In this document: in pieces, positions 1 to 64,000 of the stretch | Numbering within the stretch: position 1 is the first letter of the stretch | How the letters are laid out: each line of letters opens with the position of its first letter | Source of the DNA: a phage | DNA: 64,000 bases | Reading direction: 5' to 3' (one strand) | Assembly: GCA_028522875.1 (NCBI GenBank) | Contig: GCA_028522875.1_3659.1 | Notes under the pieces: model-generated | The model's input: the letters and a program-made list of their open reading frames with translations, nothing else | What the model was told of the DNA's origin: nothing | Databases searched by the model: none | Translations under genes and position numbers: made by a program

Positions 1-2
1 GG

Positions 3-317
3 ATGCACGGATCTCCTACCCCTAAAAACCCAGAACCTGCTAAAAAACGAAAAGCTAAAGCTGCTGCCAAAGGTGGTTCGACATCTAAAAAGAAAAAGAA
101 AAACCCGAGAGAGGATGTTGGCCTTACTGTAACCACATGCCTTAACGGAGCTATCCTCCCAGAGTCCACTATTTATCTTAAAAGCAAGCAATATACAGGC
201 TTCTATAAGGTGATCACGGTACATCATAAGGGCACCATAGAAGGTGGTGATTACACTACAGAGCTTGGCCTTGGGGAAACAGTGGGTGGAGTTGTTGACA
301 AGACTGAGGAGGTATAA
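3..317 (+). CDS. hypothetical protein, 5'-truncated at window edge; Lys-rich segment then conserved C-terminus
   Basis: ORF runs from the window start; KKRKAKAAAKGG...KKKKK basic stretch; stop overlaps start of next gene (ATG at 317). Confidence 0.45.
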   Translation: MHGSPTPKNPEPAKKRKAKAAAKGGSTSKKKKKNPREDVGLTVTTCLNGAILPESTIYLKSKQYTGFYKVITVHHKGTIEGGDYTTELGLGETVGGVVDKTEEV

Positions 318-994
318 TGGCAATAAATAGGAAAGATGCTGCTGTAAGATCTTTTATGGAAAAAATAATGAGGGACTACCACACCAGTATCAGGGCCAGG
401 GTTGTCAGTGTAGACTACAGTATACCTTCTGCATCCGTGCAGCCAATAGCTGAAACTACGTTTGATGACGGGGATGTAGAGAGATACCCTCTTATCTATG
501 ACGTTCCAATTCAGGTGATGTCTGCAAACAGCGGAAAGGCAAGGTTAACACTTCCTATTAAGGCTGGAGATGTTGTAGGATTACAGTTTTCAGAGAGAAA
601 TGAAAACAATAACGACGATCAACAAACTCACGGCCTGTTTCCTGGGTGGGCAATCACCTCTGTTCATTCAGACTCAAACGCTTTACAGATCGATCCTGAT
701 AACGTAGAGTTATGGAATGATAGGGTTTATTTTAAACTGACACCTTCTGGCGATTTTGAGCTTCAAACACCTGGTGGGACATTACGGTGTGACAGCAGCG
801 GGGAGTTCTCTTTCACTAACGGTGCTGCCAATTTGCGAGCTGCTGTGGATGGAAATATCAGAATGAATGGTGCCACAATAGACCCATCTGGTAGAATTAT
901 AACTGCTGCTGGTGTGGATTTGGATTCATTCTATGCAGAATATAAAGGTCATACCCACTCTTGCCCTGATGGCGAGACAAGTGGACCGCACTAA
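317..994 (+). CDS. baseplate central spike protein (gpV / gp45 / gp138-like) with C-terminal His apex motif
   Basis: 225 aa; RBS gaggagg upstream; C-terminus ...YKGHTHSCPDGETSGPH has an HxH motif like metal-binding spike apex domains; followed by gp25-like gene. Confidence 0.5.
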   Translation: MAINRKDAAVRSFMEKIMRDYHTSIRARVVSVDYSIPSASVQPIAETTFDDGDVERYPLIYDVPIQVMSANSGKARLTLPIKAGDVVGLQFSERNENNNDDQQTHGLFPGWAITSVHSDSNALQIDPDNVELWNDRVYFKLTPSGDFELQTPGGTLRCDSSGEFSFTNGAANLRAAVDGNIRMNGATIDPSGRIITAAGVDLDSFYAEYKGHTHSCPDGETSGPH

Positions 995-1006
995 TAGAGG
1001 GCTTTC

Positions 1007-1723
1007 ATGGCTACGCTTTATAGTGATATATTGATGGACCCACAGACAGGCGATTTGGCGATAGACAAAGGTCTTGAGTTGATAGATTCAAACCAGGTAA
1101 GTCTGCGCCAGCGCTTGTGGATGAGGTTTAATACGTGGAAGGGGAGCTGGTACTTTGACGAGTTGTTTGGCTTCCCTTATATGGACTTTCTCAGTAAGAA
1201 GGTCATGAAGACTGTTCTTGATAACAAGATTATGGAAGTGGCAAGACAAGAGCCGGATGTGCTAAACATCATAAACTTCCAGTCTACCATGGATCGAAGA
1301 TCGAGAACATACCAAGCGTTCTTTGAGGTTGTTACCAAAGAGAACGAGATTGTAAGGCTGGCTTTCGTAGGTCTTGATCAGTTTACCTACCCACAGCCTG
1401 ATTCTGGGACAACCTCTCTCTGCGATGATGAAGGTTGGATTAAGTGGGCTAATAAACTGTACTACCTGATCAACTTCAGATTGCCTAGAACCGGAGATGC
1501 CACATGGTGGAACCAGTATGCTGGTCCTGAGATGGAAAACCCGATCCCTGTAGGCTCTCTGTTGACTCAGGATAAAGATCTGCTGATGACTGAGGCAGAA
1601 CAAACCATTAACCGCAACACCTGGACGCTTGCTCCAGATGAGCGCGAATACTCTGGTGTTATTGCTACCTCCAATGATGAGGCTATTGCCAACCAGTCTG
1701 GTCGTGCTATTGATGTTAACTAA
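1007..1723 (+). CDS. baseplate wedge protein, gp25/W-like (DUF2634-like N-terminal motif)
   Basis: N-terminus DPQTGDLAIDKGLELIDSNQVSLRQRLWMRFNTWKGSWYFDELFGFPY matches the TGDL...Q.i...L.T.kGEw..d...G pattern of gp25/XkdS family; position next to spike gene. Confidence 0.45.
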   Translation: MATLYSDILMDPQTGDLAIDKGLELIDSNQVSLRQRLWMRFNTWKGSWYFDELFGFPYMDFLSKKVMKTVLDNKIMEVARQEPDVLNIINFQSTMDRRSRTYQAFFEVVTKENEIVRLAFVGLDQFTYPQPDSGTTSLCDDEGWIKWANKLYYLINFRLPRTGDATWWNQYAGPEMENPIPVGSLLTQDKDLLMTEAEQTINRNTWTLAPDEREYSGVIATSNDEAIANQSGRAIDVN

Positions 1724-1732
1724 GGAGAAATC

Positions 1733-2401
1733 ATGGCTGTAGCTTATCCTACAATACCAATTCCAGATCTTGAAGATGCAGAAACAGTCCTGAGTGATGA
1801 CTTCTTGGTTGTCAACCAGACTGATGGGACAAGAAAGGCTAAGATTGACGATGTTGTCAACGATCTTAGCATCACTAAGATAGTCTATTTCACAGAAGGT
1901 GGTTATCTTAAGAGTAAGAAGGACTTTGCTTATGATCCAGAAACTAAGCGCTACTACACGTGGAACGGGGATTATCCTAAAATAATCCTCCCAGACTCCA
2001 CTGTAGAGGGTGCTGGAGGTGTGTCTGCAAATGCCTGGTCTGTTTTTGGTGAGCTTGCTGCAACTTCTTCTGGCAGAATAGTTGATTACGGATCTATCGG
2101 CGGTCAGCTTGATATGGATCTTGAAGTTGCGGATACTTTTAAGGTTCGACTAACTTCAAATACCACAATCTCTTTTGAAAATCAAACAGAAGGTCTTGAA
2201 GGGGTGGCGAGAACTATAACCGTATGCATTACTCAGACCTCTGGCGGCAACAAAGTCTATTGGCCTGGTAATGTTAAATGGTCCTACGGAAGAGATCCTA
2301 TCCTAACATTTACAGCTGGTGCAACAGATATTTTCAAGTTGGAAACCTACGACAACGGGTTAACTTGGTACGGGGCACTGATTATCGCAGGAGCTATCTA
2401 A
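1733..2401 (+). CDS. tail fibre-like protein carrying a conserved N-terminal anchor domain (paralogous to N-terminus of 5036-9481)
   Basis: RBS aaggag; first ~100 aa align with N-terminus of the 1481 aa protein (DD[FY]LVV.Q.D.TR..KI.DVV ... F.EGG.L ... DFAY ... W.G.[YF]P ... AW.V). Confidence 0.5.
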   Translation: MAVAYPTIPIPDLEDAETVLSDDFLVVNQTDGTRKAKIDDVVNDLSITKIVYFTEGGYLKSKKDFAYDPETKRYYTWNGDYPKIILPDSTVEGAGGVSANAWSVFGELAATSSGRIVDYGSIGGQLDMDLEVADTFKVRLTSNTTISFENQTEGLEGVARTITVCITQTSGGNKVYWPGNVKWSYGRDPILTFTAGATDIFKLETYDNGLTWYGALIIAGAI

Positions 2402-2402
2402 G

Positions 2403-5000
2403 ATGCGTATTCAACATAACATTGATAACGTATTTCAGATGATTGAGGGGCACAGGAAGTGCCTCGATAACAACACAGGTATTACCAACACCCCTACACA
2501 AAATAAGCTAGTAAACCCTGATGGTCTTATAGCTGCAGGGTGGGCAGGTAATAAGATAAATAATGATTGGGCGATGCATGAGTCCCAAGCTGTGTTGATT
2601 CTGGGATACATTGAAGCATACAGGGCATCGAAAAGCGATTTCTATCTGGATAGGGCAAAAGATGCTTGGGAAGCTTACAATAGCCATCTTCTAGGTGCAT
2701 ATGCAGTAGAAAGTAAAATGCAAAGATTGTCCCACTACCCTCTATCTACAGATGGGGTTCCATCACATGGTGGGTTTAAAGATGTGGTGGTGTCTTTTAC
2801 CAATGGTAGAGGAAAAATCCCAGCTGGATCTCCGACATGGGGGGAATACCTGGACAAGGCATTCCAAGCGTATAACGGCGTGTTAGGAAGAAACACTGTA
2901 GACTCTGATGTTTACGGTGGCACAGATGATAACCCAGATTGGACAACATCCGGATTAAGTTGGTGGGTTGAGTGGTATATAGCATGGGATGGTAATCGCT
3001 ATTGGGCTAACGGTAGCATAGCTGATAGTGGTCATACGTCTGTAGAGTTTGGCACAATCCAATTACAAGACAAGGGTGTTACAGGCAACCACAAAGTGAC
3101 CTATTGTGTAAGATTACCTCAAGAGCAGGGTGGATCGGTGATCCCTGCTGGATCCCCTGTAATTGTGAATCCTATAAACGTGGTTGCAGACAATCAAGCC
3201 CCAGAGTTGGATGGGGAAGAAATGTGGTGTGACGCTTGTTATCAACTCTACACCTTGACAGGTGAGGAAAAGTATTACACCGCGTTTAAACAGTCTTACA
3301 ACAAGTTGCTTAATTTCAGTGATATAAACGCTTACGACAAACTGTTTAGAAAGACCACGTTGATTAAGGCACCATTTACAGATGGTACTTGTCTTGTTGC
3401 AGGAACAGTTCCTGTCACGAGCAGAGACAGTGACGGGTATATCAATTTTAGAATGAACGCACGCCAGCCTTGCGAAATAATTCAAAAAGGTACCACCTAC
3501 AAAATAGGCAGAGATGCTGAAATTGTCATGAATTTCGGAGGGGAGGGGGTTCTGTTCCAGCCACATTTCATCCTTAATGATGGCAACAATAACAAAAAAC
3601 AGTACAGGATAGGTGTCCCTTTTGGAGGTGCAGAGGTAACAGAAATAGTTGCCAAGGTTACTGATTTCGTAGAGGTAGTTGGTAAAGACGGTAATCCGTA
3701 CCTCTTACCTAAAGAGGAAAACATTGCCGTGAGCGGTGGTGCCAGTGTTAGTATGCAGTACGATACTGACATTTACAACCACTCTGACAACTTCACCCGT
3801 TGTAATATAGCAAGAGGCAAAGTAACTTTCAATTTTGGAAGAGAGATTTCTTTAAACTCAGTAACTTATCGATCAGATGATGAGATGGTAAGGGTCAAAT
3901 TTCTTGACAAAGATAGGTGGTTATGGTATGCTGATCTATATGCCACCAATGGACAATGGATAACAGAAACTCTTACTCTAGGAGATTTCAAACTAGATCC
4001 GACACAACCTCATCACACTGAAGAAGAGATTAAACCTTTCTTTGCTAATCCTAAGGGACTCACCTCTGTAGATTTCAGCCTAAGCGACAGACAGATAGGT
4101 AATGGCTTGTTTGATCTATATTGCGTCAACACACTGCCGCAATTCTATATTGCAGATAGGGATGCTTATCTAATCTGGTTTAGCGTATGGATGGCAAGCA
4201 AGACAGAATCAACCGCTAAGGTTGGTGATTGCTATGTCAGAAACTACAAGCAAGGTGCATACAGGCACACTCCTGGTGTGTTCCCTGCCGGAAAGGTGAT
4301 AGATAAGGAAAACTATATCTTAGAGGAAAGGCCAAATTGGCCCTACCCAGGCATGCAATACCCAGCAGTCTACTGCATGGGTGCAGAAAACATAGATCGC
4401 CATAGATTGTCAAATACAATAGGCTTTCTGTATGACGCTCAAGTCTGGTATAATAATACATTTAAGACAGAGGGTCCAGTTGCCTCACGTTATGTATGGC
4501 AAAGAGGTAATGAAGGGTTGACTGGTTGGTGGGAGATGGTAGATAACTCTAAGCTCCAGTCAAGATCTTTTGTTGCTGCGTGCCGCACAATCTATGAGCT
4601 CAAGAAACATAAAGAACCTGTTGATGAAAGATTATTCCTGTTCTGCCAGAAATGGGCATGGTTCCTCAACAGATTCCAGTCATCTCATTCAGGAAATCTA
4701 CCTACAGACTTTAACACCTCTGGGGGATATTCTTATCAAGATAGAGGCGACAGGATGTGGGTGGTAGGTGAATGGCTTGCAGGTTGCTGCTGGCTAGGTC
4801 TGTGCGGGTATTCAGAGACAATACCCCAAATAGATATTGTTGTAGAGGCCTGTGTGAAGCTACTGCAAAAGCACCACTTCATTAATAGGGATAATGTTTT
4901 AAACGGCTGCTGGGCAGTTTCTGATCCGGTTGGCTATCACTCTGGCGAAATCCTTCGCGGTCTGGGCCTTTATGCTCAATACCGTGGATTGTACCTTTAA
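2403..5000 (+). CDS. large tail-associated protein, possibly an (alpha/alpha)-toroid glycoside hydrolase / depolymerase
   Basis: 865 aa ORF; W/Y-rich, N-terminal GWAGNKINNDWAMHESQAVLILGYIEAYRASKSDFYLDRAKDAWEAY resembles six-hairpin glycosidase repeats; functional call is tentative. Confidence 0.35.
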   Translation: MRIQHNIDNVFQMIEGHRKCLDNNTGITNTPTQNKLVNPDGLIAAGWAGNKINNDWAMHESQAVLILGYIEAYRASKSDFYLDRAKDAWEAYNSHLLGAYAVESKMQRLSHYPLSTDGVPSHGGFKDVVVSFTNGRGKIPAGSPTWGEYLDKAFQAYNGVLGRNTVDSDVYGGTDDNPDWTTSGLSWWVEWYIAWDGNRYWANGSIADSGHTSVEFGTIQLQDKGVTGNHKVTYCVRLPQEQGGSVIPAGSPVIVNPINVVADNQAPELDGEEMWCDACYQLYTLTGEEKYYTAFKQSYNKLLNFSDINAYDKLFRKTTLIKAPFTDGTCLVAGTVPVTSRDSDGYINFRMNARQPCEIIQKGTTYKIGRDAEIVMNFGGEGVLFQPHFILNDGNNNKKQYRIGVPFGGAEVTEIVAKVTDFVEVVGKDGNPYLLPKEENIAVSGGASVSMQYDTDIYNHSDNFTRCNIARGKVTFNFGREISLNSVTYRSDDEMVRVKFLDKDRWLWYADLYATNGQWITETLTLGDFKLDPTQPHHTEEEIKPFFANPKGLTSVDFSLSDRQIGNGLFDLYCVNTLPQFYIADRDAYLIWFSVWMASKTESTAKVGDCYVRNYKQGAYRHTPGVFPAGKVIDKENYILEERPNWPYPGMQYPAVYCMGAENIDRHRLSNTIGFLYDAQVWYNNTFKTEGPVASRYVWQRGNEGLTGWWEMVDNSKLQSRSFVAACRTIYELKKHKEPVDERLFLFCQKWAWFLNRFQSSHSGNLPTDFNTSGGYSYQDRGDRMWVVGEWLAGCCWLGLCGYSETIPQIDIVVEACVKLLQKHHFINRDNVLNGCWAVSDPVGYHSGEILRGLGLYAQYRGLYL

Positions 5001-5003
5001 CAT

Positions 5004-5024
5004 AGGGGGCTGTTTGCCCCCTTT
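5004..5024 (+). terminator. candidate intrinsic terminator (short U tail)
   Basis: hairpin agggggc-tgttt-gccccct followed by ttc, directly after stop of 2403-5000. Confidence 0.35.
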
Positions 5025-5035
5025 CAGGAGAAAGA

Positions 5036-8000
5036 ATGGCTGATATTAAAGTTGTCAGAATTGAATCTCTTCCTGCCACTACCGCAGTGACAGAGGATGA
5101 TTACCTGGTTGTTCAACAACCAGACCTGACTCGTCGTGTAAAAATTGGCGATGTTGTCCATGTGGATGGGACTGTTTCTCATGTAATCTCCTTTAAGGAA
5201 GGTGGTAAGTTAAACGGCCCAATGGATTTTGCCTACTTCGAAGAGGAAGACCTCTACCTGCGTTGGAAAGGCGAATTTCCGCACACCGTTCCTGCACTAT
5301 CTTCACCGTACTCCGATGGTGGGATTACTGATGCTGCATGGATGGTATATACAGATCCATCATTAAGAGAGGAGCTGGAATCAACTATTGGCGCATCCAT
5401 GATTATGACAGCTGAAGGTCAGTCTGTCCAGGATGTAATGGATGTTACAGTTAAGACCGCCAACGATGCTAAAGCACTTGCACAGCGGGTAGATTTTGGT
5501 ACCGTGCACACTGTAGGCGATGTTATTCACCTTGTCAATTTTGTTGGCCCTGCAGTTATTGAAGAGGGAAGAACTACTAACTACCCTTCCGTAGCAGCTG
5601 GTGAAAAATTCCTGAACGGTGTGGTATCTCGTCGTGATACTACAACTGTTGATGGTATTTTCCGTGGCGCTACCTCCGGAGCTATGTATACCATTGCAGT
5701 AACCAACGGTGTAGCAACAACAAAAAGAATAGCACTTCGTGATGAATTTAAACGCCTAGAGGCAAACAACCCAACAAGAACCGTTATTCGTGCTGGTGAT
5801 GATGTAAACACAGCCGGGTACTTGCAGCTTGATGCAACAGGTCGTTGGGGCATGTGGAACCAACAGACATCTTCATGGCAACCTCTTGCTATAGAGCAAG
5901 GTGGTACAGGTGCCAGAGATGCCGCAGGTGCACGTATTAATTTAGGAGCTTTTTATAAACAACGTGCAGCCCTTGAGGCAAATTTCAATATTAACAATTT
6001 GACTGGCAATCAGGATGGTGTATACTACCAGCCCATGACTGCCAATGCCACCGAGGCAAATGGTTACCCAGCAGGTTCTGGTGCTGGTCACCTGATTGTT
6101 TGGCAGAACAATGCTAACGGCGGTGCAGGTTGTCGTCAGGAATACTATCCATTCTCTAACGTAGATGTTTGGTATTTGAGAACCTATCAGGCCAACACAA
6201 ATCAGTGGACTGCATGGCAGCCGATGGTCAGACCTCGTAACGATGATACCTTCAGATCTCATATCGGCCTTGGTAAAAACAACTCACCAGCCTTCGGGCA
6301 CCTTTACTTAGCTCAATACTCTGGAGATGTTAAATCTGCCTCAGGTATTCTCCATGGAGATAAATATAATACTGATGGTGTTCTTGAGCATGGTTATAGG
6401 ATCTACTCTGAGGTAAGAAACGACAATAAGGCTTGGTTGACAATCCACCTGCACAAAGGTGCAAAAGGATCTGAAACCCATAGATATTTAGGTTTCCGCG
6501 AAGACGGCGTGCTAGACTGCCCTAAATATATGCAGGTTGGGGATCTTACTGGTCAGCTGACAAACTGGGGACTCGGAGAGTGGATCCGTAGTTCAGGAGC
6601 AGAAAGAGGCTTCTGGGGATCCAAGAAAGCCGCCAAGATGGTCATCTGGGATGGTGGGATGGATGAATCCGGTAACGGCACTCTGGAATGGGGTGTTTAT
6701 AACAACCGGAAGGCCAAGTGGGAACCTTTACCGCAAGCCGCAGGTGGTACTGGAGCTACAACTTTGGCAGAGGCTCAGAATCTGTTTAGAGTTCCTATAG
6801 CTGCAGGCGTAAAAGATTTCTTAACGCTGCCAAGAACCGCAGGGATGGAAGATGGGAAATACTACCCGATTATAGTTAGAACAGATCCGTATTATGCTCC
6901 AACTACTGGCACCGATATTACCATAGTTACTAGGTCGTCATCTGGTGGTGACCCCATGAACTGTGCTACCTTACAGTGTCATTATAGAACTGGTGGGTGG
7001 ACAGATAGAGGGGACTCTTTCTACGGAGTAGTAAATTTCTACCAGAATGAAAAAGCAATTCTTGGGATGGTTGCTCCAACAAGGGGTAAACAAGAATATG
7101 TTGCTTTCTATGCAGAGGCGCGTGCTTTCCCTGTCAGCATATACGCAAGTAGAAATGTTTTAGAGGTGTTTACCAAAGAACAAGACTACCAGGTTGGTTC
7201 TGTAACAAACAATCAGGACGGTGTTAAGTTTTGTGCTCCGTTAGAGTCAGCAGACTTAAATCTTGCGATAAAGGGTGATAATGTAACTAATACCAGACCT
7301 CTTGCGGAGTTTAAAGGAACATCAGGTTTTTACACAGGCGGTGGTACTCAGTGGCACTACATCGGCACACCTGAACGCTATGCGGTGATGAGTAAAATGA
7401 CCATGCCTAAAGTTGAGCTATGGGCAGATGGTATCGACTACCTATGCCCTGGTAGTCAGACCACAAGGAAAGCACTGTTCTCTAATGCTGGATTCCAGGC
7501 AGCATCTGAAGGTACAGAGGACTTAATTAACAACACATTTACTTCCAAATGCGGCAAGGGTGCAGGTCTGAAAGGCCAGTCAGAGTTCAGGTCTACCCCA
7601 GAGGCTGGACAGGTAATTGTCAGAGATGTTGTTGGTTCCGCACATAAGTTCTTTAACTTCAACAAAGACGGCACATTCTACCCTCCTGGCGGTTATGTTT
7701 GCCAGACAGGTGCGGATTGGAACAATCAGTTTGGTAACACAAACCCGTCAAAAATAATGGCTGGTAATGTTAACGGACCTGAAGGTTCCATGGTTGTAGC
7801 AGGGTTGTCGGTTGGTTTTTCTGGAAATTATGCATTCCAGATGGCTGGTCGTCTTGATCAGTTATACACCAGGTCTATTGAGGGTGGTAATCATAGAGCG
7901 TGGAACAAGGTAATCCAACACCGTGGTCAAGGCTTGGGTAATAGCAATCTTAATGATTACAAAGCTGATCGTGAAGGTATTTATCATCAAGAGGCAAACT

Positions 8001-9481
8001 CTAACGCCACAGCCGAAAGAAATTACCCGCCTGGGCAGCAGATGGCTGGTACATTGATTGTACTCAGAAACTCTGCTAACGAGGGCACGGGCTGTATTCA
8101 GATCTACAAGATGTACCTTGGTGGAACATGGGAAAGGTATTATAATAACACTGGTAGTGGAATGGCTTGGAGTCCTTGGAAGAGAACAAGCTTCCCGGAA
8201 AGCACAACCGCCCCAGTTATGCCTGATCTTTGGTTACCTTTGACCTCCAACTTAAAACCTGCACTTGGCGAGGGTGAGATGGTATTCTCCAGACCATCTA
8301 CAGCAACATACTTTTCTAAACGTGGTGTGATGGTTACTGCCCAGAACGATCAGCCTAGGTTTGAAAGAGATGGTCTGCTTATCGAAGGGCAAAGGACAAA
8401 CCTGATGCTTAACAGTGAAGACCCGAGTAAATGGGGAGCCAGTCAACAGATTACTGTTGGTGGTACTGTAACAAACACTAACGGCACAAAAGGTGCAAGA
8501 TTTACAGTAAACACTGCATCCGGTGTGGAAACAACAGCGTTAAACCTTGCTACAGTTCCAGCCACCAGAGGTGCCGATGTAACAGGTGCTGAGAAATTCT
8601 GTACTGGGTCTATTATTGCAAGGGGAGGTAAAGCGAACCAGAGATTACGTGTAAGATTCGACATGTATGACGGATCCACCACAGTATTCCAAGGTGACGC
8701 TTATGTTAACCTGTCAACACTTGAAGTTAAAACAACAGGTGGTGCAGCTGGGGGAATTAAAGTAAAAGCTGAGAGATGGCAAACAGCTGGACCTGCTTGG
8801 GTAAGGATTGCCGCTACGTTTGAGGCAGTGGCCTCTGACAAGAATATCGGGTGCCAGTTCCAGATTTCTCCACCTGAAGGTGCTCAGCATGTTGTAGGAG
8901 ATTGGGTTGATGTTGCAATACCTCAATTTGAGCTAGGTTCTTGCGAGTCCTCGTTTATTCCCACAGGGTCTTCACCTGTAACTAGAGCGGCAGATCTTTG
9001 CAAATTTCCGATGACTGATAACTTAGCACCTAGACCGTTCACTATTGCCGCTACTGTGGATGCTAACTGGAGAGGTTGGGGAAAAGCTCCTAACGCAGCC
9101 CCTAGGGTTATAGACACAGAAGGACACCAGTCGGGCGCACCTTTTATCCTCGGGTTTGGTTCTGCAACAAATATTGCAGAGGATGGGTATCCATATTGTG
9201 ATATAGGAGGATCTAACCGTAGGGTGTATGAGATGTGTAAGGTACGTAAGTTAAGAATGGGGTTCAGAATAAAAGATGATGGTAAAACATGTTCTTTTGC
9301 TAATGGATTGATTAGCTCTGAAACGCAATCTTCTTGGGAGTTTCTTGCAGGAGGGGCTTTTATCAGGATAGGTGGTCAAACAGCATCTGGTGAAAGACAC
9401 CTGTTCGGGCACATTAAGGATATCAAGCTTTGGAACTCGTCTTTGACCGATACGCAACTTATGATGGAGAATATTGAATAA
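5036..9481 (+). CDS. large tail fibre / tailspike protein with conserved N-terminal anchor domain and C-terminal ConA/LamG-like lectin motif
   Basis: 1481 aa; RBS caggag; N-terminus paralogous to 1733-2401; C-terminus ...HLFGHIKDIKLWNSSLTDTQLMMENIE resembles LamG/ConA-like jelly-roll end motif. Confidence 0.55.
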   Translation: MADIKVVRIESLPATTAVTEDDYLVVQQPDLTRRVKIGDVVHVDGTVSHVISFKEGGKLNGPMDFAYFEEEDLYLRWKGEFPHTVPALSSPYSDGGITDAAWMVYTDPSLREELESTIGASMIMTAEGQSVQDVMDVTVKTANDAKALAQRVDFGTVHTVGDVIHLVNFVGPAVIEEGRTTNYPSVAAGEKFLNGVVSRRDTTTVDGIFRGATSGAMYTIAVTNGVATTKRIALRDEFKRLEANNPTRTVIRAGDDVNTAGYLQLDATGRWGMWNQQTSSWQPLAIEQGGTGARDAAGARINLGAFYKQRAALEANFNINNLTGNQDGVYYQPMTANATEANGYPAGSGAGHLIVWQNNANGGAGCRQEYYPFSNVDVWYLRTYQANTNQWTAWQPMVRPRNDDTFRSHIGLGKNNSPAFGHLYLAQYSGDVKSASGILHGDKYNTDGVLEHGYRIYSEVRNDNKAWLTIHLHKGAKGSETHRYLGFREDGVLDCPKYMQVGDLTGQLTNWGLGEWIRSSGAERGFWGSKKAAKMVIWDGGMDESGNGTLEWGVYNNRKAKWEPLPQAAGGTGATTLAEAQNLFRVPIAAGVKDFLTLPRTAGMEDGKYYPIIVRTDPYYAPTTGTDITIVTRSSSGGDPMNCATLQCHYRTGGWTDRGDSFYGVVNFYQNEKAILGMVAPTRGKQEYVAFYAEARAFPVSIYASRNVLEVFTKEQDYQVGSVTNNQDGVKFCAPLESADLNLAIKGDNVTNTRPLAEFKGTSGFYTGGGTQWHYIGTPERYAVMSKMTMPKVELWADGIDYLCPGSQTTRKALFSNAGFQAASEGTEDLINNTFTSKCGKGAGLKGQSEFRSTPEAGQVIVRDVVGSAHKFFNFNKDGTFYPPGGYVCQTGADWNNQFGNTNPSKIMAGNVNGPEGSMVVAGLSVGFSGNYAFQMAGRLDQLYTRSIEGGNHRAWNKVIQHRGQGLGNSNLNDYKADREGIYHQEANSNATAERNYPPGQQMAGTLIVLRNSANEGTGCIQIYKMYLGGTWERYYNNTGSGMAWSPWKRTSFPESTTAPVMPDLWLPLTSNLKPALGEGEMVFSRPSTATYFSKRGVMVTAQNDQPRFERDGLLIEGQRTNLMLNSEDPSKWGASQQITVGGTVTNTNGTKGARFTVNTASGVETTALNLATVPATRGADVTGAEKFCTGSIIARGGKANQRLRVRFDMYDGSTTVFQGDAYVNLSTLEVKTTGGAAGGIKVKAERWQTAGPAWVRIAATFEAVASDKNIGCQFQISPPEGAQHVVGDWVDVAIPQFELGSCESSFIPTGSSPVTRAADLCKFPMTDNLAPRPFTIAATVDANWRGWGKAPNAAPRVIDTEGHQSGAPFILGFGSATNIAEDGYPYCDIGGSNRRVYEMCKVRKLRMGFRIKDDGKTCSFANGLISSETQSSWEFLAGGAFIRIGGQTASGERHLFGHIKDIKLWNSSLTDTQLMMENIE

Positions 9482-9813
9482 TGAAAGAGCTTACGCTGGG
9501 CTTTAAGGGAAGAAGTGAGTTTGAAGATCTCATGGAGGAGATCGGGTTTGCCACTGATGAGGATTTGCAACAAAAGGTCTTTGTAGAGGTTGTTGGTTTT
9601 ATTTATAAAGAGACCGATCAAACTTATGAGGAAGAAGATGAGTTTGGTAACGCAGTATCATATCCTGTCGTTGTTCGTAGTGATATGTTCTATGTAGACC
9701 TTCTTATCCTGGACCAATCTGCCGTCGATGTTGTGACCAAATGGGGTACAGTTATCGAAGATCCTGGAAGACCTAATAGGTTCTCAACCCCCGCAGTAAC
9801 ACTGGAGGAATAA
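9481..9813 (+). CDS. hypothetical acidic protein (possible fibre chaperone by position)
   Basis: 110 aa, ATGA overlap with upstream fibre gene stop; acidic composition. Confidence 0.45.
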   Translation: MKELTLGFKGRSEFEDLMEEIGFATDEDLQQKVFVEVVGFIYKETDQTYEEEDEFGNAVSYPVVVRSDMFYVDLLILDQSAVDVVTKWGTVIEDPGRPNRFSTPAVTLEE

Positions 9814-9825
9814 ATAATAACCTAA

Positions 9826-9848
9826 CCCCCGCATAGCGGGGGTTTTTT
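9826..9848 (+). terminator. rho-independent terminator
   Basis: cccccgc-atag-gcggggg hairpin followed by tttttt. Confidence 0.65.
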
Positions 9849-9855
9849 GTTTATA

Positions 9856-9884
9856 TTGCGTATTACCTTAAAATTTGATAAAAT
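9856..9884 (+). promoter_or_regulatory. sigma70-like promoter TTGCGT-17-TAAAAT
   Basis: -35 TTGCGT 9856-9861, 17 nt spacer, -10 TAAAAT 9879-9884, upstream of gene starting 9913. Confidence 0.45.
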
Positions 9885-9912
9885 AGTGAAAAGAATTATT
9901 AAACTGGGGGTT

Positions 9913-10506
9913 AAAATGTTTATATGGGAAAGGCCACGATATCTCCCTGATATAAGGCTTGAACTTCTTGCAGATATAGTTAGGTTCAAAAGTCCATTCG
10001 GAGGAAAGGTACAGGAAGTTGTTTATGCAACACCTAACTGGAAAGGAACCCTTACTGTTGCCAATATCAGCGCCTCTCAGCTTATTGAGCTTAGAAATTT
10101 TATAGATAGTGTATATAAAGATGGGAACATATTCCTCATAAAAACATATGGTCACTCTGTAACAGCCAAAGAACCTATTGCTCTTGGACCAACAGGTAAC
10201 GATGATTATTTGAAAACAGTTGGTTGGGAACCCAATACAGATATAGCTAGAGCTGGGGATAAAATATCTGTCAATGATGAGTTAAAGGTTGTAACATCTA
10301 ATGTAAGAAGTGATGGCGTTGGTGCTGCGGTGATTAATATTCAACCTAGGTTGAGAAACCCGATTAAATCAGGAGATACAATGAAGATCCTTACAGAGTC
10401 TCCTAAAGGAAGATTCCATATCAGGGATATTTACAAGATAAAGCAAAAAGTTGATCAGATGGTCACAGGGGACAACATAATCATCAATTTCTTTGAGGAT
10501 TTTTAA
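9913..10506 (+). CDS. tail tip protein (lambda gpL / GTA g12-like position), hypothetical
   Basis: start moved to ATG 9913 (MFIWER, RBS ggggg) because track start 9847 lies inside terminator/promoter; first of a L-K-J-like gene set. Confidence 0.4.
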   Translation, partial: KMFIWERPRYLPDIRLELLADIVRFKSPFGGKVQEVVYATPNWKGTLTVANISASQLIELRNFIDSVYKDGNIFLIKTYGHSVTAKEPIALGPTGNDDYLKTVGWEPNTDIARAGDKISVNDELKVVTSNVRSDGVGAAVINIQPRLRNPIKSGDTMKILTESPKGRFHIRDIYKIKQKVDQMVTGDNIIINFFEDF

Positions 10507-10507
10507 T

Positions 10508-11059
10508 ATGATTAGAGCACCATTTGATAACTTATTTTTAGAAAAACTTGAGCAGGATCGTGTTGAGGTTATTATAGCAGCAAAACTAGAGCTGTCAACA
10601 GGGACTGTAAGATTGTGCTCAGGCACTGGCACAGTAATGATTGCTGGTCAATTGTTTGTTGGGATAGGTGGATCTGCAACAATAAGCGCTGTTACAGAAA
10701 AGGATGCTACAAACTTCGGATCCGTAGTAGCAACACTTAACGGATTTGACCCCAAATTTGTTGGGGATTTGCTAAAAACAGAATATGCAGGATGCCGGGC
10801 CACATTGTATATAACAGCAATGGAAAATGGTCTACCTGTGACTACAAATGGGCTGTTTGATGGCGTTATTACCGACATGGCGATCCACACAGGTGAAAAT
10901 AGTGCACTATCTATCTCCATATCTTCTATCTTCAACAGTTGGCTAAAAGGTTTCCCCGCAAGATACACAGAGGAAAGCCACAGATCCAACAATGATAACG
11001 ATAGATTTTTTAAATACGTTGACCAGGTTGCTAGTCGTCCAATTATCTGGGAGGTTTAA
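10508..11059 (+). CDS. tail protein, DUF2163-like (tentative)
   Basis: ATG 10508 with RBS gaggat; precedes NlpC/P60-like gene as in lambda/GTA tail tip clusters. Confidence 0.35.
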   Translation: MIRAPFDNLFLEKLEQDRVEVIIAAKLELSTGTVRLCSGTGTVMIAGQLFVGIGGSATISAVTEKDATNFGSVVATLNGFDPKFVGDLLKTEYAGCRATLYITAMENGLPVTTNGLFDGVITDMAIHTGENSALSISISSIFNSWLKGFPARYTEESHRSNNDNDRFFKYVDQVASRPIIWEV

Positions 11060-11485
11060 ATGAAGGCAAAACCACGGTGTGTGGATTGGCAAACCAAACT
11101 TTTAGAAGTTATTAACGAAGAGTCTGATAAGGTATTTGAGTGGGGAATTAGCGATTGCTGCACTTTTGCAGCTAAGTGTATTGATGCACAGTACGGTACA
11201 AACTTTATCATGGAGTTTGAGGGAGAATATAAGACAGAAATTGAAAGCAGGAGATTGTGCATTAGGAAATTTGGGACAACTTACTTGCCATCAATTTTTG
11301 ATAATTTTTTGGAAAGAAGGGATTCAAAAAAGCAGGTTCAGAGGGGAGATGTTGTAATATTTACTGGTAAAAATGGACCTACAGCCGGAATTTGGTGGGG
11401 AGGAATGGTGGTATCTAAAGGTAAGAAAGGCCTTGTATGGATAGACTTTTCCGATATTGAAGTTTTAGATGTTTGGGGGTTATAA
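11060..11485 (+). CDS. NlpC/P60-like cysteine peptidase (lambda gpK-like tail tip peptidase)
   Basis: 141 aa; RBS gggagg; candidate nucleophile in ...EWGISDCCTFAAKCID... and His-containing C-terminal part; immediately upstream of J-like protein. Confidence 0.4.
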   Translation: MKAKPRCVDWQTKLLEVINEESDKVFEWGISDCCTFAAKCIDAQYGTNFIMEFEGEYKTEIESRRLCIRKFGTTYLPSIFDNFLERRDSKKQVQRGDVVIFTGKNGPTAGIWWGGMVVSKGKKGLVWIDFSDIEVLDVWGL

Positions 11486-11487
11486 TA

Positions 11488-14400
11488 ATGCCTATTGCGT
11501 TGGTGGACTCCATCGTATCCTCTGCAAGGTCTTCAAGTTACGACTGGAATGCTTCAAAAGCTGCTCTTGCTGACAGTTTAAACACGGTGACAACAAGAAC
11601 GCTTGATAAGATTTTTGAAGGTAACAGAGCTTACCGTGGTCAACAAGAAAGAAAGCAACTATTAAGATCATCTGCCGCCCCTTGCACTGTGGTGTACGGA
11701 GAAACAAGATCCTCCGGTCTGCTATCTTTTGTTGAGCAAGATAGCAGCAAAACACTGCATACAGCAATTGTTCTTGCAAGTCATCCGTTGGAAAGTGTAA
11801 CAGATATTCTTATTGATGGCAATCCAATCTCTAAGTACGGAGATCTTGTAAGCTATGAGATTCACAATGACCCTAAGGTAGCAGATCAGTACATGAGGCA
11901 GCATTGCCCGTCTTGGTCTGTAGACATGATAGGCAGAGGACTGTGCTGGATCAGGGTTAGTTTTAAATTTGACCCAAACAAATTTCCATTCGGCCTTCCT
12001 AATGTTACAGTTCTTAAAAAGGGTAAAAAGGTTTACGATCCTCGAACAGGGAAAAATGTATACTCAAACAACGCAGCTTTGATTATCCTTGACTATCTGA
12101 GAGTTTACCTTAAATGCCCTGATAGTACTATAAACTGGGAATCGTTTAAAGAGGCCGCAAATATCTGTGACGAGATGGTGCAGAATGCTGACGGGACCAG
12201 CGAAAGAAGGTACACCATAAACGGAGAGTTTGACATGGATGAACCCCCAGCAAACATAATGACAGAAATGCTGAAAGCTTGCGGTGGTGATCTTTGTTAT
12301 GTTGCTGGTAAGTACGGCCTTTTAGTTGGTGCATATTATGGACCTGCAAGATACAGGCTTGGAGAAGAATGCGTTTCAGGTGAGGTTAAGATATACCCTG
12401 AAGCGTCTTTCGATAAAAGATCTAATACAATCACGGGTAGATTCATAAGCCCTGCAAAAGGGTATTCTGAGACAGACTTTCCTTCTGTTTTTGTCCCAGA
12501 GTGGGTGGAAAAGGACAAAGAGAGAAAAGTAGTAGATATCGATTACAGGTTCGTAACAAGTCCGTATCAGGCCCAAAGAATTTCTGCAATCTTCTTAAGA
12601 CGTGCCAGAGCTGGTAGGATTATCGAAGTTACGTGCAATATGAGAGGGTTCAAGTTTAAACCTGGTCATTATGTAACCATAGATCTGCCAAGTATTGGTG
12701 TTGTTGGTCAAGAGATGAGGGTGCTTGAGTGGGAATTTACAAAGAAAGGTGGCGTTAAGGTAAAACTACGCCAAGATGCTAAGGAGTGGAATGACGCAAC
12801 AGGTCAACTCCCAGATTCTGGTGACATAGATATTCCGGTCTCTCCGTCAGGTGTTGCACAACCTCAAAATTTTAGATACTCTGTACTACAGGCTGGAGAG
12901 CTAACTCACGGCGTTTTAGCTTGGGACAACGTTGGTGCTTACGCTTATAACATTGTTCAGGTTAAGAAGAATGGTGAAATAGTCTGGACAGCACAGACTG
13001 TCGAGCAGTTTGTGAGGGTTGAGGGTCTTACCCAGGGGTCATACACAGCCACGGTGGTAGCAACATCGTACAAAGGTGGGGTTTCTCCTGAAGCTTATTG
13101 CGAGTTCAATATTCAGGCACCAGAACCACCTGCATCTGTAGAGGTTAAGCAGGGGTATTTTGCAATCACACTTATACCTCACAGCAGAGACCTGGCGAGT
13201 GTTAGTACTCAGTACGATTTCTGGACTTCAGGCACAACACGGCTTGCAAGTACAGCCAACAATATTGTTGAGACACAAGCAACTCGAATGGGTATAGGAT
13301 CCACTTGGACCTCGGAGGGTTTGCAAAACGATAAAACCTATTACTGGTATATCAGGACAACAAATGCTTTTGGTTCATCTGCTTTTGTGGAGTGTGCAGC
13401 CCACTGTTACACATCCATAGAAGATCTTATGCCACAGATCGATGCTGAGTTCAAAAAGACAGAGACTTACAAAGAGCTTACCGCCAATCTCGATAATGCA
13501 GTCAAGGAAATGGATAAAAATGTTGGTGCAGTCAATGACCGTGTTACTAGCATTTTTGAAGAGCTTGGTGATACAATAGAGGGTGTTGTCAGAGAGACGA
13601 CAGAAAAATTTACAGGGGTTAATGGAGAAATTTCTGCCCTTAACAGTAAGCTGGTAGCAGCTCAGCAATCCTTTGACGATAAACTTGCAGCAGAGTCTGG
13701 TAGGCTTGGGTCACTAATCGAGACAACAAATAGATCAACCGTTGATCTTGTTAATCGTAAAACTCAAGCATTGAGTGAGCAAATAACTGCAACTCAAGGT
13801 ACTCTGCGGGAAGAGTTGAAGAACACTGAGAGCAAACTTAACTCCTCTATTCAAGAAACCAACAAGGCAACAACCGATCTGCTAAATAAGACTACGGAAG
13901 CTATTAAGCAGGATCTGGTGGCGGCTACAGGGAAGATTACCAAGCTGGAAGATGATGTGCAGAAAGAGGTTGCCAATCTGCAAGCATCTATTCAAGAAAC
14001 TAATAGTACAACAGTTGATCTTGTTAATAATACAGCCACAGCGATCCGTCAAGAACTTACCTCTGCAAAACAAGAAATTGTTGACGAAATGGGTAATATT
14101 GATGAGCTTAGGGCTACAGTATCTAATACCTCTAAAGCTGTAACAACACTTGAGGGTAAAATAGATGCTCAGTGGGGAGCTAAGATTCAGGTTGACAGTC
14201 ATGGTAATAAATATGTTGCAGGTATCCAGCTGGGCATGGAGGGGTCTGGGGGACAAGTTCAATCATACTTCATGGTTAGTGCAAACAACTTTGCGGTATA
14301 CAACCCCGGAAACGGAACAGCAACCCTTGCTTTCGCAATCAAGAACAACCAAGCGTTCTTGAAAGACGCTTTTATAGAGAATGGCACGATCTCCTCTGCC

Positions 14401-15087
14401 AAGATTGCACAAGAAATTTCGTCAAACAACTACGATGGCAACGGGTACCATAAATACGGTTGGTATATTAACAAGAACGGGCATGCCCAATTTATGGATG
14501 TGTGGGTGAAAGGCAACATTAACGCCAGTTCTGGTAACTTCACAGGGGCAGTTAACGCCACTAGTGGTACCTTCCGTGGAGATGTTTATGCCAATAATGG
14601 TAGCTTTAGAGGCACCATAGATGCAACCGGAGGTACATTCCGTGGTCGTGTAGAAGCTTCTGTTATCCGTGCTAACCAGTTTGAAGGTGCAATTGTTGCA
14701 CACAGGACTTACGGAGATTGTGCTCCAGTATATAACTCCCAGCAGAGGGTTTGCCGTTGGAGGTGGAGATACGTAGATAACGTTTCAGGTCAAGGTAAGA
14801 ACGTAACATTCTTCTTTAAACTGAACGGTACTCGTGCCAACTCCCAACTAAATGCGTGGATAGCTGGTCATCAACTCCTTGCTGGCAAGAAGTACGGAAA
14901 CGACAATGATGGCATGTGTGCAGTTGGGATAACAGGTCTAGGTGAACAGACTATAGACATTATTATTGAAATCTACACCCCGTGGTCAACGTCAAACGTG
15001 ACAGGTATTACAATATCCTGTCCTACTGTGGTTGTTAGTCGTTCTAACTCCAGCTTCCAGGGACCTTGGAACGAGTCTCACGACTAA
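11488..15087 (+). CDS. host specificity protein J-like (tail tip fibre) with FN3-like domain and coiled-coil/heptad region
   Basis: ~1200 aa; ATG 11488 with RBS ggggg; FN3-like segment (GSYTATVVATSYKGGVSPEAYCEFNIQAPEPP); long heptad-rich segment with repeated ...IQETN(K/S)(A/T)T(T/V)DL(L/V)N... units; GxxxG-rich C-terminal repeats. Confidence 0.55.
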   Translation: MPIALVDSIVSSARSSSYDWNASKAALADSLNTVTTRTLDKIFEGNRAYRGQQERKQLLRSSAAPCTVVYGETRSSGLLSFVEQDSSKTLHTAIVLASHPLESVTDILIDGNPISKYGDLVSYEIHNDPKVADQYMRQHCPSWSVDMIGRGLCWIRVSFKFDPNKFPFGLPNVTVLKKGKKVYDPRTGKNVYSNNAALIILDYLRVYLKCPDSTINWESFKEAANICDEMVQNADGTSERRYTINGEFDMDEPPANIMTEMLKACGGDLCYVAGKYGLLVGAYYGPARYRLGEECVSGEVKIYPEASFDKRSNTITGRFISPAKGYSETDFPSVFVPEWVEKDKERKVVDIDYRFVTSPYQAQRISAIFLRRARAGRIIEVTCNMRGFKFKPGHYVTIDLPSIGVVGQEMRVLEWEFTKKGGVKVKLRQDAKEWNDATGQLPDSGDIDIPVSPSGVAQPQNFRYSVLQAGELTHGVLAWDNVGAYAYNIVQVKKNGEIVWTAQTVEQFVRVEGLTQGSYTATVVATSYKGGVSPEAYCEFNIQAPEPPASVEVKQGYFAITLIPHSRDLASVSTQYDFWTSGTTRLASTANNIVETQATRMGIGSTWTSEGLQNDKTYYWYIRTTNAFGSSAFVECAAHCYTSIEDLMPQIDAEFKKTETYKELTANLDNAVKEMDKNVGAVNDRVTSIFEELGDTIEGVVRETTEKFTGVNGEISALNSKLVAAQQSFDDKLAAESGRLGSLIETTNRSTVDLVNRKTQALSEQITATQGTLREELKNTESKLNSSIQETNKATTDLLNKTTEAIKQDLVAATGKITKLEDDVQKEVANLQASIQETNSTTVDLVNNTATAIRQELTSAKQEIVDEMGNIDELRATVSNTSKAVTTLEGKIDAQWGAKIQVDSHGNKYVAGIQLGMEGSGGQVQSYFMVSANNFAVYNPGNGTATLAFAIKNNQAFLKDAFIENGTISSAKIAQEISSNNYDGNGYHKYGWYINKNGHAQFMDVWVKGNINASSGNFTGAVNATSGTFRGDVYANNGSFRGTIDATGGTFRGRVEASVIRANQFEGAIVAHRTYGDCAPVYNSQQRVCRWRWRYVDNVSGQGKNVTFFFKLNGTRANSQLNAWIAGHQLLAGKKYGNDNDGMCAVGITGLGEQTIDIIIEIYTPWSTSNVTGITISCPTVVVSRSNSSFQGPWNESHD

Positions 15088-15095
15088 CCTTTAAA

Positions 15096-15122
15096 GCCCC
15101 GCTTCGGCGGGGTTTATTTTTA
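15096..15122 (+). terminator. rho-independent terminator
   Basis: gccccgc-ttcg-gcggggt hairpin (UUCG loop) followed by ttatttttat. Confidence 0.65.
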
Positions 15123-15130
15123 TGCTCAGA

Positions 15131-15159
15131 TTGACTATTGTTACAAAATTTGGTAAAAT
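15131..15159 (+). promoter_or_regulatory. sigma70-like promoter TTGACT-17-TAAAAT
   Basis: -35 TTGACT 15131-15136, 17 nt spacer, -10 TAAAAT 15154-15159; upstream of baseplate J gene. Confidence 0.5.
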
Positions 15160-15192
15160 ACCTTGTAGAGATTTTCATACCGGAGGAGTGAC

Positions 15193-16683
15193 GTGGCTAA
15201 GTATGGATTGACAGAGGCTGGTTTCGTTATACCAACCCTAAATGACCTAATCGTTGAAACTAAGCAAAGCCTGATCCGTGCTTTTGGCGAAAACTTCAAC
15301 GTACAGAGTAACTCCGTTGCAGATAAGCTGACCACTATCTTCAACGAGCGAGAGTATCAACTTATTCTTATGGCAGCATCTGTATACGCATCACAGACGC
15401 TGTATGGGGCAGAAGGTATTTACCTAGACGAACTTCTTGGAAGACAAGGTATTTACCGAAGAGGCCGTTCTAAATCATCAGGTACCTGCCAGTTGACGAT
15501 CAACACAACTGTGCCGTACAATATGATTTATGATTCCAAAACTTATACGCTGGATAGTGGCAACTTTGTTCTTAGCAATGATGTGCAAGTGGCAGGGAAT
15601 CTTATTGCCCACAGAATAAATGCTCCAGACCTAAGGATTGGTAAATACAACTTTCAAATTACCAACCAGACAGATGGAAGTATCAAAACAAAAAGTTTGG
15701 TTTTAACAGATAAGGCTCTGGACTCTTCTGATCTGCCAAGCTTTTACGGAGAGATTAAGCAATTCATTGTCGATAATACAACCCTGTTGAACGACGATTT
15801 GATTCAGATCGATATGTTGACAGGAACGTTGTGGATAGGGTACAATTCGAATCTTGATCAAGTTGGACTTAATAGTAGGGTAGATTTCAGAGTATCCCCG
15901 ATTGTAGGGGAAAGAACCATCACCCTGGATGTTATCGCTAACGAGGCTGGTGAGCTGTCAAGAGAGGCAGAAACCGTGACAACAATGTCACCTACTCCCA
16001 GTGGATTTATCAAGCTTACCAACCGCGAAAGATTCAACGAGGGCAGGGATGTTGAGAAAGATTCCGAGTATCGCTTAAGAGCTTCCAGCACTAAACAGTT
16101 AACATCGAAGGCTACCCGTCCTGCAATCCTTAGCGCGGTAAGCGAGGTGAAAGGTGTTGAGAAAGTGAGAGTGTTCTCCAACAACACCGATAAAACTGAT
16201 GCTAAAGGTATACCTCCTTACAAGTTCCAAGTGGTTGTGTTTGGTGGTGCAACGGAGGACATTTGCCAAGCACTTTACCAAACTATAGCCTGTACGAACA
16301 GAACTTATGGTAATATTTTCTACGATGTAACTACATCTGACGGTCAAACTGAAAGAATTTATTATTCCAAGGCAAATACCTACCGCCTGGATGTAAGAAT
16401 TACCTACTCAGGTGCTGCGCTTTCCACAACCGAAAAAGATGCCATTGTAGAGGCTCTTTTGCAGGTTGTTAACGGACTGGATGTTGCAGATACGTTGTAC
16501 AATATCCAATTGGTTGGTGCTGCATCTGCTGCTGTGTCGATAGGTAGATTTAATAGACTGGTAATTCAAGTTAAACCTGTGGGGGCTTCTGATGAAGCTT
16601 ACACTGCAAACGATATTGTTGCAAACATGACCGAGGTGTTTGACCTCGATGAAAGTAATATAACTTTCCAACAAACTATTTAA
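15193..16683 (+). CDS. baseplate J-like protein (gp6/gp47/gpJ family)
   Basis: GTG start with RBS ggagg; N-terminal region ...LILMAASVYASQTLYGAEGIYLDELLGRQGIYRRGRSKSSGTCQLT matches conserved baseplate_J motif (A.g..Ld.lg...G..R..a..A.G.v.ft). Confidence 0.65.
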   Translation: MAKYGLTEAGFVIPTLNDLIVETKQSLIRAFGENFNVQSNSVADKLTTIFNEREYQLILMAASVYASQTLYGAEGIYLDELLGRQGIYRRGRSKSSGTCQLTINTTVPYNMIYDSKTYTLDSGNFVLSNDVQVAGNLIAHRINAPDLRIGKYNFQITNQTDGSIKTKSLVLTDKALDSSDLPSFYGEIKQFIVDNTTLLNDDLIQIDMLTGTLWIGYNSNLDQVGLNSRVDFRVSPIVGERTITLDVIANEAGELSREAETVTTMSPTPSGFIKLTNRERFNEGRDVEKDSEYRLRASSTKQLTSKATRPAILSAVSEVKGVEKVRVFSNNTDKTDAKGIPPYKFQVVVFGGATEDICQALYQTIACTNRTYGNIFYDVTTSDGQTERIYYSKANTYRLDVRITYSGAALSTTEKDAIVEALLQVVNGLDVADTLYNIQLVGAASAAVSIGRFNRLVIQVKPVGASDEAYTANDIVANMTEVFDLDESNITFQQTI

Positions 16684-16694
16684 GGCGGCGAGAT

Positions 16695-17381
16695 ATGGCA
16701 GAGATTAAGTCGGATGTTAACCACATCCACACTCTGCCAGATTTTGTTCAGGGAGGTCTTGACTACCTGCCTGGAGATTTTCTGGCTGAGAAGGTTAATT
16801 TAGTCACATTCTTAACCGTGTACCTTAAAAGGTTGGAGGATGTTGATAAGATGCTGGTAGGTTTGGCTGAAGGAAGATTGCTTAATAATGCCAGCGGAAG
16901 ATACCTTGACGAAGTTGGTAATCAACTCGGTATTCTTAGGAATGGACTTTCAGATGCTGATTTTCGTGCCACACTAATTATTCAGCAGGCCGCAGCATCA
17001 AGGGGCGGGACTCGCGAAGATGTCATCTCCACCTTGCGACAATTGTTCGGAAGAAACAATTTCGATACGTGGAAAGGAGACAACTTCAGGTTTGACATAA
17101 ATATTAGAAAAACTTGCTTTGACATATTGCAGTCTATTGATCAGATCTTAGACATGCTACCACTGCCTTGTCATTTGCGTCTTACAGAATCGCAAGGGCA
17201 AGCTTTTGGTTTTGAAGGTGACTCTACAGCTCTTGGCTTCGGATCAGTGTGGGAAGAAAACCAATCCGGAGTTGGTGGGCTGGCTACTTTGCTGTATGTT
17301 CCTGACGTAAGACCTGATTGGGACACCACAACCATTTATTGTGAAAGTATTACAGTAAACGCAACTAGACAGGAGGGTTAA
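16695..17381 (+). CDS. baseplate/tail protein I-like (P2 gpI / XkdU DUF2313-like)
   Basis: 228 aa; segment LGILRNGLSDADFRATLIIQQAAASRGGTREDVISTLRQLFG resembles the kR.li..a....kGT...v...l family signature; directly downstream of J. Confidence 0.45.
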   Translation: MAEIKSDVNHIHTLPDFVQGGLDYLPGDFLAEKVNLVTFLTVYLKRLEDVDKMLVGLAEGRLLNNASGRYLDEVGNQLGILRNGLSDADFRATLIIQQAAASRGGTREDVISTLRQLFGRNNFDTWKGDNFRFDINIRKTCFDILQSIDQILDMLPLPCHLRLTESQGQAFGFEGDSTALGFGSVWEENQSGVGGLATLLYVPDVRPDWDTTTIYCESITVNATRQEG

Positions 17382-19453
17382 TGGCAACAGCTGTTTTTAA
17401 ACCTTACCGTGATTACTCTACAATGGCTGCACGGTTTCATTACCGCACAGTTCAGGATACTGCCGTTCCTGGTAGGGATTATGATCATGTTGAGGGCGAT
17501 ATAACTATCCCAGTTGGGGCAACCAGTATTGAAATCCCAGTGGAAATTGTTGACAAATTACCCAACAGGTTACCAAGAAGCTTCTTTATGGAGTTTTCAT
17601 CAAAATCTCAAGGGGTGATGATTGGGACACAAAGGGCGAAATGTACAATAGTTTCAGATGAGAATCTTGACAGAATATCTTGGGATACTGTCGAGGAGAG
17701 AATGTTTCACCCAAGATATTGGGTTACAACCACTCAGCAGACTGAAAGTACCTGTATTGTTGCAGATGACAACTGTTGTATTAACCGTTTAGTGTCAAGA
17801 ACATATGGAGGTATGGCTGGGTGCATTTGGGAAACAGTTGACAAGTATGACCATTTCGGTATTGGGTTTGATGATCACTATGAGATGAGAAACACCAAGC
17901 TTTGGTTCAGAATGTCAATAACCAATGCCAGCAACTTCTCCACTCCTGAAAAGATGATTATGACTGTAGACCTTGTTGATGGTACAATCATCTATGTTCC
18001 TTTAGCTCAATATGCTGTCAGCATCTCAGAGGATAAGAATGTTGCAGAGATTCATATTGATTTCGAGGACTGCGTCGGGATGGATCAGAACAACAACATG
18101 ATGGGTGTTGATCCTCGACAGGTGAGAAGAATTTTAATACCGCTCATGCCTAAAGACTGGGTAAGTAATAGCACAGACCCGAGAACGGAAAATGTAGAGT
18201 GTGAGTTGCGCCTAGATCTGCTTCAGCCAGACACGGGCTGGAAAATGATGCAACTTAACAATATTCAGGTTAAAGAGCACGACGTTGGGATCTGCACCGC
18301 ATATGACGATATGTGGAACGTATCTCCTTTAAGGGTGTTGAACAATATCAAGCGTCTGGGCTATACCGGAACCATAAACCATTATGTTGGTATGAGTCAT
18401 TATTATGACTACACATGGTCAGGAACCCAATGGTCTATAAACAGAACAGGGGCGCTAAACGCTGCAGCTTATAAATGGCATGATGATTTTATGTACAATG
18501 CCAAACGACATAACTTCGACGTTATGCAGTCTGTAAGTTTTGAGCTTTACAGCGATGCCTGCCCGTTGGAATGGACCCAAAGAGACTGGAATGATAACTA
18601 CGCTAAAACAGGATATACACCTTGTAGCTACCTCCTGTCTCCAACCATTGAAGAGGGTATGAATTTCCTTACTGCAGTATTTAAGAATTTTGCATCAGCC
18701 GCTATGAGAAACAACCTGCCAGTGATTATGCAGGTTGGTGAACCGTGGTGGTGGTTCAATACCGATACTCGTAGACCTTGTATTTATGATTACCCTACAA
18801 AACAGGCGTTTTATGATGAGACAGGCGAGTATGCCTTAGATATTGGGACTATTGACGATCCTAAAACTGGCGGTGTTTACGACAAGTATGTAGCATTTTG
18901 TCGTGGTAAGCTTGGCGCTCGTATTGCGGCTATTTCAAAGGCAATAAAGGCACACGCTGCATCAGCTCAGATGACAGCTCTGCTGTTTTTCCCAACCATT
19001 ATGGAAACCGAGCTTACGCAAAAGCTGAACCTTGCTGACCAATATAAAAAAGAAGCAGGTGCTCTTGATTTCTTCTGCACTGAGTGTTACGATTGGGTGA
19101 TGCAGGGAGGTATTGAAAAGGCAAAAGAGTCTGTAAACATACCTATCGTTAAGTTAGGTTGGCAACCGTCTGAAATACAATACCTTGCAGGGTTCGTTCC
19201 TAGTAAAGAGCTTGCTCCGGTATATGGATACGACCCAACCAGGAATTACCAAGAATTTTTATGGAGATGTATTTGCGGAAACATGGCAACTATAGAGTAT
19301 AGATACCCTGAGGTAAAACAGTATGTGTGGGCATACCCGCAAGTAATGTCTGACAGCATCACTGTTACCGCTAGAGATTCTACCGTGCTTCATATGGGGC
19401 AGGTTGCTCTGAAAGGGTATGTAGAGGATGTTGTCCCGCCAGACTTCTCATAA
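17381..19453 (+). CDS. tail-associated protein with N-terminal Calx-beta-like domain (function unknown)
   Basis: 690 aa; ATGA overlap with upstream gene; N-terminal FHYRTVQDTAVPGRDYDHVEGDITIPVGATSIEIPVEIVDKLPNRLPRSFFMEF resembles Calx-beta. Confidence 0.4.
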   Translation: MATAVFKPYRDYSTMAARFHYRTVQDTAVPGRDYDHVEGDITIPVGATSIEIPVEIVDKLPNRLPRSFFMEFSSKSQGVMIGTQRAKCTIVSDENLDRISWDTVEERMFHPRYWVTTTQQTESTCIVADDNCCINRLVSRTYGGMAGCIWETVDKYDHFGIGFDDHYEMRNTKLWFRMSITNASNFSTPEKMIMTVDLVDGTIIYVPLAQYAVSISEDKNVAEIHIDFEDCVGMDQNNNMMGVDPRQVRRILIPLMPKDWVSNSTDPRTENVECELRLDLLQPDTGWKMMQLNNIQVKEHDVGICTAYDDMWNVSPLRVLNNIKRLGYTGTINHYVGMSHYYDYTWSGTQWSINRTGALNAAAYKWHDDFMYNAKRHNFDVMQSVSFELYSDACPLEWTQRDWNDNYAKTGYTPCSYLLSPTIEEGMNFLTAVFKNFASAAMRNNLPVIMQVGEPWWWFNTDTRRPCIYDYPTKQAFYDETGEYALDIGTIDDPKTGGVYDKYVAFCRGKLGARIAAISKAIKAHAASAQMTALLFFPTIMETELTQKLNLADQYKKEAGALDFFCTECYDWVMQGGIEKAKESVNIPIVKLGWQPSEIQYLAGFVPSKELAPVYGYDPTRNYQEFLWRCICGNMATIEYRYPEVKQYVWAYPQVMSDSITVTARDSTVLHMGQVALKGYVEDVVPPDFS

Positions 19454-19465
19454 TCAGGAGATAAA

Positions 19466-20506
19466 ATGTCAAAACCTAGTTTTCCATTAGAGATTTGGGC
19501 AGAGGAGGATCAGGTTCTGCCTAACACCCACAGACAGAACAGGCTACGCCCGATTGATGATTTGTGGAGAAAAGGTTGGGATCTTGGTCAAAAGCCCTCA
19601 TGTGAAGAACTTAACTATATTTTCAATATGCTCGGAACTTGGGCAAAATACATTGCTGACGAGCAGATCCCCGCTCAAGAAGGCCGTTATCTGGTACGTG
19701 ATAATAACTTGAGTGATCTTTTGAACATTCCTGTTGCCCGTAGAAACCTTGGGATTATTACTAAGGAAGAAGCAGACGCCAGGTATGTAAAAGTTACAGG
19801 TGATACAATGACAGGCCCGTTGGGTTTGCAACGTATCAACTTTAAAGCTGCCGAGACAGATAAGGCTTGGATAGAGACAACTATTGGCCCAGATAAGACA
19901 ACTCTCGACTTTGGGCTAAGTGATAATACTGGGTCGTTTGATGATGGTGGTACATCTACAGTAGATGCGTTTCGTTGGAGATTCCAGCCAACTCAGCCGG
20001 ATATTAATCCAGAGTTCACTTTGATGTACCTTAACGCGATCACGGCTAACCGTGCGCTGTTGAAAGTGGTCGGCAATGTTGAAGTTGTCGATAACATGAG
20101 GTGCAATAACCTTACTATCAGCAATACAGCAACATTCACCAACTGTAATGTGGCTAGTCAGTTGACGACTGGGTCAGTGTATGTTAATGGAGGTGCAAGT
20201 TGTGACAGTATGGTTGTAAGAAGTCAGCACTGTGTTGTCGGTAACAGAAATGTGGTGCGCTCTGTGAATGGAGTGACGGCTAACGGTAACGGTGATGTAA
20301 CAATCACTATCCCGCAGACAGGTGTGCAAGACATCAGAATCGGTGCAAGACTTGTTGACGGCGTTTCCGAATCTCCAATTCGCAACGGCTACGTTGTCAC
20401 AGGCTGGCATTTCGGTGACAAAAAAGAGATGCGTGGTTCAACCTACTGGGCAGGACCTTTACAAAAACTTGTAAACGGTCAATGGATCACTGTTAATTAT
20501 GCATAG
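19466..20506 (+). CDS. tail fibre tip / adhesin paralog A
   Basis: 346 aa; RBS caggag; shares N- and C-termini with 21521-22564 (M.KP..PL.IWA..D.VL.NT ... W.G..QKLVNGQWIT..YA) with divergent centre. Confidence 0.55.
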   Translation: MSKPSFPLEIWAEEDQVLPNTHRQNRLRPIDDLWRKGWDLGQKPSCEELNYIFNMLGTWAKYIADEQIPAQEGRYLVRDNNLSDLLNIPVARRNLGIITKEEADARYVKVTGDTMTGPLGLQRINFKAAETDKAWIETTIGPDKTTLDFGLSDNTGSFDDGGTSTVDAFRWRFQPTQPDINPEFTLMYLNAITANRALLKVVGNVEVVDNMRCNNLTISNTATFTNCNVASQLTTGSVYVNGGASCDSMVVRSQHCVVGNRNVVRSVNGVTANGNGDVTITIPQTGVQDIRIGARLVDGVSESPIRNGYVVTGWHFGDKKEMRGSTYWAGPLQKLVNGQWITVNYA

Positions 20507-20520
20507 ATCGGAGGACTAGC

Positions 20521-21105
20521 ATGAAAATACTTCAAGAGTTTAAACTTTACCAACCGGGATCTGGCGAATACCACTCCAACAAGGAAACCAAGGAGCTGAC
20601 CCCTCAAGAGGTTGAGGATTACACCGCATACACTGGGTATTTTTTACGTAATGATGATGGCGATTGGTATGTGCAGTCACGAACATTACGACAAGAAAAT
20701 CCGGGTTGTATCTTCCTACTTGTTGACGAGAAGGGAATTCTTAAGACATCTACAGAAGAACCTGATGCCTTATGGCCTGCTCCAGGTCTTCGTGTGGTTA
20801 TCGCCAAAAAAGAAGAGGTACCAGAAAACATTATGCTTCACCACGACGCTTTGCGTTTAGTTGGTGATGAATTTGTCACAGATAATGAATTCTTTGTTCA
20901 ACAGGCAGAGGGTGTCATAGAGACAGAACTTGCTTGGGCTACTGCTAGAATTGGTGCCTATCAAGACATGATTGACCTTGAATATGATCTTACTGATGAC
21001 CAGAAACGTAACATCAGAGATTTGAAAATGTACAGGGTAAAACTTCTTGAAATAGATACATCTAAAGCCCCTGACATTTTCTTCCCGGAGCGACCTACCC
21101 TCTAA
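20521..21105 (+). CDS. tail fibre assembly protein (Tfa/gp38-like chaperone)
   Basis: 194 aa directly after fibre paralog; C-terminus ...MYRVKLLEIDTSKAPDIFFPERPTL fits the Tfa motif (yR..L..vd.s.aPdi.WP..P). Confidence 0.55.
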   Translation: MKILQEFKLYQPGSGEYHSNKETKELTPQEVEDYTAYTGYFLRNDDGDWYVQSRTLRQENPGCIFLLVDEKGILKTSTEEPDALWPAPGLRVVIAKKEEVPENIMLHHDALRLVGDEFVTDNEFFVQQAEGVIETELAWATARIGAYQDMIDLEYDLTDDQKRNIRDLKMYRVKLLEIDTSKAPDIFFPERPTL

Positions 21106-21116
21106 GAGGAGGTGTT

Positions 21117-21431
21117 GTGGAGTTGGATTTGGCGGCATTGTACGGTATCTGCATGGGTACCGTTGTCCCGATCTGTGTATGGGCTTTCAACCAGTGGCAC
21201 ACCAAATGGAAAGGCATTTCCAAGAGGTTAGATGAACTGGAGAAAGACCTCATCTTAGTGAAAAACAGTATGGTTACAAAAGATAAACTTGATTCCGTTA
21301 TCGAGACCCGGTTAAGCAAGCTAGAGGCCGATATTAACGACCTTAAGCAGGATGTCAGGACAGATGTCTCCGGTATCCGAGCTGATGTACAAAAGATTTT
21401 GCACATGCTCGTAGAGCATAGTAAAAGGTAA
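21117..21431 (+). CDS. small membrane-anchored coiled-coil protein
   Basis: GTG start with RBS agaggagg; hydrophobic N-terminal segment (ALYGICMGTVVPICVWAF) then heptad-like charged region. Confidence 0.4.
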   Translation: MELDLAALYGICMGTVVPICVWAFNQWHTKWKGISKRLDELEKDLILVKNSMVTKDKLDSVIETRLSKLEADINDLKQDVRTDVSGIRADVQKILHMLVEHSKR

Positions 21432-21440
21432 ACAAAGGTC

Positions 21441-21470
21441 AGAACGGAAAGGACTCCGTTCTTGCATTTT
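21441..21470 (+). terminator. rho-independent terminator
   Basis: agaacgga-aaggac-tccgttct hairpin followed by tgcattttgttct. Confidence 0.5.
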
Positions 21471-21490
21471 GTTCTCTAAAGTGTTAAAAT
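21462..21490 (+). promoter_or_regulatory. sigma70-like promoter TTGCAT-17-TAAAAT
   Basis: -35 TTGCAT 21462-21467, 17 nt spacer, -10 TAAAAT 21485-21490; upstream of fibre paralog B. Confidence 0.5.
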
Positions 21491-21520
21491 AGTCCTAAGG
21501 AATTTTCTCAGGAGAACGCG

Positions 21521-22564
21521 ATGACTAAACCAGTTATCCCTCTTGATATTTGGGCCAATCAGGATGTTGTGCTTGAAAATACGGGAGAGTTGAATAAGTC
21601 TCAACCAAAAAAAGAAGAGAGATTGAAAGGTTGGGATATGACACAAAGAGTGGCATGTGAAGTTGTTAACTTTGAACTTCACATGCTTTCTGCGTGGTTA
21701 AAGCATCTAACAGAAGATGTTGTCCCAGGATGGGATAATAGATTCTTAAGGGTCACTAATAATCTAGCAGACGTTCCAGACAAAGCTGCTGCACGTCAAG
21801 TTCTCAATGTATACTCGCCTGAAGAAATGGACGATTTGTATGTTGACAAGTCTGGAGACATAATGACTCAGACTCAAACTTTAGGCCTTCAAAGAATCGA
21901 GTTTGCATCTGCGTCAACAGACAATGCGGCAATATATACCACCATAACCTCAGACAAGACGATGATGGATTTCTGGATTATGGACAACATCGGTGGTGCT
22001 GACGGCACAGATCTTGATGATCCTTCTCACCAAATAGACGGGTTCCGTTGGAGATTTCAGCCTTCTGGTGGGCAGCCTGTGTTTTCGGCTATGAAGCTCA
22101 ATGCTATAACTGCCAACCGTGCAAGACTGGCTATCCAAGGAAATCTTGAATGCAACGATGCAAAAAGTTCCTCTGCAAATGCCAATGCAGTTACTATACC
22201 AAGAGCCACTGTTAATGGACAACAATCCTGCGGAAGCGCTCAAATAGGTGGAAGAGTTGATTGTAACGATGAAACCGTCAGGGGCCAATATGCAACAGTT
22301 GGTGGAAGAAACGTGGTCCGCAGGGTAAATGGTAACGGCGCAGACAGTAGTGGTAACCTTACTATTCCTATGCCTAGCAGAGGGGTTGATGATGTAAGGA
22401 TAGCAAACCGTTTCAAAACCACCTACAGAGAGTCAAGAGTCTACCCTGGACATGTGATGTGCTCTGGTAACTACGCTTATAAACACCCTTATCAAGGTGA
22501 CTACTGGACAGGTGCTATCCAAAAACTTGTAAATGGTCAATGGATCACTATATCTTATGCTTAA
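21521..22564 (+). CDS. tail fibre tip / adhesin paralog B
   Basis: 347 aa; RBS caggag; conserved termini shared with 19466-20506, divergent central region. Confidence 0.55.
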   Translation: MTKPVIPLDIWANQDVVLENTGELNKSQPKKEERLKGWDMTQRVACEVVNFELHMLSAWLKHLTEDVVPGWDNRFLRVTNNLADVPDKAAARQVLNVYSPEEMDDLYVDKSGDIMTQTQTLGLQRIEFASASTDNAAIYTTITSDKTMMDFWIMDNIGGADGTDLDDPSHQIDGFRWRFQPSGGQPVFSAMKLNAITANRARLAIQGNLECNDAKSSSANANAVTIPRATVNGQQSCGSAQIGGRVDCNDETVRGQYATVGGRNVVRRVNGNGADSSGNLTIPMPSRGVDDVRIANRFKTTYRESRVYPGHVMCSGNYAYKHPYQGDYWTGAIQKLVNGQWITISYA

Positions 22565-22575
22565 AAAGAGGGTAA

Positions 22576-22842
22576 ATGAAACTAACTCAGTTTTTATGGG
22601 GACTGGTTGCGGCATCTGATGACCCTACGAAAGTATCCCAATCTAAGCTATGGTCGAACATAGGCATGGCGGTGATGACTGGGGTGTTTATTCATATGGG
22701 GTATAATGATACGCTTCCTGAATGGTATGCGTGGATATATGCACCTTCAGTAGCCTGCCCCCAGCTTATTAGCAAATTCATCTCGCTCCGGTGGGGTTGC
22801 CAGCACCCTGACCACGTTAAAAACGAAGAGCAAAAAGCTTAA
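22576..22842 (+). CDS. small hydrophobic protein (possible membrane protein)
   Basis: 88 aa; RBS aaagaggg; hydrophobic segments FLWGLVAA and IGMAVMTGVFIHMG. Confidence 0.4.
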   Translation: MKLTQFLWGLVAASDDPTKVSQSKLWSNIGMAVMTGVFIHMGYNDTLPEWYAWIYAPSVACPQLISKFISLRWGCQHPDHVKNEEQKA

Positions 22843-22851
22843 GGAGAAATC

Positions 22852-24597
22852 ATGGCGCAAGACATGACAAGCTTTGAGCAGGCGGTAGATCAAGTAATTG
22901 TTGATTCTGAACGTTTGCACCTGATTGTCAACGGTAACGCTGTGGATGAAGTTGTCGTAGAGGATGGGACCACCATCCCTACGGTACGAAAAGCCATGCT
23001 TGACACCCTTTATTTTAAAACGCCGCCGATCCCTTGGGCGTATGGTGCATCCACAACAGTTTTTAACCAGCTATATGAGTTTAAAGGGGACACAGGCCCT
23101 CAGTGGTGGTACGCTCCCGCAGCATCAAAATCTAACCCGGTTAGAATGCCAGCAGATCCTTCACAATCTCCAAACTGGAGATTATATACCGACTCTGCAG
23201 TAATGGCAAAATACTACGCAAAACTTAACAGCCCAAGGTTCGAAGGTGACCCGCGAGTACCTACGCCTCCAATGGACGATAAGTCTGAGTCTATAGCAAA
23301 CACAGAGTTTGTTGTTGACTATGTAGATAGCATATTTGAAGCTATGGAGGGGATGAAGGTTACTGTAGGGTCTTTGGTGGTAAAAGGTCTTACAGAACTT
23401 GCTAACACCATAGTTGGTGGCACCCTTACCTTACATGGACCTGTTAATGGGGCAGATTCTACTGCACGCTTTAGGAATCTAATCCTCACGGCAAATACTT
23501 CTACACTTACTTTTGCGTGGAGCGATCCTAAGCATGCAGACTGGAGAAGTACAGAGCTGCAACCTCATGAAGTGTCCACCCACAGGGTTATAGCTGACAC
23601 TATAACTTCTGGGAAACCAGTGGCTAATAATAACGATGTGCATTTTGATGGTCTGGGTAATAACTTTTTTGACTACGTGTACATTCGTGGTAATGCCATG
23701 AAGGCAGCAACCGAACCGACATTGCAGGTCGATGGGACCACCAGGGTTAAGAACCTTGAGGTGACAGGTACCGTTACAGGGATAACATACTCTGTCGATG
23801 GCACCATGATCTACCCTAGCTATATTGAAAGCACGGGTGATGCACTGATAAATGGCGATTTGGAGGTTGGCGGGTCTGTAGTTATTCGAGGTACAGCCTC
23901 TATCCAAAATATATCTCTGAATACTCTAAGAGTCAATGAGCGTGCAACTTTTGAAGGAGAAGGGCTTACAGCCAATAAAGGTACAATTACCGAGCTGACC
24001 GCCACCACTTTAACTGCAACAACTGCAAACTCTGAAAACTGCAACATTACCAGAAACTTGCAGGTAAATGGAGATGTCAGTTTAAACGCCTCAGGGACTG
24101 GCACCACCTACCTTCACAATCTTGAAATATCCGGCACAGTGACCGGGTGGCTGCCAGACTTCTCTAATGTCAACTTTGTCTGTAATGGCATTAACTCCAG
24201 TGGTAAGATAACCACCTCTCAAGAAATTGAGGCTGGTAAAACCATCACTGCCCCTACTTTCCACGCAGGGAAGGTAGATTTCGATTTAGAGGAGGTTGAC
24301 GCGTCCAGTGGGACATGGACACCTAACGGGCAGGCCAGTATGTATGTTGTCCACGCTAAAGGGGATTTTACAATAGGGCAGTGGCCTGGAACATCAGCGG
24401 AAGATAAACCTTATCCATTCACTGCAGTTATCTATGTAATTCAGGATGCTGTAGGTCACAACGTGACTCTGCACGATAAGTATGCTATCCTGTCGGCAAC
24501 ACCTGTTATTAACAACAAGGCTAACAGTGTTACCTTGCTGCAATTGACGTATTGTGGTGTTGGTGATATCGTAGACGTAGTAATTGCACAACGTTAA
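22852..24597 (+). CDS. tail fibre protein (P2 gpH / lambda Stf-like N-terminal collar motif)
   Basis: 581 aa; RBS aaggag; contains LNSPRFEGDPRVPTPPMDDKSESIANTEFV, matching the conserved tail-fibre motif SP.ftG.PtaPT....nstqIAtTaFV. Confidence 0.6.
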   Translation: MAQDMTSFEQAVDQVIVDSERLHLIVNGNAVDEVVVEDGTTIPTVRKAMLDTLYFKTPPIPWAYGASTTVFNQLYEFKGDTGPQWWYAPAASKSNPVRMPADPSQSPNWRLYTDSAVMAKYYAKLNSPRFEGDPRVPTPPMDDKSESIANTEFVVDYVDSIFEAMEGMKVTVGSLVVKGLTELANTIVGGTLTLHGPVNGADSTARFRNLILTANTSTLTFAWSDPKHADWRSTELQPHEVSTHRVIADTITSGKPVANNNDVHFDGLGNNFFDYVYIRGNAMKAATEPTLQVDGTTRVKNLEVTGTVTGITYSVDGTMIYPSYIESTGDALINGDLEVGGSVVIRGTASIQNISLNTLRVNERATFEGEGLTANKGTITELTATTLTATTANSENCNITRNLQVNGDVSLNASGTGTTYLHNLEISGTVTGWLPDFSNVNFVCNGINSSGKITTSQEIEAGKTITAPTFHAGKVDFDLEEVDASSGTWTPNGQASMYVVHAKGDFTIGQWPGTSAEDKPYPFTAVIYVIQDAVGHNVTLHDKYAILSATPVINNKANSVTLLQLTYCGVGDIVDVVIAQR

Positions 24598-24606
24598 TAT
24601 ATCTAA

Positions 24607-24630
24607 CCGCTCCTGACGGGGCGGTTTTCT
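24607..24630 (+). terminator. candidate rho-independent terminator
   Basis: ccgctcc-tgac-ggggcgg hairpin (one G-U pair) followed by ttttctt. Confidence 0.45.
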
Positions 24631-24645
24631 TATCTGGAGAACACA

Positions 24646-27600
24646 ATGCTTCCAATCCCTTTGCTAAAACTTGGTCGTCATTTCCTCGATAAGAGGGGTG
24701 GAATTAAGGAACTTGCTGTTCTGTCATACCCAATAGACAACAGTGACGGTACAAGCACTGCAGTATCCTATGTAAACAGCTTAGCTATACTTTTTGACGA
24801 TGGTCAACTTAATATTACGGGCTATAACAAGTTCGGGGAGTGTCGCACTGGGGATCGTAACCCTATAAACTACCCGAGCGAAACAGCATGGAATGTTGAT
24901 CATGTGTGGAGAGCAGACCGTGCGTTTGTGATCCGGACTTTTGATAATCAGTTTTTCTACATCGGCTGCACTGCAGGTCTTATCGGATCCACTGCGGCGG
25001 GTGGTAATGATGTTTGTGTCAGAGAGTGGACACCTTTGCCGGAACAGATCGTAACAGGGTTGCATTTGGACACCCATCCTGAGAGACTTGTTGAAGTAAT
25101 GGGTGGCATAAACAATACAGTGTGGGTAATTGCTGCACCAGAGGCTGATGGTATGCTTCACCTGTACGGCTCTGGCAATAATACTTACGGCTCTCTTCAT
25201 GTTGACAAAAATCAACACGCTACTCCAGTTAAGATTGGTGAATCATCTGAAAGTCCAGAGACAGGTCCTTGGAAAAATCCAAGAATTAATTGTGAAGTTC
25301 ATGACAACTCGGTTATTTTTGGTGGTCCTAACGGATTCTGGATTGCAGGTTACGATTTCTTAAGAAATAACAGCAAAAACACACCAGTTTATCCAGCCGA
25401 GCATGTGACTCTTGACCAGTTTAAAGGCATCCCAGTGGGCGAGACATGGAAAGGGTTCATGTGTGGACCTAATGGTGCAATTATAGCCACAGAAAGGATG
25501 CACAAACCTGATGACCAACAACTTGTTAATGTGTTTTATGGTCAGGATGTTTGGGGTGACGACACGTGGAGAAGCCTTAACATCACCTATACCCATGAAG
25601 TAATTATGGCTCGCGGGTACGGGACTAGTGGAATTTTCTTCAATAATGGTACAAAACAGTACCGTGGTTTCTCCAGAAACCTGTGTAACGATATTGGTGC
25701 TCAATCTGCTAATAATAATCCTAGGGCCAATTTTATTCATTACAGAGCGCTGGCAACAGCTAAGTTTGTTGAACAGACAGAGCCAGTAAGCTGGACAGAA
25801 AGCGTTTATTTTCAAGGGATCCACAGGGAAGGTTTCTTAGGCACATTCTGTGTGGTAAATGGAAAGCTTTGGTGGTCAGGTATCCCAAGGGGCAGTTTTT
25901 CAGGCTCTAATAACCTGTTCGGCGGCAGACTTAACAGCCAAGGGTTCACAGAGATTCCTGAGAATTGGTATAAAAATGTTCCGGTAGATAGCTGGAGTAT
26001 CGAAGACATCTTTGATGTCAATGGTGTAAGCAGTGTTAGCAATATATACATTGGCGACACTGTCAAAATGAAGTTGAAACCTCAACCGGAGGGTGCTACG
26101 TTCATTATTGACAAGATTGAGCTCGTGAACGCTGCAGGTACTGTTGTTACAGATGCAAACTATCAGTTCTCTACTAACTGGAACCATGGCGGTGCTAACG
26201 AGATTGTGGTTACCCAGCATAACCGTAACATCAACAGACGCGGTCTGTATTCTGTCAAGATCACCTATCATGATAAACATGGCGCTGGAAGAACCCACAC
26301 CACACGAAACTTAAACTGGAACATTATAGTTCCTGCATATCCGTCAGACGGCAAATGGCACACTGTTGGCAGGAAGAAACAGTTCCATGTAAACGATACT
26401 GTATACTTTGGGCTTAACGGCTCTCAGCCTGCTCCAGAAAGCGATACAGCATATATGGTTAGGCTTCACAGGCAAGATGCCGGATCTACCACGTATGATG
26501 TGACCCAGGAGATCTACGACCAGAGACGCAGTATCTATGACAATCTTGTGAAAACACAAGCCTTGTGGGAGTTCAACCCTAACGGCAAAGGCGGGAAGAT
26601 GCTGCAGGTTAACGAGCAGAACGGAACATCGTTAACAGTGCACGAGCATGCTGATCCATGGCCTGATCCTGGTAAGCCTCACCCAGGTGCTCGCACACTG
26701 AAAGTTGTTAGCCACAACGCAGGGTATTTCGGGATACGTTGGGAAGCTACAGTAAAATATGTTGATGGAACAACAAACAATATAGGTATTACTCTGGGTG
26801 GTACCAGTGAAGATAGTTCTCTGAAAATTGCCTACACCCCTAGAGGCATCTCTATTGACAATATGGATATAGTTCGTAACGGTTACGGTGATGTAAACAT
26901 CAAAGTTACCCTCGGTGAACATCTTGGTGGAGAAAGGATCATCATGTATGCCTTTGACCATGATCCTCGCACCAATGGAACCTATGCAAATCAGGCGTGG
27001 AGTTACCTGATAAATGCACCTGAGCCAAATACTAAAGAGTTTTATTATGGTATGAAGCGCGATGTGTGCAAGAAAACAGGAACACATGACTGGATCGCTA
27101 TCTGCGTTAAAGATGAGCGGACAGCTTGGGACGAGCCTGTTAACAGATGGTTCATAGGAATCCCAACCAGAAGTGATAAATATGTCACAGAATATATTGT
27201 GTGCATGGGCGGCACCAACCTGAACCTGTGTTGGAACGAAGATGCAAACAAATATTCCGATTATGACTATATGAGAGATATCTCTTGTAATCAGTGGTTT
27301 AACCAGACTACAGGTTACCCTCCGCGTCAGGCGAGAGTAAACCCTGCAATCTTCACAGATACGCAGGTTTTCTTGACAAAACAGGCCAACGAGGTTCAGA
27401 CCTTCAAGAACAAATACGACCCTAACAAGTGGTTTTATAACTGTTATGGCGCATTTTTCTGGGGTCCGGGGGAACTACCTAACGGGGGATCTTGCTTCGA
27501 GGCTGCAACCTATGGCAGCGACTATATTATGGGGCAAGTCAAGAAATACAAAATGATCCCTGGTCCTGAAACCCTGGGTAATGCTGTTGACCCGTATATA

Positions 27601-30282
27601 GTCTTCTCGTCTGTCCATGCAAATATGAACGGAGAGAAGTATCCGTTCGACGTTCCGGTAGCCAATAGATACAGACGTGTCGTGATGATCATTAAGTGCG
27701 ACCTGATAGGTAAGCAAGTTCCTGCTGAAAACGGAACATCAACACACCCGTTTGAAATTGCTCTGCACTACCAATTTGCAGATTCGCCTTTTGCAGGGGA
27801 TAAGAGAATATCTGATACAGATGCACAGCGTTGTAAGAAGGTATTGTTAGGTGCTGGATGGTGGTGGTATGAGTTTGACTTGACAGACAAACTCACAGAC
27901 AACACAAAAACTCTTACAGGTATTCGTCTGGACCTTGGTGAAAACATGCACAAAAGTGTCTGCGATGGCACCTATGGTGATCCTACAGTACACTTGAAAT
28001 ATGTTTCTCTTGAGCATCCGGAGGAAACTGTTATTGGCCCCAAACTGAGACTGTTTGGCAGCTGGATTGCTAAAGACAGAGTAGGAATGGGTAAAAAGGT
28101 AAGAGGATTCCTGATGGATGCGGGGACAGAAGACATGCTGGTTAATGCAGTGTGGCCTACTCTAGAGGGAACCGACTACAACAATGCTGCAAGATCTGTC
28201 AACTGGTTTAACATCCACAGAGCCATGTGGACTACCAACTGCTATTTGTGGAGAGAGCTTAACGATAATGCCTTCGGCTTCAGCAATGGCAGAAGGATGG
28301 CTATCATTTGCTGGACAACACTGCAACGTTGCTATGACCACAACTATGAAATAGGTGGTAGAGCGTGGAAAGACACCAGGGATAGAATTGTGTACAACTT
28401 TGCAGACGACAACGGTGGTGGAGCGTATAACTTCGGCACAAGCAGACTTATCCACTTAAACGGATCCTCGGCCTACAAGAAAGAAGGTTACTCTGGATCC
28501 ATGATTGAGTGGGGTCTGGTAAAAGATGCTCGCGTATTGATGGGCCAACAACTTGCTGCTGCAATAGGTCCTAACGCAGTGCAATCTGTTAAACCAGCGT
28601 GGTTCGATATTCCATTGTGGTCATCCGGCACACCAGGGACTGCTGCAATCAATCCTACCACGGGAGATCTGGAAATCTCTTGGGAAGACTTGAAGCAGGT
28701 TGGGGGCTGGGATAAGACAGGGTATCAGGTGCAGTGGTGGAAATCTGACGGATCGTTAGCAGCTGATGAGTTTGTTAAGGACAATTTCTACACCATGTCT
28801 TCTGCAAAAGCACAGCAATTGTTTGGTCAGGCCACTCCGTCAACGATCACCATGTCTATGTGTTGTAAAGACAACAGGACTGGAGCTCTGGGACCAAGGG
28901 TTGCTAAAGTTTTCTCAGGTATCAAATGGAATCTACCTGTTCAAAGTGTTTCATGGAAGCAAATAGGTGATAACAGGCTGCTGGTTACTCCTGCTTGCCA
29001 GTTCAACGCAACTCTTAACGTTGTTCCGGTTGTTGCAGCAAACTCAGCCAAAGCTTCTGACTTCTCTGTGTCTAACACTGCCATGGCAGATGTGAGAAAG
29101 ATTGACACACTGAATGCAAGAATCACCTGTAAAAACACTTATGGCACCTTCCAGGTTATCAACAACTTCACAGATGCCGATTCTAAGGTGGTGAGAACCG
29201 CAAGCCAGACCTTGCGTTTAGGGACTTTGGCTTATGCAGCATTGATCACTGAGCAGTCATCTACCCTTCAGGGTGGTGGCGTAGGCAAGTCTATTACAAC
29301 ACCTGTTTGGAAGCCTAACGAGTGGGTTGTGTTTGATTTGACTGTTGACTTCTCCAGTGATAATAACTGGACGTGGGTAAGGGATTGCTTGTCTCAGTTA
29401 ATGGGTGGTCCAAGCTCTATCAGGGATAGCCACGACTCTACCGATCCTGGCGTGTTCCAAGTGGGTAAAACTCACCCAGAGACCGGGGCTACATTGCCTG
29501 ACAGGAAGTATGCTTTGGTTTGCATCTCCCACGGCAAGGCCGATGTCACATTCTCAGGGACACATACTTATAACGGAACCTACAACTTCTCAAGAAAATA
29601 CAGCCTCAAGGCTGGGAATATTGTAGATGAGGTTGGGGTGTTGTATAACCCTGGCAATGGCATAGGTATTGTTGGCGGTAAACTGCAGATGCAGGAACCC
29701 TCTATCACCCCTTCCAACGTAACAGGGATCAGAAAGACTTGGGAAAGTAGTAATACTGGCATAGCAACCGTTGATGCTAACACAGGACTGGTAACATTTA
29801 AAGCGCCCGGTAATGTCAACATAACGTTTGTAGTTACGGATGATGCAGGCCGCAAGACGTCTTCAACATCTTTCACTGTCAAACAGATGACACCACAGTG
29901 GAGAATGTGGATAGGCAGAGCAACAAACGGGGCATACCCAAATCCGGCAGGGACTTCAGGAATGAAGACTTTCTCTGCAAGCAGACCGATGGAGTATGGC
30001 AGCGGTCCTAAAGTAGGGCAAATGGTGTACTTCGGCGCATATATTCCTGAAATTATAGGGCTTCCGAGAAATCAGATCCAGTTGCTGTTCGGATCTGGAG
30101 TTGACGAGCTTGCTACTTTCGGGTATAGCGATAACATCGAGGCTGCAAGAAGTTCCGGATGGGTAGGGTTCAGACTGCAGTTGGCAGTAGAAGGCAGGGT
30201 CATGGGGTTTGGCTCCATAGGTGCCATGCTTCCTGGTGATCAGCAGTATGATCTTGAAGCTTATGCAACTTTCTCTCGTTAA
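24646..30282 (+). CDS. giant tail-associated protein (1878 aa) with RCC1-like repeats and a Big_2 Ig-like domain
   Basis: Single uninterrupted ORF; N-terminal repeats (ITGYNKFGECRTGD, LYGSGNNTYGSLHVD) resemble RCC1 blades; C-terminal region PSNVTGIRKTWESSNTGIATVDANTGLVTFKAPGNVNITFVVTDDAGRKTSSTSFTVK is Big_2-like. Confidence 0.5.
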   Translation: MLPIPLLKLGRHFLDKRGGIKELAVLSYPIDNSDGTSTAVSYVNSLAILFDDGQLNITGYNKFGECRTGDRNPINYPSETAWNVDHVWRADRAFVIRTFDNQFFYIGCTAGLIGSTAAGGNDVCVREWTPLPEQIVTGLHLDTHPERLVEVMGGINNTVWVIAAPEADGMLHLYGSGNNTYGSLHVDKNQHATPVKIGESSESPETGPWKNPRINCEVHDNSVIFGGPNGFWIAGYDFLRNNSKNTPVYPAEHVTLDQFKGIPVGETWKGFMCGPNGAIIATERMHKPDDQQLVNVFYGQDVWGDDTWRSLNITYTHEVIMARGYGTSGIFFNNGTKQYRGFSRNLCNDIGAQSANNNPRANFIHYRALATAKFVEQTEPVSWTESVYFQGIHREGFLGTFCVVNGKLWWSGIPRGSFSGSNNLFGGRLNSQGFTEIPENWYKNVPVDSWSIEDIFDVNGVSSVSNIYIGDTVKMKLKPQPEGATFIIDKIELVNAAGTVVTDANYQFSTNWNHGGANEIVVTQHNRNINRRGLYSVKITYHDKHGAGRTHTTRNLNWNIIVPAYPSDGKWHTVGRKKQFHVNDTVYFGLNGSQPAPESDTAYMVRLHRQDAGSTTYDVTQEIYDQRRSIYDNLVKTQALWEFNPNGKGGKMLQVNEQNGTSLTVHEHADPWPDPGKPHPGARTLKVVSHNAGYFGIRWEATVKYVDGTTNNIGITLGGTSEDSSLKIAYTPRGISIDNMDIVRNGYGDVNIKVTLGEHLGGERIIMYAFDHDPRTNGTYANQAWSYLINAPEPNTKEFYYGMKRDVCKKTGTHDWIAICVKDERTAWDEPVNRWFIGIPTRSDKYVTEYIVCMGGTNLNLCWNEDANKYSDYDYMRDISCNQWFNQTTGYPPRQARVNPAIFTDTQVFLTKQANEVQTFKNKYDPNKWFYNCYGAFFWGPGELPNGGSCFEAATYGSDYIMGQVKKYKMIPGPETLGNAVDPYIVFSSVHANMNGEKYPFDVPVANRYRRVVMIIKCDLIGKQVPAENGTSTHPFEIALHYQFADSPFAGDKRISDTDAQRCKKVLLGAGWWWYEFDLTDKLTDNTKTLTGIRLDLGENMHKSVCDGTYGDPTVHLKYVSLEHPEETVIGPKLRLFGSWIAKDRVGMGKKVRGFLMDAGTEDMLVNAVWPTLEGTDYNNAARSVNWFNIHRAMWTTNCYLWRELNDNAFGFSNGRRMAIICWTTLQRCYDHNYEIGGRAWKDTRDRIVYNFADDNGGGAYNFGTSRLIHLNGSSAYKKEGYSGSMIEWGLVKDARVLMGQQLAAAIGPNAVQSVKPAWFDIPLWSSGTPGTAAINPTTGDLEISWEDLKQVGGWDKTGYQVQWWKSDGSLAADEFVKDNFYTMSSAKAQQLFGQATPSTITMSMCCKDNRTGALGPRVAKVFSGIKWNLPVQSVSWKQIGDNRLLVTPACQFNATLNVVPVVAANSAKASDFSVSNTAMADVRKIDTLNARITCKNTYGTFQVINNFTDADSKVVRTASQTLRLGTLAYAALITEQSSTLQGGGVGKSITTPVWKPNEWVVFDLTVDFSSDNNWTWVRDCLSQLMGGPSSIRDSHDSTDPGVFQVGKTHPETGATLPDRKYALVCISHGKADVTFSGTHTYNGTYNFSRKYSLKAGNIVDEVGVLYNPGNGIGIVGGKLQMQEPSITPSNVTGIRKTWESSNTGIATVDANTGLVTFKAPGNVNITFVVTDDAGRKTSSTSFTVKQMTPQWRMWIGRATNGAYPNPAGTSGMKTFSASRPMEYGSGPKVGQMVYFGAYIPEIIGLPRNQIQLLFGSGVDELATFGYSDNIEAARSSGWVGFRLQLAVEGRVMGFGSIGAMLPGDQQYDLEAYATFSR

Positions 30283-30294
30283 CGGGGGGTAAAT

Positions 30295-30324
30295 AAAAAG
30301 GGGCCAAACGGCCCCTTTCTTTTT
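30295..30324. terminator. bidirectional rho-independent terminator at convergent gene junction
   Basis: aaaaa-ggggcc-aaac-ggcccc-tttcttttt: GC stem flanked by A-run and T-run, between + gene ending 30282 and - gene ending 30329. Confidence 0.7.
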
Positions 30325-30328
30325 ATAA

Positions 30329-30529
30329 TTAATAATATTCCCAACACGACCCATCTTCAGACGGCTGGACGCGTTTACCTTTGTGGTCAACGTAGATATA
30401 GCCGCAACCTTCGCAGATAACAGGTGCTGCATAACCTTCCTTCCACTGATCTTCTGTGATTAGTCCTTCCAGATCTCCGCAATCGTGACCAAACAACTCT
30501 TCAGAACAGTCTTTACAAAAATCAGCCAT
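30329..30529 (-). CDS. small Cys-rich zinc-ribbon-like protein
   Basis: 66 aa; CxxC...CxxC arrangement (CKDC ... CEGC); RBS gaggac. Confidence 0.45.
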   Translation of the reverse strand: MADFCKDCSEELFGHDCGDLEGLITEDQWKEGYAAPVICEGCGYIYVDHKGKRVQPSEDGSCWEYY

Positions 30530-30532
30530 TTA

Positions 30533-30940
30533 TCAGTCCTCGCATTTAATAAATTTTTCTACAGACCCGCCAAGAACAGCTTGTTGCTTGAGGGCGCTTT
30601 CTTCATCGTAGTGAATAGATTTATGTTCCGTGCCTCCAAACTTACCTGTGTGGAAGGTATGCACCCAAATCTCTTTGGGGAGTGAGTTACCCTCTTCCTT
30701 CACCAACTCCCACATTCCCCACAAATGATCCGTAATATCACGGATAAAATATCCCTCACCGAGGTTTGTATTAACACTGTAGGCAGATTTATGATCCCCG
30801 CAAGTATAACGGACGGCAGTGTATTCCTTGCCTGCTGTAAAATGGGTATCCATGATTATAGCTGTTATAGAGCTGGGGTCTCGAAAGCCTAAGAATTTTA
30901 GCTTAACAATTTCGACTTTTATATTTGTAAGATTATCCAT
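30533..30940 (-). CDS. hypothetical protein (His-rich, possible metal-binding)
   Basis: 135 aa; RBS gaggag; several His clusters (MDTHF, GDH, HTFHTG, EHKSIHYDE). Confidence 0.45.
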   Translation of the reverse strand: MDNLTNIKVEIVKLKFLGFRDPSSITAIIMDTHFTAGKEYTAVRYTCGDHKSAYSVNTNLGEGYFIRDITDHLWGMWELVKEEGNSLPKEIWVHTFHTGKFGGTEHKSIHYDEESALKQQAVLGGSVEKFIKCED

Positions 30941-31103
30941 GACAGTCTCCTCTGCTTGGTTGGTGGGATAATCATATAAAAATTCTGCGTTGATGTCAAG
31001 CTTAATTTTAAGCGATTTAAGAGGGTGTTTGTTTCAGGAAGGCAATCACATAGGGTGGGGCAATTTATGAAGGCACAGGCCTCGTTTGAGGCCTTAAATT
31101 CTA

Positions 31104-31484
31104 TTATGACACTTTGACATAGCGCTCTGACAAAGCTGGGAAGCCAAAAGTAGTGCCTATACTACCATAGGCTATCCACCATTGAAGTTCATCGTGACAC
31201 CATTTTCCGATCAGGAAGGTGCTGGGATAGCGGGTCAGTATTTTGGCATAAGCTTTAGGATCTGCATCTTCTGGGATAATGATGCTTGGAACATCTTTGT
31301 TATGACCACAGCAGCAGTTTAGAGTTTTCAATCCTGCCGCCCATAGACTCATGATAGGTTTAGCCATGCACTTATCAAGGCACACACGTTTTTTGCCGTC
31401 ACGGAGCTTTTTAGGCACATCAACGATAACATTTGGATGCTTGGCACCTTTCACTTTCCAATTATATGATTTACACTTGCACAT
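31104..31484 (-). CDS. hypothetical Cys-rich protein
   Basis: 126 aa; RBS ggagac; Cys cluster CLDKC ... CCCGHN. Confidence 0.45.
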   Translation of the reverse strand: MCKCKSYNWKVKGAKHPNVIVDVPKKLRDGKKRVCLDKCMAKPIMSLWAAGLKTLNCCCGHNKDVPSIIIPEDADPKAYAKILTRYPSTFLIGKWCHDELQWWIAYGSIGTTFGFPALSERYVKVS

Positions 31485-31535
31485 TTAGTCAGTCTCCATC
31501 TAGAAAGCCATACTATTACGTTTTTGAGGCATACC

Positions 31536-31706
31536 TTACTTAAAGTCTTTGTCACCTATCACGATTGCACGAATCCACTCATTGTGATGTTTAATGGCGG
31601 TAAGGTGTAACATAATGCAGTGATTGTCATTGCTAAACACGGTGCGGTAAGCTTTAGCAGCACCATGATATAACTTCCACATCAGGTAATGATATCTTCG
31701 TTTCAT
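31536..31706 (-). CDS. small hypothetical protein (56 aa), translationally coupled to HAD phosphatase gene
   Basis: ATGA start/stop overlap with upstream gene (31703-31706); below the 60 aa track cutoff; found by manual translation. Confidence 0.3.
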   Translation of the reverse strand: MKRRYHYLMWKLYHGAAKAYRTVFSNDNHCIMLHLTAIKHHNEWIRAIVIGDKDFK

Positions 31707-32182
31707 GGCTCTTTCTCCGGCTCAGGGTCTGGGTAATCTTCAATAATAAAGGGCCATCCGTTCCGCTTAGCATCAGACTTGTACTCAATCTCCTTCATTG
31801 CAAACTCTAACTGATTTTTAGCCGGAATACATGCCGGAGAATCATCAATCCAGATATCTGGGTAGATATCAAACTGCGCCAGGTAGGCTGCCTTCTGAAC
31901 ACCGCCAGTATAAAACACCCCAACATCAAGCTCCTTGCGCCAATATTCAATGTCCACGTTGTCTTGAGTGATGAACCGAGAAGTCACAAGGTAGACTGTC
32001 CACCTCTCCTTCTTCAGATCCCTGATCAGGCGGGAGAAGATGAAAGGGCTCGCATTAAACGTTCCATCAAAGTCAATGGCAATGATGTGTGTGCCGTGGC
32101 GAGTCTCATATGGATTGCTCGTGGTAAGATTGCTGTAGTTAAAAGGAACTTCTTCCCCGCAGTAGCTGTAGTCCATATTCAC
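31703..32182 (-). CDS. HAD-superfamily phosphatase (nucleotidase-like)
   Basis: HAD motif I IIAIDFDGT (DxDGT), downstream LVTSR and IWIDDSP (DD motif); RBS gagaaggtg. Confidence 0.55.
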   Translation of the reverse strand: MNMDYSYCGEEVPFNYSNLTTSNPYETRHGTHIIAIDFDGTFNASPFIFSRLIRDLKKERWTVYLVTSRFITQDNVDIEYWRKELDVGVFYTGGVQKAAYLAQFDIYPDIWIDDSPACIPAKNQLEFAMKEIEYKSDAKRNGWPFIIEDYPDPEPEKEP

Positions 32183-32454
32183 ACCTTCTCGTTGATAAAT
32201 TTACGGGCGGTTTGGTGAGTTGTTTCTGCTGTCTTCAGAATGATATTAATCTTATTGTCAAGATCATTCATCTCTGCAGTTAATTCAGGAATCTCTCCAG
32301 CATGCATAGTGAAATCATACATAGACATGCCCAGAATCTCATTGATGCGGCGGTTGCATTCTGCAGCACGCTGGTTCATTTTCCAAGCTAACACCAAAGC
32401 CTCCTGCGTAGCCTCTAGTGCAAAATCTAATACGTCGGCCTCTTCTTTCGTCAT
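32179..32454 (-). CDS. hypothetical protein
   Basis: 91 aa; RBS caggagag; ATGA overlap with downstream gene. Confidence 0.45.
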   Translation of the reverse strand: MTKEEADVLDFALEATQEALVLAWKMNQRAAECNRRINEILGMSMYDFTMHAGEIPELTAEMNDLDNKINIILKTAETTHQTARKFINEKV

Positions 32455-32511
32455 CTCAGTCTCTCCTGTTGTATTGTTGGTAGGTGTATGAATACCTTAT
32501 AACTCACCTTT

Positions 32512-33078
32512 TTATTCAAACTGCAATAGTAAGTCCACCACCGCGCTAGGTCTGTCAACAAATTCCCCAGGTCCACATGCCCACAGAGGGTATCCGTCCA
32601 CATACCTCCAAATCCAACCTGCAGTGTGTAGCTCAAGCAGGGCAGTACCGTCCTTACTGTCAACCACTCTTTCCCACAGTGTTGGGCAGCGAAGCTTGAG
32701 AATCGGATCACCTCCCTTATACCCGTCCATGTAGATACCCATTGCAAAGTTCAGCATCATCTTTTTGTGCACTGATCTCTTACTGAGGGTGCTCATCACT
32801 TCCTCTTTGTGAATGTTTGTAAGCTTCTCTTTGGCTACCCGCAGATCGTTGCAACCATTGTTCAGCAGATCTTCCAGACACTTGATCCGGAGGTCGTGAA
32901 TGTCTTTGTCGTGTACCGTTGGCACAGGGTCGTAGCGGTATAGCACTGTTGATACAAGGTTGCTCGGGTGTGGGTCTGACAGCAACCCATAACCCCAATA
33001 CTCTTCTGTATCTGAAAGGACAAGACACCCAATGTCTCTGTCAAGCTTTCCTGTGTTGTAAGCCACATTGACCGCCAT
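32512..33078 (-). CDS. hypothetical protein
   Basis: 188 aa; RBS ggagc; no recognised motif. Confidence 0.45.
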   Translation of the reverse strand: MAVNVAYNTGKLDRDIGCLVLSDTEEYWGYGLLSDPHPSNLVSTVLYRYDPVPTVHDKDIHDLRIKCLEDLLNNGCNDLRVAKEKLTNIHKEEVMSTLSKRSVHKKMMLNFAMGIYMDGYKGGDPILKLRCPTLWERVVDSKDGTALLELHTAGWIWRYVDGYPLWACGPGEFVDRPSAVVDLLLQFE

Positions 33079-33080
33079 GA

Positions 33081-33326
33081 CTATAGCTCCACTAGCAAAG
33101 TGCTTTCAAAGTGCCGTTCATGCAGACCGTTGTAAGGGACCACTTCCACAACACCATCACGGACATACGGGGCCATCATAGTGGTATAATCTCCAAACGG
33201 GTTGGTATTGTCACTAACCACAACCACCTTCTGCCCTTCCTTGGCAGAGTGCCAAATAGATCTGCACTTCATCAGGTGTTCTAGAGCTCCAGGTAAAATT
33301 TTGTTACGTTCTTTACGGGTCTTCAT
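33081..33326 (-). CDS. hypothetical protein
   Basis: 81 aa; RBS ggagc; overlaps upstream stop. Confidence 0.4.
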   Translation of the reverse strand: MKTRKERNKILPGALEHLMKCRSIWHSAKEGQKVVVVSDNTNPFGDYTTMMAPYVRDGVVEVVPYNGLHERHFESTLLVEL

Positions 33327-33775
33327 AACAGGTATAGCTCCTTATGAAAGTGGTCTTTTAATTTCTCACTGAGAAACTTCTTGATACCTTCCTCTAAAGT
33401 GTTTTCGATGTAGTCCAGCTTAACTGCTTCGATGGACATATCATAGATCGCCAGCTCTAAGCTGTCAAGTCCCATCATAGCATGAACCATAAGATTTTCA
33501 TCTTCAGATACATTCAGTGGACTTCCTATAACATCTGTAGGTAGGATAGTTTCCCAATTATTCTGGGGGGTAGTTCTCCCACCATCCACTTTACGGCGCA
33601 GTTCGAAGGTGTTCTTAGTGTAGAACACTTCATAAGAAACGATACGACTATCGCTTTCATAATAAACGAAGTTCAGGTAGGAGCCTAGCCGCAGTCGGCA
33701 AACTTCTACCCCAAACCATTGTTTCTTATAAGAATTCAGGCTAATGCTGTCGCATTCACGTTTGCTCAACACGGC
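33323..33775 (-). CDS. hypothetical protein
   Basis: ~150 aa; probable GTG start at 33775 preceded by aaggag (track lists TTG at 33772). Confidence 0.4.
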   Translation of the reverse strand, partial: AVLSKRECDSISLNSYKKQWFGVEVCRLRLGSYLNFVYYESDSRIVSYEVFYTKNTFELRRKVDGGRTTPQNNWETILPTDVIGSPLNVSEDENLMVHAMMGLDSLELAIYDMSIEAVKLDYIENTLEEGIKKFLSEKLKDHFHKELYLL

Positions 33776-33788
33776 TATCTCCTTTTTG

Positions 33789-34022
33789 TTAATCTTCGTA
33801 AATCAGGATTTCTGCTTTAGGTTTTCGTGCTTTCAGGTCCAGCTCTATCCAGTGCACCATAGCTGTTTCAAGAAAAACAGCTTGGATGCATCCGTCCTCA
33901 GCGTGCCCCACCAACATAACGAGATCTTCACCTTCGTCATCTGCATCACGAACATAAAGAATCTCTCCAGATTCAAAGTCTTTCACAACCTGATTGCTAG
34001 ATAATTTACGAATTTTTGCCAT
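33789..34022 (-). CDS. hypothetical protein
   Basis: 77 aa ORF in operon context. Confidence 0.4.
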   Translation of the reverse strand: MAKIRKLSSNQVVKDFESGEILYVRDADDEGEDLVMLVGHAEDGCIQAVFLETAMVHWIELDLKARKPKAEILIYED

Positions 34023-34023
34023 A

Positions 34024-34287
34024 TCAGAAACCCTCTAAAAAGCTCTTGTAGAAAACAATCTCAGTATCCACACCAGTCACAATCTTGTCGTTCCTGATTT
34101 CATCGGTAAGATAGGTGTCAAAACGCAGAACCTGTGTGGTGTTGTCACACATCCACTCAGCTGTGACCATTGCGAAAATCTTAGCATCTTCATTATCTGG
34201 TGTGAATGTTACCACCTCACCGCACTTAAACTTTTCGATAGGCTGAGTGTTAGCTTTCGGTTCTGCGATAGTGATTTTTGTGGTCAT
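34024..34287 (-). CDS. small protein, member 3 of a tandem 87-aa paralog triplet
   Basis: 87 aa; RBS aggaggag; shares M(A/T)T...F.s..K.kK......G(T/E)VV ... lp ... vtE.D..I.ilGE pattern with the two upstream genes. Confidence 0.5.
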   Translation of the reverse strand: MTTKITIAEPKANTQPIEKFKCGEVVTFTPDNEDAKIFAMVTAEWMCDNTTQVLRFDTYLTDEIRNDKIVTGVDTEIVFYKSFLEGF

Positions 34288-34550
34288 TATTCTCCTCCTT
34301 CTTTTGAATAGCTTGTCTCTCCAAGGATGGTAATTTTGGTGTCAAGCTCTGTAACTTTCATGTTTGGCGGCAGATCGTACAACTCATTATTTTCTAAATC
34401 GAACCCCCACACACAATGTTCTCCTGTTTTGACAATCATAACTATGTTTTGAATACCGTCTCCGTCGCAACTTACCACGGTCCCACACGGAAAACTGTCT
34501 GCACGCTTTTTGTTCTTCACTTTAGAATTGAATACAATGCTAGTAGCCAT
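34287..34550 (-). CDS. small protein, member 2 of a tandem 87-aa paralog triplet
   Basis: 87 aa; ATGA overlap with neighbours; paralogous to 34024-34287 and 34550-34813. Confidence 0.5.
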   Translation of the reverse strand: MATSIVFNSKVKNKKRADSFPCGTVVSCDGDGIQNIVMIVKTGEHCVWGFDLENNELYDLPPNMKVTELDTKITILGETSYSKEGGE

Positions 34551-34813
34551 TATTGTTCCTCCACCATAACTTCGCCAAGAATTTCTATGCAGGCATCCAT
34601 TTCTGTAACAACCAAACTGTGAGGTAGTTCTACAAACACCTTTCTGAACAGGTCAAATACCCCAACATATATGTTTGCAGGATGTGATTTTACAACAAGT
34701 GCTGTATTCACATCCCCAAGTTCATCAACAAACATCACCACAGTGCCTGGAGCTACTGAGGACAGATACTTCTTAGTTTTACGGTTTGATGCAAATTTTA
34801 ACTCTGTTGCCAT
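34550..34813 (-). CDS. small protein, member 1 of a tandem 87-aa paralog triplet
   Basis: 87 aa; RBS gaggagg; paralogous to the two downstream genes. Confidence 0.5.
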   Translation of the reverse strand: MATELKFASNRKTKKYLSSVAPGTVVMFVDELGDVNTALVVKSHPANIYVGVFDLFRKVFVELPHSLVVTEMDACIEILGEVMVEEQ

Positions 34814-34828
34814 AAATAACCTCCTCTC

Positions 34829-36310
34829 TTACTTAGCGTACTCGATTAATTCCACAGTTTTCCCAAAGCTCGGGATATAATTTTTATTATACCCTTCGGT
34901 TAGAACCCATAAAGTATCGTACTTTTTCCACTTGTTGTCAACAGCCTTTTGTTCAAAGTTATGCTCAAAGTATAGGTCGGTCAGGACGATGACATCTTTT
35001 GCATTCGGTATGTTGGCATCCAGATACTCGAACACGCAAGCAGCTGTTGTGCCCCATGTTGAGTGGACCTCATAGTTAATCATCTCGTCTATGTTGCCGC
35101 GAGTGTATACTTTAACCTCTCCAACCTCAGTTGACCAACAGAACATTGTAACCTTAAACTCTTTATACAGATTGCACAATCCGGTGATTTCATTGAACAT
35201 TTTCTTTAAAGTTCTTTGAGAGATCGAGCCAGAAACGTCTAAAGCCACCACAATATCTATAGTGTTTTCCGGATTACGACCAGGAACAATAACGTGCTGG
35301 TTCTTGTTTATAGCCCCAACTTTTCGCATTGTGCTGGTCAAAGACCCAGATCGGCGACCAGGTTTTCTGTAGGTCAGTTCAGCCTTTCGTTTAGACAACA
35401 TGCGTTGCTTAATGATGTCTATATAGTTGATTACAGGCTTACCTCTGTTCTTGACAAACTCACGCACCGCCTCGGGGCAACGGCCTCCGGACGCTTGCAT
35501 TGCTGCCTCCAGCATATCACCAGAGTCCTGCATGGCCTGATCTTTATCAGATTGGCTGATTACAGGTTGTGGCTGATCATACCCCATAGCTTTTCCAAGA
35601 TCATCACTGGTGCCACCGTTCCCACTCATGTGATCATCTGTTTGTCGCTTATCACCTTGAGAGTTCTCACCTTTACCGTTCTTACTTTTACCGTTATTCT
35701 GATCTCTTTGCTTATCAAGAACTGCATAAACGTTCTCAGCAATCCATCCATGAAACTTCATATCGCAGTAGCAGCTGGCTAAGAAGCCAAAAGGCTTACC
35801 TTTCACGAACGTAGTGCTTTTCCCCTTCGGGAAGAAAACACAAGGAGGCTTGCTAAAGTCCACCACAAGTCCTGTGTTGATAACGTGATCACAAGCAATA
35901 TTGAACAGTTCCGGCTCAAAGCTTTTACCACGGACCAGGTGATCACAGATAATATGCCCCACCTCATGCGACAGAAGAAAGGCCACCTCTTTCACAGATT
36001 TGGGGGAATAGAAAACCTCAGCCATCTCAAACTGCTCGTCAGTTAGAGAAGCCTTAAGAATAGCCTTACGTTCATCAGCCAACCCCATAATGAACTCAGG
36101 ACTGTAATAGATGCGTTTATGGTCGGTTGCCATGGTGGAGCACCATGTATGGTTTTCTACGAACTGCAATCCTGACAGCAGTGTGCCATAAAACGGCAGC
36201 TTTTCAAGGAGATACATACGTGCAGCCTGCAACATTCTCAGGGCATCATCTTTTTGTGAGGCAATGATTTCTGAACTTCTGATATCCATTAAAACTCCAG
36301 AAGGGGCCAT
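34829..36310 (-). CDS. vWA domain protein with N-terminal HExxH metallopeptidase-like motif (DUF2201-like, MoxR partner type)
   Basis: 493 aa; HEVGHIICDH (HExxH); C-terminal vWA MIDAS motif DIVVALDVSGSIS (DxSxS); acidic/Gln-rich linker; start codon sits in a GC hairpin. Confidence 0.55.
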   Translation of the reverse strand: MAPSGVLMDIRSSEIIASQKDDALRMLQAARMYLLEKLPFYGTLLSGLQFVENHTWCSTMATDHKRIYYSPEFIMGLADERKAILKASLTDEQFEMAEVFYSPKSVKEVAFLLSHEVGHIICDHLVRGKSFEPELFNIACDHVINTGLVVDFSKPPCVFFPKGKSTTFVKGKPFGFLASCYCDMKFHGWIAENVYAVLDKQRDQNNGKSKNGKGENSQGDKRQTDDHMSGNGGTSDDLGKAMGYDQPQPVISQSDKDQAMQDSGDMLEAAMQASGGRCPEAVREFVKNRGKPVINYIDIIKQRMLSKRKAELTYRKPGRRSGSLTSTMRKVGAINKNQHVIVPGRNPENTIDIVVALDVSGSISQRTLKKMFNEITGLCNLYKEFKVTMFCWSTEVGEVKVYTRGNIDEMINYEVHSTWGTTAACVFEYLDANIPNAKDVIVLTDLYFEHNFEQKAVDNKWKKYDTLWVLTEGYNKNYIPSFGKTVELIEYAK

Positions 36311-36322
36311 TGGCCCCTGTCA

Positions 36323-37366
36323 TTATTTAACGTGTTTGAAAATACCTGCCAACTCGGTCATTGTCATGCGGGTGGTCTTCATAAGATCTGTCATAGCTTT
36401 CTCCATAATTGGAGATACTACCATAAAGTTTCCTTTAGTGAAACCTTTATTCCAGTCGGTCACCAACAGTGGTTTAAGTCCAGCTCCAAGACGTTCACCA
36501 GTTAAAGCACAGCATTTGCGAATATACGAACTCTTAAATTGGCTGAACGACAGATCAACTTTCATACCTACATCGTAGAACGTTTGACAATAGAAAGTGT
36601 AAGCTTTGGCAATCTCAACATCATCAGGTAGTGCAGGAACCTCTTCTGTAAGCTCCTCTTCGACCTCCTGAGTCTCTTTTTCCTCTTCATGCACCTGTTG
36701 CGTCATTTCTTCAATCTCTTCTGTGATAGGCTCGTTTACAATGTCGGAAATGTGCTTCTTGGGTGCACGATAAGTAACTTTAGACATCGGTAGCATATCT
36801 TCCTCCTCTTCTTCGTCAAAGAGTGCTAGTTTATCCTCTTCCGTTCCATATTGCAAGATGAAATCTTCAAAAGTATAATCACCTTTCAATTTCTCCATAC
36901 GCTCTTCGCTCAGGTGGAGCATCATCTGCTGGACAATTTTTCGATCAGTTTCGTCTTTAATCAAGACTGCAGTCTTTTTATCTACCAGACAGTCCTTTAG
37001 AGAGTTGCATCTCAATCCCACCACACAACAGTTATCAACCGCATAAGGACCTTCATCATCTATCCGCTCCAGAGATGGGTAGAAAGGATTTCCCAGCCCG
37101 TTTTCATCTGTGTGCATGTCAAAAGGTATAAGGGTATAGTCGCATACTCCATCTCCTAAAAGTTTTTTACCAAATAGGAGGTATTCTTCCCATGACAGGT
37201 CGAACTCTATATCTCGTTTCCGTGCATTATTCTGTTTGCGTCTATATTTTTTGAGCAAGCGCTCTAACTCTTCTGGTGTATAATATTTTTCAAGATTCAT
37301 GAGTCGTCTCTCGTGCTCTGTAAGTGAAGAAATCGTATCAATTGTCTCAACAGATGTCAACATCAA
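36323..37366 (-). CDS. HNH endonuclease (HNH_3-like His-Me finger) fused to acidic C-terminal region
   Basis: 347 aa; motif PSLERIDDEGPYAVDNCCVVGLRCNSLK resembles HNH_3 (s.dRId...gY...N...v....N..K); Glu-rich C-terminal half; internal MSKVTYRA repeated at start of gene 38631. Confidence 0.5.
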   Translation of the reverse strand: MMLTSVETIDTISSLTEHERRLMNLEKYYTPEELERLLKKYRRKQNNARKRDIEFDLSWEEYLLFGKKLLGDGVCDYTLIPFDMHTDENGLGNPFYPSLERIDDEGPYAVDNCCVVGLRCNSLKDCLVDKKTAVLIKDETDRKIVQQMMLHLSEERMEKLKGDYTFEDFILQYGTEEDKLALFDEEEEEDMLPMSKVTYRAPKKHISDIVNEPITEEIEEMTQQVHEEEKETQEVEEELTEEVPALPDDVEIAKAYTFYCQTFYDVGMKVDLSFSQFKSSYIRKCCALTGERLGAGLKPLLVTDWNKGFTKGNFMVVSPIMEKAMTDLMKTTRMTMTELAGIFKHVK

Positions 37367-37373
37367 AAACGTG

Positions 37374-37402
37374 TTGACTTTACTCTAACTCCACAATATA
37401 GT
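37374..37402 (+). promoter_or_regulatory. sigma70-like promoter TTGACT-17-TATAGT in divergent intergenic region
   Basis: -35 TTGACT 37374-37379, 17 nt spacer, -10 TATAGT 37397-37402; 40 nt upstream of ATG 37443. Confidence 0.5.
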
Positions 37403-37442
37403 GCACCCATTCGAAAGAAAACTAACATAGGAGCACTTACTT

Positions 37443-38342
37443 ATGGCAAATCTTAACAGTTTTAGTACGCGGTGGAAACAGGACATAACAACCAATCTTT
37501 CAGCTGGGGACATCCTTTCTGCAATTTACGAGGCTTTAGATGATAAAGCTACTTCAAAAGCGGTTTGTACCAACCCACTAATTCCTGTAGTGATGAAGGT
37601 TATTGAGCGCAGATTGGTATCTGGGTCTGATAAGTGGACATATTTAGATAATGAAGGACACACCTATTCCAATGGGTACGTCGATATAAAAGTAGAATAC
37701 GCGGTATCATACCGCCGGAGCGGTTCTGTAACTTTCAACTTCTCTGGAGGTTTTCGATCTCTGGCTACCTCACCTTTTGTTTCCTCAGAGGAGAAGTATG
37801 AGCTACCATTTCTTTGGATGATGGCTAACGCGACAGGAAAAACCCCCGTTAGCATCCGAGTAAAATACAACTACAACGGATCTAGTAAGATCTATGCCGA
37901 AAGTGTCTCAGCAAGTTTTTATTTTGTGATGGGGGATGGAATCCTCAAACATATAAAGATGTGCGATATGCATGATGTTATAAATGAAGTGACTGATAAG
38001 AATGTTCTAGTGAAAGACCTCAACAATTTTTATACACCCGGAGACTATTACGTCAGCCGTCCACTGTGCATCTTTAATGCCGCACACCCTCTAGGTGAGT
38101 ATTTGATCGCCAATAGCGATATTGCCAATAACCGCTTCGAGGTAGCAAGAGTTCAGAATGAGGTATTGACATCTTGCAAGAGCGGTGATAAGTTTACCGA
38201 AGAAGAGATGGGTGTTTTAGAAATGATGGGATATAAGTGTAGCCTTTGGGTAGATGAGGTGTTTAATGATTGCATCTATGGACAGGATATTTACCCATTA
38301 AAGAAGTATACTGATACAAGTTTAATTTATGCGAGGGTTTGA
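37443..38342 (+). CDS. hypothetical protein
   Basis: 299 aa; RBS aggagc; first gene of rightward early block. Confidence 0.5.
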   Translation: MANLNSFSTRWKQDITTNLSAGDILSAIYEALDDKATSKAVCTNPLIPVVMKVIERRLVSGSDKWTYLDNEGHTYSNGYVDIKVEYAVSYRRSGSVTFNFSGGFRSLATSPFVSSEEKYELPFLWMMANATGKTPVSIRVKYNYNGSSKIYAESVSASFYFVMGDGILKHIKMCDMHDVINEVTDKNVLVKDLNNFYTPGDYYVSRPLCIFNAAHPLGEYLIANSDIANNRFEVARVQNEVLTSCKSGDKFTEEEMGVLEMMGYKCSLWVDEVFNDCIYGQDIYPLKKYTDTSLIYARV

Positions 38343-38617
38343 CTATGATGAAGGCATGTGGTAATGTATATTACGTCGGTGAACATGTTCAGGCAGACAG
38401 TGTGTGGAAATCTATTAAGTCCACCACTGACGATGCCTTTCTGAGTGGACTATGTTTCCCCAATCCGGGAGACATCCTCCCCCATCCTGGAGATTTTGTT
38501 GTCAACAAGATGGACGGTTATACCGTGTGCCTGATGGTTGAAAAAATCTTTTTAGACACTAGACACAATCACCGTCTTGTGTTAAAATTTCAAGAATGTA
38601 AAATGACAATTGCCTAA
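38339..38617 (+). CDS. hypothetical small protein
   Basis: 92 aa; ATGA overlap with upstream gene. Confidence 0.4.
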   Translation: MTMMKACGNVYYVGEHVQADSVWKSIKSTTDDAFLSGLCFPNPGDILPHPGDFVVNKMDGYTVCLMVEKIFLDTRHNHRLVLKFQECKMTIA

Positions 38618-38630
38618 GGAGACCTTACCG

Positions 38631-38987
38631 ATGTCTAAAGTTACTTATCGTGCAGCTATTTACTGCAATGAACACCCAATCAATAATGATGGTCACTGCC
38701 TTTTTAAAGAAAATCAATTGGGCTGTATTGTCCTCCCTGATGAAGGGGAAGGTTATCTGATTGCATTGACAGGGTTTGAACCTGAGGCTCTGGAAGCCAA
38801 TCTGGACTACCTGGTAGAAGAGGGTGCTGCAGACCTGGTTGCCAATGGCCTCTCCATAAGCCTTGACGAAGTAGAGCGCTTCATGGGCAATTACCGTGTA
38901 GTGCGTGAGTTTACTATCGAGGTGGAAACTCCCGAGTGGAGTAGCACTGAAACTAATGCCGAAGAAAAAGAAGAGGAGGTAGAATAA
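38631..38987 (+). CDS. hypothetical acidic protein; start region duplicated (inverted) inside HNH gene
   Basis: ATG 38631 with RBS aaggag (track start 38610 less likely); N-terminus MSKVTYRA encoded by 29-nt sequence identical to 36764-36792 on opposite strand. Confidence 0.45.
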   Translation: MSKVTYRAAIYCNEHPINNDGHCLFKENQLGCIVLPDEGEGYLIALTGFEPEALEANLDYLVEEGAADLVANGLSISLDEVERFMGNYRVVREFTIEVETPEWSSTETNAEEKEEEVE

Positions 38988-39244
38988 TGAAAATACAGAT
39001 CTTGACTAATGCCGAGAAGATGTTTATTGAAGATACACCTTTTGAAGCTGGTGAGCTACAGTTCGTTTATTTTGTTGACTTAGATAAGGTGTTTCCTGCA
39101 CTGAATCTAGGTTTGGATGAAGTTCCTCATAAGGTTTTGTGCCAAGTTGTTCGTGCCTTAGCGGCAGAGGGGGAGTTCCACACCCTTCAAGATGTCCAGA
39201 CCTACGGGTATCTTGAACTACAACGAGAAGAAGAGGTGGACTGA
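38987..39244 (+). CDS. hypothetical protein
   Basis: 85 aa; ATGA overlap; acidic C-terminus. Confidence 0.4.
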   Translation: MKIQILTNAEKMFIEDTPFEAGELQFVYFVDLDKVFPALNLGLDEVPHKVLCQVVRALAAEGEFHTLQDVQTYGYLELQREEEVD

Positions 39245-39246
39245 TA

Positions 39247-39627
39247 ATGGCTCAGTGGAAGACAACAGTTGACCTTCATGATCAGTGGTTAGGACGCATC
39301 ACTGAAGACGGGAAGCTAGTGGAGTGGGACAATAAGCATGTTAGCGAGTTGGCAAGTATTGTGGCTGGCAAGTTACGCTCCAAGTTCCCTGAACAACTGG
39401 ATCCTGATAGTTCAAAGTTCGATCCTGAGTTGGAGGATGTTGTATACTACTTCGATACCGTGGATGACTACGATGCGTGGTTTGCAGCACGGGAGCTTTA
39501 CCCACAAGGCTCTGCTATGCGCCAGATGGAAGAAGATTATCCTCCGTGTGAGCAATTCAATAGTGCAATGACTTGCCTCTATGATTGGGCAGATAAGAAC
39601 CTTGTCTGGATTCGGACTGCATTTTAG
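39247..39627 (+). CDS. hypothetical protein
   Basis: 126 aa ORF in operon context. Confidence 0.45.
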   Translation: MAQWKTTVDLHDQWLGRITEDGKLVEWDNKHVSELASIVAGKLRSKFPEQLDPDSSKFDPELEDVVYYFDTVDDYDAWFAARELYPQGSAMRQMEEDYPPCEQFNSAMTCLYDWADKNLVWIRTAF

Positions 39628-39671
39628 TGGGCAGGAATGGCGGCAAGGATGCTGCTTAAGGAGTAGTAGAG

Positions 39672-39941
39672 ATGTTATACCAGCAATATGAACTTCGTGC
39701 AGAAAAAGAGTTAAATTTTGACAAAGATATTCACAGATATTATTATGGGAAAGTTAGAGGGCAAGCAAGAAAGTGTACTCCAACACTCTTTTATGCCAGC
39801 AGACGACTAGCGCCAGAAGAGGCAACAGCAGAAAGGGTTGCGTACAACTGGAGAGTCACGTATGATATTGACAGATTCGATGTGATATCTGTTTTGGAAA
39901 ACTTTGAAAACACTTACACACAAGTAGAGGACTTTTACTAA
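39672..39941 (+). CDS. hypothetical protein
   Basis: 89 aa; RBS aaggag. Confidence 0.45.
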   Translation: MLYQQYELRAEKELNFDKDIHRYYYGKVRGQARKCTPTLFYASRRLAPEEATAERVAYNWRVTYDIDRFDVISVLENFENTYTQVEDFY

Positions 39942-41125
39942 TGTCAAGAAACGTATTCGAAAGTGGTCAAATCACTGTCCGTGAGTTGCCAGCTATTATT
40001 CAGTTTGCCCAACGTCATAGCCGATCTGTCCTAATTTTGGGACCAATGGGTGTGGGTAAAAGCCAGGTGATGAAGCAGATCGCTGATAATATGTTCGGTG
40101 AGCGAGATGACAACCTTGTTGACGTGCGACTGTCAGATAAAGATCCTGCCGACTTATCTGGGCTACCTATCCCTGTAGAAGCGGATGGAACTACACGTAC
40201 AGTGTTTGCAATTCCAGAATTTTGGCCTGCGGATCCTGACTGGAGCGGAATTATCTTTCTGGATGAGCTCACTCATGCAGATAACTACCTGCAAAAGGTT
40301 GCAATGCAAATTATGCTTGACCACAAGTGCGGCACCTATGCATTCCCTAAGGGTTCTGTTTTTGTGGCTGCGGGTAACCGTTCTACAGATGGTGCGGTTC
40401 TTTCGGCGCTCGAAGCCCCTCTGGCTAACCGTTTTATCATTGTAGAGGTTACAAGCAATGCAGAGGTGTTTATTGAGGACTACGCATTCCTCAACGGGGT
40501 TCACTCCTCTGTAATTGGGTATCTGAAAAGAGTTCCATCAGCTATTGATAATTATGAGGCTATGGCTGAGATTAATTGTCCATCTTTTGCCACACCACGA
40601 TCTTGGGTTGCTGCATCTGACATCTTGCACGATTTTGACAGCGGTATTATTTCTGACGCTATGGCCCGTGTTCTTCTGCAAGGTGCTATTGGTCACACTG
40701 CAGCGGTAGAGATCTGGACATACCACACCAAGAAACGCAATTTACCGGAAATCGGTCGGATTATGGCAGGTGGCTGCAAAGAATACGTAGGTCCTAAGCA
40801 GCCAGACATTTTGTGGATTCTTGGATCTGAAGGTTGTATCGCTATTCGTAATATGATGGAAAATGCAAGTATCTCAGACGAAGATCTTGTCAGCTGCGTG
40901 GCAAACTTCCTCGATTTCCTTTGGGAAAACTTCAAGGACGAGAACCGAGATTTTGTATTCTCAGTCTTTATGGCGATGATGAAACCTAATGCCTTAGGAA
41001 ATGCCTTGCTTATAGGTAAAGGGCGTGACAAGATTGTTGCTCAGCTGATCAAAGCATACCCAAACCTGATGAAGATTGTAAAAGAGTTTGGTGAAGAGTT
41101 TAGCGCCATTTTGGCTAAAGCTTAA
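39941..41125 (+). CDS. MoxR-like AAA+ ATPase
   Basis: 394 aa; Walker A GPMGVGKS, Walker B IIFLDELTHAD, sensor/arginine region AAGNRSTDGAVLSALEAPLANRF typical of MoxR/RavA-type ATPases. Confidence 0.7.
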   Translation: MSRNVFESGQITVRELPAIIQFAQRHSRSVLILGPMGVGKSQVMKQIADNMFGERDDNLVDVRLSDKDPADLSGLPIPVEADGTTRTVFAIPEFWPADPDWSGIIFLDELTHADNYLQKVAMQIMLDHKCGTYAFPKGSVFVAAGNRSTDGAVLSALEAPLANRFIIVEVTSNAEVFIEDYAFLNGVHSSVIGYLKRVPSAIDNYEAMAEINCPSFATPRSWVAASDILHDFDSGIISDAMARVLLQGAIGHTAAVEIWTYHTKKRNLPEIGRIMAGGCKEYVGPKQPDILWILGSEGCIAIRNMMENASISDEDLVSCVANFLDFLWENFKDENRDFVFSVFMAMMKPNALGNALLIGKGRDKIVAQLIKAYPNLMKIVKEFGEEFSAILAKA

Positions 41126-41135
41126 GGGGGGTTGT

Positions 41136-41516
41136 ATGGCTAAAGTAGGTAAGCGGGGAAACTACCTGGTGGTATTGACCGAGGAGCCGGAGAAGGAGTA
41201 CGAATGCAGCTCCACTTGCGTGATCGATATCCGAGAAAAAGATGTAGATGAAATCTGGTTTAAAATATTGGACGCTTGCGATAGCAGTGATTATTTCTTC
41301 ATTTATGTCAACGATAAGGCTGGATTCTTCCATGACGACGGAGAGTTGCCGTATGAAATCTATGAACTTGTAGAGGCTTGCCATCGTGGAGATGCGGAGT
41401 TGTTTGGCCTACGGCTGAAAAGCGGTAAATTCTTCTATCAAGATGAGTGCATGAATCTTCATAACTTTGTAGAGGGAACTTGCAACGATGGAGAGATTTT
41501 GGCACACTACGATTAA
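41136..41516 (+). CDS. hypothetical protein
   Basis: ATG 41136 preceded by aagggggg (track start 41088 overlaps upstream gene). Confidence 0.45.
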   Translation: MAKVGKRGNYLVVLTEEPEKEYECSSTCVIDIREKDVDEIWFKILDACDSSDYFFIYVNDKAGFFHDDGELPYEIYELVEACHRGDAELFGLRLKSGKFFYQDECMNLHNFVEGTCNDGEILAHYD

Positions 41517-41529
41517 TTTCTAAGACCTC

Positions 41530-41556
41530 CCCCGCTTCGGCGGGGATTTTCTATTT
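41530..41556 (+). terminator. rho-independent terminator
   Basis: ccccgc-ttcg-gcgggg hairpin followed by attttctattt. Confidence 0.65.
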
Positions 41557-41565
41557 GGAGTCATT

Positions 41566-42066
41566 GTGAAAATTAAGATCTTTGCTATTATTTTGAGCGC
41601 ACTTTTATCGCTGCCTGTTGTTGCAGCACCAAAACAAAAAGTATATCATACTTGCAAGCCCTCAGATACTAAGGAAAACATTCTGGCATGCAATATCTAC
41701 AGGGAGGCTAGAGGGGATGGCACGATGGGTATGCTGGCATCAGGGTTTGCCACACTAAACAGGAAATCTCACCCCAAATACCCAGACACTATAAGAAAGA
41801 TTGTCTACCAACCTAACCAGTTTTCGTGGACAAACCACGGCAAAACTTTTAAGGTGACAGAAAAAGATTCATGGGATCACGCTAAAAGTCTTGCAAAGAT
41901 GCTTCTAAAGGTCTATAATAACAACCATGTTGCATACATGGCTATGGACATAACAGGTGGAGCAACACACTACCATACAACCAAAGTACGACCGAAATGG
42001 GCAAAAAAGATGCAGAGGACAGCTCAATTCGGGAGTCATATCTACTACAAGGAGCGCAATAAATGA
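41566..42066 (+). CDS. secreted cell wall hydrolase, SleB/Hydrolase_2-like, with N-terminal signal peptide
   Basis: GTG start with RBS ggag; signal-like N-terminus MKIKIFAIILSALLSLPVVAAP; motifs NIYREARGDG ... TLNR ... YPDTIRKIVYQPNQFSW typical of SleB-type hydrolases. Confidence 0.5.
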   Translation: MKIKIFAIILSALLSLPVVAAPKQKVYHTCKPSDTKENILACNIYREARGDGTMGMLASGFATLNRKSHPKYPDTIRKIVYQPNQFSWTNHGKTFKVTEKDSWDHAKSLAKMLLKVYNNNHVAYMAMDITGGATHYHTTKVRPKWAKKMQRTAQFGSHIYYKERNK

Positions 42067-44045
42067 TTGTAAACAGTAATGAAACTAAAGCAGTACTAAC
42101 CGGAAATATGGAGGTCACCAGGGGCTCAATTTCTCTGAACAAAGAGACTTTTGGGCTAATCATTAAAGGGATTTACGAAGATAAGGTGCTGGCAAGCTGC
42201 CGTGAACCAATCTTCAATGCTGTGGACTCCCATGTTGAGTCTGGACGGGGTGATGTACCGATCATCATTCACTCTCCTACAGACCTTGAACCATACTTCT
42301 TTGTGCAGGACGTTGGATTGGGCATGTCGGAAGAGATGGTCCGCAACACTTTCATGAACCTCGGGGAGTCAACCAAGCGCAACAGCAACGCTCTGGTAGG
42401 TAATAAAGGTGTAGGTTCAAAGGCCCCGTTCAGCATGGTGGACACTTTCGATGTGATCAGTGTGCACAACGGTGTTGAAAGCACATATCTGTTGTTCTTG
42501 GATCAGGGTATCCCAAACGTTACCAAGATCCGCGAGCGAAAGACTGAAGAGCACAACGGGGTAAAAGTTCAGTTCCATGTTAAGAAAGAGCATGTTCTGA
42601 AATATCGCACTGCTATTGCGTCATGCCTACGCTATGCAAAGTTTCCGTTTACCGTTACCGACCCTATGACCAGTAAGATGCTGGAAGGTGACAAGGTTGA
42701 GGCGCAGTATCGCTACGAGAAAGATGGTTGGAAAATGACTATCCTGAAAGGTTATACCAGCTCTGATGAGAGCCGTGTGGTGATGGGACACCAACCTTAC
42801 CGCTCTAAGTTTCTGGAAACATTGACAGACTACCCTGCAATCTGTGTAGAGATCCCTATCGGGGATTGCAATATTAACCCTGGGCGCGAATGGACCATAG
42901 AGGGGCACGACGATGGTGGATTCCAGGATCGCCTGGAGGCCTTTGTCAAAGAAGGTATACGTCTTCGTGGGGCAGAAGTTGTTGCGGAATTGGAGACAGC
43001 AAAAACATCCTCAGAAGCACGTGAGATGATGAAGAACAGTGGAGTGTTCGGACACATCTTCGGCAAAAACTTTATGTGGAACCGTTGGGAAGAAACAGGG
43101 CTTGGCGACTTAGGCGATTGTGAAATTTTCGCTGGCGGCTTAAATAAAGGCCGCATAGGCTATGCTCGTTACGGAAAGTCGGAGTTCTTACGAGGTGTAT
43201 ACCTTGTATTTAACGACGGAGACGGCAAATATAACCGAAATAAGTGTAACTACTTAAGCGAGATCACCGGACGCAACGTTTTCTATTGCCGTAACACGGA
43301 TCTGATGGAAGAGTTTAAAGAAGCGGCACACCACCCGTTCTTTGCAGATACGGTCAAATTGTTATCAGAGCTCCCTCGCCGTCCTGTAAAGAAAGGTGAA
43401 ACAAAAACTCACTATGAGCCAGGGTATTGGGTTAAAAAACTTGAGAAAGATGGTTACTTCCGTCGTGAGCGTATTACTAAGGCAGAGTTCAAGAAGATTA
43501 AGCACTGCATTCCTTATGAGGGTGATATCCAACGTGGAAGTTGTTGGCTGGGACAGCTAAGTAACATCTACCAGCAAAATTATGACCGTGTGCGTGCGGC
43601 ACTCCAGATTCCTGAAGGGGAAGATCTGTACCTGGTATCAGAATCTCGTCTGCTTTGGACTGATCCTGATTGCCAGTATGTTACAGAGAAAAATGTGGAA
43701 CATTTGTTGAAAGAGGATGCCTGGAAATTCTTACTGACTCGCGCAGCAAATGAAACTTCATATGACAGCCTGTATAGACAATTAGGGAAAATTATCCCCA
43801 TGCAAGATTTTGGAAATTATCGGCCACATTTCCACAAGTGGGAAGGTAACACCGCGTGGAAGCACAGTGAGCTAAATCATCGTGCCAAAATCTTAATCGC
43901 CAACCGAGTCAAGTGCGGGAAGGCCTATATTGCAAGATTGGAAAAGAAATATCCACTTTTGAAGCATGTGGGCTTGAAATATTGGGACACTCCTGCTATG
44001 ATTGAATACCGTGAACTGATCGACGCAAAGAATAACACCAAATAA
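42063..44045 (+). CDS. rIIA-like protein with N-terminal GHKL (Bergerat-fold) ATPase domain
   Basis: 660 aa; N-box REPIFNAVDSH, G1 DVGLGM, G2 GNKGVGSKA; large gene followed by second gene as in rIIA-rIIB pairs. Confidence 0.5.
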   Translation: MIVNSNETKAVLTGNMEVTRGSISLNKETFGLIIKGIYEDKVLASCREPIFNAVDSHVESGRGDVPIIIHSPTDLEPYFFVQDVGLGMSEEMVRNTFMNLGESTKRNSNALVGNKGVGSKAPFSMVDTFDVISVHNGVESTYLLFLDQGIPNVTKIRERKTEEHNGVKVQFHVKKEHVLKYRTAIASCLRYAKFPFTVTDPMTSKMLEGDKVEAQYRYEKDGWKMTILKGYTSSDESRVVMGHQPYRSKFLETLTDYPAICVEIPIGDCNINPGREWTIEGHDDGGFQDRLEAFVKEGIRLRGAEVVAELETAKTSSEAREMMKNSGVFGHIFGKNFMWNRWEETGLGDLGDCEIFAGGLNKGRIGYARYGKSEFLRGVYLVFNDGDGKYNRNKCNYLSEITGRNVFYCRNTDLMEEFKEAAHHPFFADTVKLLSELPRRPVKKGETKTHYEPGYWVKKLEKDGYFRRERITKAEFKKIKHCIPYEGDIQRGSCWLGQLSNIYQQNYDRVRAALQIPEGEDLYLVSESRLLWTDPDCQYVTEKNVEHLLKEDAWKFLLTRAANETSYDSLYRQLGKIIPMQDFGNYRPHFHKWEGNTAWKHSELNHRAKILIANRVKCGKAYIARLEKKYPLLKHVGLKYWDTPAMIEYRELIDAKNNTK

Positions 44046-44055
44046 GGAGACAGCT

Positions 44056-45261
44056 ATGATTTTCATCTACGAACATTTCAAAACTCGTAAAGAAGCACGC
44101 GACCGCCGTGCAGAACTTGAGAAGAAGGGTTTCACATGTGCTATTGAGAAAGGTACTACAACATGGACACTGGCAGTAGGTGCCCCAGAGCTGTTTGATC
44201 CTGACCGAGACAGTGTCTGCTATACCCGTGAGGATTTTGAAACCCGCGAAGAGGCACGTTTATTCCGCTACGGACTGGAAGACAACGGTAAGTACGCCAT
44301 GATCTTAGATTCAGGTGAAGGTTCCGTTAAACGTTGGGGCGTGGTATACCCACTGTGTGTTGTTCACGGTGTGGGGTTCACTGGGGTAGCAATCAAGTCA
44401 GAAGAACCTTTAGTAGAAGTCAAAGATCCGGTGCTGGAAGTGGTGAGCAGTGTGTCTCAGCAACAGTCTCGAAGCATCGAGCCTTTGGTAGTTATTTGCG
44501 GGGAACTCCTCCAGATCACCTGCAACGAAGGCATTTTTGAAATTCGCCGCAGCGAAAGTGAGGAAGTTTACCAGAAAGTCTTCGACCATATTTCTGTTCA
44601 GGAATATGATGAGGCAATTGGTGAAATCCTTGTCTGGCTGGAACGCAAGAATGAGTTCACCACACTTGCAGACAACCTGATCATGAAAGATGGTAAGCTC
44701 TACTACTACGGTGTAGAGATGCGATCCACCATTGCAAAGAAAATTGAGGAAGATTATGTAGATGGAACACTGGACGACCGATATGTTAAATTCCTTGTCC
44801 GTCTGCTACGCAACCCGTCTGCAAAATCTGTGAACATGCTCTACGATTTCATGCAGGCTAATGACATCCAGGTTGCAGAAGATGGTCGAATCATTTGCTA
44901 TAAGGGGGTTCAGTTTAACGGGAGCAGGTGGGTGGATTGGCACAGCGGTAAAGTTCCACAATACCAGGGTGCTTTTGTGTCCATGCCTCGTAACTTTGTA
45001 GAAGATGATCCGGAAGCTGCGTGTTCTTATGGCCTGCACTGCGCCAGCAAAGAGTATGCAGCGGGCTATGGCACTGTAATGATGGTTATGGTTGACCCTG
45101 CGGATGTGGTTAGTGTGCCATACCAACACAACAGTGCTAAGTGCCGTGCATGCCGCTACGAAATCGTAGCAGCACCGGAATCACGCAAAGATGGCGATCC
45201 GATTGAATACGTAGTTGACCGTGATGGTAACATCATCGACATTATCTACGAGGAGGCGTAA
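44056..45261 (+). CDS. hypothetical protein (rIIB-like by position only)
   Basis: 401 aa directly downstream of rIIA-like gene; RBS aaggag; no motif recognised. Confidence 0.3.
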   Translation: MIFIYEHFKTRKEARDRRAELEKKGFTCAIEKGTTTWTLAVGAPELFDPDRDSVCYTREDFETREEARLFRYGLEDNGKYAMILDSGEGSVKRWGVVYPLCVVHGVGFTGVAIKSEEPLVEVKDPVLEVVSSVSQQQSRSIEPLVVICGELLQITCNEGIFEIRRSESEEVYQKVFDHISVQEYDEAIGEILVWLERKNEFTTLADNLIMKDGKLYYYGVEMRSTIAKKIEEDYVDGTLDDRYVKFLVRLLRNPSAKSVNMLYDFMQANDIQVAEDGRIICYKGVQFNGSRWVDWHSGKVPQYQGAFVSMPRNFVEDDPEAACSYGLHCASKEYAAGYGTVMMVMVDPADVVSVPYQHNSAKCRACRYEIVAAPESRKDGDPIEYVVDRDGNIIDIIYEEA

Positions 45262-46631
45262 TGGAAAAAGGGCAGTATGACGTAGGCACAGATGCTGCCC
45301 TCATTGCAATCATGAGCGGTGAGAATGTCTTCGTTTCAGGACCTGCAGGTTGTGGGAAGACGTATCTCATCAACATGATCCAGTCAATGTATGGAGACTC
45401 TTGCATAACGGTTGCCCCGACAGGGGTAGCCGCTTTAAACGTTAATGGAGCAACAGCACACCGAACATTCGATCTTGCAGCAGGTGTGAGCATGGAGTCG
45501 GACTGGACTGCAATAAGGGCAAAAACAGCAAAGCCTTTGAAAAGCAAGGCATTTACCATCCTAATTATCGATGAAATCTCTATGATCCGTGCTGATAAGT
45601 TTATAGAGATGGATAGGAAACTCCGCTTCCTTCGAAAAAATGACAAACCTTTCGGAGGCATACAGGTCATATTGTTTGGCGATTTTTACCAAGCACCTCC
45701 TGTTGTCTCTTCTATGGAGAAGGAAGCCTACTTCAACTTCTACCATACGGACCTGTGTTGCTATACCGAATCTTGGAAAGAACTTGACCTCCACAACATA
45801 GCCCTAGTAGATCAGTTCCGACAGGAGTCTATTCGATTTGCCACAATGCTCAACTGTGTTCGTGAGGGTCGTCGCATAAAAGAGGTTGTAGCAGAACTTA
45901 ATGCTCGTTGTTACAAAGGCGGTGTACCAACAGACGCTCTCACAATTTGCGCCACCAACAAACAAGCGGAGGAAGTGAACAGAAGGTTCTATGATGCCAT
46001 CAACGCCCCAGAAAAGGTATACACTGGTGAAATGAAGGGTAAGTTTCCCTCCACCCTGCCAGTTGAGCAGGAGATGAAGTTGAAAATTGGCATGAAAGTT
46101 ATGATAACCGCCAACGATGTTGACCCGACGCACAAAGTACCTTATTATGTTAACGGAACACGTGCCACAATTGTTAAATTTAAGAACAAGGCGGTGGTGG
46201 TAGAGCTTGAAGATGGAACACAGGTTGACATAGAACAGAGGTTGTGGGAGAATAACGAGTATAAGCCATCTCAAAGATACAACATTGCAGAAAGGAAGAT
46301 GGAGAAGTTTATAGAGAGGGTAGTGATTGGATCATACAAGCAACTTCCTCTGAAATCTGGGTATGCCGTAACATCTCATAAAAGTCAAGGACTTACGCTA
46401 GATTGTTACAACCTGGACCTTGGAAAGAACGGAGCTTTCTCTCCTGGGATGACGTATGTTGCTTTGAGTCGAGTTAAGACAATACAAGGGATAAACTTGT
46501 TGCGTCCACTAAGAGAAGTTGATATTATTGTTGACCCGAGAGTCGTAGAGTTTTACAATACAACATTCCCTGACTTAGACAAAATTGTCAGGAAAGATTT
46601 TGAAACCAGAGCAGAAGAGGGGGACGTATGA
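45261..46631 (+). CDS. Dda-like SF1 DNA helicase (RecD/Pif1 family)
   Basis: Walker A GPAGCGKT, Walker B ILIIDEISM, C-terminal motif VTSHKSQGLTLD ... ALSRV characteristic of Dda/RecD-type helicases. Confidence 0.7.
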   Translation: MEKGQYDVGTDAALIAIMSGENVFVSGPAGCGKTYLINMIQSMYGDSCITVAPTGVAALNVNGATAHRTFDLAAGVSMESDWTAIRAKTAKPLKSKAFTILIIDEISMIRADKFIEMDRKLRFLRKNDKPFGGIQVILFGDFYQAPPVVSSMEKEAYFNFYHTDLCCYTESWKELDLHNIALVDQFRQESIRFATMLNCVREGRRIKEVVAELNARCYKGGVPTDALTICATNKQAEEVNRRFYDAINAPEKVYTGEMKGKFPSTLPVEQEMKLKIGMKVMITANDVDPTHKVPYYVNGTRATIVKFKNKAVVVELEDGTQVDIEQRLWENNEYKPSQRYNIAERKMEKFIERVVIGSYKQLPLKSGYAVTSHKSQGLTLDCYNLDLGKNGAFSPGMTYVALSRVKTIQGINLLRPLREVDIIVDPRVVEFYNTTFPDLDKIVRKDFETRAEEGDV

Positions 46632-46969
46632 GTTTGTGGAGAAATATAGTTAACTACGTGTGTGGCAATCCAACTCCTGAAGAGAAGGATGTTGTGATTC
46701 ACGATTTTACTAAAAGATCTCGTGAAAAAGACCTACTGCTAACAAAGGTGACTGATAAAGATCCTGCAGTAGGGGACTGGGCAGGTTTTGCGTTTACATC
46801 GGACAAATACACCTTTAACAAAGGTGACTATCTTGTTGTAGATTTTAACGAAGACATTGATGGTGCTGAACCTTACTATCAGACCCTTATTATTGCAGGG
46901 TGCGTTGATCTCTCTGCAGGCATGCACAGTTTGATTCTTTTTGAGCTTGACTCTGAAGACCTTCAGTAG
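46628..46969 (+). CDS. hypothetical protein
   Basis: 113 aa; ATGA overlap with helicase gene. Confidence 0.45.
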   Translation: MSLWRNIVNYVCGNPTPEEKDVVIHDFTKRSREKDLLLTKVTDKDPAVGDWAGFAFTSDKYTFNKGDYLVVDFNEDIDGAEPYYQTLIIAGCVDLSAGMHSLILFELDSEDLQ

Positions 46970-47029
46970 TAAGATGTTAGTCTAAAGGGGAGGCACTCCT
47001 CCCCACAAAAACTAAGGAAGCACTAAACG

Positions 47030-47332
47030 ATGAAACGTTATAAACCGTACACTTTTGAAATCGATTTCGAACTTGACGATATGTTTACTGTGGAAGCTCA
47101 AGCAGTTGTCCAGTTGCCAGACTCGGAGTGCCGTGACTCTGATGTTGACTATTACGGATTTAGACAAATTACCGATGTGCGTGTTTACCACAACGGTGAA
47201 GAGGTGGACTTCCACCAACTGCCAAACGATATGCGCCACTCAATTTACAAACGTGCAGCCCGTGAACTAGAGTCCTATCTGGATGCAGCGACGACAGCAG
47301 CTGCATTTGCTGAAGAAGTTGGAGGTTTCTGA
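47030..47332 (+). CDS. hypothetical protein
   Basis: 100 aa; RBS ctaaggaag. Confidence 0.45.
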   Translation: MKRYKPYTFEIDFELDDMFTVEAQAVVQLPDSECRDSDVDYYGFRQITDVRVYHNGEEVDFHQLPNDMRHSIYKRAARELESYLDAATTAAAFAEEVGGF

Positions 47333-47727
47333 TGATTACAGGTGTGAAGATTATCCAATACCACTTAACCAAATTAGAAGATGCTGAAAAAGAGCTTGCA
47401 GAAGTTCTGAATAGTGGATATACTTTGCTATCATGCGCCTGCTCAGATACCTACGCTGTGTGGACACTTATCCGGAAGGAAGAGCCTGCATGGACCTTGG
47501 TGCCAAACCCTAAGATTATTAGTGAGGTGGATGACTACCCTCAGGACGGCCTACCAGAAGACTGGGAAGTATGGGAAGGTGGTGAAAACCCTGCACCAGG
47601 TAAGTGGGTAAAATATAAACTACGTGGTGGTGCACAGTACGCTGACTACTCTGATAACCTAGACTGGAGTCATTCTTCACTAGGATCGTCTGCAAGTTCA
47701 TATGATATCGTTGCTTTTCAGGAATAA
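47332..47727 (+). CDS. hypothetical protein
   Basis: 131 aa; ATGA overlap. Confidence 0.45.
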   Translation: MITGVKIIQYHLTKLEDAEKELAEVLNSGYTLLSCACSDTYAVWTLIRKEEPAWTLVPNPKIISEVDDYPQDGLPEDWEVWEGGENPAPGKWVKYKLRGGAQYADYSDNLDWSHSSLGSSASSYDIVAFQE

Positions 47728-47739
47728 GGAGAAGGTGGT

Positions 47740-48222
47740 ATGTCAGATTTTATGTGGAAAGTTGGTTATTCCTCCCCTGAAATGTGTAAGGCCTGTTTTG
47801 TGAAAATAGGTCGCGAAGATATCGACAAAGTGATCCTTAAGTTTCGTGATGTGGCTGTGATCGGCAACCGAGTGCTTAAGCACTTAAAGAATCTGAAGCT
47901 CACCAAAAAGAAATTCTTCGGACTTTTCGAAGAGAAAGTTGATGCTTGGACCCATTGCATTCAGGAAGCTAAATCTCACTACAGTGCTATCGTTACCCCA
48001 GAACGGGTAGCCAAGATGGAAGGACTCATCAACAGCACAGAGTTTGAGTGTCTGAAAGCTGCGCTCGATAGTTATCCGAAATGCCTCAAGCACTTGGACA
48101 AGTATGTAGAAAAGGATGGGGAAATGTATCTCACCCTGGACGCATACTATGAGATGCAAGAAATTTTAAATTTAGATTTGACATTGGTATCCACCGAGTA
48201 TACAATAGGTATCCGGGTTTAA
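47740..48222 (+). CDS. hypothetical protein
   Basis: 160 aa; RBS aaggagaagg. Confidence 0.45.
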   Translation: MSDFMWKVGYSSPEMCKACFVKIGREDIDKVILKFRDVAVIGNRVLKHLKNLKLTKKKFFGLFEEKVDAWTHCIQEAKSHYSAIVTPERVAKMEGLINSTEFECLKAALDSYPKCLKHLDKYVEKDGEMYLTLDAYYEMQEILNLDLTLVSTEYTIGIRV

Positions 48223-48228
48223 CACTAG

Positions 48229-48256
48229 GCCCTGCCCGAAAGGGTGGGGCTTTTTG
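48229..48256 (+). terminator. rho-independent terminator (22-nt element repeated at 59620)
   Basis: gccctgcccgaaagggtggggc hairpin followed by ttttt; identical 22-mer at 59620-59641. Confidence 0.55.
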
Positions 48257-48273
48257 CATTAGGAGACAGCAAA

Positions 48274-49038
48274 TTGAAATTTATCTACAAAGAACACTAC
48301 CACAAAGGTGTTGTGTGGAGTCTATTTGACGGGTCTGGTGGTGCAGTCATTGACTGGGCAAAAGCTGGGTACCTGTGCCTGTGCTTTAATGCAGAAGGTG
48401 CTGATCACGGCAGTTATGCAGAGGTGATAACCGATCATCCCAACATTTACTATGTGGATTATTGGATTGACCCATGGTTCCCTCAGGAAACTTTTTGCAT
48501 GTACCCAGCTCCAGACTTTATTCTTGCATTTCCTCCGTGCACGCATTTAGCGGTATCAGGTGCTGCACATTTTAAGAAAAAGCTGGCTAAGGACCCTATG
48601 ATCCAAATTAATGCTGTAAAGGATGCTCGGGTTGCGGAAGAGCTGGGAGAGATTTACGATTGCCCGTGGCATGTAGAGAATCCTGTAGGTGTTATGTCCA
48701 CACTGTGGCGCAAACCTGATTACCGTTTTCATCCTTCTGACTATGGCGGGTATTTACCGGAGGATGATGTAAACCCTTGGTTTCCTGAATTTATAGCTCC
48801 ACGCGATGCCTATCCAAAAATAACTTGCGGCTGGATAGGTAATGGATTTATAATCCCGGCCACAAAACCTGTCCCGCAAATAGTTGACGCGGTTAGCGGG
48901 TATTCCATGCAACACGCTAAGCTAGGTGGAAAAAGTGCAAGGACGAAGATGATTCGAAGCCTCACACCCCGTGGCTGGGCAAAAGCCGTATTCTTAGCAA
49001 ACGAGCCTGTAGTAAGGAGCAGAATTAATGGGAAGTAA
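48274..49038 (+). CDS. DNA (cytosine-5)-methyltransferase-like protein (short form)
   Basis: Motif I LFDGSGG (FxGxGG), motif IV FPPCTHLAVSGA (PC), motif VI HVENPVG (ENV-like); probable TTG start 48274 after aggaga since track start 48244 lies in terminator. Confidence 0.45.
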   Translation: MKFIYKEHYHKGVVWSLFDGSGGAVIDWAKAGYLCLCFNAEGADHGSYAEVITDHPNIYYVDYWIDPWFPQETFCMYPAPDFILAFPPCTHLAVSGAAHFKKKLAKDPMIQINAVKDARVAEELGEIYDCPWHVENPVGVMSTLWRKPDYRFHPSDYGGYLPEDDVNPWFPEFIAPRDAYPKITCGWIGNGFIIPATKPVPQIVDAVSGYSMQHAKLGGKSARTKMIRSLTPRGWAKAVFLANEPVVRSRINGK

Positions 49039-51106
49039 ATTTATGGCATCTGCATATAACCGTTTCGGTGAGCCAAACCCGAAAGCAACTAAGTATAAAA
49101 GTGGGGGAAGTGTGAAACGAGACTATCGTGATGAAAAAGAGGTTGAAACTGTAGAGACTGTTTTAGAAAATACTAAAATCGTCCCTGTCCCACAACAAAA
49201 TATCGGTCTGATGGCTGCACAATATTTTGGTGTGCGATCAGCATTGTCCCAAGAAGACGGTGTGACAGTTACTGCAACATATTTCCCATATTACGACCGC
49301 TACGGGAATCTGTCCGGTTTCAAAAAGCGTGACTGGACGATCCCCAAAGAGCAACGTGGGCACTTTACGACGGTTGGGATCGTAAAGGCTAACTCCCAAA
49401 TGTTTGGGCAAAAGCTGTGTGCATCTTCTAACAACCGTAAGCAGATTAACGTTTGTGAGGGGGAAGGCGATGTTATTGCAGCATGGCAGGCTGCATATCA
49501 GATACAAGTAAAAGGGATTCTCACCAACGCTAAAGCCCCGGCAAAGGTGAAACAGTGGGCTAAAGAGGTCCAGGACGGGATCGATGCAGTTATCAACGGG
49601 GGTGATCTGGCAGGAAAACCCTGCCTACCTTTTGTTGGAATTAACTGTGGATGTGCAAACGCAGTAGATACTTTTGCAAACAATGAGAAATTTATCCGTA
49701 GCTACGGAACAGTGGTCCTTGCAATGGACAACGATGCAGCTAACGAGGTAGAGAAGCAAAAACACGTTATCAAAGGTGTTGAAGCCACACATAATATCGC
49801 GGCATTTTTGATGGCTGATAACGTTTACCACGTGGAATACCCCAGCGAGGTAAACGACCCTGACGGTGTAAAAGATATCCGTGACATGCTGAAGGCTAAA
49901 AAGCTGGAAGATATTGTCAACATGTTCCGTCACCCAGTCAAATATGTGCCCGATGCTGTATCTGATTTAGAAGACTTCTCCATTGAATCTCTTCGTAAGA
50001 AGACTTCTAATGGCGTAGATATCAGCGCGGAGTTCCCTAAATTGCAGAAGATGCTGAAAGGACTCCACAAAGGCACCTTGATGATGCTGACAGGCCCATC
50101 TGGCGGTGGTAAAACAACTGTAGCCAAGAAACTAGAGCACTGCATTGCAAAATACTTGATGGATCCGACATGCCCTAAAGCCGATGATTATGAAGAGGAT
50201 GATCGCCTGTGTCTGATTCACCTTGAAGAGGACCCTGAGGAAGCAATTAACTCTCTATACGCCAACCAGTTGGGGTTTGATGTTAAAGAGTTTGTTGAAG
50301 ACCCTAGTCAGTTCCTGACTGATCAGGAGCATGCTGAGATTCACCAATCTTGGGCCAAGGCTGGAAAAATCAAAGTGTTCAAGCATTTTGGGTCTATTCC
50401 TGTAGATGAGTTGATCACTAAGCTTAAACAAATGGTGTGTCTGTATCACTGCCGTTATATTGTGCTGGATCACCTGTCCATGGTAATTTCAGGGCTTAAT
50501 GTTAAGGATGAGCGCAAAGAACTTGACATGGCTATGACGCAACTAGCCGCGTTCTGTAAGCAGTTTAATGTATTTATCTTGGTGATCGCTCACCTGAAAC
50601 GCACAGAGATTGTGCCTCCAAAGGACAAGGATGGGAATCCGTTACCTTTTTGGTATCCTGTACGAAAAGAGAACCTTCGGGGTAGTGCCGGATTGGAGCA
50701 ACTTAGCTGGGTAGTTGTTGGGGTGGAGGCAGAAGAGATGGTGGATCGTTCCCGTGGACGTGTCCGACTGGTAGGTCTTAAAAACCGCCCAGCAAAAACG
50801 TTAGGCATTGCGGATACCTTAGTTATGGATCCCCACACAGGTAAGTTCCATGATGCCAGCAACTGGTACTGGGACAAAGAAATGCAGATGTTCACAGACG
50901 GCGAAGGTGGGGAGGTTGTTTGGAGACCTCAAGCTATGTTTGAGGATCAAGAGCACGCAGTTGTAGAAACACCTGTAGGTAGGGTTGTGGCTGATAAGGT
51001 TGTAACTCCTACTGTTAACCCTGTTGACACACAAGAAGACCTTCCGTATGATGATCCGTCCTCTGACCCTGTTCCAGGTTTTGAAGACGATGAAACACCT
51101 TTTTAA
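49028..51106 (+). CDS. primase-helicase (Toprim primase fused to DnaB/gp4-like helicase)
   Basis: Toprim-like CEGEGDVIA and LAMDNDAANE; helicase Walker A LTGPSGGGKTT and Walker B-like YIVLDHLS; acidic C-terminal tail. Confidence 0.65.
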   Translation: MGSKFMASAYNRFGEPNPKATKYKSGGSVKRDYRDEKEVETVETVLENTKIVPVPQQNIGLMAAQYFGVRSALSQEDGVTVTATYFPYYDRYGNLSGFKKRDWTIPKEQRGHFTTVGIVKANSQMFGQKLCASSNNRKQINVCEGEGDVIAAWQAAYQIQVKGILTNAKAPAKVKQWAKEVQDGIDAVINGGDLAGKPCLPFVGINCGCANAVDTFANNEKFIRSYGTVVLAMDNDAANEVEKQKHVIKGVEATHNIAAFLMADNVYHVEYPSEVNDPDGVKDIRDMLKAKKLEDIVNMFRHPVKYVPDAVSDLEDFSIESLRKKTSNGVDISAEFPKLQKMLKGLHKGTLMMLTGPSGGGKTTVAKKLEHCIAKYLMDPTCPKADDYEEDDRLCLIHLEEDPEEAINSLYANQLGFDVKEFVEDPSQFLTDQEHAEIHQSWAKAGKIKVFKHFGSIPVDELITKLKQMVCLYHCRYIVLDHLSMVISGLNVKDERKELDMAMTQLAAFCKQFNVFILVIAHLKRTEIVPPKDKDGNPLPFWYPVRKENLRGSAGLEQLSWVVVGVEAEEMVDRSRGRVRLVGLKNRPAKTLGIADTLVMDPHTGKFHDASNWYWDKEMQMFTDGEGGEVVWRPQAMFEDQEHAVVETPVGRVVADKVVTPTVNPVDTQEDLPYDDPSSDPVPGFEDDETPF

Positions 51107-51164
51107 TGTTTAACCAAGAGTGGGAGGGGTAGTACAACCGCCTCCCCTTTAAGGAGAACTGTAT

Positions 51165-54100
51165 ATGAGCATGTGGTCTTTCGATTTTGAGTCATCCGGT
51201 TTGCTGGAAGACCCAGATCTTTATTATCACTGCGGCCTGTTTAAAGAGCTGAATAAGAACCGTTTTATGCTGTTCCTTCCTCTAAATGACCGCACACACT
51301 ACTCTGAAGAGGATATAGAGAAGGCTAAGAACTTTATTCTGGCAAAGAAAACTCTTTATAAAGATTTTGAAGTTCGCATAGCAGATTTTTCAGAGTTGGA
51401 AGGTTGGCTTACAGGAAATTCTGACTGGTCACCCACAGCTTTGAACTGCCACAACTGCTACAGCTACGACTTTATGCTGATGGAGAGATTGTCCGGTATT
51501 CATTTTGATATGTTCCGTGACCCTAAGTGTATGGGGACTATCAACGACCACCAGGTTAATCTGTTTGATACGTTGGCGATGAGCCGAATCTTGTGGCCTG
51601 ATCGCCCTTTACCAAAAGGTTGTCCGGACTCTGTATTCAACCCGGTTACTAAGAAAATGCAGCCTGTTGGTCCTCACGGCCTTATGGCATGGGGCTACGC
51701 CCTTGGTAACCAGAAAGTTCAAATTGATGACTGGCGCGATCTTCCGTTGTGGAAGTATGTGGATCGTGTATTCGAGGACGTTATCATCCAGGAGCTGCTC
51801 TGGAAAGAGCTGGTAGCGGAATCAAAAGGTGTATTCTACGGCAAATCTGACATGCAGAACTTTATGTACGATCCAGCCAAAGAGAAGCCGAAAGGGTTCA
51901 AGAAGATCACCTGGAAGAACGCACTACGTCGAGGCATGCTGCAGCACTTCCTGATGGAGCTGCAGGCCCGTCAGGGTGTATACTTCGACATAGATGGAGC
52001 TATTGCTTTACGTGACCGTTGCGATGCGTGGATGAAAGAAATCGCTGATCGTGTTGAACCACAACTACCTTTAAAAGAGCTGTCAATGTCTCAGCGGCCC
52101 AAGTTCCCTGAAAAGCCGTTTAACCAAGACGGGACAATCTCTAATAATGGTTGGAAATGGTTAAAAGATAAGCTTGGCTATCCTGTAGACATGAGCGCTT
52201 TAGATTTCAAAGCCCCGCCTAAGCGAGCATTTACCTCTACAGGAGATGTCAGCAAGATGGGGATAAAATGGTGTGAAGAGATGGGCTGCAAAGACCCCGA
52301 TAAGATGGCTGATTTCTTGAGAGGCTATATTAAGGGCACTTCCACACCTCACCCTTTGCCTAAAGAGCTGATGGATCAGGCAATAAGTGATCTACAGCAG
52401 AAGCGAATGCCGGACTGCAAGATACCTATGAAAATCAGCAATCAGGACGACATTAAGCGGTATCTGATCAGTGCTGGCTGGCTACCGACAATGTGGAGAA
52501 CTAAGGATGTAACTAAAGATAGCAAGAAGAAAGCTCTACCTGATGCGGATGTTGATGCACGAGTATATGCATATATGGACGAGCTTTTAGAGTCAGAGTA
52601 TTGTGACCTGATTATCAACTTCTGGAACAAAACTGATGCCAAGTTCCAGACAACTGTGCACAAGTTCCGAAGCTTTCCTAACTCTGAAAGGATTAAAAAG
52701 GAAGTATTCGGGAAAATACGTAGAAAAGCCAGAGCACTTATTACTTCTCCGCAACTGAAAGATACGTTTGGACACCTGTGTCCGAATCTTGAAAAATTGA
52801 ACGGAGAGATGGCTAAAGATATCGTCTTGTGGTTATCATTGCGAAACCGCAGATCAGTCCTTGATCCAATCAAGGAGGATAAGGTTGATACTGGTCTTCT
52901 TAATCACCCACGTTTGAAGATTGACCATAAGCTTCCTGCTAAAAGCTCTGGATTAACAAACACTTCCAGACAGAAACACAGTATTTGTGCAAACATGCCT
53001 AAACCATCCCCTAAAGTGGTTATGGGTAAAGAGATGCGCAGTCTGTGGGGTGTTCCTCCTGGATACTTTCAGATCGGTATTGACGGGTCCAACTTAGAGC
53101 AGCTTATCGGGGCTTGGGGTGCCTTTGAGTTCGACAACGGCCTGTATTACGATGTTGTAAGTAACGGCGATGCACATTGTTATTCAGGAGATACACAAAT
53201 TCTCACGGAGAAAGGGTGGGTGAGGTTTGAAGATCTTGATCCGGGAACACAAGTGTTCCAGTACGATCACAACACCTCGTCAATGAACCTTGTTACTCCA
53301 TTAAATTACGTTAAGCGTAGTTATTATGGAGATATGTATCATTTCCACAACAGTAGTGTGGATTTTATGGTTACAGATCAACACAGGATGCTGACTGTGG
53401 ATCACAGAAGCAATAAATTGTTTGAAGATTTGGCAAAAGACCTGAAAGCAGGTAAAGGGTCTAATTCAGGAAGAAGGTTTATCCATGCGGCAGAGTTTTA
53501 TGGGAATACAGCCTTATCTCCTGCCCAGGTTAATTTGCTTATTGCTATTCACGATGATGGGCACTTGCATACAAATAAGGACGGCAGCATCGTGTGCAGG
53601 ATTCAGGTCGGAAAGGGAAGAAAAGTTGCAACGCTTTTAGATACTTTTTCTGCTCTAAGCCTTAGTTATGTAGAGCAGAGCGGGAAAACCACAAAAGGAG
53701 GCTTACTGGCGAGAAGGTTCCAATTCCACGTTCCGTCTTGGGTATTTGAGTTTTTGGACAGCAATAAGGATTTCACCTACAACCTGATGAACCTTGATAA
53801 AGAATCTAAAAACCTGTTTATAGCTTCTTTATCTAACTGGGACGGGTGGGTATCTTCAGAAGGTGGAAAGGTTGCTTACTACTCCCAGGCCGAGTGTAGG
53901 AAGAAATCTGTAGAGGTGGTGTCTGCGCTGGCTACTCAGTGTGGTTTACGGAATAATACGGTGGCGATTCACAAAAAAGGTCGTGCCGTGCAGCACAGAA
54001 TCACAATTGGTAGCAAACAGAGAGCAGGGTTGCTGACACTATCTAAAGAGTCTGTCGAGGTGAGCGGTTCTTTGGTTTATTGCGTTACCGTCCCTTCTGG

Positions 54101-54557
54101 AGCAATCATTGTGAGAAGGAATGGTAAAGTGGCAGTGTGCGGTAACTGTAATAACGCCAAAGCTTACTCTTCTGTAGCAGGCAAGGAGATTTCCCGTAAC
54201 GATGGTAAGCCTATCACGTATGGGGTTATGTACGGGGCACAAAAAGATAAAGTTGCAGATATGCTGGACATCTCTCCAGAGTTGGGACAAAGGGTAATCG
54301 ATGCACTCTGGGATGCCAACCCTGGTCTCAAGGGGCGCAAAGAGGATCTGGAGAAATTCTGGGAAGCAACTGGTAAGAAGTTTATCTACTCTTTTGATGG
54401 TCATGCTATCTGGACCAGATCTAAACACTCTTTACTTAATGCATACCAACAGAATGGTGGTGCATCGCTGTGTGACTTAGTTGGGATACTTATGCACCAC
54501 CAAATGGTGAAGCGTGGGTGGTACGATGAAGGTGTTCGTCGTATTATTTATTACCAT
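51165..54557 (+). CDS. DNA polymerase, family A (T7-like), exon 1; contains an in-frame intein
   Basis: 3'-5' exo motif FDFESSG; motif A IGIDGSNLEQLIGAW; motif B KPITYGVMYG; ORF stops right after ...IIYYH-K at motif C position. Confidence 0.8.
53178..54146 (+). mobile_element. intein (Hint domain with degenerate LAGLIDADG-like endonuclease region) in DNA polymerase
   Basis: 323-codon insert between pol motifs A and B: starts CYSGDTQILTEKGWVRFEDL (block A), TxxH block B at VTDQHRMLT, ends ...RRNGKVAVCGN with +1 Cys; flanks align with T7 pol NGDIHTKNQIA. Confidence 0.6.
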
Positions 54558-54833
54558 AAATAACATTGTGGCTTCATAGAGTAATCTATGTCGAATAACC
54601 TCTTTAACTGCGGGAAGCCTAAACCTTATGGCAAGGTAATCCGCAACGAAGCGCTCAAAAGAGCGAACGCTCAGAGGCCATTCCGAAAGGAAGTAGACCA
54701 GCAAGTGCGGTCGAAATGGGAGGATTCCTGTGGTTGCTTATCATAGGAATATGAGATGGTCCGATCCTACGTGAAAACGTATGGCTATGCACGTAATGGT
54801 GCGGGGTAGCTTAACGACCTACCTGAACTATTG
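54558..54833 (+). ncRNA. group I self-splicing intron (no ORF) interrupting DNA polymerase motif C
   Basis: 5' exon ends in U (54557), intron ends in G (54833); P1 exon CCAU with intron GUGG (54567-54570); core elements P CUGCGGGAAG (54607-54616), Q AAUCCGCAAC (54637-54646), R GUAGACCAGC (54692-54701), S GAGAUGGUCCG (54752-54762); splicing restores YYH-DEYQ. Confidence 0.75.
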
Positions 54834-55187
54834 GATGAGTACCAACTTCAGGTCCCTGACACGCCTAAGTATAAGACTGTGTACACCTTCGACACAATTG
54901 AAGAATTGGAAGCATTTAAGGCAGAGCAGGAGGCCAAACTTCATGTGTTTGACGGTCATAAGTACAAAAAGGCACGCAAGGATGAAAACGGAAACGAAGT
55001 GGTTGACAGAGACGGAAACACGGTGTACGATCCTATCCTGAACGATGACGGAAAGCTTGAACTTATCTGGAGCCCTGTGGGTGAAATGGTGGTGCATTGC
55101 TTCTGGCAAGCTTCTAAAATGATGGGCGTTCCATTCCAGATCACAGGTGAATACTTGTGTGGTCGGAACTGGGGTGATTGTCACTAA
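54834..55187 (+). CDS. DNA polymerase, family A, exon 2 (C-terminal part)
   Basis: Begins GAT GAG (DE of motif C HDE) right after intron-terminal G; C-terminus ...GRNWGDCH parallels T7 DNA polymerase ...GPNWAICH. Confidence 0.75.
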   Translation, partial: DEYQLQVPDTPKYKTVYTFDTIEELEAFKAEQEAKLHVFDGHKYKKARKDENGNEVVDRDGNTVYDPILNDDGKLELIWSPVGEMVVHCFWQASKMMGVPFQITGEYLCGRNWGDCH

Positions 55188-55236
55188 TGTAAACTATCAG
55201 CATAGGGAGGTGCTGTTGAGCAAAGAGGGGATTTTT

Positions 55237-55521
55237 ATGGTAGTAGAACCAACAAAAACATTTACATCTATGACTATCCCTGTTATTATGCAGGTGGAGT
55301 GTGTTCAGGTATCTCAAGTGTGGCCTGGCACCAAAATCCCAACAGGGCCTGATTTCTTTCAGGTTGGGAAAGTGTACAATGTCTGGAAGGCACCAGATTG
55401 TTACCCTTTCATTAAAGATGACCGTGGAATGTTGTGGTATCTTGGAAATGATTTGACACTGCACCTTGGGAATGCTATTATTGCAGTATTCAGACTTAAC
55501 AAGAAGGAGACCGATCAATGA
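55237..55521 (+). CDS. small protein, member of tandem paralog array
   Basis: ATG 55237 with RBS gagggg; shares F..G..Y.v ... KDD.G..W(Y/F)L ... a..f core with the next two genes. Confidence 0.45.
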   Translation: MVVEPTKTFTSMTIPVIMQVECVQVSQVWPGTKIPTGPDFFQVGKVYNVWKAPDCYPFIKDDRGMLWYLGNDLTLHLGNAIIAVFRLNKKETDQ

Positions 55522-55745
55522 CAACTTTGGTTAAAGCTACTTTTGTAGAAGAAAAGATGACAGACCTGTCCTTCTTTAAAGAAGGAAAGACCTACGAGGT
55601 TTATTACGATAAAGCTCGTGCAAACAAAATGATTAAAGACGAGGAAGGGGTTGCCTGGTATATCTCTCACCTGGCAAACGGTGAGTATCATATCTACGGA
55701 ACCACTTTGCTTGCCAAGTTTGTAGTTGTTGAAGAGGACCTATGA
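55518..55745 (+). CDS. small protein, member of tandem paralog array
   Basis: 75 aa; RBS aaggag; FFKEGKTYEVYY...IKDEEGVAWYISHL. Confidence 0.45.
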   Translation: MTTLVKATFVEEKMTDLSFFKEGKTYEVYYDKARANKMIKDEEGVAWYISHLANGEYHIYGTTLLAKFVVVEEDL

Positions 55746-55936
55746 AAGTAAAGTATCTTGCTGAAGGTATGAATAGGTATTTTACCCTTGGTGAAGAATA
55801 TTGGCCCTTTACAAACAACGGCGATGTCTACGTGAAAGATAATTTCGGCACGCCGTGGTTTCTGCACTCTAATGGGCTGGGATACTCTATTTACTGCGGT
55901 GCAGTGAACAACACAACTCTTGCAGAGTTCGTTTAG
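55742..55936 (+). CDS. small protein, member of tandem paralog array
   Basis: 64 aa; ATGA overlap; YFTLGEEYWPF...VKDNFGTPWFLHS. Confidence 0.45.
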   Translation: MKVKYLAEGMNRYFTLGEEYWPFTNNGDVYVKDNFGTPWFLHSNGLGYSIYCGAVNNTTLAEFV

Positions 55937-55946
55937 AGGAGGTAGG

Positions 55947-56318
55947 ATGCTAGTAAAAGGTACCCACACAGTCAAACAACGTATTGAAGTTGAGATTGAT
56001 GATTGTGAGCTGAAGCATATTTTACGGTCATGCTCCAACGTTTTGCTCCTTAGTATTCTTCAGGAGCGAGCGGAGAACGAGTTCTTAAATGCATTGGCAG
56101 GCCGTCCAGGTGACTTTTGTGTGCGTAAGCGTGGTGACAACAAGTCATGGTTGTGGGAAATCGATGCCGACTGGGATTACCACAAAAATGAGGGCATAGA
56201 TGAGCCTATTCGTGAACTGACGGACAAAGAGATTCAGATGTACAATGAAGTTTGTCATTGGGCAACACGCCAACAAATTTACCTAGACCCTGTGTGGCTG
56301 ATTGAAAATAGCCATTGA
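55947..56318 (+). CDS. hypothetical protein
   Basis: ATG 55947 preceded by gaggagg (track start 55920 less likely). Confidence 0.45.
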   Translation: MLVKGTHTVKQRIEVEIDDCELKHILRSCSNVLLLSILQERAENEFLNALAGRPGDFCVRKRGDNKSWLWEIDADWDYHKNEGIDEPIRELTDKEIQMYNEVCHWATRQQIYLDPVWLIENSH

Positions 56319-56394
56319 CAAGAAGTAAGATTAGATATAAGATGCTTCACACAAACAAAGCGTTGATTTTTAAATAACTAAGGAGACTGCCAAG

Positions 56395-56649
56395 ATGAAA
56401 ATTACTTTGAAGCCGGAATGCGTTGCAAATGACCGAGCTTTTAAAGATTGCACAGTCGGTGCAATCTATGAAGCAGAGTTTTGTGAGAACCCTCTGGTAA
56501 AAGCCCTTCTGGAAGAAGGGGCCCCTTTATCACAAGAAGAGATTGATGAGCTGGAAAACTCAGCACAGTGCCTTACCTTTAAAGATGATGAAGGAGACTC
56601 TGTCTGGTGCACTGTTAATGAAGTAGTTTTTGTAAAACCTGAACATTAA
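56395..56649 (+). CDS. small protein, paralog of 56713-56985
   Basis: 84 aa; RBS aaggag; shared K.KP(E/D)...(N/K)D.AF(K/R)DCT ... (F/I)KDD(E/Q)GD.V.CT pattern. Confidence 0.45.
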   Translation: MKITLKPECVANDRAFKDCTVGAIYEAEFCENPLVKALLEEGAPLSQEEIDELENSAQCLTFKDDEGDSVWCTVNEVVFVKPEH

Positions 56650-56652
56650 TAC

Positions 56653-56681
56653 TTGACAACAGTGATAGGGCCTAATATAAT
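56653..56681 (+). promoter_or_regulatory. consensus sigma70 promoter TTGACA-17-TATAAT, with -10 inside a 9-bp perfect inverted repeat
   Basis: -35 TTGACA 56653-56658, -10 TATAAT 56676-56681; GATAGGGCC (56664-56672) and GGCCCTATC (56682-56690) flank TAATATAAT. Confidence 0.55.
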
Positions 56682-56712
56682 GGCCCTATCAAAACGAAAG
56701 GGGACCACAGCA

Positions 56713-56985
56713 ATGACCAAACAATATCAACGAATTAAAGCCAAGGTTAAGCCAGACTATCTGGAGAAAGACTCTGCTTTTCGGGACTGCACAGCCGACA
56801 AAGTTTACACAGGGGCCGTCCTGTTGAACGATGAACTTGAAGTAGATATTCTGGGTAAAGAGGCCACTATTAAGGACGACCAAGGCGATTATGTTTGCTG
56901 CACCACACGTGAGCTAGAAATCTTAGAATACTTCGGTGAAATCTTCACCTCTCTTGATGATTACTTAGATGATGAGGAAGCGTGA
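56713..56985 (+). CDS. small protein, paralog of 56395-56649
   Basis: ATG 56713 with RBS aaagggga; track start 56653 rejected because it overlaps the consensus promoter. Confidence 0.45.
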   Translation: MTKQYQRIKAKVKPDYLEKDSAFRDCTADKVYTGAVLLNDELEVDILGKEATIKDDQGDYVCCTTRELEILEYFGEIFTSLDDYLDDEEA

Positions 56986-57374
56986 TGAAAAATATTTGGG
57001 ATATTGATATCTTTGAAGCCTCTAAGCTTGATGGTGCTGATGGAGTGATTATGGTATCTGATGGCAAGGCAACACTAACTTCCGGAGATATCATCTATGC
57101 CTTGGACGAGCTGGCGCTTCTGAAATCTACCGGTAACACTCTAGAGGAGCGTCTTCAAGGCTTCGCCTTCAAAGAAGGTACAAATACAGCCATGATGTGC
57201 ACCACACGGACAGTTCAGATGGGTAACGGTGTCTATATGATTATTGCTGTGTGTCCTAAATTCAGCAACGTCAACAAAGATGATGCTGACGCGGTAAACG
57301 ATGTGGTTGTTCTCTTCGTGGGTGACGCTATGGCAGATCTGATGAATGCGGGAGAAGCAGCAAATGAAGACTGA
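56982..57374 (+). CDS. hypothetical protein
   Basis: 130 aa; RBS gaggaag; ATGA overlap. Confidence 0.45.
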   Translation: MMKNIWDIDIFEASKLDGADGVIMVSDGKATLTSGDIIYALDELALLKSTGNTLEERLQGFAFKEGTNTAMMCTTRTVQMGNGVYMIIAVCPKFSNVNKDDADAVNDVVVLFVGDAMADLMNAGEAANED

Positions 57375-57666
57375 AAACATCACCCCAGCAGGGTTCTTAA
57401 AAGTATACCGTGAACTGCTGTATACTACAGAGGACAGTGTTCTAGAGTATCCAGAATATCTCTTGCTGTATAAGTATCTGCAGGAGGCTGGTGAAAATCT
57501 GCCAGTTAGTGCAGAAGGCGGTCCGAACTGGGTATACAGCGCATGGAGAAAGGTTGACATTCTCCCAGACCCAGGCAAAGATATGGTAGTTTGGCAGCTT
57601 ATCAACAACATCGGGATTCCAATCTTTGATGAAGCTGTTAAAATCTATTTTGAACTTGACGATTAA
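57364..57666 (+). CDS. hypothetical protein
   Basis: ATG 57364 preceded by gggag (track start 57346 less likely). Confidence 0.4.
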   Translation: MKTENITPAGFLKVYRELLYTTEDSVLEYPEYLLLYKYLQEAGENLPVSAEGGPNWVYSAWRKVDILPDPGKDMVVWQLINNIGIPIFDEAVKIYFELDD

Positions 57667-57683
57667 TATCAGGAGACCTTAAG

Positions 57684-57929
57684 ATGACTGAAGTAGTTGC
57701 TCGCGCAGGACAGAAAGTACGTTGTGTTGAAGTAGGTTTTGGTGGCAAAGGGTGTCAAAACTTGACTCAAGGTAAGGAATACGCTGTTATCTCTGGTGGT
57801 GGCGACGAAAGTATTGTGTTCGAGGGCCACATCCTGGATGCTGAAAACTTTGAAATCTTTGACGACGATGGGGATCCGATCACCTGCCTGCTGGACGGGA
57901 ATTGGGGAACTTTCGAAGTGATTGGCTAA
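57684..57929 (+). CDS. small protein, distant member of tandem paralog family
   Basis: 81 aa; RBS caggag; GKEYAV ... FDDDGDPITCLL resembles KDD.GD...CT core. Confidence 0.4.
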   Translation: MTEVVARAGQKVRCVEVGFGGKGCQNLTQGKEYAVISGGGDESIVFEGHILDAENFEIFDDDGDPITCLLDGNWGTFEVIG

Positions 57930-57939
57930 CAAATACCTA

Positions 57940-57968
57940 TTGTAATTTACAGAAGGGGATGCTAAAAT
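57940..57968 (+). promoter_or_regulatory. sigma70-like promoter TTGTAA-17-TAAAAT with extended -10 TG
   Basis: -35 TTGTAA 57940-57945; spacer ends ...TGC; -10 TAAAAT 57963-57968; upstream of 58013. Confidence 0.45.
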
Positions 57969-58012
57969 AGTGTCTCCTTCTATGTTGTTCAAATAAAATC
58001 GGAGATTCCATA

Positions 58013-58378
58013 ATGGAACAAATGAACGATCAAGCGTCGGTTGCGATGAACGAGCAAGAACAACCTCAAGAATTTTTCTTAGGGTTAAGTAAAGATCAAG
58101 TGTCTCTTTTGCTAGTGCTTTCTTCTTTCATGGGAAGACTTCAGGAGCTCACACAACAACCGGAGGCTGAACAATTATTTCAGGCCCTGCGCGAAGAAGA
58201 AAAATATCGTCGTTTGGACTATGCCTTAGGTTGGGTAGCTCAACAACGAGATATGTTGATGGCCCTCTCTGGGACCACAAGTTTTGCAATGGGCCTGTTG
58301 GCTCAAGTTCAGGACAAATTAATTCAAGCAGGGTTTGCACACACGGCAAACACTAACGAAGAACAAGGAGACAAATAA
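58013..58378 (+). CDS. hypothetical protein
   Basis: 121 aa; RBS ggag. Confidence 0.45.
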   Translation: MEQMNDQASVAMNEQEQPQEFFLGLSKDQVSLLLVLSSFMGRLQELTQQPEAEQLFQALREEEKYRRLDYALGWVAQQRDMLMALSGTTSFAMGLLAQVQDKLIQAGFAHTANTNEEQGDK

Positions 58379-59604
58379 TGAGCGTTATTCAACAATTCGC
58401 TAACCCGATGAATCCGCGTGAAACTGTTTTACTGGCTCACGGTATGATCAAGCGTGTTAGCATCAAACCTATTAAAGGGGCTGATCCTGCAACAGGTATT
58501 AAAACCACCGTGTGGCAAGGTAAGAAAATTGAATCCAGCCACACCATCTCTTTACTGATTTCTGAACTGGATTCCTCTGATAACCTGCTTCAAGGTGGCG
58601 AAGAAGTCTGGATCAGCATGGGTGATAAGCTGCTTAAACCGGGTCATCAAGACTCTGTCTCTGTTAAGATTGATGACAAGTGGGAAACCGTAACACCAGG
58701 ATGGATCGTAAATATCCCTTTGAAGGCAAACGAGCATAACGGTAAGACCTATTACAAAGGCTCACTGGCTAAGATGGTCAAGCTGGGTGCAGGAGAGGCT
58801 CCAGCAGCGACTCAGCAGCAAAAACAGCAACAAGGTGCACAATCACAAGGTCAGAAGCAGAAACCTCAGCAGAATGCCAATCAGGACGTTTTACGCATCT
58901 ATGGCGATGTGACTCAGATTGTTGGCAACGTGGTTACTGTTAATGACCACAAGATCGGCGAAGGTGCTATGGTTGTCACGGATGAGCAGCTTAAAGACCT
59001 GGTGGTAGGTGGTCGTGTTGCAGCCATTGTTGACAAAGCCACCGGAAACATTATCAGTGGTTTCAAAGCCTATCCACCTAAGGCAGAGAACGGCACCCAA
59101 GGTTCTGGTGGCAAGCGTAAATCCTCTTACGACCCTATCGGTGTGGAGACGGGGCATAGCATCAATGCGTTGCAGATCATCCTGGATCGCGGGTTTAAGG
59201 TAGACGACCCACTAGGCGTGGCTAAAACACTGCACGTAGTCACCATTGAGCTTAAGAAAGAGTATGCTCAAGCCACCAACCGAACTGAAGATGAAGTAGG
59301 TGCCAGTGTCGGTAATGCGGTGTTGAACGCTTGTCGCCGTATTAACAAGAAAACGAAAGTTGATGATTTTGCAGCGGCAATTACTGCAGAAGCAAAAGAT
59401 GTCTTGACTAATCTGGCTGAGCCGTTGTACGATTGGATCAAGAACGGTTCTGGGTCCACTGACCATCAAGAACCCCAAGCTGCCAAACAGGAAGCAGCTC
59501 CACAGCAAAACACTGTAGACGCTCCTCCTGTAAATGATGAGGAAGATGACCCAATGGATCAGAATCCAGCACAGTACTCCTTTGATGATGACATCCCTTT
59601 TTAA
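58378..59604 (+). CDS. SSB-like protein with Gln-rich linker and bacterial-SSB-type acidic C-terminal tip (DDDIPF)
   Basis: 408 aa; RBS aaggag; linker ATQQQKQQQGAQSQGQKQKPQQ; C-terminus ...DEEDDPMDQNPAQYSFDDDIPF ends like E. coli SSB (DDDIPF); in replication gene neighbourhood. Confidence 0.5.
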   Translation: MSVIQQFANPMNPRETVLLAHGMIKRVSIKPIKGADPATGIKTTVWQGKKIESSHTISLLISELDSSDNLLQGGEEVWISMGDKLLKPGHQDSVSVKIDDKWETVTPGWIVNIPLKANEHNGKTYYKGSLAKMVKLGAGEAPAATQQQKQQQGAQSQGQKQKPQQNANQDVLRIYGDVTQIVGNVVTVNDHKIGEGAMVVTDEQLKDLVVGGRVAAIVDKATGNIISGFKAYPPKAENGTQGSGGKRKSSYDPIGVETGHSINALQIILDRGFKVDDPLGVAKTLHVVTIELKKEYAQATNRTEDEVGASVGNAVLNACRRINKKTKVDDFAAAITAEAKDVLTNLAEPLYDWIKNGSGSTDHQEPQAAKQEAAPQQNTVDAPPVNDEEDDPMDQNPAQYSFDDDIPF

Positions 59605-59619
59605 CAATTAGTTAACATA

Positions 59620-59647
59620 GCCCTGCCCGAAAGGGTGGGGCATTTTT
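59620..59647 (+). terminator. rho-independent terminator (copy 2 of repeated element)
   Basis: gccctgcccgaaagggtggggc hairpin followed by attttt; identical to 48229-48250. Confidence 0.55.
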
Positions 59648-59665
59648 GTATAAGGAGATCTGAAA

Positions 59666-60082
59666 ATGACATTAGAAGATATCATTGTTAAACCTGAGAA
59701 CTATGACCAATACAACCTGTCAACTCAATCTGTAGACCTTGGATGCGCCACGGTCAGTGCGTGGCTGGTTAACGGAAAAGAGCTAGATAAATGCTTAGAA
59801 GCTCACATGTCTATTAACAAGTTTCTGGATGAAAATACTCACTGGCTTGAGGGTGCAGGAGTATATGCTTCATGGTTGGAGAGTATGGGATTCGACTACC
59901 AATCTGAAGAAGGGTGGTGGAGCTATTTAGCTATCTGCCCAGAGACGCTGCAATGCTTCATGAAATATTCTGAAGATTTGGAGTACCGGGCGGTGGTTGA
60001 TAGTGCTATTGCCCGTTATAGCCGTAAACCTTTTTCCCACGACATTAAAACTGTGGAAGAGTTTGTTGAAGTTTTCTGTTGA
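59666..60082 (+). CDS. hypothetical protein
   Basis: 138 aa; RBS aaggag. Confidence 0.45.
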   Translation: MTLEDIIVKPENYDQYNLSTQSVDLGCATVSAWLVNGKELDKCLEAHMSINKFLDENTHWLEGAGVYASWLESMGFDYQSEEGWWSYLAICPETLQCFMKYSEDLEYRAVVDSAIARYSRKPFSHDIKTVEEFVEVFC

Positions 60083-60178
60083 CACAGGCTGAAAGGTGTG
60101 CAATTATAACTTCATAGAACGGGAGGACGTGATGAACGAAGAAAACTGGGATGTATAACTAACAGGAGGCCACTGCCC

Positions 60179-60376
60179 ATGATTTATCGAATCCGTGTAA
60201 GAGAAGATGCACCAGGCTGTTACTTTGACTGGCGTGGGTGGTGGTTTCTACACCCAATGGATGGACTCACAGATAGAATGCTGGATGCTGCCCTTTATAC
60301 AGATACCGACATAGAATATAATCTCTATCTGAAGGACGGTATAGATAACGGCCTGTTTGAAGCAATTCCTGTGTAA
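60179..60376 (+). CDS. hypothetical small protein
   Basis: 65 aa; RBS ggagg. Confidence 0.4.
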   Translation: MIYRIRVREDAPGCYFDWRGWWFLHPMDGLTDRMLDAALYTDTDIEYNLYLKDGIDNGLFEAIPV

Positions 60377-60444
60377 GAGACTGTGATAGCTATGTTTTAT
60401 GATCTTCCTGTAGCACCACCACCTGTTGAACCCGGAGAACTAAG

Positions 60445-60870
60445 ATGATCTATGAAATGCCAAAACTGATTCGTGACGATGCCCAAAACGCCCACACCTT
60501 TATCATGGGCAAGCGCATGGATATTATTTGTCATAAAGATTTCTGGGAAGGGAGTTACTTCACGGAATATTTTGGTAAACTGGATAATGGTCTGCTGATC
60601 CAGTTCTACACCGATGCGGAAAACAATATCTGCTGGGAGTTCGAAACTGAAGATATCCATAAACTTTTCACCTTCCTAGGTATTAAGGTTGAGGCCAAGT
60701 TCGAAGAAGGTGAGTGCGACGATTGTGGATTCTACGAGGTAACAGATTTCTATCTCCCAAGTGGTGAGAACCTTTACTATGAAAGCCACTTCGGCAACTC
60801 AAATATGCCACAAGGTTGGGATGAGTTTTTTGAAATTGTGGAAGAGGAGCTGGCATACCGTGATTATTGA
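60445..60870 (+). CDS. hypothetical protein
   Basis: 141 aa; RBS ggagaac. Confidence 0.45.
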   Translation: MIYEMPKLIRDDAQNAHTFIMGKRMDIICHKDFWEGSYFTEYFGKLDNGLLIQFYTDAENNICWEFETEDIHKLFTFLGIKVEAKFEEGECDDCGFYEVTDFYLPSGENLYYESHFGNSNMPQGWDEFFEIVEEELAYRDY

Positions 60871-61318
60871 TACTGTAGAGGGAGATTTAATCTCCCTTTT
60901 TAAGAGCGGCGCTGGTCACCTGATCCACGGTTGTAACTGCTTCCACACAATGGGCAAGGGGATAGCAAAACAGATTGCCCGTGAGTTCCCTCAAGCATTG
61001 GCAGCTGACAAAGAGACCAGACATGGTTGCCTAAGTAAACTGGGTGCGTTCTCCCGATGGGAGCACTTATCTCCGAGAGGTATTGTCTACGGAATCAATC
61101 TGTATACTCAGTTCTACCCAGGACCTAATGCTGAATATTTCTCAATCCTGAAAGGCTTTGAGCTAGTCAATGAGGTATTCAGTGGATCGACTTTACCATT
61201 CTACATCCCTAAGATCGGGTGCGGCATAGGCGGTTTGAAGTGGGAGCACGTAGAGGACGTTATTAACCTTGCCACTTTTGATATGGATATTATCGTGGTG
61301 GAGTACAAAAAGTGTTGA
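60860..61318 (+). CDS. macro-domain-like protein (ADP-ribose binding/processing), tentative
   Basis: GTG 60860 after gaagaggag; motif HLIHGCNCFHTMGKGIAKQIAREFP resembles macro domain glycine-rich loop (hG.N....MG.GiA ... P). Confidence 0.45.
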   Translation: MIIDTVEGDLISLFKSGAGHLIHGCNCFHTMGKGIAKQIAREFPQALAADKETRHGCLSKLGAFSRWEHLSPRGIVYGINLYTQFYPGPNAEYFSILKGFELVNEVFSGSTLPFYIPKIGCGIGGLKWEHVEDVINLATFDMDIIVVEYKKC

Positions 61319-61361
61319 CAGCTGGTTTTTGAGACGGTATAGTCACCACAACGATTGAGAG

Positions 61362-61541
61362 AGGGAGCACTATGGAGACTAAAATCTTAATTCTGGCTGT
61401 GATAGATACAACCGAAGGGGCTGTGTTCGAATCTGCAGGAGGGTATTTCTACCTACCTTACGGAAAAAGAACTGCTGAACCAGGTAAAGATTCAATCATC
61501 AAAGTGTTCCCGTGTGCTTTCTGGCTGGAGATTTTGGTATA
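61362..61541 (+). CDS. small hypothetical protein (59 aa)
   Basis: ATG 61362 with RBS gagagggag; below track cutoff; found manually. Confidence 0.3.
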
Positions 61542-61568
61542 AGATTGCAGAGGATTTGGGAGAGAATT

Positions 61569-61763
61569 ATGAGAAACAAGAGAGAGCTTTACTCTGGCGA
61601 GTGGATCAACGATCAACAAGTCGGAGAGGTAACCTGCTTCCGGTGTTTTACTCGGTACAATCTTAAAACTGCACCAAAAAGTGTTCCAAAGACTGATGGT
61701 TATTACATAAAAGAACCTCATTGCCCAAAATGTAAATGCCGATTGTGCTGGAGCAATCTATAA
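61569..61763 (+). CDS. small Cys-rich zinc-ribbon protein
   Basis: ATG 61569 after gggagag; CFRCF ... CPKCKCRLC. Confidence 0.4.
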   Translation: MRNKRELYSGEWINDQQVGEVTCFRCFTRYNLKTAPKSVPKTDGYYIKEPHCPKCKCRLCWSNL

Positions 61764-61826
61764 GAGGTTGACATCTGAAAACTGCAGTGTATAGTATACG
61801 CATAAACTAAAAGAGAGCGATGTATT

Positions 61827-62018
61827 ATGGTAATTTTTAACCGGGATGGTATCATAGTTAGACAGCACCCGTTCCTTGAATACTATCAAATTGAGCAATG
61901 GTGCTACGGAGATTGCAGTCACTCCTATGGGCAAAGTTGGGGATATCGCACAGTTTTTGAATCAACAGACCTTGACAAAGTAAGACAGAAAGTTTTAGAA
62001 CTTATTAACAACAAGTGA
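61827..62018 (+). CDS. hypothetical small protein
   Basis: 63 aa; RBS agagag. Confidence 0.4.
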   Translation: MVIFNRDGIIVRQHPFLEYYQIEQWCYGDCSHSYGQSWGYRTVFESTDLDKVRQKVLELINNK

Positions 62019-62027
62019 GTATGATAT

Positions 62028-62360
62028 ATGGTAACATTAGAAAGACGTAAAGCTATCGCCGCCACACTGGCAGACATCTTTTGGGATTGCAACTTAAAAG
62101 ATACCAGAAATTGTGGCGCATCTGTAGATGTATTATTCCCACGGCCCACCATTGTTGCAATGGGAAACCTGTTAAACGTAGTGTACGGAGCATGGGACAA
62201 AGAAGGTGGATTCTATATCTGGCAACCTGACTACGGAGCCTGGAAAGAGGTAAGGGGTACGGTTGACTTTGGGCCTACAAGTGCTAAGATGGATGGCTGG
62301 GAAATTTATGTTGGAAACGACATGAAGCTGAAAGGCGAGATTGTTTACTGGTTGCCTTAA
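62028..62360 (+). CDS. hypothetical protein
   Basis: 110 aa; consecutive with neighbours on + strand. Confidence 0.4.
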   Translation: MVTLERRKAIAATLADIFWDCNLKDTRNCGASVDVLFPRPTIVAMGNLLNVVYGAWDKEGGFYIWQPDYGAWKEVRGTVDFGPTSAKMDGWEIYVGNDMKLKGEIVYWLP

Positions 62361-62419
62361 GAACGTGCAGGAGATAAAGTATAAACAAAGGGTGGACATT
62401 CGTAGACGGCGTTAAAAAC

Positions 62420-62626
62420 ATGCCTCTTGGAAAGTATATTGTAGCCATGGCAGATGAGAATGGCAAGGTGGATTTCGGAGTTTGCGAGGTTGTTCTTGCA
62501 GGATCTGGCGACTATGTGCACAAAACTGGGATAATTAACGGTCATTTCTACTTTGATTACAACCCTGTTGTGGCGTATATGGCTATGCCAGAGTTTAAGT
62601 TCCCAAAGGATGGTGCTGATGTTTAA
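62420..62626 (+). CDS. hypothetical small protein
   Basis: 68 aa; stop overlaps next start (ATGTTTAA). Confidence 0.4.
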   Translation: MPLGKYIVAMADENGKVDFGVCEVVLAGSGDYVHKTGIINGHFYFDYNPVVAYMAMPEFKFPKDGADV

Positions 62627-62816
62627 GCTTAAATCCGCATGGAACATTGCTGTAGGTGACGAGATCCGTATTCCAGGTGGAGAAACTATTATGAAGATAT
62701 CTCGTATCGAGTATGAAGGTGACCGTGTATTCCACATCTTTGCAGAAGATGGTCGAGAAATTTATATACAGGCAGGCTCTCACATCTATATTTGTAAGAA
62801 AGGGGACGACAAATGA
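62619..62816 (+). CDS. hypothetical small protein
   Basis: ATG 62619 (MFKLKSAW) after aaggatgg; track start 62553 less likely. Confidence 0.4.
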   Translation: MFKLKSAWNIAVGDEIRIPGGETIMKISRIEYEGDRVFHIFAEDGREIYIQAGSHIYICKKGDDK

Positions 62817-63145
62817 CAGAGATCATCGTTTCAACTGCAGGGTATGTATTCCTGACAATCATTGCGCTGGCTATTCTGGTGGCGGTGTATGGATTTGTTA
62901 TCCTGCCTATTCTTGAGACATTTAGTTTGTGTCGGTGTTGGAGAAAAGCTTACGGACCACAACCGTGGAAAGACTGGTTCCATTTGGTGCGTATAGCGTT
63001 CTCTTATGCCTATGACCACTCTAGCAGTGCATGCGTAACCGGGTACCATGCCTACAACTGGAACTGGGAAGGGTTAGGGAGATGGACTGTTACAAAAACT
63101 ATACCCTTACGGTTGTACAAAGGAAAGAACACACTGGGAGCCTGA
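62813..63145 (+). CDS. small membrane protein
   Basis: 110 aa; ATGA overlap; hydrophobic N-terminal segment GYVFLTIIALAILVAVYGFVILPI. Confidence 0.45.
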   Translation: MTEIIVSTAGYVFLTIIALAILVAVYGFVILPILETFSLCRCWRKAYGPQPWKDWFHLVRIAFSYAYDHSSSACVTGYHAYNWNWEGLGRWTVTKTIPLRLYKGKNTLGA

Positions 63146-63174
63146 TATTTTAAGTTATCAGGTTGCCAGAGATC

Positions 63175-63212
63175 AGGAGGATTTCTAAAATGGATTTCCT
63201 CCTTTTGATATT
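63175..63212 (+). terminator. candidate terminator after last gene of rightward block
   Basis: aggagga ... tcctcct inverted repeat (large loop) followed by tttgatatttt. Confidence 0.3.
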
Positions 63213-63457
63213 TTACCTGCCATGATATTTTAAAATCCTTAGAAAATCAGAAAATGGATCGAAAACTAAAATGGATTTTTCAGAGTAGGCGCGACAAGCT
63301 GAATCACTCATCCTATCGTTTGCACCATATTCCAGACCACCATTACAGATTTCCCGCACATGCTTACATCTCGCTACTAGAACTTCCTCCACTCACCCTT
63401 GACCTTTTATAGCAATAATCCAACCACTATCTTGAAGTTGCGGTGCAGCTTTCCAGG

Positions 63458-63633
63458 TACTCGATCTGTTTTTCGTTTCAAATATTGAATTTTCTGAAAA
63501 TTTTTCTCGATAAATTTCTCAGTACTCGATCTGTTTTTCGTTTTCTGAATCGGATTTTCTGGAAATCGTTCCGGATCTCGACCTGAAATTTTTGGGGACG
63601 AAATCGATTTTTCGTTTTCAGAAATGGATTTTT
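63458..63633. repeat. iteron-like direct repeats in non-coding AT-rich region
   Basis: gtactcgatctgtttttcgttt at 63458-63479 and 63523-63544, related cgatttttcgttttc at 63605-63619; recurring aaatggattt units at 63190, 63254, 63271, 63622. Confidence 0.55.
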
Positions 63634-63740
63634 AAAATTTGTATATGGAAATATTTTAGGAGGTATTATTTTATATAGAATTGTCACGGTAGGTAATTAG
63701 CATGCTAACTAAATTTATGAAATGCGAAAAGTTCTCATTT

Positions 63741-63950
63741 AGAACTTTGAATGATAATCATTCTCGTTTGCAGAATAACGGGCAGGCCCGGTGATTGTCT
63801 CCCGGCCCCTGTTGCCCCGGCTTGTTATTATAGTATCACGCAGGACAAAGAAGGCAAGGATTTTTTGCATAAATTTTTAAATGATAATGATAACCGTTCT
63901 CATTTTATGCATCGCCCATCCCCGGTGGTTGTCTCCCCCGTCACCGGTGC
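63741..63950. repeat. two related ~75-nt units with GC-rich hairpin cores
   Basis: Both units carry aatgataat ... ttctc ... cccggtg(a/g)ttgtctccc ... ccgg; no ORF; located at window end. Confidence 0.45.
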
Positions 63951-64000
63951 CTGCCGTCCTTTCGATAGGTATATTGTGCCACCTGGCGGGGTCGCTGTCA

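Follow-up and report, generated by a model that had tools for sequence, protein, structure and literature searches.

A siphovirus-type tail-tip gene set in the contractile baseplate locus of a Vequintavirus

The stretch of phage DNA analysed here (64,000 nucleotides; the window) comes from a Vequintavirus, an rV5-like contractile-tailed myovirus of E. coli. On its + strand, positions 9916-15087 hold four tightly packed genes, the neighbours of which abut or lie 1-2 nt apart. We consider it probable (roughly 70%) that this set is a siphovirus-type tail-tip module which was gained by an ancestor of the vequintaviruses and now forms a late operon building an extra J-type fibre. The protein identities, synteny, phyletic pattern, transcription signals, purifying selection and block-wise exchange described below are direct observations. 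The four-gene set is conserved throughout the genus and had already been annotated, and the GenBank notes of rV5 cite PY54. What is new is that the assembly half of the module is represented in the window by a deeply divergent allele, for which dS is saturated and dN/dS amounts to 0.02-0.13.

Gene content and protein families

Homologues, together with genes called on public contigs, served to refine the starts of the + strand ORFs (Table 1). The start of the set had initially been placed at 9913, which is 3 nt too early, and the J-like gene had been given as 1.2 kb, a wrong unit for 1.2 k residues (3.6 kb). The four ORFs and their families were confirmed, and the tentative family assignments of the initial annotation held up in profile and fold tests (phrog, Pfam, Foldseek/PDB); the peptidase activity that had been implied for one of the products is doubtful, as detailed below.

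Table 1 Features of the tail-tip gene set and its surroundings in the window.
Feature	Position	Strand	Basis or remark
Central spike with HxH apex (C-terminal GHTHS)	317-994	+	PF18352; phiTE spike 7e-62; phi92 gp138 5e-18
Sheath initiator (gp25-like)	1007-1723	+	phiTE 5e-61; phi92 gp139
Three fibre or tail genes and a 110-aa ORF (orf110)	1733-9813		Between gp25-like gene and set
Recombination block: fibre 3' end, orf110, Dit, gpL-like, DUF6950, J residues 1-650	9000..13500	+	Divergence from FFH2
Intrinsic terminator of upstream fibre/orf110 unit	9824..9851	+	9-bp G+C-rich stem and T run
Promoter-like site TTGCGT-17-TAAAAT, extended -10, rV5 late motif TGATAAAATA inside	9856..9885	+	Read from sequence
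Dit-like (distal tail protein, T5 pb9 type), 196 aa	9916-10506	+	ORF, phrog_1302, Foldseek
gpL / pb3-N-terminal / GTA g13-N-like hub adaptor, 183 aa	10508-11059	+	phrog_2048, Foldseek
DUF6950 protein, distantly NlpC/P60-like, 141 aa	11060-11485	+	PF22262
J-like: gpJ-type central tail fibre / tip attachment protein, 1199 aa	11488-15087	+	Pfam, phrog_31, PDB
Intrinsic terminator closing four-gene unit	15094..15123	+	9-bp stem and T run, 7 nt past J stop
Promoter-like site for wedge genes, TTGACT-17-TAAAAT, motif TGGTAAAATA	15131..15160	+	Motif searches
Baseplate wedge genes, phi92 gp145/gp146 homologues	15193-16683, 16695-17381	+	Baseplate_J Pfam match; tblastn vs phi92 gp145/gp146

The Dit-like protein matched the profile of phrog_1302, "distal tail protein", at 7.8e-45, while no Pfam family was matched, GTA-related families included. 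Although AF2 gave only a weak model (pLDDT 61), Foldseek placed T5/DT57C pb9 at all of the first ten ranks when this model was compared with the PDB (8e-8 to 4e-5).

The gpL-like adaptor matched phrog_2048 ("tail protein") at 3e-64. Foldseek aligned its model (pLDDT 75) with T5 pb3 (1.5e-7), lambda gpL (8iyk_L, 8e-5) and the 292-aa RcGTA virion chain 6tba_7A (6e-4), and further with JBD30, the T1 and Chi tips and VgrG/gp27 hubs. PF09931, a hub N-terminal attachment domain, was matched weakly in 2 of 9 members of the family. We take chain 6tba_7A to be g13 of RcGTA and PF09931 to be the g13-type family. Lambda gpL binds an Fe-S cluster; no conserved cysteines were found in the gpL-like family, and the adaptor of the window therefore appears to do without such a cluster.

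The third protein belongs to PF22262 (7.6e-33) and reached only 0.032 against NLPC_P60, under the cut-off of that family. The D-C motif (DCC) is invariant in the nine DUF6950 family members. The catalytic histidine of NlpC/P60 enzymes is, as we presume, placed after the RGD-hydrophobic strand; in all nine members, a histidine is absent after this conserved strand. Judged from these alignments, peptidase activity is doubtful, because the histidine is missing where NlpC/P60 enzymes carry the catalytic one.

The J-like protein was matched by phrog_31 at 4.9e-163 and by the Pfam families Ig_J, Ig_J_second (7e-32), Phage_Tail_Tip (1.7e-38) and, weakly, Phage-tail_3; sequence matches in the PDB were lambda J, T1 and F2-pyocin fibres. 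Its layout comprises hub domains, two Ig/FN3 domains, a coiled coil, a tail-tip fibre domain and an HK97-type C-terminal domain, the C-terminus of HK97 gpJ aligning end-to-end with its last 170 aa. It is 54% identical to the J protein of Seuratvirus.

The baseplate genes described around the set were confirmed: the spike with HxH apex, the sheath initiator (gp25-like) and the wedge genes all have homologues among the solved baseplate parts of phiTE and phi92. The wedge matched phiTE wedge 2 at 2.6e-158 and phi92 gp145 at 1e-55 in the PDB. The set had been called embedded between these baseplate genes. This is correct for the flanks, but on the upstream side it is not adjacent to them, as the fibre or tail genes and orf110 intervene. 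According to the FFH2 locus, the tape-measure gene lies past the left end of the window.

Comparison with known tail tips

Among the closest known systems are the orthologues rV5 gp40-gp37 and FFH2 ORF39-36 of the genus Vequintavirus, which share locus, sizes, terminator and late promoters with the window and differ from it by its divergent Dit, gpL-like protein, DUF6950 protein and J residues 1-650. Also close are the tips of Queuovirinae (Seuratvirus/Nonagvirus: Seurat, SLUR76, 9g) and of PY54-, phiPSA1- and CRP-821-like phages, which have the same four families in the same order and in similar sizes (about 195, 190, 135-145 and 1000-1200 aa). The Seuratvirus-type J shares hub, Ig and tail-tip-fibre domains with the J of the window, whereas the C-terminal 150 aa of the latter, with 12-19% identity, show no relationship to the Seuratvirus tip. 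In these siphophages, the genes stand right behind the tape-measure gene and build the tail tip on the axis; in the window they make up a late operon of their own, >9 kb downstream of the genes for hub and spike of a contractile baseplate.

In the T5 tail tip, pb9 and the N-terminal part of pb3 are the best structural matches of the 196-aa and 183-aa proteins, but sequence searches detected no similarity between T5 and the two. A single pb3 chain spans what the window splits between the 183-aa protein and J. We know of no DUF6950 gene at this position in T5.

The label "lambda/GTA-like" applies in so far as gpL, J and RcGTA were matched; in detail, however, the set is closer to a Queuovirinae/PY54/T5-type tip. 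Lambda shares the Pfam domains and PDB chains of J, the gpL fold and an NlpC/P60-like gene before J, and HK97 gpJ shares the C-terminus. A Pfam search of the window proteins gave no match to the lambda gpM, gpL, gpK or gpI families, and unlike lambda the set lacks both an MPN domain and a gpI gene, and its Dit is pb9-sized (196 aa) rather than gpM-sized. RcGTA g12-g15 (Dit, hub, peptidase, megatron) resemble the set in four-gene logic and have comparable sizes, with the adaptor lacking the C-terminal part of the 292-aa chain. GTA-related Pfam families gave nothing for Dit and weak or sub-threshold matches for the other three proteins (PF09931, NLPC_P60, Phage-tail_3).

Origin of the gene set

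The same four genes stand in the same order directly 3' of the tape-measure gene in SLUR76, SD04, 9g, Tlacuache, CRP-821 and phiPSA1. In PY54 and Vibrio phage K396 the order is kept, except that additional ORFs separate the gpL-like gene from the DUF6950 gene. A Dit homologue is the first gene 3' of the tape-measure gene in eight siphophages; in Acinetobacter phage D0, a separate Dit gene is not annotated. Phages with a homologous module include 9g/Seurat, PY54 and phages of Serratia, Vibrio, Pseudomonas and Roseobacter. Protein identity to the window ranges from 30 to 57% for the tail-tip genes in Seuratvirus and further siphophages and amounts to 31% (Dit-like), 38% (gpL-like), 48% (DUF6950) and 54% (J-like) for SLUR76.

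Myovirus-sized records carry the gpL-like protein only at 80-90% identity (118 records); the matches listed are mostly 129-144 kb and of Vequintavirus type, all labelled Escherichia or Campylobacter phage. Below 60% identity there are 147 records, and the matches listed are 30-84 kb siphophages. The wedge gene is common to 517 myovirus records. In PVP-SE1, the baseplate locus is collinear and the set is absent, the third fibre gene running straight into the wedge; none of the four genes was found in the likewise collinear locus region of phi92. The wedge and sheath-initiator ORF numbers in the published protein table of W70 are consecutive, i.e. without the set, and the phi92 baseplate has been modelled without proteins of this set.

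The presence of the set in siphophages and its absence from collinear relatives support mosaic acquisition, as had been proposed initially. The donor would have been a siphophage of the Queuovirinae/PY54 kind, the recipient an ancestor of the genus Vequintavirus, and the insertion would have hit an adsorption-gene hot spot that separates sheath initiator and wedge in a contractile baseplate which was in other respects self-sufficient. One could also suppose that there was no acquisition by Vequintavirus, the set being ancestral to the rV5/phi92/PVP-SE1 supergroup and repeatedly lost, or passed from myoviruses to siphophages. The sheath initiator-wedge interval is indeed a general indel hot spot, with differing contents in phi92, PVP-SE1, W70 and rV5, and Vequintavirus-type genomes contain two deeply diverged alleles, so the set must be old there. 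We nevertheless regard this history as quite improbable: homologues occupy the canonical post-tape-measure position in many unrelated siphophage groups (gamma- and alphaproteobacterial hosts), the gpL-like protein falls into one tight identity band among the myovirus-sized matches listed, and the baseplates of solved relatives were modelled without the set.

Transcription signals

The suggestion that the set has its own terminator and promoter on each side proved right; both pairs were located and match t041, P040 and P036 of rV5. The bracketing terminators, matched at 9824-9844 and 15094-15115, are the only strong + strand terminator matches in positions 1-20000. About 10-15 nt past each of them stands TTGNNN-17-TAAAAT with an upstream TG, and the rV5 late-promoter motif TGNTAAAATA follows both. 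AAATTTGNTAAAAT occurs twice in the 64 kb, both times at the bracketing sites, compared to 0.27 expected. The upstream terminator corresponds to published rV5 t041, the site behind it to the late promoter P040, and where the downstream site overlaps the two published P036 entries, their sequence agrees fully with that of the window. On the acquisition reading, the module would have been domesticated as a late operon of its own, with the first terminator and a late promoter at its start and the second terminator at its end.

Sequence divergence and selection

Compared to FFH2, identity is 95-100% in 1 to ~5400 and 13500-24600, and 64-85% in 9000-13500; it is likewise lowered, to 75-93%, in the gene of the 1481-aa fibre (5400-9000). 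Between the two alleles, identity is 85% for Dit, 87% for the gpL-like protein, 57% for DUF6950 and 86% for J residues 1-650, whereas the coiled coil and tip in the C-terminal half of J are about 100% identical. pS is 0.71-0.81 in the divergent block vs 0.09-0.15 in spike, wedge and the C-terminal half of J. Dit, adaptor, DUF6950 and the hub/Ig part of J were exchanged as one block, which points to co-adaptation. Since the block reaches leftwards beyond the module's own terminator, the exchange is not strictly module-shaped. Across the 118 high-identity phage records, identity of the gpL-like protein stays at or below 90%, and the Dit allele of the window was found in 24 further contigs (unannotated or assembly).

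The four-gene set is kept under strong purifying selection. In the analysis of the divergent block, dN/dS was 0.02-0.24; with synonymous sites saturated, it was 0.02-0.03 for the gpL-like protein and the J N-terminus and 0.13 for DUF6950. Synonymous sites of the Dit-like gene were too saturated for a ratio (pN 0.10 vs pS 0.81 between alleles). The missing histidine of the DUF6950 protein might raise the suspicion that the set is in decay, or came together by chance, and has no present function. This is extremely improbable and effectively refuted by the selection analysis: dN/dS is low despite saturated synonymous sites, the ORFs are intact in the Vequintavirus-type matches listed and in the further contigs, late promoter and terminators are conserved, and gp37 peptides are listed in the rV5 virion data.

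Possible role in the virion

An unusually complex adsorption apparatus, as had been suggested for this phage, is the textbook view of rV5-like phages. We infer that the four proteins form one virion complex. Dit ring, adaptor trimer and J trimer, the latter via its hub domains, would assemble with each other and with the DUF6950 protein as in siphophages, and would yield an additional low-copy J-type fibre, one more device in a multi-fibre adsorption apparatus. The invariant HK97-like C-terminal tip of J might touch a conserved host surface structure. Since the central axis is taken by hub and HxH spike, the complex would sit off-axis or be attached via another fibre or tail protein. A Dit hexamer usually docks on the tail-tube ring, around the tape measure; that neither is available off-axis counts against such siting.

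Alternatively, J might be the only one of the four in the virion, as a conventional lateral fibre anchored by its N-terminus, the other three being discarded assembly factors or chaperones like some lambda tip-assembly proteins. We consider this unlikely, yet clearly less so than the alternatives above. In the published rV5 virion mass spectrometry, parts 1, 3 and 4 of the four-part table list the J orthologue gp37 on thin support (4 peptides, 5 spectra) alongside non-structural proteins from the same run, and have no entry for gp38-40, so gp37 is the sole one of the four in these parts. Shotgun mass spectrometry easily misses small proteins, however, and as few as 4 spectra came from the tail tube itself there. 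Near the baseplate of Bas49/Bas54, no more than three fibres were resolved by cryo-EM, the J-like protein not being assigned. The BASEL annotation reads "lateral tail fiber protein", the RBPseg study ranks a Vequintavirinae fibre with central-fibre-like N-terminus as a fibre, and DUF6950 evolves much faster than the others, all of which would suit a J-only virion. Against it, Dit and gpL-type proteins are stoichiometric parts of the solved tips matched by the models (T5, lambda, T1, Chi), and purifying selection on the Dit-like and gpL-like proteins is as strong as on the J hub.

Gene content of the tail region

The four-gene set at 9916-15087, which encodes a Dit-like protein, a gpL-like adaptor, a DUF6950 protein and a J-like protein, was confirmed by its open reading frames and by PHROG, Pfam and Foldseek assignments. 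The ORF finder returned longer, TTG-started versions; the ATG starts were set by homologues and by gene calls on public contigs. By their sequences, the flanking genes, with an HxH spike, a sheath initiator and wedges, belong to a contractile baseplate of the type of phiTE and phi92, two contractile-tailed phages with solved baseplate parts. PDB matches to both phages and the GHTHS motif bear out the spike with an HxH apex and the baseplate flanks proposed in the initial annotation. The description of the set as embedded between baseplate genes holds for the flanks, but it had passed over the ~8 kb of fibre genes that follow the gp25-like gene.

Genes of the baseplate and tail-tip region
Feature	Position	Strand	Remarks
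Hub (3' end)	3-317	+	
Central spike	317-994	+	C-terminal GHTHS (HxH); homologous to phi92 gp138 and the phiTE spike (phiTE E 7e-62)
Sheath initiator	1007-1723	+	PDB sequence match to phiTE (5e-61); phi92 gp139
Three fibre or tail genes	1733-9481	+	
orf110, 110 aa	9481-9813	+	phrog_1361
Dit-like gene, 196 aa	9916-10506	+	
gpL-like adaptor gene, 183 aa	10508-11059	+	
DUF6950 gene, 141 aa	11060-11485	+	
J-like gene, 1199 aa	11488-15087	+	
Two wedge genes	15193-17381	+	phiTE wedge 2 (E 2.6e-158); phi92 gp145/gp146
N4 gp65-type TIM-barrel protein	17381-19453	+	
Short fibres and fibre assembly protein	downstream of the 17381-19453 gene	+	

A Tail_spike_N domain identifies the 1481-aa ORF upstream of the set as a fibre, and its reading as a tape measure was rejected. 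The fibre proteins encoded at 1733-2401 and 5036-9481 both begin with such a domain, of the CBA120 TSP1/G7C gp66 type, which suggests that fibres or tailspikes are attached in a branched system as in Ackermannviridae and G7C.

The set as a late operon

Strong terminator matches on the plus strand occur at only two places within 1-20000, namely 9824-9844 and 15094-15115, and these directly flank the set. Downstream of both terminators comes a TTGNNN-17-TAAAAT site that is preceded by a TG. The 14-mer AAATTTGNTAAAAT has only two sites in the 64 kb, both of them at these terminator-adjacent promoters, and the motif TGNTAAAATA occurs 4 times against 0.9 expected. Counterparts have been described in the Vequintavirus phage rV5 as terminator t041 and the late promoters P040 and P036 (Kropinski et al., PMC3606486 Table S4). 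The four-gene set is a late operon; the terminator and promoter on each side had been proposed in the initial annotation. A 12/12 sigma-70 consensus (TTGACA-16-TATAAT with TG) on the minus strand at 10598-10571, antisense within the gpL-like gene, was rejected as a promoter; it is not conserved in rV5 or in the related phage FFH2 and is probably due to chance.

Assignment of the four proteins

In the J protein, residues 148-1062 match phrog_31, 'central tail fiber J', at 4.9e-163, and the Pfam domains Ig_J_second (110 bits) and Phage_Tail_Tip (131.9 bits) were detected, with Ig_J (25.7 bits) and Phage-tail_3 (18.2 bits) both just under the cut-off. PDB sequence matches include lambda J (2e-27) and the fibres of T1 and the F2-pyocin, and the final 170 residues align with HK97 gpJ through to its C-terminal residue (30% identity, E 8e-9). 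By these matches, the protein is of the gpJ type along almost its whole length, with hub, Ig-like and C-terminal tail-tip fibre domains. The J-like label is upheld; the size of 1.2 kb attached to it is not, the protein itself being 1.2 k residues long.

In the PHROG profile search, the 196-aa Dit-like protein was assigned to PHROG 1302 ('distal tail protein', 7.8e-45); sequence and profile searches returned neither a Pfam family nor a PDB sequence match. The ten best PDB Foldseek matches of its model are all to the Dit protein pb9 of T5/DT57C, full-length and at 8e-8 to 4e-5, for a weak model (pLDDT 61, TM ~0.35). The poor model is explained by a shallow alignment, in which one Pseudomonas prophage clade dominates the homologue set.

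For the 183-aa adaptor, a single-sequence search recovered only 3 near-identical proteins, and an alignment-seeded search was needed to collect homologues. The protein matches PHROG 2048 at 3e-64; no PDB sequence match and no Pfam family were found by sequence and profile searches, and PF09931, the baseplate-hub N-terminal attachment domain, matches weakly in 2/9 family members. Its AF2 model (pLDDT 75, built on a 75-sequence alignment) finds the N-terminus of T5 pb3 (1.5e-7), JBD30, lambda gpL (8e-5) and the tips of T1 and Chi, as well as VgrG/gp27-type hubs and a 292-aa chain of the RcGTA virion (6e-4), which we take to be g13. The modelled structure matches the tube-like hub domain fold of the lambda gpL and GTA g13 adaptors. 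In lambda gpL, clustered cysteines at the C-terminus hold an iron-sulfur cluster. The adaptor family has no invariant or nearly invariant cysteine in the 9- and 75-sequence alignments, and the protein ends at 183 aa; it therefore does not have an iron-sulfur site of the lambda gpL type.

The 141-aa protein belongs to DUF6950 (PF22262; 7.6e-33, 113.9 bits against a cut-off of 27 bits), as do 9/9 of its homologues, and had no PDB sequence match in sequence and profile searches. Its Pfam match to NLPC_P60 is sub-threshold (E 0.032, 14.6 bits against 23 bits), and weak NlpC/P60 matches also appear in 4/9 of the relatives. We take the catalytic positions of NlpC/P60 enzymes to be the Cys of a D-C-S/C motif and a His after a G-D-hydrophobic strand. 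The Asp-Cys of the nucleophile motif (D32-C33) is invariant among the 9 aligned members, whereas histidine is found at the expected position in 0/9, the residue being T, A, G, S or V. Given the missing histidine and the sub-threshold match, peptidase activity appears doubtful from the sequence, and the earlier label of peptidase is not supported.

Origin of the set

The DNA at 9400-15200 matches 118 phage records, nearly all of them rV5-like myoviruses (Vequintavirus) of ~135-140 kb, with a top full-length identity of ~84% to any record. In about 18-22 GenBank records (MG0656xx) titled 'Campylobacter phage', the sequence is that of Vequintavirus and no less identical than in the E. coli phages; mislabelling or contaminated assembly is the probable cause.

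Outside Vequintavirus, the nearest relatives of J are found in Seuratvirus siphophages (~53% identity over 81% of J). SLUR76 and SD04 carry, after the tape-measure gene, genes for proteins of 194, 194, 144 and 1040 aa, and the Dit, adaptor, DUF6950 and J proteins are 31, 38, 48 and 54% identical to those of SLUR76 in the same order (BLASTP, E 1e-26 to 0). Eight siphophages besides SLUR76 share this gene order after the tape measure: without exceptions in SD04, 9g, Serratia Tlacuache, Roseobacter CRP-821 and Pseudomonas phiPSA1, with extra ORFs ahead of the DUF6950 gene in Yersinia PY54 and Vibrio K396, and with no separate Dit gene annotated in Acinetobacter D0. The lambda/GTA-like tip of the initial annotation is correct as to the tail-tip families; in detail the set is nearer to the Queuovirinae/PY54/T5 type. 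In siphophages the module lies immediately 3' of the tape measure, and its products make up the tip on the axis of the non-contractile tail. Here, in contrast, the phage is a myovirus, and tube-initiator, hub, spike, sheath-initiator and three fibre genes lie between the set and the tape measure.

A tblastn search with the adaptor returned 118 records at 80-90% identity, which among the matches listed are of Vequintavirus type, and 147 records below 60% identity, which among the matches listed are siphophages of 30-84 kb, with no record between the two groups. The wedge gene is common to 517 myovirus records. PVP-SE1, a member of the subfamily, matches the window's gene order gene for gene, but its third fibre gene is followed directly by the wedge gene and the set is absent; at the phi92 locus, the flanking genes have homologues and 0/4 of the set genes do. 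The W70 ORFs whose proteins carry the wedge and sheath-initiator PHROGs are numbered consecutively (PMC11370258). The most economical reading is that the Vequintavirus lineage gained the set once, from a siphophage; a less likely rival is that the set is ancestral and was lost elsewhere. The modular acquisition suggested earlier agrees with this, and the insertion locus is a general hot spot for adsorption genes. The three small genes are lower in G+C, at 37.6-41.1%, than the other tabulated genes, at 42.5-46%; this was discarded as too weak a sign of foreign origin.

The GenBank record of rV5 notes that ORFs 37-40 resemble PY54 proteins, and present phage records carry the annotations 'central tail fiber J' and 'distal tail protein'. 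The genes as such were thus known before, and the set is conserved and annotated across a genus that has been sampled well. No paper presenting it as a siphovirus tip module came up in literature searches. Overall, the initial interpretation was essentially right, with qualifications on the type of tip, the peptidase and the known status of the genes. The set provides a clean example of a multi-protein structural module that has crossed the siphovirus/myovirus divide.

A divergent allele of the assembly half

FFH2 is 95-100% identical to the window over 1-5400 and 13500-24600, and identity falls to 64-85% between ~9000 and 13500. On the right, the block ends within J where the coiled coil begins, and identity to FFH2 returns abruptly to ~100% at this breakpoint. 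The 1279-aa and 1199-aa forms of J in the window, FFH2 and rV5 differ only in the coiled coil, and the last ~250 residues are 88-100% identical among the three. Synonymous differences are saturated in the block (pS 0.71-0.81), compared to 0.09-0.15 in the spike, the wedge and the C-terminal half of J. The block proteins of FFH2 and rV5 show 100% identity between the two phages, and the window is 85% (Dit), 87% (gpL-like), 57% (DUF6950) and 86% (J 1-650) identical to them. Both sets of alleles are equally far from the siphophage homologues. The window therefore carries a second allele of the module's assembly half, one that diverged long ago and arrived by recombination.

Within the block, dN/dS is 0.02 for the gpL-like gene, 0.03 for J 1-650, 0.13 for DUF6950 and 0.24 for orf110; for Dit it was not computable, with pN 0.10 against pS 0.81. 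The set is under strong purifying selection, which contradicts the possibility that it is a remnant without function. The N-terminal partners are co-inherited with the J hub. The same Dit protein occurs on 24 public contigs, paired with either of two upstream fibre alleles: one of 1481 aa with orf110, or one of 1273-1274 aa with a Peptidase_S74 chaperone domain and without orf110. The orf110 gene thus belongs with the fibre and, although in the divergent block, was rejected as a fifth member of the module; its distribution suggests a separate chaperone or partner of the tip of the 1481-aa fibre. This fibre gene is itself more variable relative to FFH2 (75-93% identity) and contains, at 7200-8100, a second mosaic patch of 75-82% identity that is separate from the 9000-13500 block.

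Possible role in the virion

Dit-like protein, adaptor and J may assemble with one another as in siphophage tips, in which case the complex would be an additional adsorption device that presents the invariant, HK97-like tip of J to a conserved host structure. On the tail axis itself, the hub and the gp138-like spike are expected. The baseplate model of phi92 comprises hub, spike, sheath initiator, plug, wedges and fibres and no Dit- or J-like protein (PMC13450770). As the axis is taken and the baseplates of relatives are complete without the set, the complex would have to sit off-axis or on a tail or fibre protein. A homologue of the lambda gpV-like tube protein (phi92 gp152 type) that could seat a Dit ring was not found in the window.

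The J orthologue of rV5 (gp37) was detected in virions, on thin evidence of 4 peptides and 5 spectra; the tail tube is represented by 4 spectra in the same run. A less likely rival reading is that J alone is structural and the small proteins serve as assembly factors. Cryo-EM of two Vequintavirus phages resolved 3/9 annotated fibres, and the study noted a Vequintavirinae fibre class with a 'central tail fiber'-like N-terminus (PMC12143355). The most far-reaching reading, to which we assign a probability of roughly one third, is that virions carry a fully assembled siphovirus-style tip, with a Dit ring, a gpL-like trimer, a J trimer and possibly DUF6950, in an off-axis or fibre-borne position, and that lineages exchange its assembly half as a co-adapted cassette that moves separately from the receptor-binding half. 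We found no Vequintavirus particle structure in the literature with the four proteins assigned, and to our knowledge such a hybrid of tip and contractile baseplate is absent from solved phage structures.

The E. coli phages isolated most often include those of the rV5 type, which are therapy candidates. Reading four conserved late genes as a transplanted siphovirus tail tip offers a concrete, testable hypothesis for one of their unassigned adsorption devices. The dS-saturated allele with its breakpoint inside J maps the parts that are likely in contact and the part that is freely re-usable, which is of use for fibre engineering. Both the complete siphovirus tip in a contractile-tailed phage and the block-wise allele exchange are worth follow-up.

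Further features downstream of the set

The 690-aa product of 17381-19453 combines an N4 gp65-type 'non-contractile tail sheath' N-terminal domain with TIM-barrel domains (PF23844/PF23845, 1e-79) and is 42% identical to phi92 gp142; the N4 gp65-type family has been proposed to bind the NGR glycan receptor (2026 preprint). Two paralogous short tail fibres (phrog_4465) are encoded at 19466-20506 and 21521-22564, with a lambda-Tfa-like assembly protein between them at 20521-21105, and the second fibre has a late-promoter motif of its own at 21482. At the end of the gene for a 1878-aa Ig-like protein lies a terminator (30297-30318) that corresponds to rV5 t026/t027 and coincides with a sign change in GC skew and a switch to minus-strand genes (about 30300-38000).

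Follow-up and report, generated by a model that had tools for sequence, protein, structure and literature searches.

The window, a 64,000-nucleotide stretch of phage DNA, belongs to a Vequintavirus (rV5-like E. coli phage) genome and shares 97–99% DNA identity with >100 sequenced phages. The two paralogous fiber genes within positions 19466–22842, which correspond to rV5 genes 33 to 29, are the already published rV5 short tail fiber pair gp33 and gp30, referred to here as A and B, respectively. The paralogy was published in 2013 with an identity of 42.3% and the idea of two LPS chemotypes (Kropinski et al., 2013; PMC3606486), and the pair was published again in 2021 (PMC8594841). Thus, the observation of duplicated fiber genes in the first-pass annotation is real yet not new. 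What is new here concerns the origin of the duplication, the faster evolution of B, the changes in the anchor of B, and the tips of the two fibers in the metagenomic lineage L014. Overall, the locus is interpreted with moderate confidence as an rV5-type short fiber cassette that would specify two homotrimeric fibers sharing the chaperone gp32, with tips that bind the LPS core and widen the range of cores recognized, and with B docked differently from A.

Organization of the Short Fiber Cassette

The cassette consists of short tail fiber A (gp33), a Tfa protein (gp32), a 104-aa protein (gp31), short tail fiber B (gp30), and an 88-aa protein (gp29). The coordinates and open reading frames given in the first-pass annotation were exact (A, 346 aa; Tfa, 194 aa; B, 347 aa). 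The order gp34 - A - Tfa - 104 aa - B - 88 aa - gp28 is common to the window and rV5, and is found also in the divergent metagenomic lineages L010–L014. Genes, gene order, and the predicted late promoter P030 are the same in the window and rV5 with no differences of substance, the window representing a further isolate or strain within the genus of rV5. In BASEL phages the locus is annotated as two copies of 'short tail fiber protein' and a 'tail fiber chaperone'. The features of the region, all on the + strand, are as follows.

15151..15160, + strand: late-promoter-like motif TGGTAAAATA (rV5 P036), upstream of the baseplate gene; same sequence in rV5 Table S4C
15193..16683, + strand: baseplate wedge protein, P2 gpJ-like (rV5 gp36); PF04865 Baseplate_J, E 4e-9
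16695..17381, + strand: small baseplate/wedge protein (rV5 gp35); baseplate annotation in relatives, weak DUF2612 match
17381..19453, + strand: rV5 gp34, N4 gp65-like non-contractile-sheath TIM-barrel protein with a Calx-beta domain
19466..20506, + strand: short tail fiber paralog A (rV5 gp33), 346 aa; phrog_4465
20521..21105, + strand: Tfa chaperone of the Mu gpU/lambda Tfa type (rV5 gp32), 194 aa; PF02413
21117..21431, + strand: m1 (rV5 gp31), 104 aa; phrog_5345, E 1e-48
21441..21462, + strand: terminator-like hairpin in the gap separating m1 from B, with TTGCATTTT after it
21482..21491, + strand: late-promoter-like motif TGTTAAAATA (rV5 P030), 30 nt upstream of B
21521..22564, + strand: short tail fiber paralog B (rV5 gp30), 347 aa; phrog_4465
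22576..22842, + strand: m3 (rV5 gp29), 88 aa; phrog_1322, E 3e-32
22852..24597, + strand: rV5 gp28, 581-aa tail fiber protein; phrog_4549, after m3 in all relatives
24605..24626, + strand: intrinsic terminator (rV5 t028), 3′ of gp28; in rV5 Table S4D

Upstream of the cassette, gp36 is annotated as a baseplate protein in relatives, and gp35 is a candidate docking partner of the short fiber anchor by analogy with the phiTE short fiber, which binds 'wedge 1' (PMC11972413). The gp34 protein, with profile matches to PF23845 (E 1e-79), PF23844 (E 7e-13), and PF03160 (E 2e-5), is a lateral fiber/receptor-binding component whose gene adjoins that of fiber A on its upstream side. Downstream, gp28 has counterparts in Av-05, GAP31, and KpS8 with 40–43% identity, and its ortholog in L010 carries PF26208/PF26209 (phiTE gp241 N- and C-terminal domains).

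Domain Composition of the Paralogs

The paralogy of A and B was borne out by BLASTP, which aligned the two proteins over their full length with 42% identity, 58% positives, and 19 gap positions (E 2e-92). Both proteins matched phrog_4465 end to end (E 1e-171 for A and 1e-165 for B). In tblastn comparisons A is 99.4% identical to rV5 gp33 and B is 100% identical to rV5 gp30. The common C-terminal segment QKLVNGQWIT..YA noted previously is present, and the final 63 nt of the two genes are 83% identical. However, the description of the pair as having conserved termini and divergent centers was inaccurate, as sliding-window identity is patchy with residues 110–200 and 250–275 among the best conserved. 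Identity is highest at residues 1–20 (60%), 110–150 (55–65%), 185–205 (65%), and 250–275 (60–65%), as well as in the last ~25 residues (60%) and the last 16 aa (75%). The lowest values occur at residues 50–100 (25–30%), 205–245 (20–25%), and 290–330 (25–35%); within the tips, aa 291–330 have 31% identity between A and B in rV5-type phages.

Fiber A comprises an N-terminal baseplate anchor (~aa 1–105), a shaft, and a Mu-gpS-like tip (aa ~286–346). Residues 1–108 of A match residues 1–111 of the short tail fiber chain in PDB 9cuy (E 1.4e-19), and residues 1–83 of B match the N-terminus of 9cuy (E 1.4e-9). In phmmer searches the tip of A matched residues 440–501 of Mu S (5yvq), with an E value of 1.7e-6 when the whole protein was the query and 3e-4 when the query was restricted to the tip; the match to S′ was weak. 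No sequence match to Mu S or S′ was found when the tip of B alone was the query. The AlphaFold monomer models of A and B are poor (pLDDT of 61 and 60), and structural inferences from them consequently are weak. These low-confidence models matched 5yvq_A in Foldseek (E 1.3e-7 for A and 6e-7 for B), which was the sole significant match for either. Only two observations, the alignment to A and the Foldseek match of the low-confidence model, point to a Mu-S-like tip in B. Taken as a pair, A and B are shown to be paralogous fibers of the Mu gpS/P2 gpH kind. At the level of sequence similarity, the N-terminal ~105 residues share homology with the phiTE short fiber at its baseplate anchor, and the C-terminal ~60 residues of A share homology with the tip of Mu S.

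Origin and Evolution of the Duplication

Phages of the genera Avunavirus (Av-05), Seunavirus (GAP31, PVP-SE1), Mydovirus (KpS8), and Phapecoctavirus carry the same cassette of wedge genes, short tail fiber (STF), Tfa, and m1, with a single fiber that is 42–48% identical to A. These genera retain m2 (phrog_7451), which encodes a 157-aa polytopic membrane protein, at the site where rV5-like phages carry B: the locus order in Av-05, GAP31, and KpS8 is STF-Tfa-m1-m2-m3, and B stands exactly in the place of m2, no homolog of which was found in the window. Fiber A is the positional and sequence ortholog of the single short fiber of other Vequintavirinae, being 48% identical to that of Av-05. In neighbor-joining trees, bootstrap support was 1.0 for the A clade, 0.99 for the B clade, and 1.0 for A and B together. 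The analysis shows that A is the ancestral copy and that B is a duplicate born inside the Vequintavirus lineage. B took the place of the central gene in a conserved set of three that encode small (membrane-type) proteins, and acquired both a terminator-like hairpin and its own late-promoter motif.

The neighboring genes agree in part with what had been described. The protein encoded downstream of A is a Tfa-like chaperone as proposed, matching PF02413 over C-terminal aa 121–192 (E 9e-12) and phrog_136 (E 2e-36). It is the sole Tfa in the window, where tblastn found no second copy, and B is without a Tfa of its own. The 104-aa m1 protein had been described as a membrane coiled-coil protein: one N-terminal hydrophobic segment is indeed present (aa 1–25; mean Kyte-Doolittle hydropathy over 19 residues of 1.91), but coiled-coil-type matches are only weak. 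Similarly, the 88-aa m3 protein had been termed a small hydrophobic protein but is only moderately hydrophobic (maximum 19-residue hydropathy of 1.05); its PHROG family carries the label 'membrane protein'. The proposal that each paralog has a different downstream partner did not hold. The m1 protein is 32–33% identical to m1 of Av-05, GAP31, and KpS8 (E 1e-19 to 1e-21), where the gene directly follows Tfa, and m3 is 51–58% identical to m3 of the same phages (E ~1e-30). As m1 and m3 have orthologs in the STF-Tfa-m1-m2-m3 run of single-fiber relatives, they are ancestral neighbors and not paralog-specific partners.

Neither copy is a pseudogene, as both are full length in ~116 sequenced Vequintavirus genomes and in the metagenomic lineages L010–L014. 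The paralogs, tips included, are nearly invariant across the ~116 genomes, and both genes are under purifying selection (dN 0.09–0.51, with dS at or beyond saturation). Fiber B evolved faster than A in every comparison: identity to the L010 counterparts is 78% for B and 87% for A, and to those of L014 is 47% and 73%, respectively. B-specific sites were defined as positions conserved in ≥85% of single-copy fibers and in all A-type fibers, but changed in all B-type fibers. Thirteen of the 15 such changes lie in aa 1–117, and the window, L010, and L014 all have this anchor signature of B. A tree of the N-domain gave support of only 0.05 for A and B monophyly compared to 1.0 for the shaft, with the anchor of B as a long-branch outlier. 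L014 is represented by a single metagenomic contig of low coverage, in which the two paralogs have tips that are 85–100% identical and anchors that still differ. The divergent tip of B is 92% conserved between the window and L010.

Transcription Signals and Fixed Gene Arrangement

A separate promoter for B, as suggested in the first-pass annotation, is consistent with the conserved late-promoter motif TGTTAAAATA, which is exactly the putative P030 of rV5 gene 30. Both P030 and P036 are listed as putative rV5 late promoters (Table S4C, PMC3606486). The pattern TGKTAAAATA has just two matches in the window (15151..15160 and 21482..21491), and TGYTAAAATA is kept upstream of B in the window, L010, and L014. 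The hairpin at 21441–21462, with its T-rich tail, has a folding energy of -16 kcal/mol (z -3.5), and none of 200 shuffled sequences folded as well. The sequence of its stem differs between the window and L010, and the subsequent TTGCATTTT is invariant in the window, L010, and L014. The hairpin is absent from the list of rV5 terminators, and its role as a terminator is thus putative. Genes A and B probably are in separate transcription units: transcription of fiber A, Tfa, and m1 probably begins at P036, and gp28 probably is on the same late transcript as B.

The view of the locus as a fixed arrangement and not a switch proved right. Genes A and B are both complete and in direct orientation on the + strand, and flanking inverted repeats were not found beyond chance matches of 14–18 nt with 78–86% complementarity. 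In agreement with what had been noted, the annotation of the collinear 64 kb of phage RudolfGeigy includes neither an invertase nor a reverse transcriptase, and the locus itself consists of genes with assignments other than invertase. These properties argue for a fixed arrangement. Mu S/S′ and P1 fibers, which have the tip fold common to A, are switched by inversion; by comparison, the fiber tips here could be envisaged as targets of Gin/Cin-type inversion or of a diversity-generating retroelement. Nevertheless, long direct repeats are limited to the 63 nt at the 3′ end (83% identity), in which mismatches are mixed and not restricted to adenines, and the paralogs are near-invariant in ~116 genomes. 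Gene orientation, the repeats, the absent annotations, and this invariance effectively refute programmed switching or diversification, which retains almost no probability.

Receptor Specificity and Docking

The proposed mechanism is that each paralog would form its own homotrimer and that both would be built into the baseplate. Folding of both fibers may be started by gp32 from the near-identical C-terminal end YW.G..QKLVNGQWIT. After the lateral fibers have found ECA or capsule, the tips would bind the LPS core for irreversible adsorption. Given the different tips on A and B in rV5-type phages, possession of both fibers most likely would widen the range of LPS-core variants able to trigger contraction. 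The mechanism assumes that a single Tfa serves both tips, whose identity in aa 291–330 is 31%. In Mu and P1 each alternative tip has its own Tfa. The variable N-domain of Mu Tfa binds the fiber tip, the conserved C-domain drives trimerization, and Tfa stays on the virion (PMC9608196). The text of Kropinski et al. (2013) places gp30, gp32, and gp33 in the virion proteome, in addition to proposing two LPS chemotypes (PMC3606486). The rV5 mass spectrometry table lists 19 proteins, and the gp29–gp33 peptides searched for were absent from the supplements; virion incorporation therefore is taken from the text of that paper only.

Dual receptor specificity of the pair is plausible, judged from sequence, and the divergence between the tips in rV5-type phages fits this idea. 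All tested Vequintavirinae, single-fiber relatives included, depend on the same LPS-core glucose, and the paralogs are without allelic variation (PMC8594841). Since phi92-like single-fiber relatives share waaG dependence, a second specificity is not required for infection of K-12 (PMC8594841). Moreover, the 85–100% identity of the L014 tips argues that different tips are not a universal reason for keeping two copies. A search for published experiments that separate the roles of gp30 and gp33 found none. At the other end of the fiber, residues 3–92 of the phiTE short fiber bind wedge 1 (PMC11972413). As B is off the family consensus at 13 positions in the anchor region, its docking could differ, and the comparison suggests that B docks at a different place, or differently, from A.

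The anchor changes lend themselves to another interpretation, which is possible but distinctly less favored: both fibers bind the same LPS-core sugar, and the anchor of B sets a second group of fibers at another baseplate site or angle. The concentration of 13 of 15 B-specific changes in aa 1–117, the long-branch position of the B anchor (monophyly of 0.05 for the N-domain versus 1.0 for the shaft), the single LPS-core dependence in all tested Vequintavirinae, and the lack of allelic variation in the paralogs all favor this explanation, as does the presence of the B-type anchor signature in all three lineages whereas the L014 tips are 85–100% identical. However, the tip of B is strongly diverged from that of A in rV5-type phages and L010 (31%, aa 291–330), and the window and L010 conserve it at 92%, suggesting that it is a distinct binding surface under selection. 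Furthermore, L014 is a single low-coverage metagenomic contig, and a second docking site is in no structure. A shared receptor predicts more avidity or another trigger geometry, not a second specificity. It can be proposed tentatively that the pair is kept mainly for geometry, as a second, differently docked ring of short fibers on rV5-like baseplates, and not for two specificities. B then would have displaced a membrane-protein gene, acquired its own late promoter, and undergone remodeling of the anchor at sites that are near-universally conserved in single-copy fibers; the tip would be a separate module, either the same as that of A (L014) or diverged (rV5, L010). If true, rV5-like phages would provide a natural example of baseplate-site neofunctionalization of a fiber anchor, served by a single shared Tfa.

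Two further explanations depart from the preferred reading of two receptor-binding homotrimers. B may no longer bind a receptor and may have become a structural component of the baseplate or fiber network with the ancestral fold kept, such as a connector that holds or releases the lateral fibers. The faster evolution of B in every comparison and the absence of a match of its tip alone to Mu S/S′ are compatible with this role, and fiber-fiber contacts exist in the group as the phiTE long fiber contacts the short fiber (PMC11972413). Nevertheless, this role is improbable, as the full fiber architecture persists in B together with the invariant shaft motifs and a Tfa-type C-terminal end, Mu S is still the only match of the B model, and gp30 is treated as a tail fiber in the text of Kropinski et al. 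(2013). Heterotrimers of A and B, yielding one fiber kind with a mixed tip, might be considered from the last 16 residues and several shaft motifs that are common to both proteins and from the use of one chaperone. However, the two proteins differ by indels at four sites in the shaft and its junction with the anchor (2, 4, 2, and 6 residues) and by a further indel of one residue in the tip; with identity of only 20–25% in aa 205–245, the indels would break a threefold shaft. In addition, the genes probably are in separate transcription units and each paralog is conserved as its own clade, making mixed trimers very improbable.

Relation to Other Fiber Systems

The cassette resembles Mu gpS/gpU (PDB 5yvq) in the homology of the A tip, the fold match of both models, and the PF02413 Tfa directly downstream of A. 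In contrast to Mu, in which one fiber gene has two alternative C-termini that are switched by the Gin invertase, with a Tfa per tip, the window has two complete genes in direct orientation, one Tfa, no annotated invertase, and an anchor of the Vequintavirinae/phiTE type instead of the Mu type. The short fiber of the flagellotropic Pectobacterium phage phiTE (PDB 9cuy/9mjn; PMC11972413) has a homologous region of ~105 N-terminal residues that forms a globular joint on wedge 1, but only this anchor is common with A and B, as the phiTE fiber is a 554-aa protein with a coiled-coil shaft and Ig-like tip that is present in one copy. The likeness to T4 gp12 is a functional analogy, namely a baseplate-bound trimer that binds the LPS core in irreversible adsorption. 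T4 employs the gp57A chaperone and one gene with allelic variants, whereas the window has a Tfa-type chaperone and two paralogs. The gp12 chain was absent from the phmmer and Foldseek results with A and B; HHpred probabilities of 98.4 and 97.7 were reported for gp30/gp33 to the gp12 structure 1PDI (Kropinski et al., 2013; PMC3606486).

Identity of the locus

By its coordinates, the stretch at 19466–22842 corresponds to rV5 ORFs 33 to 29, and the five open reading frames lie exactly where the first-pass annotation had placed them. More than 100 sequenced Escherichia Vequintavirus phages, which are rV5-like myoviruses, show 97–99% identity to the 10-kb stretch around the locus, and the BASEL phage RudolfGeigy is collinear with the entire window, a few variable segments excepted. 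In the BASEL annotation, the first and fourth products are named short tail fiber protein, the second tail fiber chaperone, and the third and fifth hypothetical protein. In a database of phages, 116 records carry the first fiber (gp33, 346 aa) at 95% identity or more, and 117 carry the second (gp30, 347 aa) at 90% or more. The highest-ranking DNA matches (98.7%) are MG0656xx records, e.g., MG065662.1, that are labeled “Campylobacter phage” with C. jejuni as host. These are plainly rV5-like coliphage genomes, and the host label probably is wrong or the genomes derive from contaminants. The rV5-like phages are common broad-host-range phages of E. coli that serve in typing and biocontrol and as components of therapy cocktails, and it is their short fibers that determine the last, irreversible stage of adsorption.

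The feature does exist, and is the well-known gp33/gp30 short fiber pair of rV5, whose members were described as tail fiber proteins of similar size with 42.3% identity (Kropinski et al., 2013; PMC3606486). The fixed dual specificity suggested in the first-pass annotation also was proposed in 2013. As the paralog pair, the chaperone and the idea of “two LPS chemotypes” have been in the literature since then, the locus is not a new object. The value added here is a comparative history, comprising replacement of the gene m2, a derived anchor in gp30 and modular tips, along with two testable alternatives. The paralogs and chaperone of Vequintavirus are homologous to a phi92-like single locus and ultimately to GpS and GpU of Mu, and the paralogs lack considerable allelic variation (Maffei et al., 2021; PMC8594841).

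According to the text of the rV5 study, gp30, gp32 and gp33, among others, were detected in the virion by mass spectrometry (PMC3606486). The DTASelect table in Additional file 5, as far as its content was accessible, lists 19 proteins, and none of the gp29–gp33 peptides searched for across the supplements was found. To that extent, virion detection of gp30, gp32 and gp33 is at odds with the supplement or, at the least, is not documented in it.

Domain anatomy of the paralogs

The gp33 and gp30 proteins align over their full lengths with 42% identity (E 2e-92), far beyond chance, and each matches PHROG 4465 end to end. The description of conserved termini flanking divergent centers did not hold. 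Instead, a 20-residue sliding-window plot showed patchy conservation that included central blocks: residues 1–20, 110–150, 185–205, 250–275 and the last ~25 were conserved, and similarity was weakest at residues 50–100, 205–245 and 290–330.

Both proteins possess a phiTE-type anchor and a Mu S-like distal part. The N-terminal ~105 residues match the short tail fiber of the Pectobacterium phage phiTE (PDB 9cuy) with E 1.4e-19 for gp33 and 1.4e-9 for gp30. In the cryo-EM structure of phiTE, short fiber residues 3–92 make up the joint that binds the wedge 1 protein (PMC11972413). The gp33 tip, which is the last ~60 residues, matches the tip of Mu fiber S crystallized with its chaperone (5yvq) and more weakly the alternative Mu S′ tip; the gp30 tip searched alone against Mu S and S′ gave no match. 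AlphaFold2 monomer models, built from a 27-sequence alignment and used solely for Foldseek, were poor (pLDDT 61 and 60, pTM 0.33 and 0.29 for gp33 and gp30, respectively), as is expected of intertwined trimers. With these models as queries against the PDB, 5yvq_A was the sole significant match for both predicted structures (E 1.3e-7 for gp33, 6e-7 for gp30).

Upstream of gp33 are the genes for a wedge protein with a Baseplate_J domain and for a small baseplate protein. With wedge genes followed by fiber and Tfa, the unit is the classic P2/Mu arrangement. The rV5-like phages and the single-fiber relative Av-05 carry an N4 gp65-like protein between the wedge genes and the fiber:

17381–19453, gp34 gene, directly upstream of gp33; 690 aa, with Calx-beta, NCTSP_N and N4 gp65-like TIM-barrel domains

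In both Vequintavirus and N4, the domain family to which gp34 belongs has recently been tied to recognition of “NGR”, an ECA-related glycan.

The second fiber gene in place of m2

Three relatives within Vequintavirinae, Av-05, GAP31 and KpS8, represent genera with a single short fiber. Their gene order is short fiber, Tfa, m1 (104 aa), m2 (157 aa), m3 (87–91 aa) and a ~585-aa fiber. The genes concerned are as follows:

21117–21431, m1 (gp31) in the window
22576–22842, m3 (gp29) in the window
L005 5638–6701, trio m1-m2-m3 after Tfa in a single-fiber member of Vequintavirinae
L006 5650–6719, the same trio
L008 5536–6609, the same trio

The 104-aa protein of the window is m1 (32–33% identity to that of the relatives, E 1e-19 to 1e-21), the 88-aa protein is m3 (51–58%, E ~1e-30) and the 581-aa protein is the fiber that follows m3 (40–43%). 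No homolog of m2 was found across the whole window. Given the order in the relatives, gp30 is placed precisely at the position of m2, which rV5-like phages have lost. The small proteins had been viewed as different downstream partners of the two paralogs. As m1 and m3 are ancestral neighbors in single-fiber phages, they are not chaperones or partners allotted one per fiber.

The description of m1 as a membrane coiled-coil protein is partly borne out: there is one hydrophobic N-terminal segment and the remainder is coiled-coil-like, but Pfam and NCBIfam searches returned solely sub-threshold coiled-coil noise. Those searches found nothing for m2 or m3. The m3 protein is small and adjoins gp30 as described, but is only moderately hydrophobic. 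The m2 protein is polytopic with about four to five hydrophobic segments (phrog_7451). Holin, spanin or superinfection exclusion roles for m1, m2 and m3 are guesses. A weakly related 111-aa “lipoprotein” occupies the m1 position in a Phapecoctavirus.

The Tfa-like chaperone after gp33 was verified (PF02413, E 9e-12) and is the sole copy in the window. In the two-fiber lineages, namely the window (20521–21105) and the metagenomic L010 and L014, the Tfa proteins have an extra ~17–20 residues near the N-terminus (residues ~13–35) which, in the alignment, are absent from those of the single-fiber relatives Av-05, GAP31, KpS8 and tuntematon. The stretch falls within the domain that binds the fiber tip in Mu.

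A promoter of its own also had been ascribed to gp30, and a late promoter motif does precede the gene. Within the 89-bp upstream gap are a stable hairpin, followed by a T-rich tail, and the motif TGTTAAAATA at 21482–21491. Window positions 21469–21505 are identical to the putative late promoter P030 (Table S4C of PMC3606486). A sigma-70 consensus scan detected no promoter on the + strand upstream of gp30; the relevant signal is the phage late promoter motif, not sigma-70. The window, L010 and L014 all retain the TGYTAAAATA motif and the TTGCATTTT that follows the hairpin without change, whereas the stem sequence varies. In single-fiber relatives, in contrast, the m1 and m2 reading frames share 4 nt, and both the hairpin and the late promoter motif are lacking.

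Duplication and divergence

In neighbor-joining trees (300 bootstrap replicates), the gp33-type and gp30-type clades had support of 1.0 and 0.99, respectively, and together were separated from all single-copy fibers with support of 1.0 for both the whole protein and the shaft. Thus, the duplication occurred inside the Vequintavirus lineage. The gp33 protein is 48% identical to the single fiber of Av-05 and 42% identical to gp30, which in turn is 38–42% identical to everything with which it was compared. The full arrangement is kept, with both genes intact, in two divergent metagenomic lineages, L010–L013 and L014. Identity to L010 is 78% for gp30 and 87% for gp33, and to L014 is 47% and 73%; gp30 diverges faster. 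The dN values for the paralogs are 0.09–0.51 with saturated synonymous sites, which denotes purifying selection. The two fiber genes are complete and separately conserved, and the possibility that either is a pseudogene was rejected.

Changes specific to gp30 cluster in the anchor. Fifteen positions are altered in all gp30-type proteins but conserved in all gp33-type and at least 85% of single-copy fibers, and 13 of these are within residues 1–117. Among them is the RPIDDLW.KGWD.GQKP motif, whose gp30 counterpart is QPKKEERLKGWDMTQRV. The reverse pattern was observed at only five positions. In a tree of the anchor alone, gp30 is a long-branch outlier and support for monophyly of the paralogs is 0.05.

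The tip varies as a module of its own. Residues 291–330 are 31% identical between the paralogs in both the window and L010, and each tip type is kept between these lineages (90% for gp33, 92% for gp30). In L014, which is represented by one 13-kb contig with coverage of ~1.5 (ENA ERZ15185469, 116–3254), the tips of the two paralogs (last ~56 residues) are 85–100% identical as protein but 35–65% identical at third codon positions, which argues against both assembly collapse and recent gene conversion; the anchors and shafts differ as much as they do in rV5. By tblastn against phages, the gp30-type tip is confined to Vequintavirus, the next best match being a Seunavirus (45% identity). The gp33-type tip is common to Rosemountvirus and Phapecoctavirus fibers (57–59%).

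Different tips or different docking

From the phiTE and Mu precedents, each paralog would form a homotrimer anchored at the baseplate wedge. The gp32 chaperone may bind the nearly identical C-terminal ends of the two fibers and nucleate trimerization from that terminus, as described for Tfa of Mu (PMC9608196). The tips then would bind the LPS core, leading to irreversible adsorption after lateral fibers engage ECA or capsules.

The replacement of m2 by gp30, the derived anchor, the near-identical tips in one lineage and the single Tfa recast a vague dual specificity as two testable alternatives, namely different tips or different docking. The favored reading, to which roughly even odds are assigned, is that the differing tips broaden the LPS core variants that trigger contraction. 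Its main rival, which is possible but a clearly weaker candidate, is that the two fibers recognize one and the same sugar, the key difference being the remodeled anchor of gp30, which would provide a second docking site or geometry. The latter is favored by the L014 lineage with nearly the same tips on both paralogs, by the concentration of gp30-specific changes in the anchor and by waaG dependence that is uniform across one- and two-fiber phages. A purely structural role for gp30 is unlikely, and heterotrimers of gp33 and gp30 are very improbable. Least credible of all is a switching system based on inversion or a DGR, which the first-pass annotation had discounted correctly: the paralogs point the same way, crossover repeats are absent, and neither invertase nor reverse transcriptase is annotated across the collinear 64 kb of RudolfGeigy.

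Variable regions elsewhere in the window

The DNA polymerase ORF at 51165–54563 contains a ~1-kb in-frame insertion (53177–54173) that begins CYSGDTQILTEKGW and is absent from RudolfGeigy. The insertion looks like an intein, having a sub-threshold match to a Hint domain (PF13403, E 7e-5, 23.7 bits vs. a cut-off of 28.4). At a junction at ~47025–47033, the window lacks the ~1.3-kb N6-adenine methyltransferase gene of RudolfGeigy (bas52_0070). Among the large lateral tail fiber genes, megablast gives no counterpart in RudolfGeigy for 7894–9835 and 11201–14102, and 9836–11200 is only 75% identical; this pattern fits the allelic variation described for large lateral fibers (Maffei et al., 2021; PMC8594841).

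Follow-up and report, generated by a model that had tools for sequence, protein, structure and literature searches.

The largest ORF in the analyzed window, a 64-kb stretch of DNA from a Vequintavirus (rV5-like myophage), was identified by full-length profile match and gene order as the orthologue of rV5 gp27. We gave an even chance to the interpretation that the gp27-type protein serves the tail module as an accessory adhesin for glycans, non-essential and present in few copies, which would be carried on the virion, most likely at the tail or baseplate periphery. The reading that we favored is that it is neither a classical trimeric fiber nor a depolymerase. The gene itself is already catalogued as rV5 gp27 and occurs in more than 100 sequenced phages, an identity that the earlier note on this DNA had not recognized. 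The features of the gene and its flanks are listed in Table 1.

Table 1. Features of the gp27-type gene and its flanking signals in the window (aa, residues of the 1878-aa product)
Feature	Position	Strand	Remarks
Terminator-like hairpin (9-bp stem, 4-nt loop) and T-rich run	24605-24636	+	Terminator scan; immediately 5' of the RBS
RBS GGAG	24636-24639	+	6 nt 5' of the ATG; read from the sequence
ORF, 1878 aa	24646-30282	+	ATG start, uninterrupted; orthologue of rV5 gp27, Bas58_0041, and Bas54_0041 (phrog_15684)
N-terminal peptide M-L-P-I-P	24646-24660	+	M-x-P-I-P invariant among genus-level homologues
RCC1-like beta-propeller, aa 1-445 (propeller proper from aa ~20)	24646-25980	+	Most conserved section of the protein
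Canonical RCC1 blade, aa ~141-197, '...LYGSGNNTYGSLHV...'	25066-25236	+	Aligns to each UVR8 blade
Family-specific region, aa 446-845	25981-27180	+	Beta-sandwiches at ~446-570 and 735-845
Orphan central region, aa 846-1335, Trp/Cys-rich	27181-28650	+	Helical parts (846-945 and 1125-1331) around a beta-sandwich
CBM-like beta-jelly-roll sandwich, aa ~966-1125	27541-28020	+	Within the central region; predicted
FN3-like domain, aa ~1331-1425	28636-28920	+	AF2 strand pattern, pLDDT 55-79; weak Pfam fn3 match (E 0.09)
Variable region with Ig-like beta-sandwiches, aa ~1436-1670	28951-29655	+	AF2, Foldseek
Big_2 bacterial Ig-like domain (PF02368), aa 1682-1733	29689-29844	+	E 6e-9
Variable C-terminal domain, aa ~1757-1878, beta-rich	29914-30279	+	phrog_215 alignment runs through it
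Hairpin terminator	30297-30318	.	Terminator scan; closes the rightward tail operon at converging transcription

Gene identity and genomic context

The ORF was open throughout and was the largest in the window (the runners-up were 1481, 1204, and 1132 aa), which agrees with its earlier description as one of the largest, uninterrupted ORFs; the predicted mass of its product was 208 kDa. The phrog_15684 profile covered residues 1–1878 of 1878 (E = 0, 4338 bits), the nucleotide identity over the full length to more than 100 Vequintavirus genomes was 86–88%, and the amino-acid identity to Bas54_0041 was 90%. The upstream neighbor, a 581-aa ORF (22852–24597), was the orthologue of rV5 gp28, annotated as 'tail fiber protein'. 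In the window, rV5, Bas58, and Bas54, the gene occupied the same place after the gp28 orthologue, being the last rightward tail/fiber gene before a strand switch. rV5 gp27 (YP_002003529), Bas54_0041, Bas58_0041, and LL12 gp27 were alike in length (1875–1878 aa), position, and orientation, with 88–90% identity, and their domain order, upstream hairpin, and downstream terminator were as in the window copy, which differed from this group in being a new mosaic allele.

The sequence of the hairpin preceding the RBS was identical in rV5, Bas58, and Bas54, and the record of phage Alma labels its counterpart as a terminator. In phAPEC8 and GAP31, this position was taken by a hairpin and T-run that differed in sequence; over three genera, the structure of this element was kept and its sequence was not. 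The hairpin is probably an attenuator that holds the expression of the ORF low, and low expression is suggested by the conservation of the element together with the tiny mass-spectrometry signal of gp27 in rV5 (see below). At the downstream end, rho-independent terminators on both strands are annotated in rV5 at the counterpart of the terminator in Table 1, and the sign of the GC skew flipped past ~30 kb in the window.

Allelic variation

Compared with rV5, the window allele showed 99–100% identity over part of the propeller and 78–81% over the central region. Its final 540 nt were 100% identical to those of MiataMamis and 66–89% identical to those of rV5, Bas58, and Bas54, and tblastn with aa 1594–1878, which include the C-terminal domain, retrieved allelic classes of ~99%, 89%, and 78% identity. 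As judged from these identity patterns, recombination has made the gene a mosaic, and its C termini are allelic. Among 16 family members, conservation dropped from ~76% at the N terminus to ~20–40% at the C terminus, which is the pattern that modular adhesins of phages would be expected to show if anchored through the N terminus.

An intact ORF was kept in most of the more than 100 genomes. In the annotations of phages Alma and ime, two CDSs take the place of the gene, and a 557-aa form that stops where the window protein has Trp558 represents 77 clustered sequences. Sequencing errors may account for frameshifted alleles in database entries.

Domain architecture

The RCC1-like repeats that had been proposed for the N terminus were supported by profile–PDB matches, homologues, and self-comparison, with the window sequence itself remaining below the curated thresholds. 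The Pfam search of the window protein reported no match to PF00415, and the scores for PF25390 (E 3.8e-5, 23.6 bits) and RCC1_2 (PF13540; E 0.05, 13.9 bits) were below the respective cut-offs of 150 and 22 bits. The family profile of aa 1–445 matched UVR8 (9e-16), HERC1 (4e-11), and HERC2, RCC2, and RPGR (of the order of 1e-8 to 1e-6, up to 5e-6) in the PDB, and its best 22 PDB matches were all RCC1-like-repeat proteins (22/22). The positional homologues in phAPEC8, GAP31, and a PVP-SE1-like phage exceeded the PF00415 cut-off (24–36 vs. 21.7 bits), matched PF25390 over ~290 residues, and matched phrog_4219 'regulator of chromosome condensation' (E 7e-44). Self-comparison of the window protein pointed weakly to internal repeats (E 0.009), and the blade-HMM scan detected only one strong blade (the canonical blade in Table 1), the other six being marginal. 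At the profile level and through its homologues, the N-terminal region is homologous to bona fide RCC1-fold proteins, and we infer that it forms a complete seven-bladed propeller; the AF2 model was unreliable for aa 146–400 (pLDDT ~25). The window protein differs from the seven-bladed propellers of UVR8, RCC1, and HERC (PF00415, PF25390) in missing these thresholds and in the degeneracy of its other blades, and roles in Ran-GEF activity, UV-B sensing, and ubiquitin ligation are not expected for it.

In the peptide preceding the propeller, M1, P3, I4, and P5 were invariant in the window protein, rV5, phAPEC8, GAP31, and SEW_6S, and phi92 gp152 begins with MYPIPL despite the absence of a propeller. 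A docking role for this peptide may be proposed as a speculation. The propeller may be a binding module rather than an anchor, since the phi92 homologue keeps the peptide and Big_2 without it.

Members of phrog_11922 'tail protein' (PVP-SE1 gp40, GAP31_232, and phAPEC8 gp086, from Seunavirus and Phapecoctavirus) are likewise encoded by the gene that ends the tail module, behind a hairpin. They share with the window protein the M-x-P-I-P start, a homologous propeller (25–35% identity over 445 aa), and one or more downstream Big_2 domains; however, they are only 560–890 aa long and have Big_2 right after the propeller, whereas ~1200 residues lie in between in the window protein. phi92 gp152 represents the opposite extreme, with an M-x-P-I-P-type peptide and Big_2 and no propeller. 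A reading of gp152 as the first 200 aa of the propeller was rejected, as the protein consists of the propeller-less peptide and two Big_2 domains. A published resemblance between gp27 and the N terminus of phi92 gp150 was not reproduced by BLASTP (E>1).

The ~1200 aa between the propeller and Big_2 are, by profile searches, confined to the rV5-like genus. A profile of the central region retrieved two family members and nothing else from 1.84 billion representative proteins, and no match beyond the family was found in Pfam, PDB, or PHROGs. The region was well conserved, and dozens of its Trp, Cys, and acidic residues were invariant; its many invariant charged and aromatic residues included E1162-D1163, N1186-W-F-N-x-H-R-A-M-W, E1235, E1280, and E1288. 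No fold was assignable to its helical parts because their AF2 pLDDT was 25–35.

AF2 was run in two segments with a 16-sequence family alignment, and both models were poor overall (mean pLDDT of 49 and 54), so the limits of the domains are uncertain, as are the folds beyond the confident sandwiches. The confidently modeled domains fit fold classes typical of Ig/FN3/CBM-like beta-sandwich strings, and the full-length family profile retrieved only Ig-domain noise from PDB sequences. The variable Ig-like region, the least conserved stretch of the family, was modeled with pLDDT 62–89 for aa 1525–1660 and poorly for aa 1436–1515. Foldseek matches of the C-terminal half in the PDB (cadherin, NUP210, and Sap S-layer tandem-Ig) had a TM of ~0.1 and were uninformative.

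The Big_2 domain that had been placed near the C terminus was confirmed, ~145 aa before the end, scoring above the gathering threshold (36–39 vs. 22.8 bits) with an AF2 pLDDT of 77–92. The 138 C-terminal residues retrieved a single fragment and no further relatives in a word-index search. T4 Hoc, the C-terminal Big_2 of lambda gpV, and T5 pb6 offer comparisons for the Ig-like part; the window protein is far larger, comprises a propeller and an orphan region as well, and has a gene of its own at the end of a fiber cluster instead of being fused to a capsid or tube protein.

Virion association and dispensability

The description of the protein as tail-associated derives from gene position and inherited annotation; the only virion mass-spectrometry evidence, from rV5, is marginal. 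gp27 accounted for 9 spectra compared with 2030 for the capsid protein. Its three peptides were non- or semi-tryptic, two of them with poor preliminary-score ranks, and the list placed it on a level with the non-structural rIIA protein. After inspecting these peptides, we no longer took the rV5 table as proof of virion association.

In the cryo-EM study of Bas49 and Bas54, three of the nine annotated fiber proteins were placed near the baseplate (PMC12143355), and the published maps of Bas49, Bas54, and phi92 assign no density to a gp27-type protein. The gene is reported to be dispensable on E. coli K-12, where bas54_0041 tolerates disruptive transposon insertions (HIDEN-SEQ preprint, 10.1101/2025.11.20.689424). 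The two-CDS alleles, the 557-aa form, and the propeller-less phi92 version also argue for dispensability.

Interpretation and alternative explanations

The earlier proposal of a multi-domain adhesin or enzymatic fiber stood in part: the protein is multi-domain and an adhesin is favored, whereas neither a catalytic domain nor a trimerization signal was detected. The alternative of a true trimeric lateral tail fiber or receptor-binding protein, possibly an alternative fiber setting the host range on particular strains, was considered unlikely. It draws on the position of the gene at the end of the fiber cluster, the variable and mosaic C terminus, and the annotation 'lateral tail fiber protein with intimin domain' in BASEL genomes. 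Some Bas54 lateral fiber genes, which are not named in the text of the HIDEN-SEQ preprint (10.1101/2025.11.20.689424), are moreover conditionally essential on clinical isolates. However, the 'intimin domain' corresponds to the Big_2 domain only. Identity with intimin was rejected, as the NCBIfam intimin scores were 18.8–20.1 bits against cut-offs of 1400–2050 and the match comprised 39 residues of the Ig domain. What the window protein has in common with intimin is the Big_2-type Ig fold (PDB 1e5u and 1f00; E 0.008–0.016), and it is without the beta-barrel, LysM, and C-type lectin domain. The longest helix in the AF2 models was 21 residues, no trimerization or shaft module (coiled coil, beta-helix, including triple-beta-helix, or S74 chaperone) was found among Pfam and PHROG domains, and no assembly chaperone is annotated adjacent to the gene. 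Beta-propellers and Ig/FN3 strings are usually monomeric, and the Bas49 and Bas54 reconstructions resolved only three fibers near the baseplate. An enzyme-bearing appendage, in which aa 846–1335 would act as a novel catalytic domain that degrades or modifies polysaccharides and contains an inserted CBM, with the propeller and Ig domains as scaffold, was judged quite improbable. The many invariant charged and aromatic residues of the central region and its arrangement around a CBM-like jelly roll would fit such a role, as would the several glycan-active fiber proteins of related phages (PMC8594841) and the PF23845 match in the ORF adjoining the gene. However, conserved residues alone do not prove catalysis and the helical parts were modeled with low confidence. 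Moreover, no similarity to any catalytic family, and no recognizable depolymerase, esterase, or lyase domain, was found in Pfam, NCBIfam, PHROGs, PDB sequence and profile searches, or the profile search of 1.84 billion proteins.

Two readings would take the protein away from the tail. A Hoc-like Ig-domain decoration of the head or neck, serving adherence to mucus or surfaces, is very improbable: in four related genera the tail/baseplate operon ends with this gene, the head of rV5 is already decorated by an abundant protein (gp61), and Big_2 is just as common on tail tube and tail fiber proteins (phrog_341 and lambda gpV). Of all the readings weighed, we rated lowest that of a non-virion late protein, such as one that assists assembly or acts on the envelope of the infected cell. 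The marginal mass-spectrometry support, the formation of infective virions on K-12 without the gene, and the absence of assigned density in published reconstructions would all be compatible with it. Nevertheless, a 208-kDa product composed of extracellular-type modules (Big_2, FN3, CBM-like, and propeller) and encoded in the tail operon fits an intracellular role badly, and the intactness of the ORF in most of the genomes and its diversifying, mosaic C terminus also speak against this reading.

For the accessory adhesin that we prefer, a location on the virion, anchoring by the N-terminal end, binding of glycans, and a low copy number are inferred. The conserved N-terminal end would dock the protein onto a conserved virion partner, and the long Ig/FN3/CBM-like string would reach outward from the virion. 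Its modules may touch surface polysaccharides (O-antigen, capsule, ECA, and mucus glycans) weakly and reversibly, and such contacts would increase the encounter and adsorption rates on particular hosts. Primary recognition would be left to the fibers thought to use ECA, and irreversible binding and triggering to the short fibers thought to use the LPS core. The upstream hairpin would keep expression low. It is also conceivable, albeit rather unlikely, that the central region is a glycan-active, enzymatic fold not seen before, or that the M-x-P-I-P peptide and the propeller constitute a new virion-docking module.

Implications

The practical value of the finding is moderate. rV5-like phages, which have been isolated widely, are therapy and biocontrol candidates, and a multi-fiber apparatus is credited with their broad host range. 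The largest 'fiber' gene is probably not a canonical fiber gene, and one of the nine annotated fiber proteins would accordingly be relabeled. The relabeled protein appears to be a propeller and Ig-string that the phage can do without on K-12 and that undergoes free recombination, so engineering and knockout efforts may be better aimed at conditional, host-specific phenotypes. The orphan central region provides a defined target for structure determination. If the docking-module reading were true, the gp27-type protein would represent a class of monomeric 'giant whisker' adhesins, apart from trimeric fibers and spikes.

Locus and orthology of gp27

The focal ORF (gp27) was the largest in the 64-kb window according to an ORF scan. 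The earlier note, which had listed it among the largest, uninterrupted ORFs, gave its coordinates and size exactly. By sequence reading, GGAG is located 6 nt 5' of the ATG, and a 581-aa ORF, the counterpart of rV5 gp28 ('tail fiber protein'), precedes the gene. Megablast retrieved 121 matching phage records, 108 of which matched over at least 80% of the ORF length, and the best full-length matches showed 86–88% nucleotide identity. Most of these records belong to Escherichia phages in Vequintavirus, the genus of rV5-like myophages; rV5 itself and the BASEL isolates are among them. The gene order was identical in the window, rV5, Bas58 (HeinrichReichert), and Bas54 (MaxBurger): baseplate and fibre genes come first, then a pair of short-fibre paralogues accompanied by a chaperone, followed by gp28, the focal gene, a terminator, and opposite-strand genes. 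As the match was full and the gene order the same, the ORF was assigned as the orthologue of rV5 gp27 (YP_002003529, 'Ig-like domain-containing protein'). Membership in this family was found both by full-length profile and by synteny, and phrog_15684, a dedicated PHROGs family of unknown function, covered the protein end to end. About 15 GenBank records titled 'Campylobacter phage' (host C. jejuni; MG065635, MG065654, MG065666, and others) were full Vequintavirus genomes, 88% identical to the focal gene, and their host label looks doubtful.

The hairpin directly upstream of the gene was identical in rV5, Bas58, and Bas54. A hairpin of different sequence with a T-run occupies the same position in phAPEC8 (locus L004, ~8964-9000) and GAP31 (locus L007, ~3960-3995), and the hairpin at this position is annotated as a terminator in Alma and phAPEC8. 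Because the structure and not the sequence is conserved across three genera, it suggests a partial terminator that may lower expression of the last tail-module gene; lowered expression would fit a low gp27 copy number. The downstream hairpin coincides with a sign change in GC skew, and terminators are annotated on both strands at the matching point of rV5. Beyond it, three minus-strand ORFs, each exactly 87 aa long, are arranged head to tail (34024-34287, 34287-34550, and 34550-34813); they are equivalent to rV5 gp13-15 and look like a local triplication.

Coordinates of gp27, its domains, and associated features (nt, window positions unless stated; aa, window protein)
Feature	Position	Strand	Details
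Candidate N4-like deacetylase fibre ORF	17381-19453	+	690 aa; PF23845 TIM-barrel, E 1e-79; PF23844, E 7e-13
Hairpin and T-rich run	24605-24636		9-bp stem; directly 5' of the gp27 RBS
gp27	24646-30282	+	ATG start, uninterrupted, 1878 aa
Beta-sandwiches	aa ~446-570 and ~735-845		Confident in AF2 segment model
160-residue sandwich	aa ~966-1125		AF2
FN3-like domain	aa ~1331-1425		AF2
Ig-like domains including Big_2	aa ~1525 to ~1756		AF2
Big_2 (PF02368)	aa 1682-1733		Above Pfam cut-off
Hairpin flanked by A-runs and T-runs	30297-30318		Between converging rightward tail operon and leftward early genes
phi92 genes 152 and 153	7321-7929 and 8096-8983 (phi92 locus, L009)		

Domain architecture

The RCC1-like repeats proposed in the earlier note held at the level of profiles and homologues and failed the Pfam cut-off on the sequence itself, for which PF25390 ('RCC1-like domain'; E 3.8e-5, 23.6 bits vs a cut-off of 150) and RCC1_2 (E 0.05) were sub-threshold. 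A profile of aa 1-445, built from five sequences and searched against all PDB sequences, matched UVR8, HERC1, HERC2, RCC2, RPGR, Kti13, and WBSCR16 (E from 9e-16, for UVR8, to 0.08). All 22 of the 22 top matches were RCC1-like-repeat proteins, with alignments passing through the blade at aa ~141-197. Self-comparison by hhalign gave off-diagonal matches at offsets of ~112-124 and ~305 residues (E 0.009-0.2). The N terminus was found by tblastn to be common to the last tail-module gene of Phapecoctavirus, Seunavirus, and PVP-SE1-like phages. These positional homologues (phAPEC8 gp086, 891 aa; GAP31_232, 567 aa; PVP-SE1-like, 604 aa) exceeded the PF00415 RCC1 cut-off, aligned with PF25390 across ~290 residues, matched phrog_4219 'regulator of chromosome condensation' (E 7e-44, residues 26-415), and carried Big_2 domains directly after the RCC1-like part. 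As a blade-HMM scan found only one canonical blade in the N-terminal domain and the AF2 model of aa 146-400 was unusable (pLDDT ~25), we infer a closed seven-blade propeller from size and homology only.

The Big_2 domain near the C-terminus was confirmed. Its sequence is similar to the Big_2-CBM56 module of a glucanase and, to a lesser degree, to intimin. The orthologous gene is labelled 'lateral tail fiber protein with intimin domain' in BASEL; intimin identity was rejected, as NCBIfam intimin models scored 19–20 bits vs cut-offs of 1400–2050, and the label reflects nothing beyond the Ig domain. AF2, run on two segments, modelled further sandwich, FN3-like, and Ig-like domains. Outside its sandwich, the central region (aa 846-1335) was partly helical and poorly modelled, and invariant Trp, Cys, and acidic residues are abundant in it. 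Pfam, PHROGs, and PDB searches gave no matches to this region, and its profile retrieved two matches, both family members, from 1.84 billion representative proteins.

Conservation, mosaicism, and length classes

Conservation was computed over 16 family members that were 41–89% identical. Identity to the window protein was ~75% in the propeller, 35–70% in the middle, and 20–45% over the final 440 residues, where indels occur as well. Compared with individual genomes, the gene is a sharp recombination mosaic: nt 601-1200, in the propeller part, were 99–100% identical to rV5, Bas58, and Bas54 and 74–80% to MiataMamis, nt 2701-3900 were ~78–81% and 83–86% identical, and the last 540 nt were 66–89% and 100% identical, respectively. 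The last 285 aa (1594-1878), used as a tblastn query, fell into identity classes of ~99%, ~89%, and ~78%, in agreement with the 'moderate allelic variation' of gp27 reported in the BASEL paper (PMC8594841).

The short forms of the family consist of the propeller and Big_2, to which rV5-like phages add ~1200 residues. phi92 gp152 lacks the propeller and comprises only a MYPIPL N-terminal peptide and two Big_2 domains; it shares 57% identity with residues 395-566 of GAP31_232. The M-x-P-I-P N-terminal peptide was invariant in all homologues. The following ORF, phi92 gp153, has no annotated RBS and weakly matches SASA, a sialate O-acetylesterase family (E 0.008). A published likeness between gp27 and phi92 gp150 was not reproduced by BLASTP.

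Possible virion association and reported dispensability

In the rV5 virion proteome, locus 27 (1878 aa, 208,334 Da) was represented by 3 peptides and 9 spectra at 3.1% coverage (PMC3606486 Table S5). The peptides were non- or semi-tryptic, two had poor preliminary-score ranks (9 and 14), the entry stood at the table bottom beside the non-structural protein rIIA, and gp27 was absent among the detected proteins named in the main text (PMC3606486). Virion association of gp27 is therefore plausible but weakly supported, and the entry should not be cited as firm proof that the protein is structural. In cryo-EM of Bas49 and Bas54, only three of the nine proteins annotated as fibres were placed close to the baseplate (PMC12143355), and the 2026 phi92 structure makes no mention of the homologues gp152 and gp153.

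HIDEN-SEQ transposon mapping of Bas54 placed bas54_0041, checked as the true orthologue of the focal ORF by gene order and 90% aa identity to the window protein, among fibre genes tolerating disruptive insertions; its authors considered such genes dispensable for E. coli K-12 infection and infective virion formation (10.1101/2025.11.20.689424). In phages Alma (locus 301-5936) and ime (301-5935), the annotation splits the orthologue into two overlapping CDSs, with different break sites, and a 557-aa form (P0026), representing a cluster of 77 sequences, stops exactly where the window protein has Trp558. These interrupted or shortened alleles could be tolerated loss-of-function alleles or sequencing errors.

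On K-12, ECA was proposed as the primary receptor of these phages, thought to be recognised by an N4-like deacetylase fibre, and LPS core glucose as the terminal receptor, probably recognised by short fibres (PMC8594841). The ORF at 17381-19453, which has an N4 non-contractile tail sheath N-terminal domain match (PF23844) and a weak Calx-beta match, fits the proposed ECA-targeting fibre. With the ECA fibre and short fibres as receptor binders, no required role would be left for gp27 on K-12.

Proposed role of gp27

We consider the chances about even that gp27 is a modular, probably low-copy accessory adhesin, docked by its N-terminal end and dispensable on K-12. Docking to a conserved partner on the virion would fall to the conserved N-terminal peptide and propeller. 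The extended series of Ig, FN3, and CBM-like domains, whose distal end is variable and recombines, would touch surface glycans weakly and aid adsorption to certain hosts or in certain settings. Because the phi92 version lacks a propeller, this domain may serve in binding instead of as the anchor.

The strongest rival to the accessory adhesin, that gp27 is a genuine lateral fibre of trimeric build or an RBP, we consider unlikely. The fibre-defining features looked for in the window protein were not found. Less probable still is that the orphan region of gp27 contains a new enzyme; every test along the whole window protein failed to detect a recognisable catalytic domain, and the 'enzymatic' part of the earlier note was not borne out. 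We give little credence to head or neck decoration, and marginally less to a non-virion protein.

The family is already on record in more than 100 genomes and is functionally uncharacterised; the accessory-adhesin candidate in the window is a new mosaic allele within it. Full-text searches found no published description of the propeller joined to Ig domains, of three length classes in the family, or of the orphan region in its centre, which constitute incremental observations on the gp27 family.
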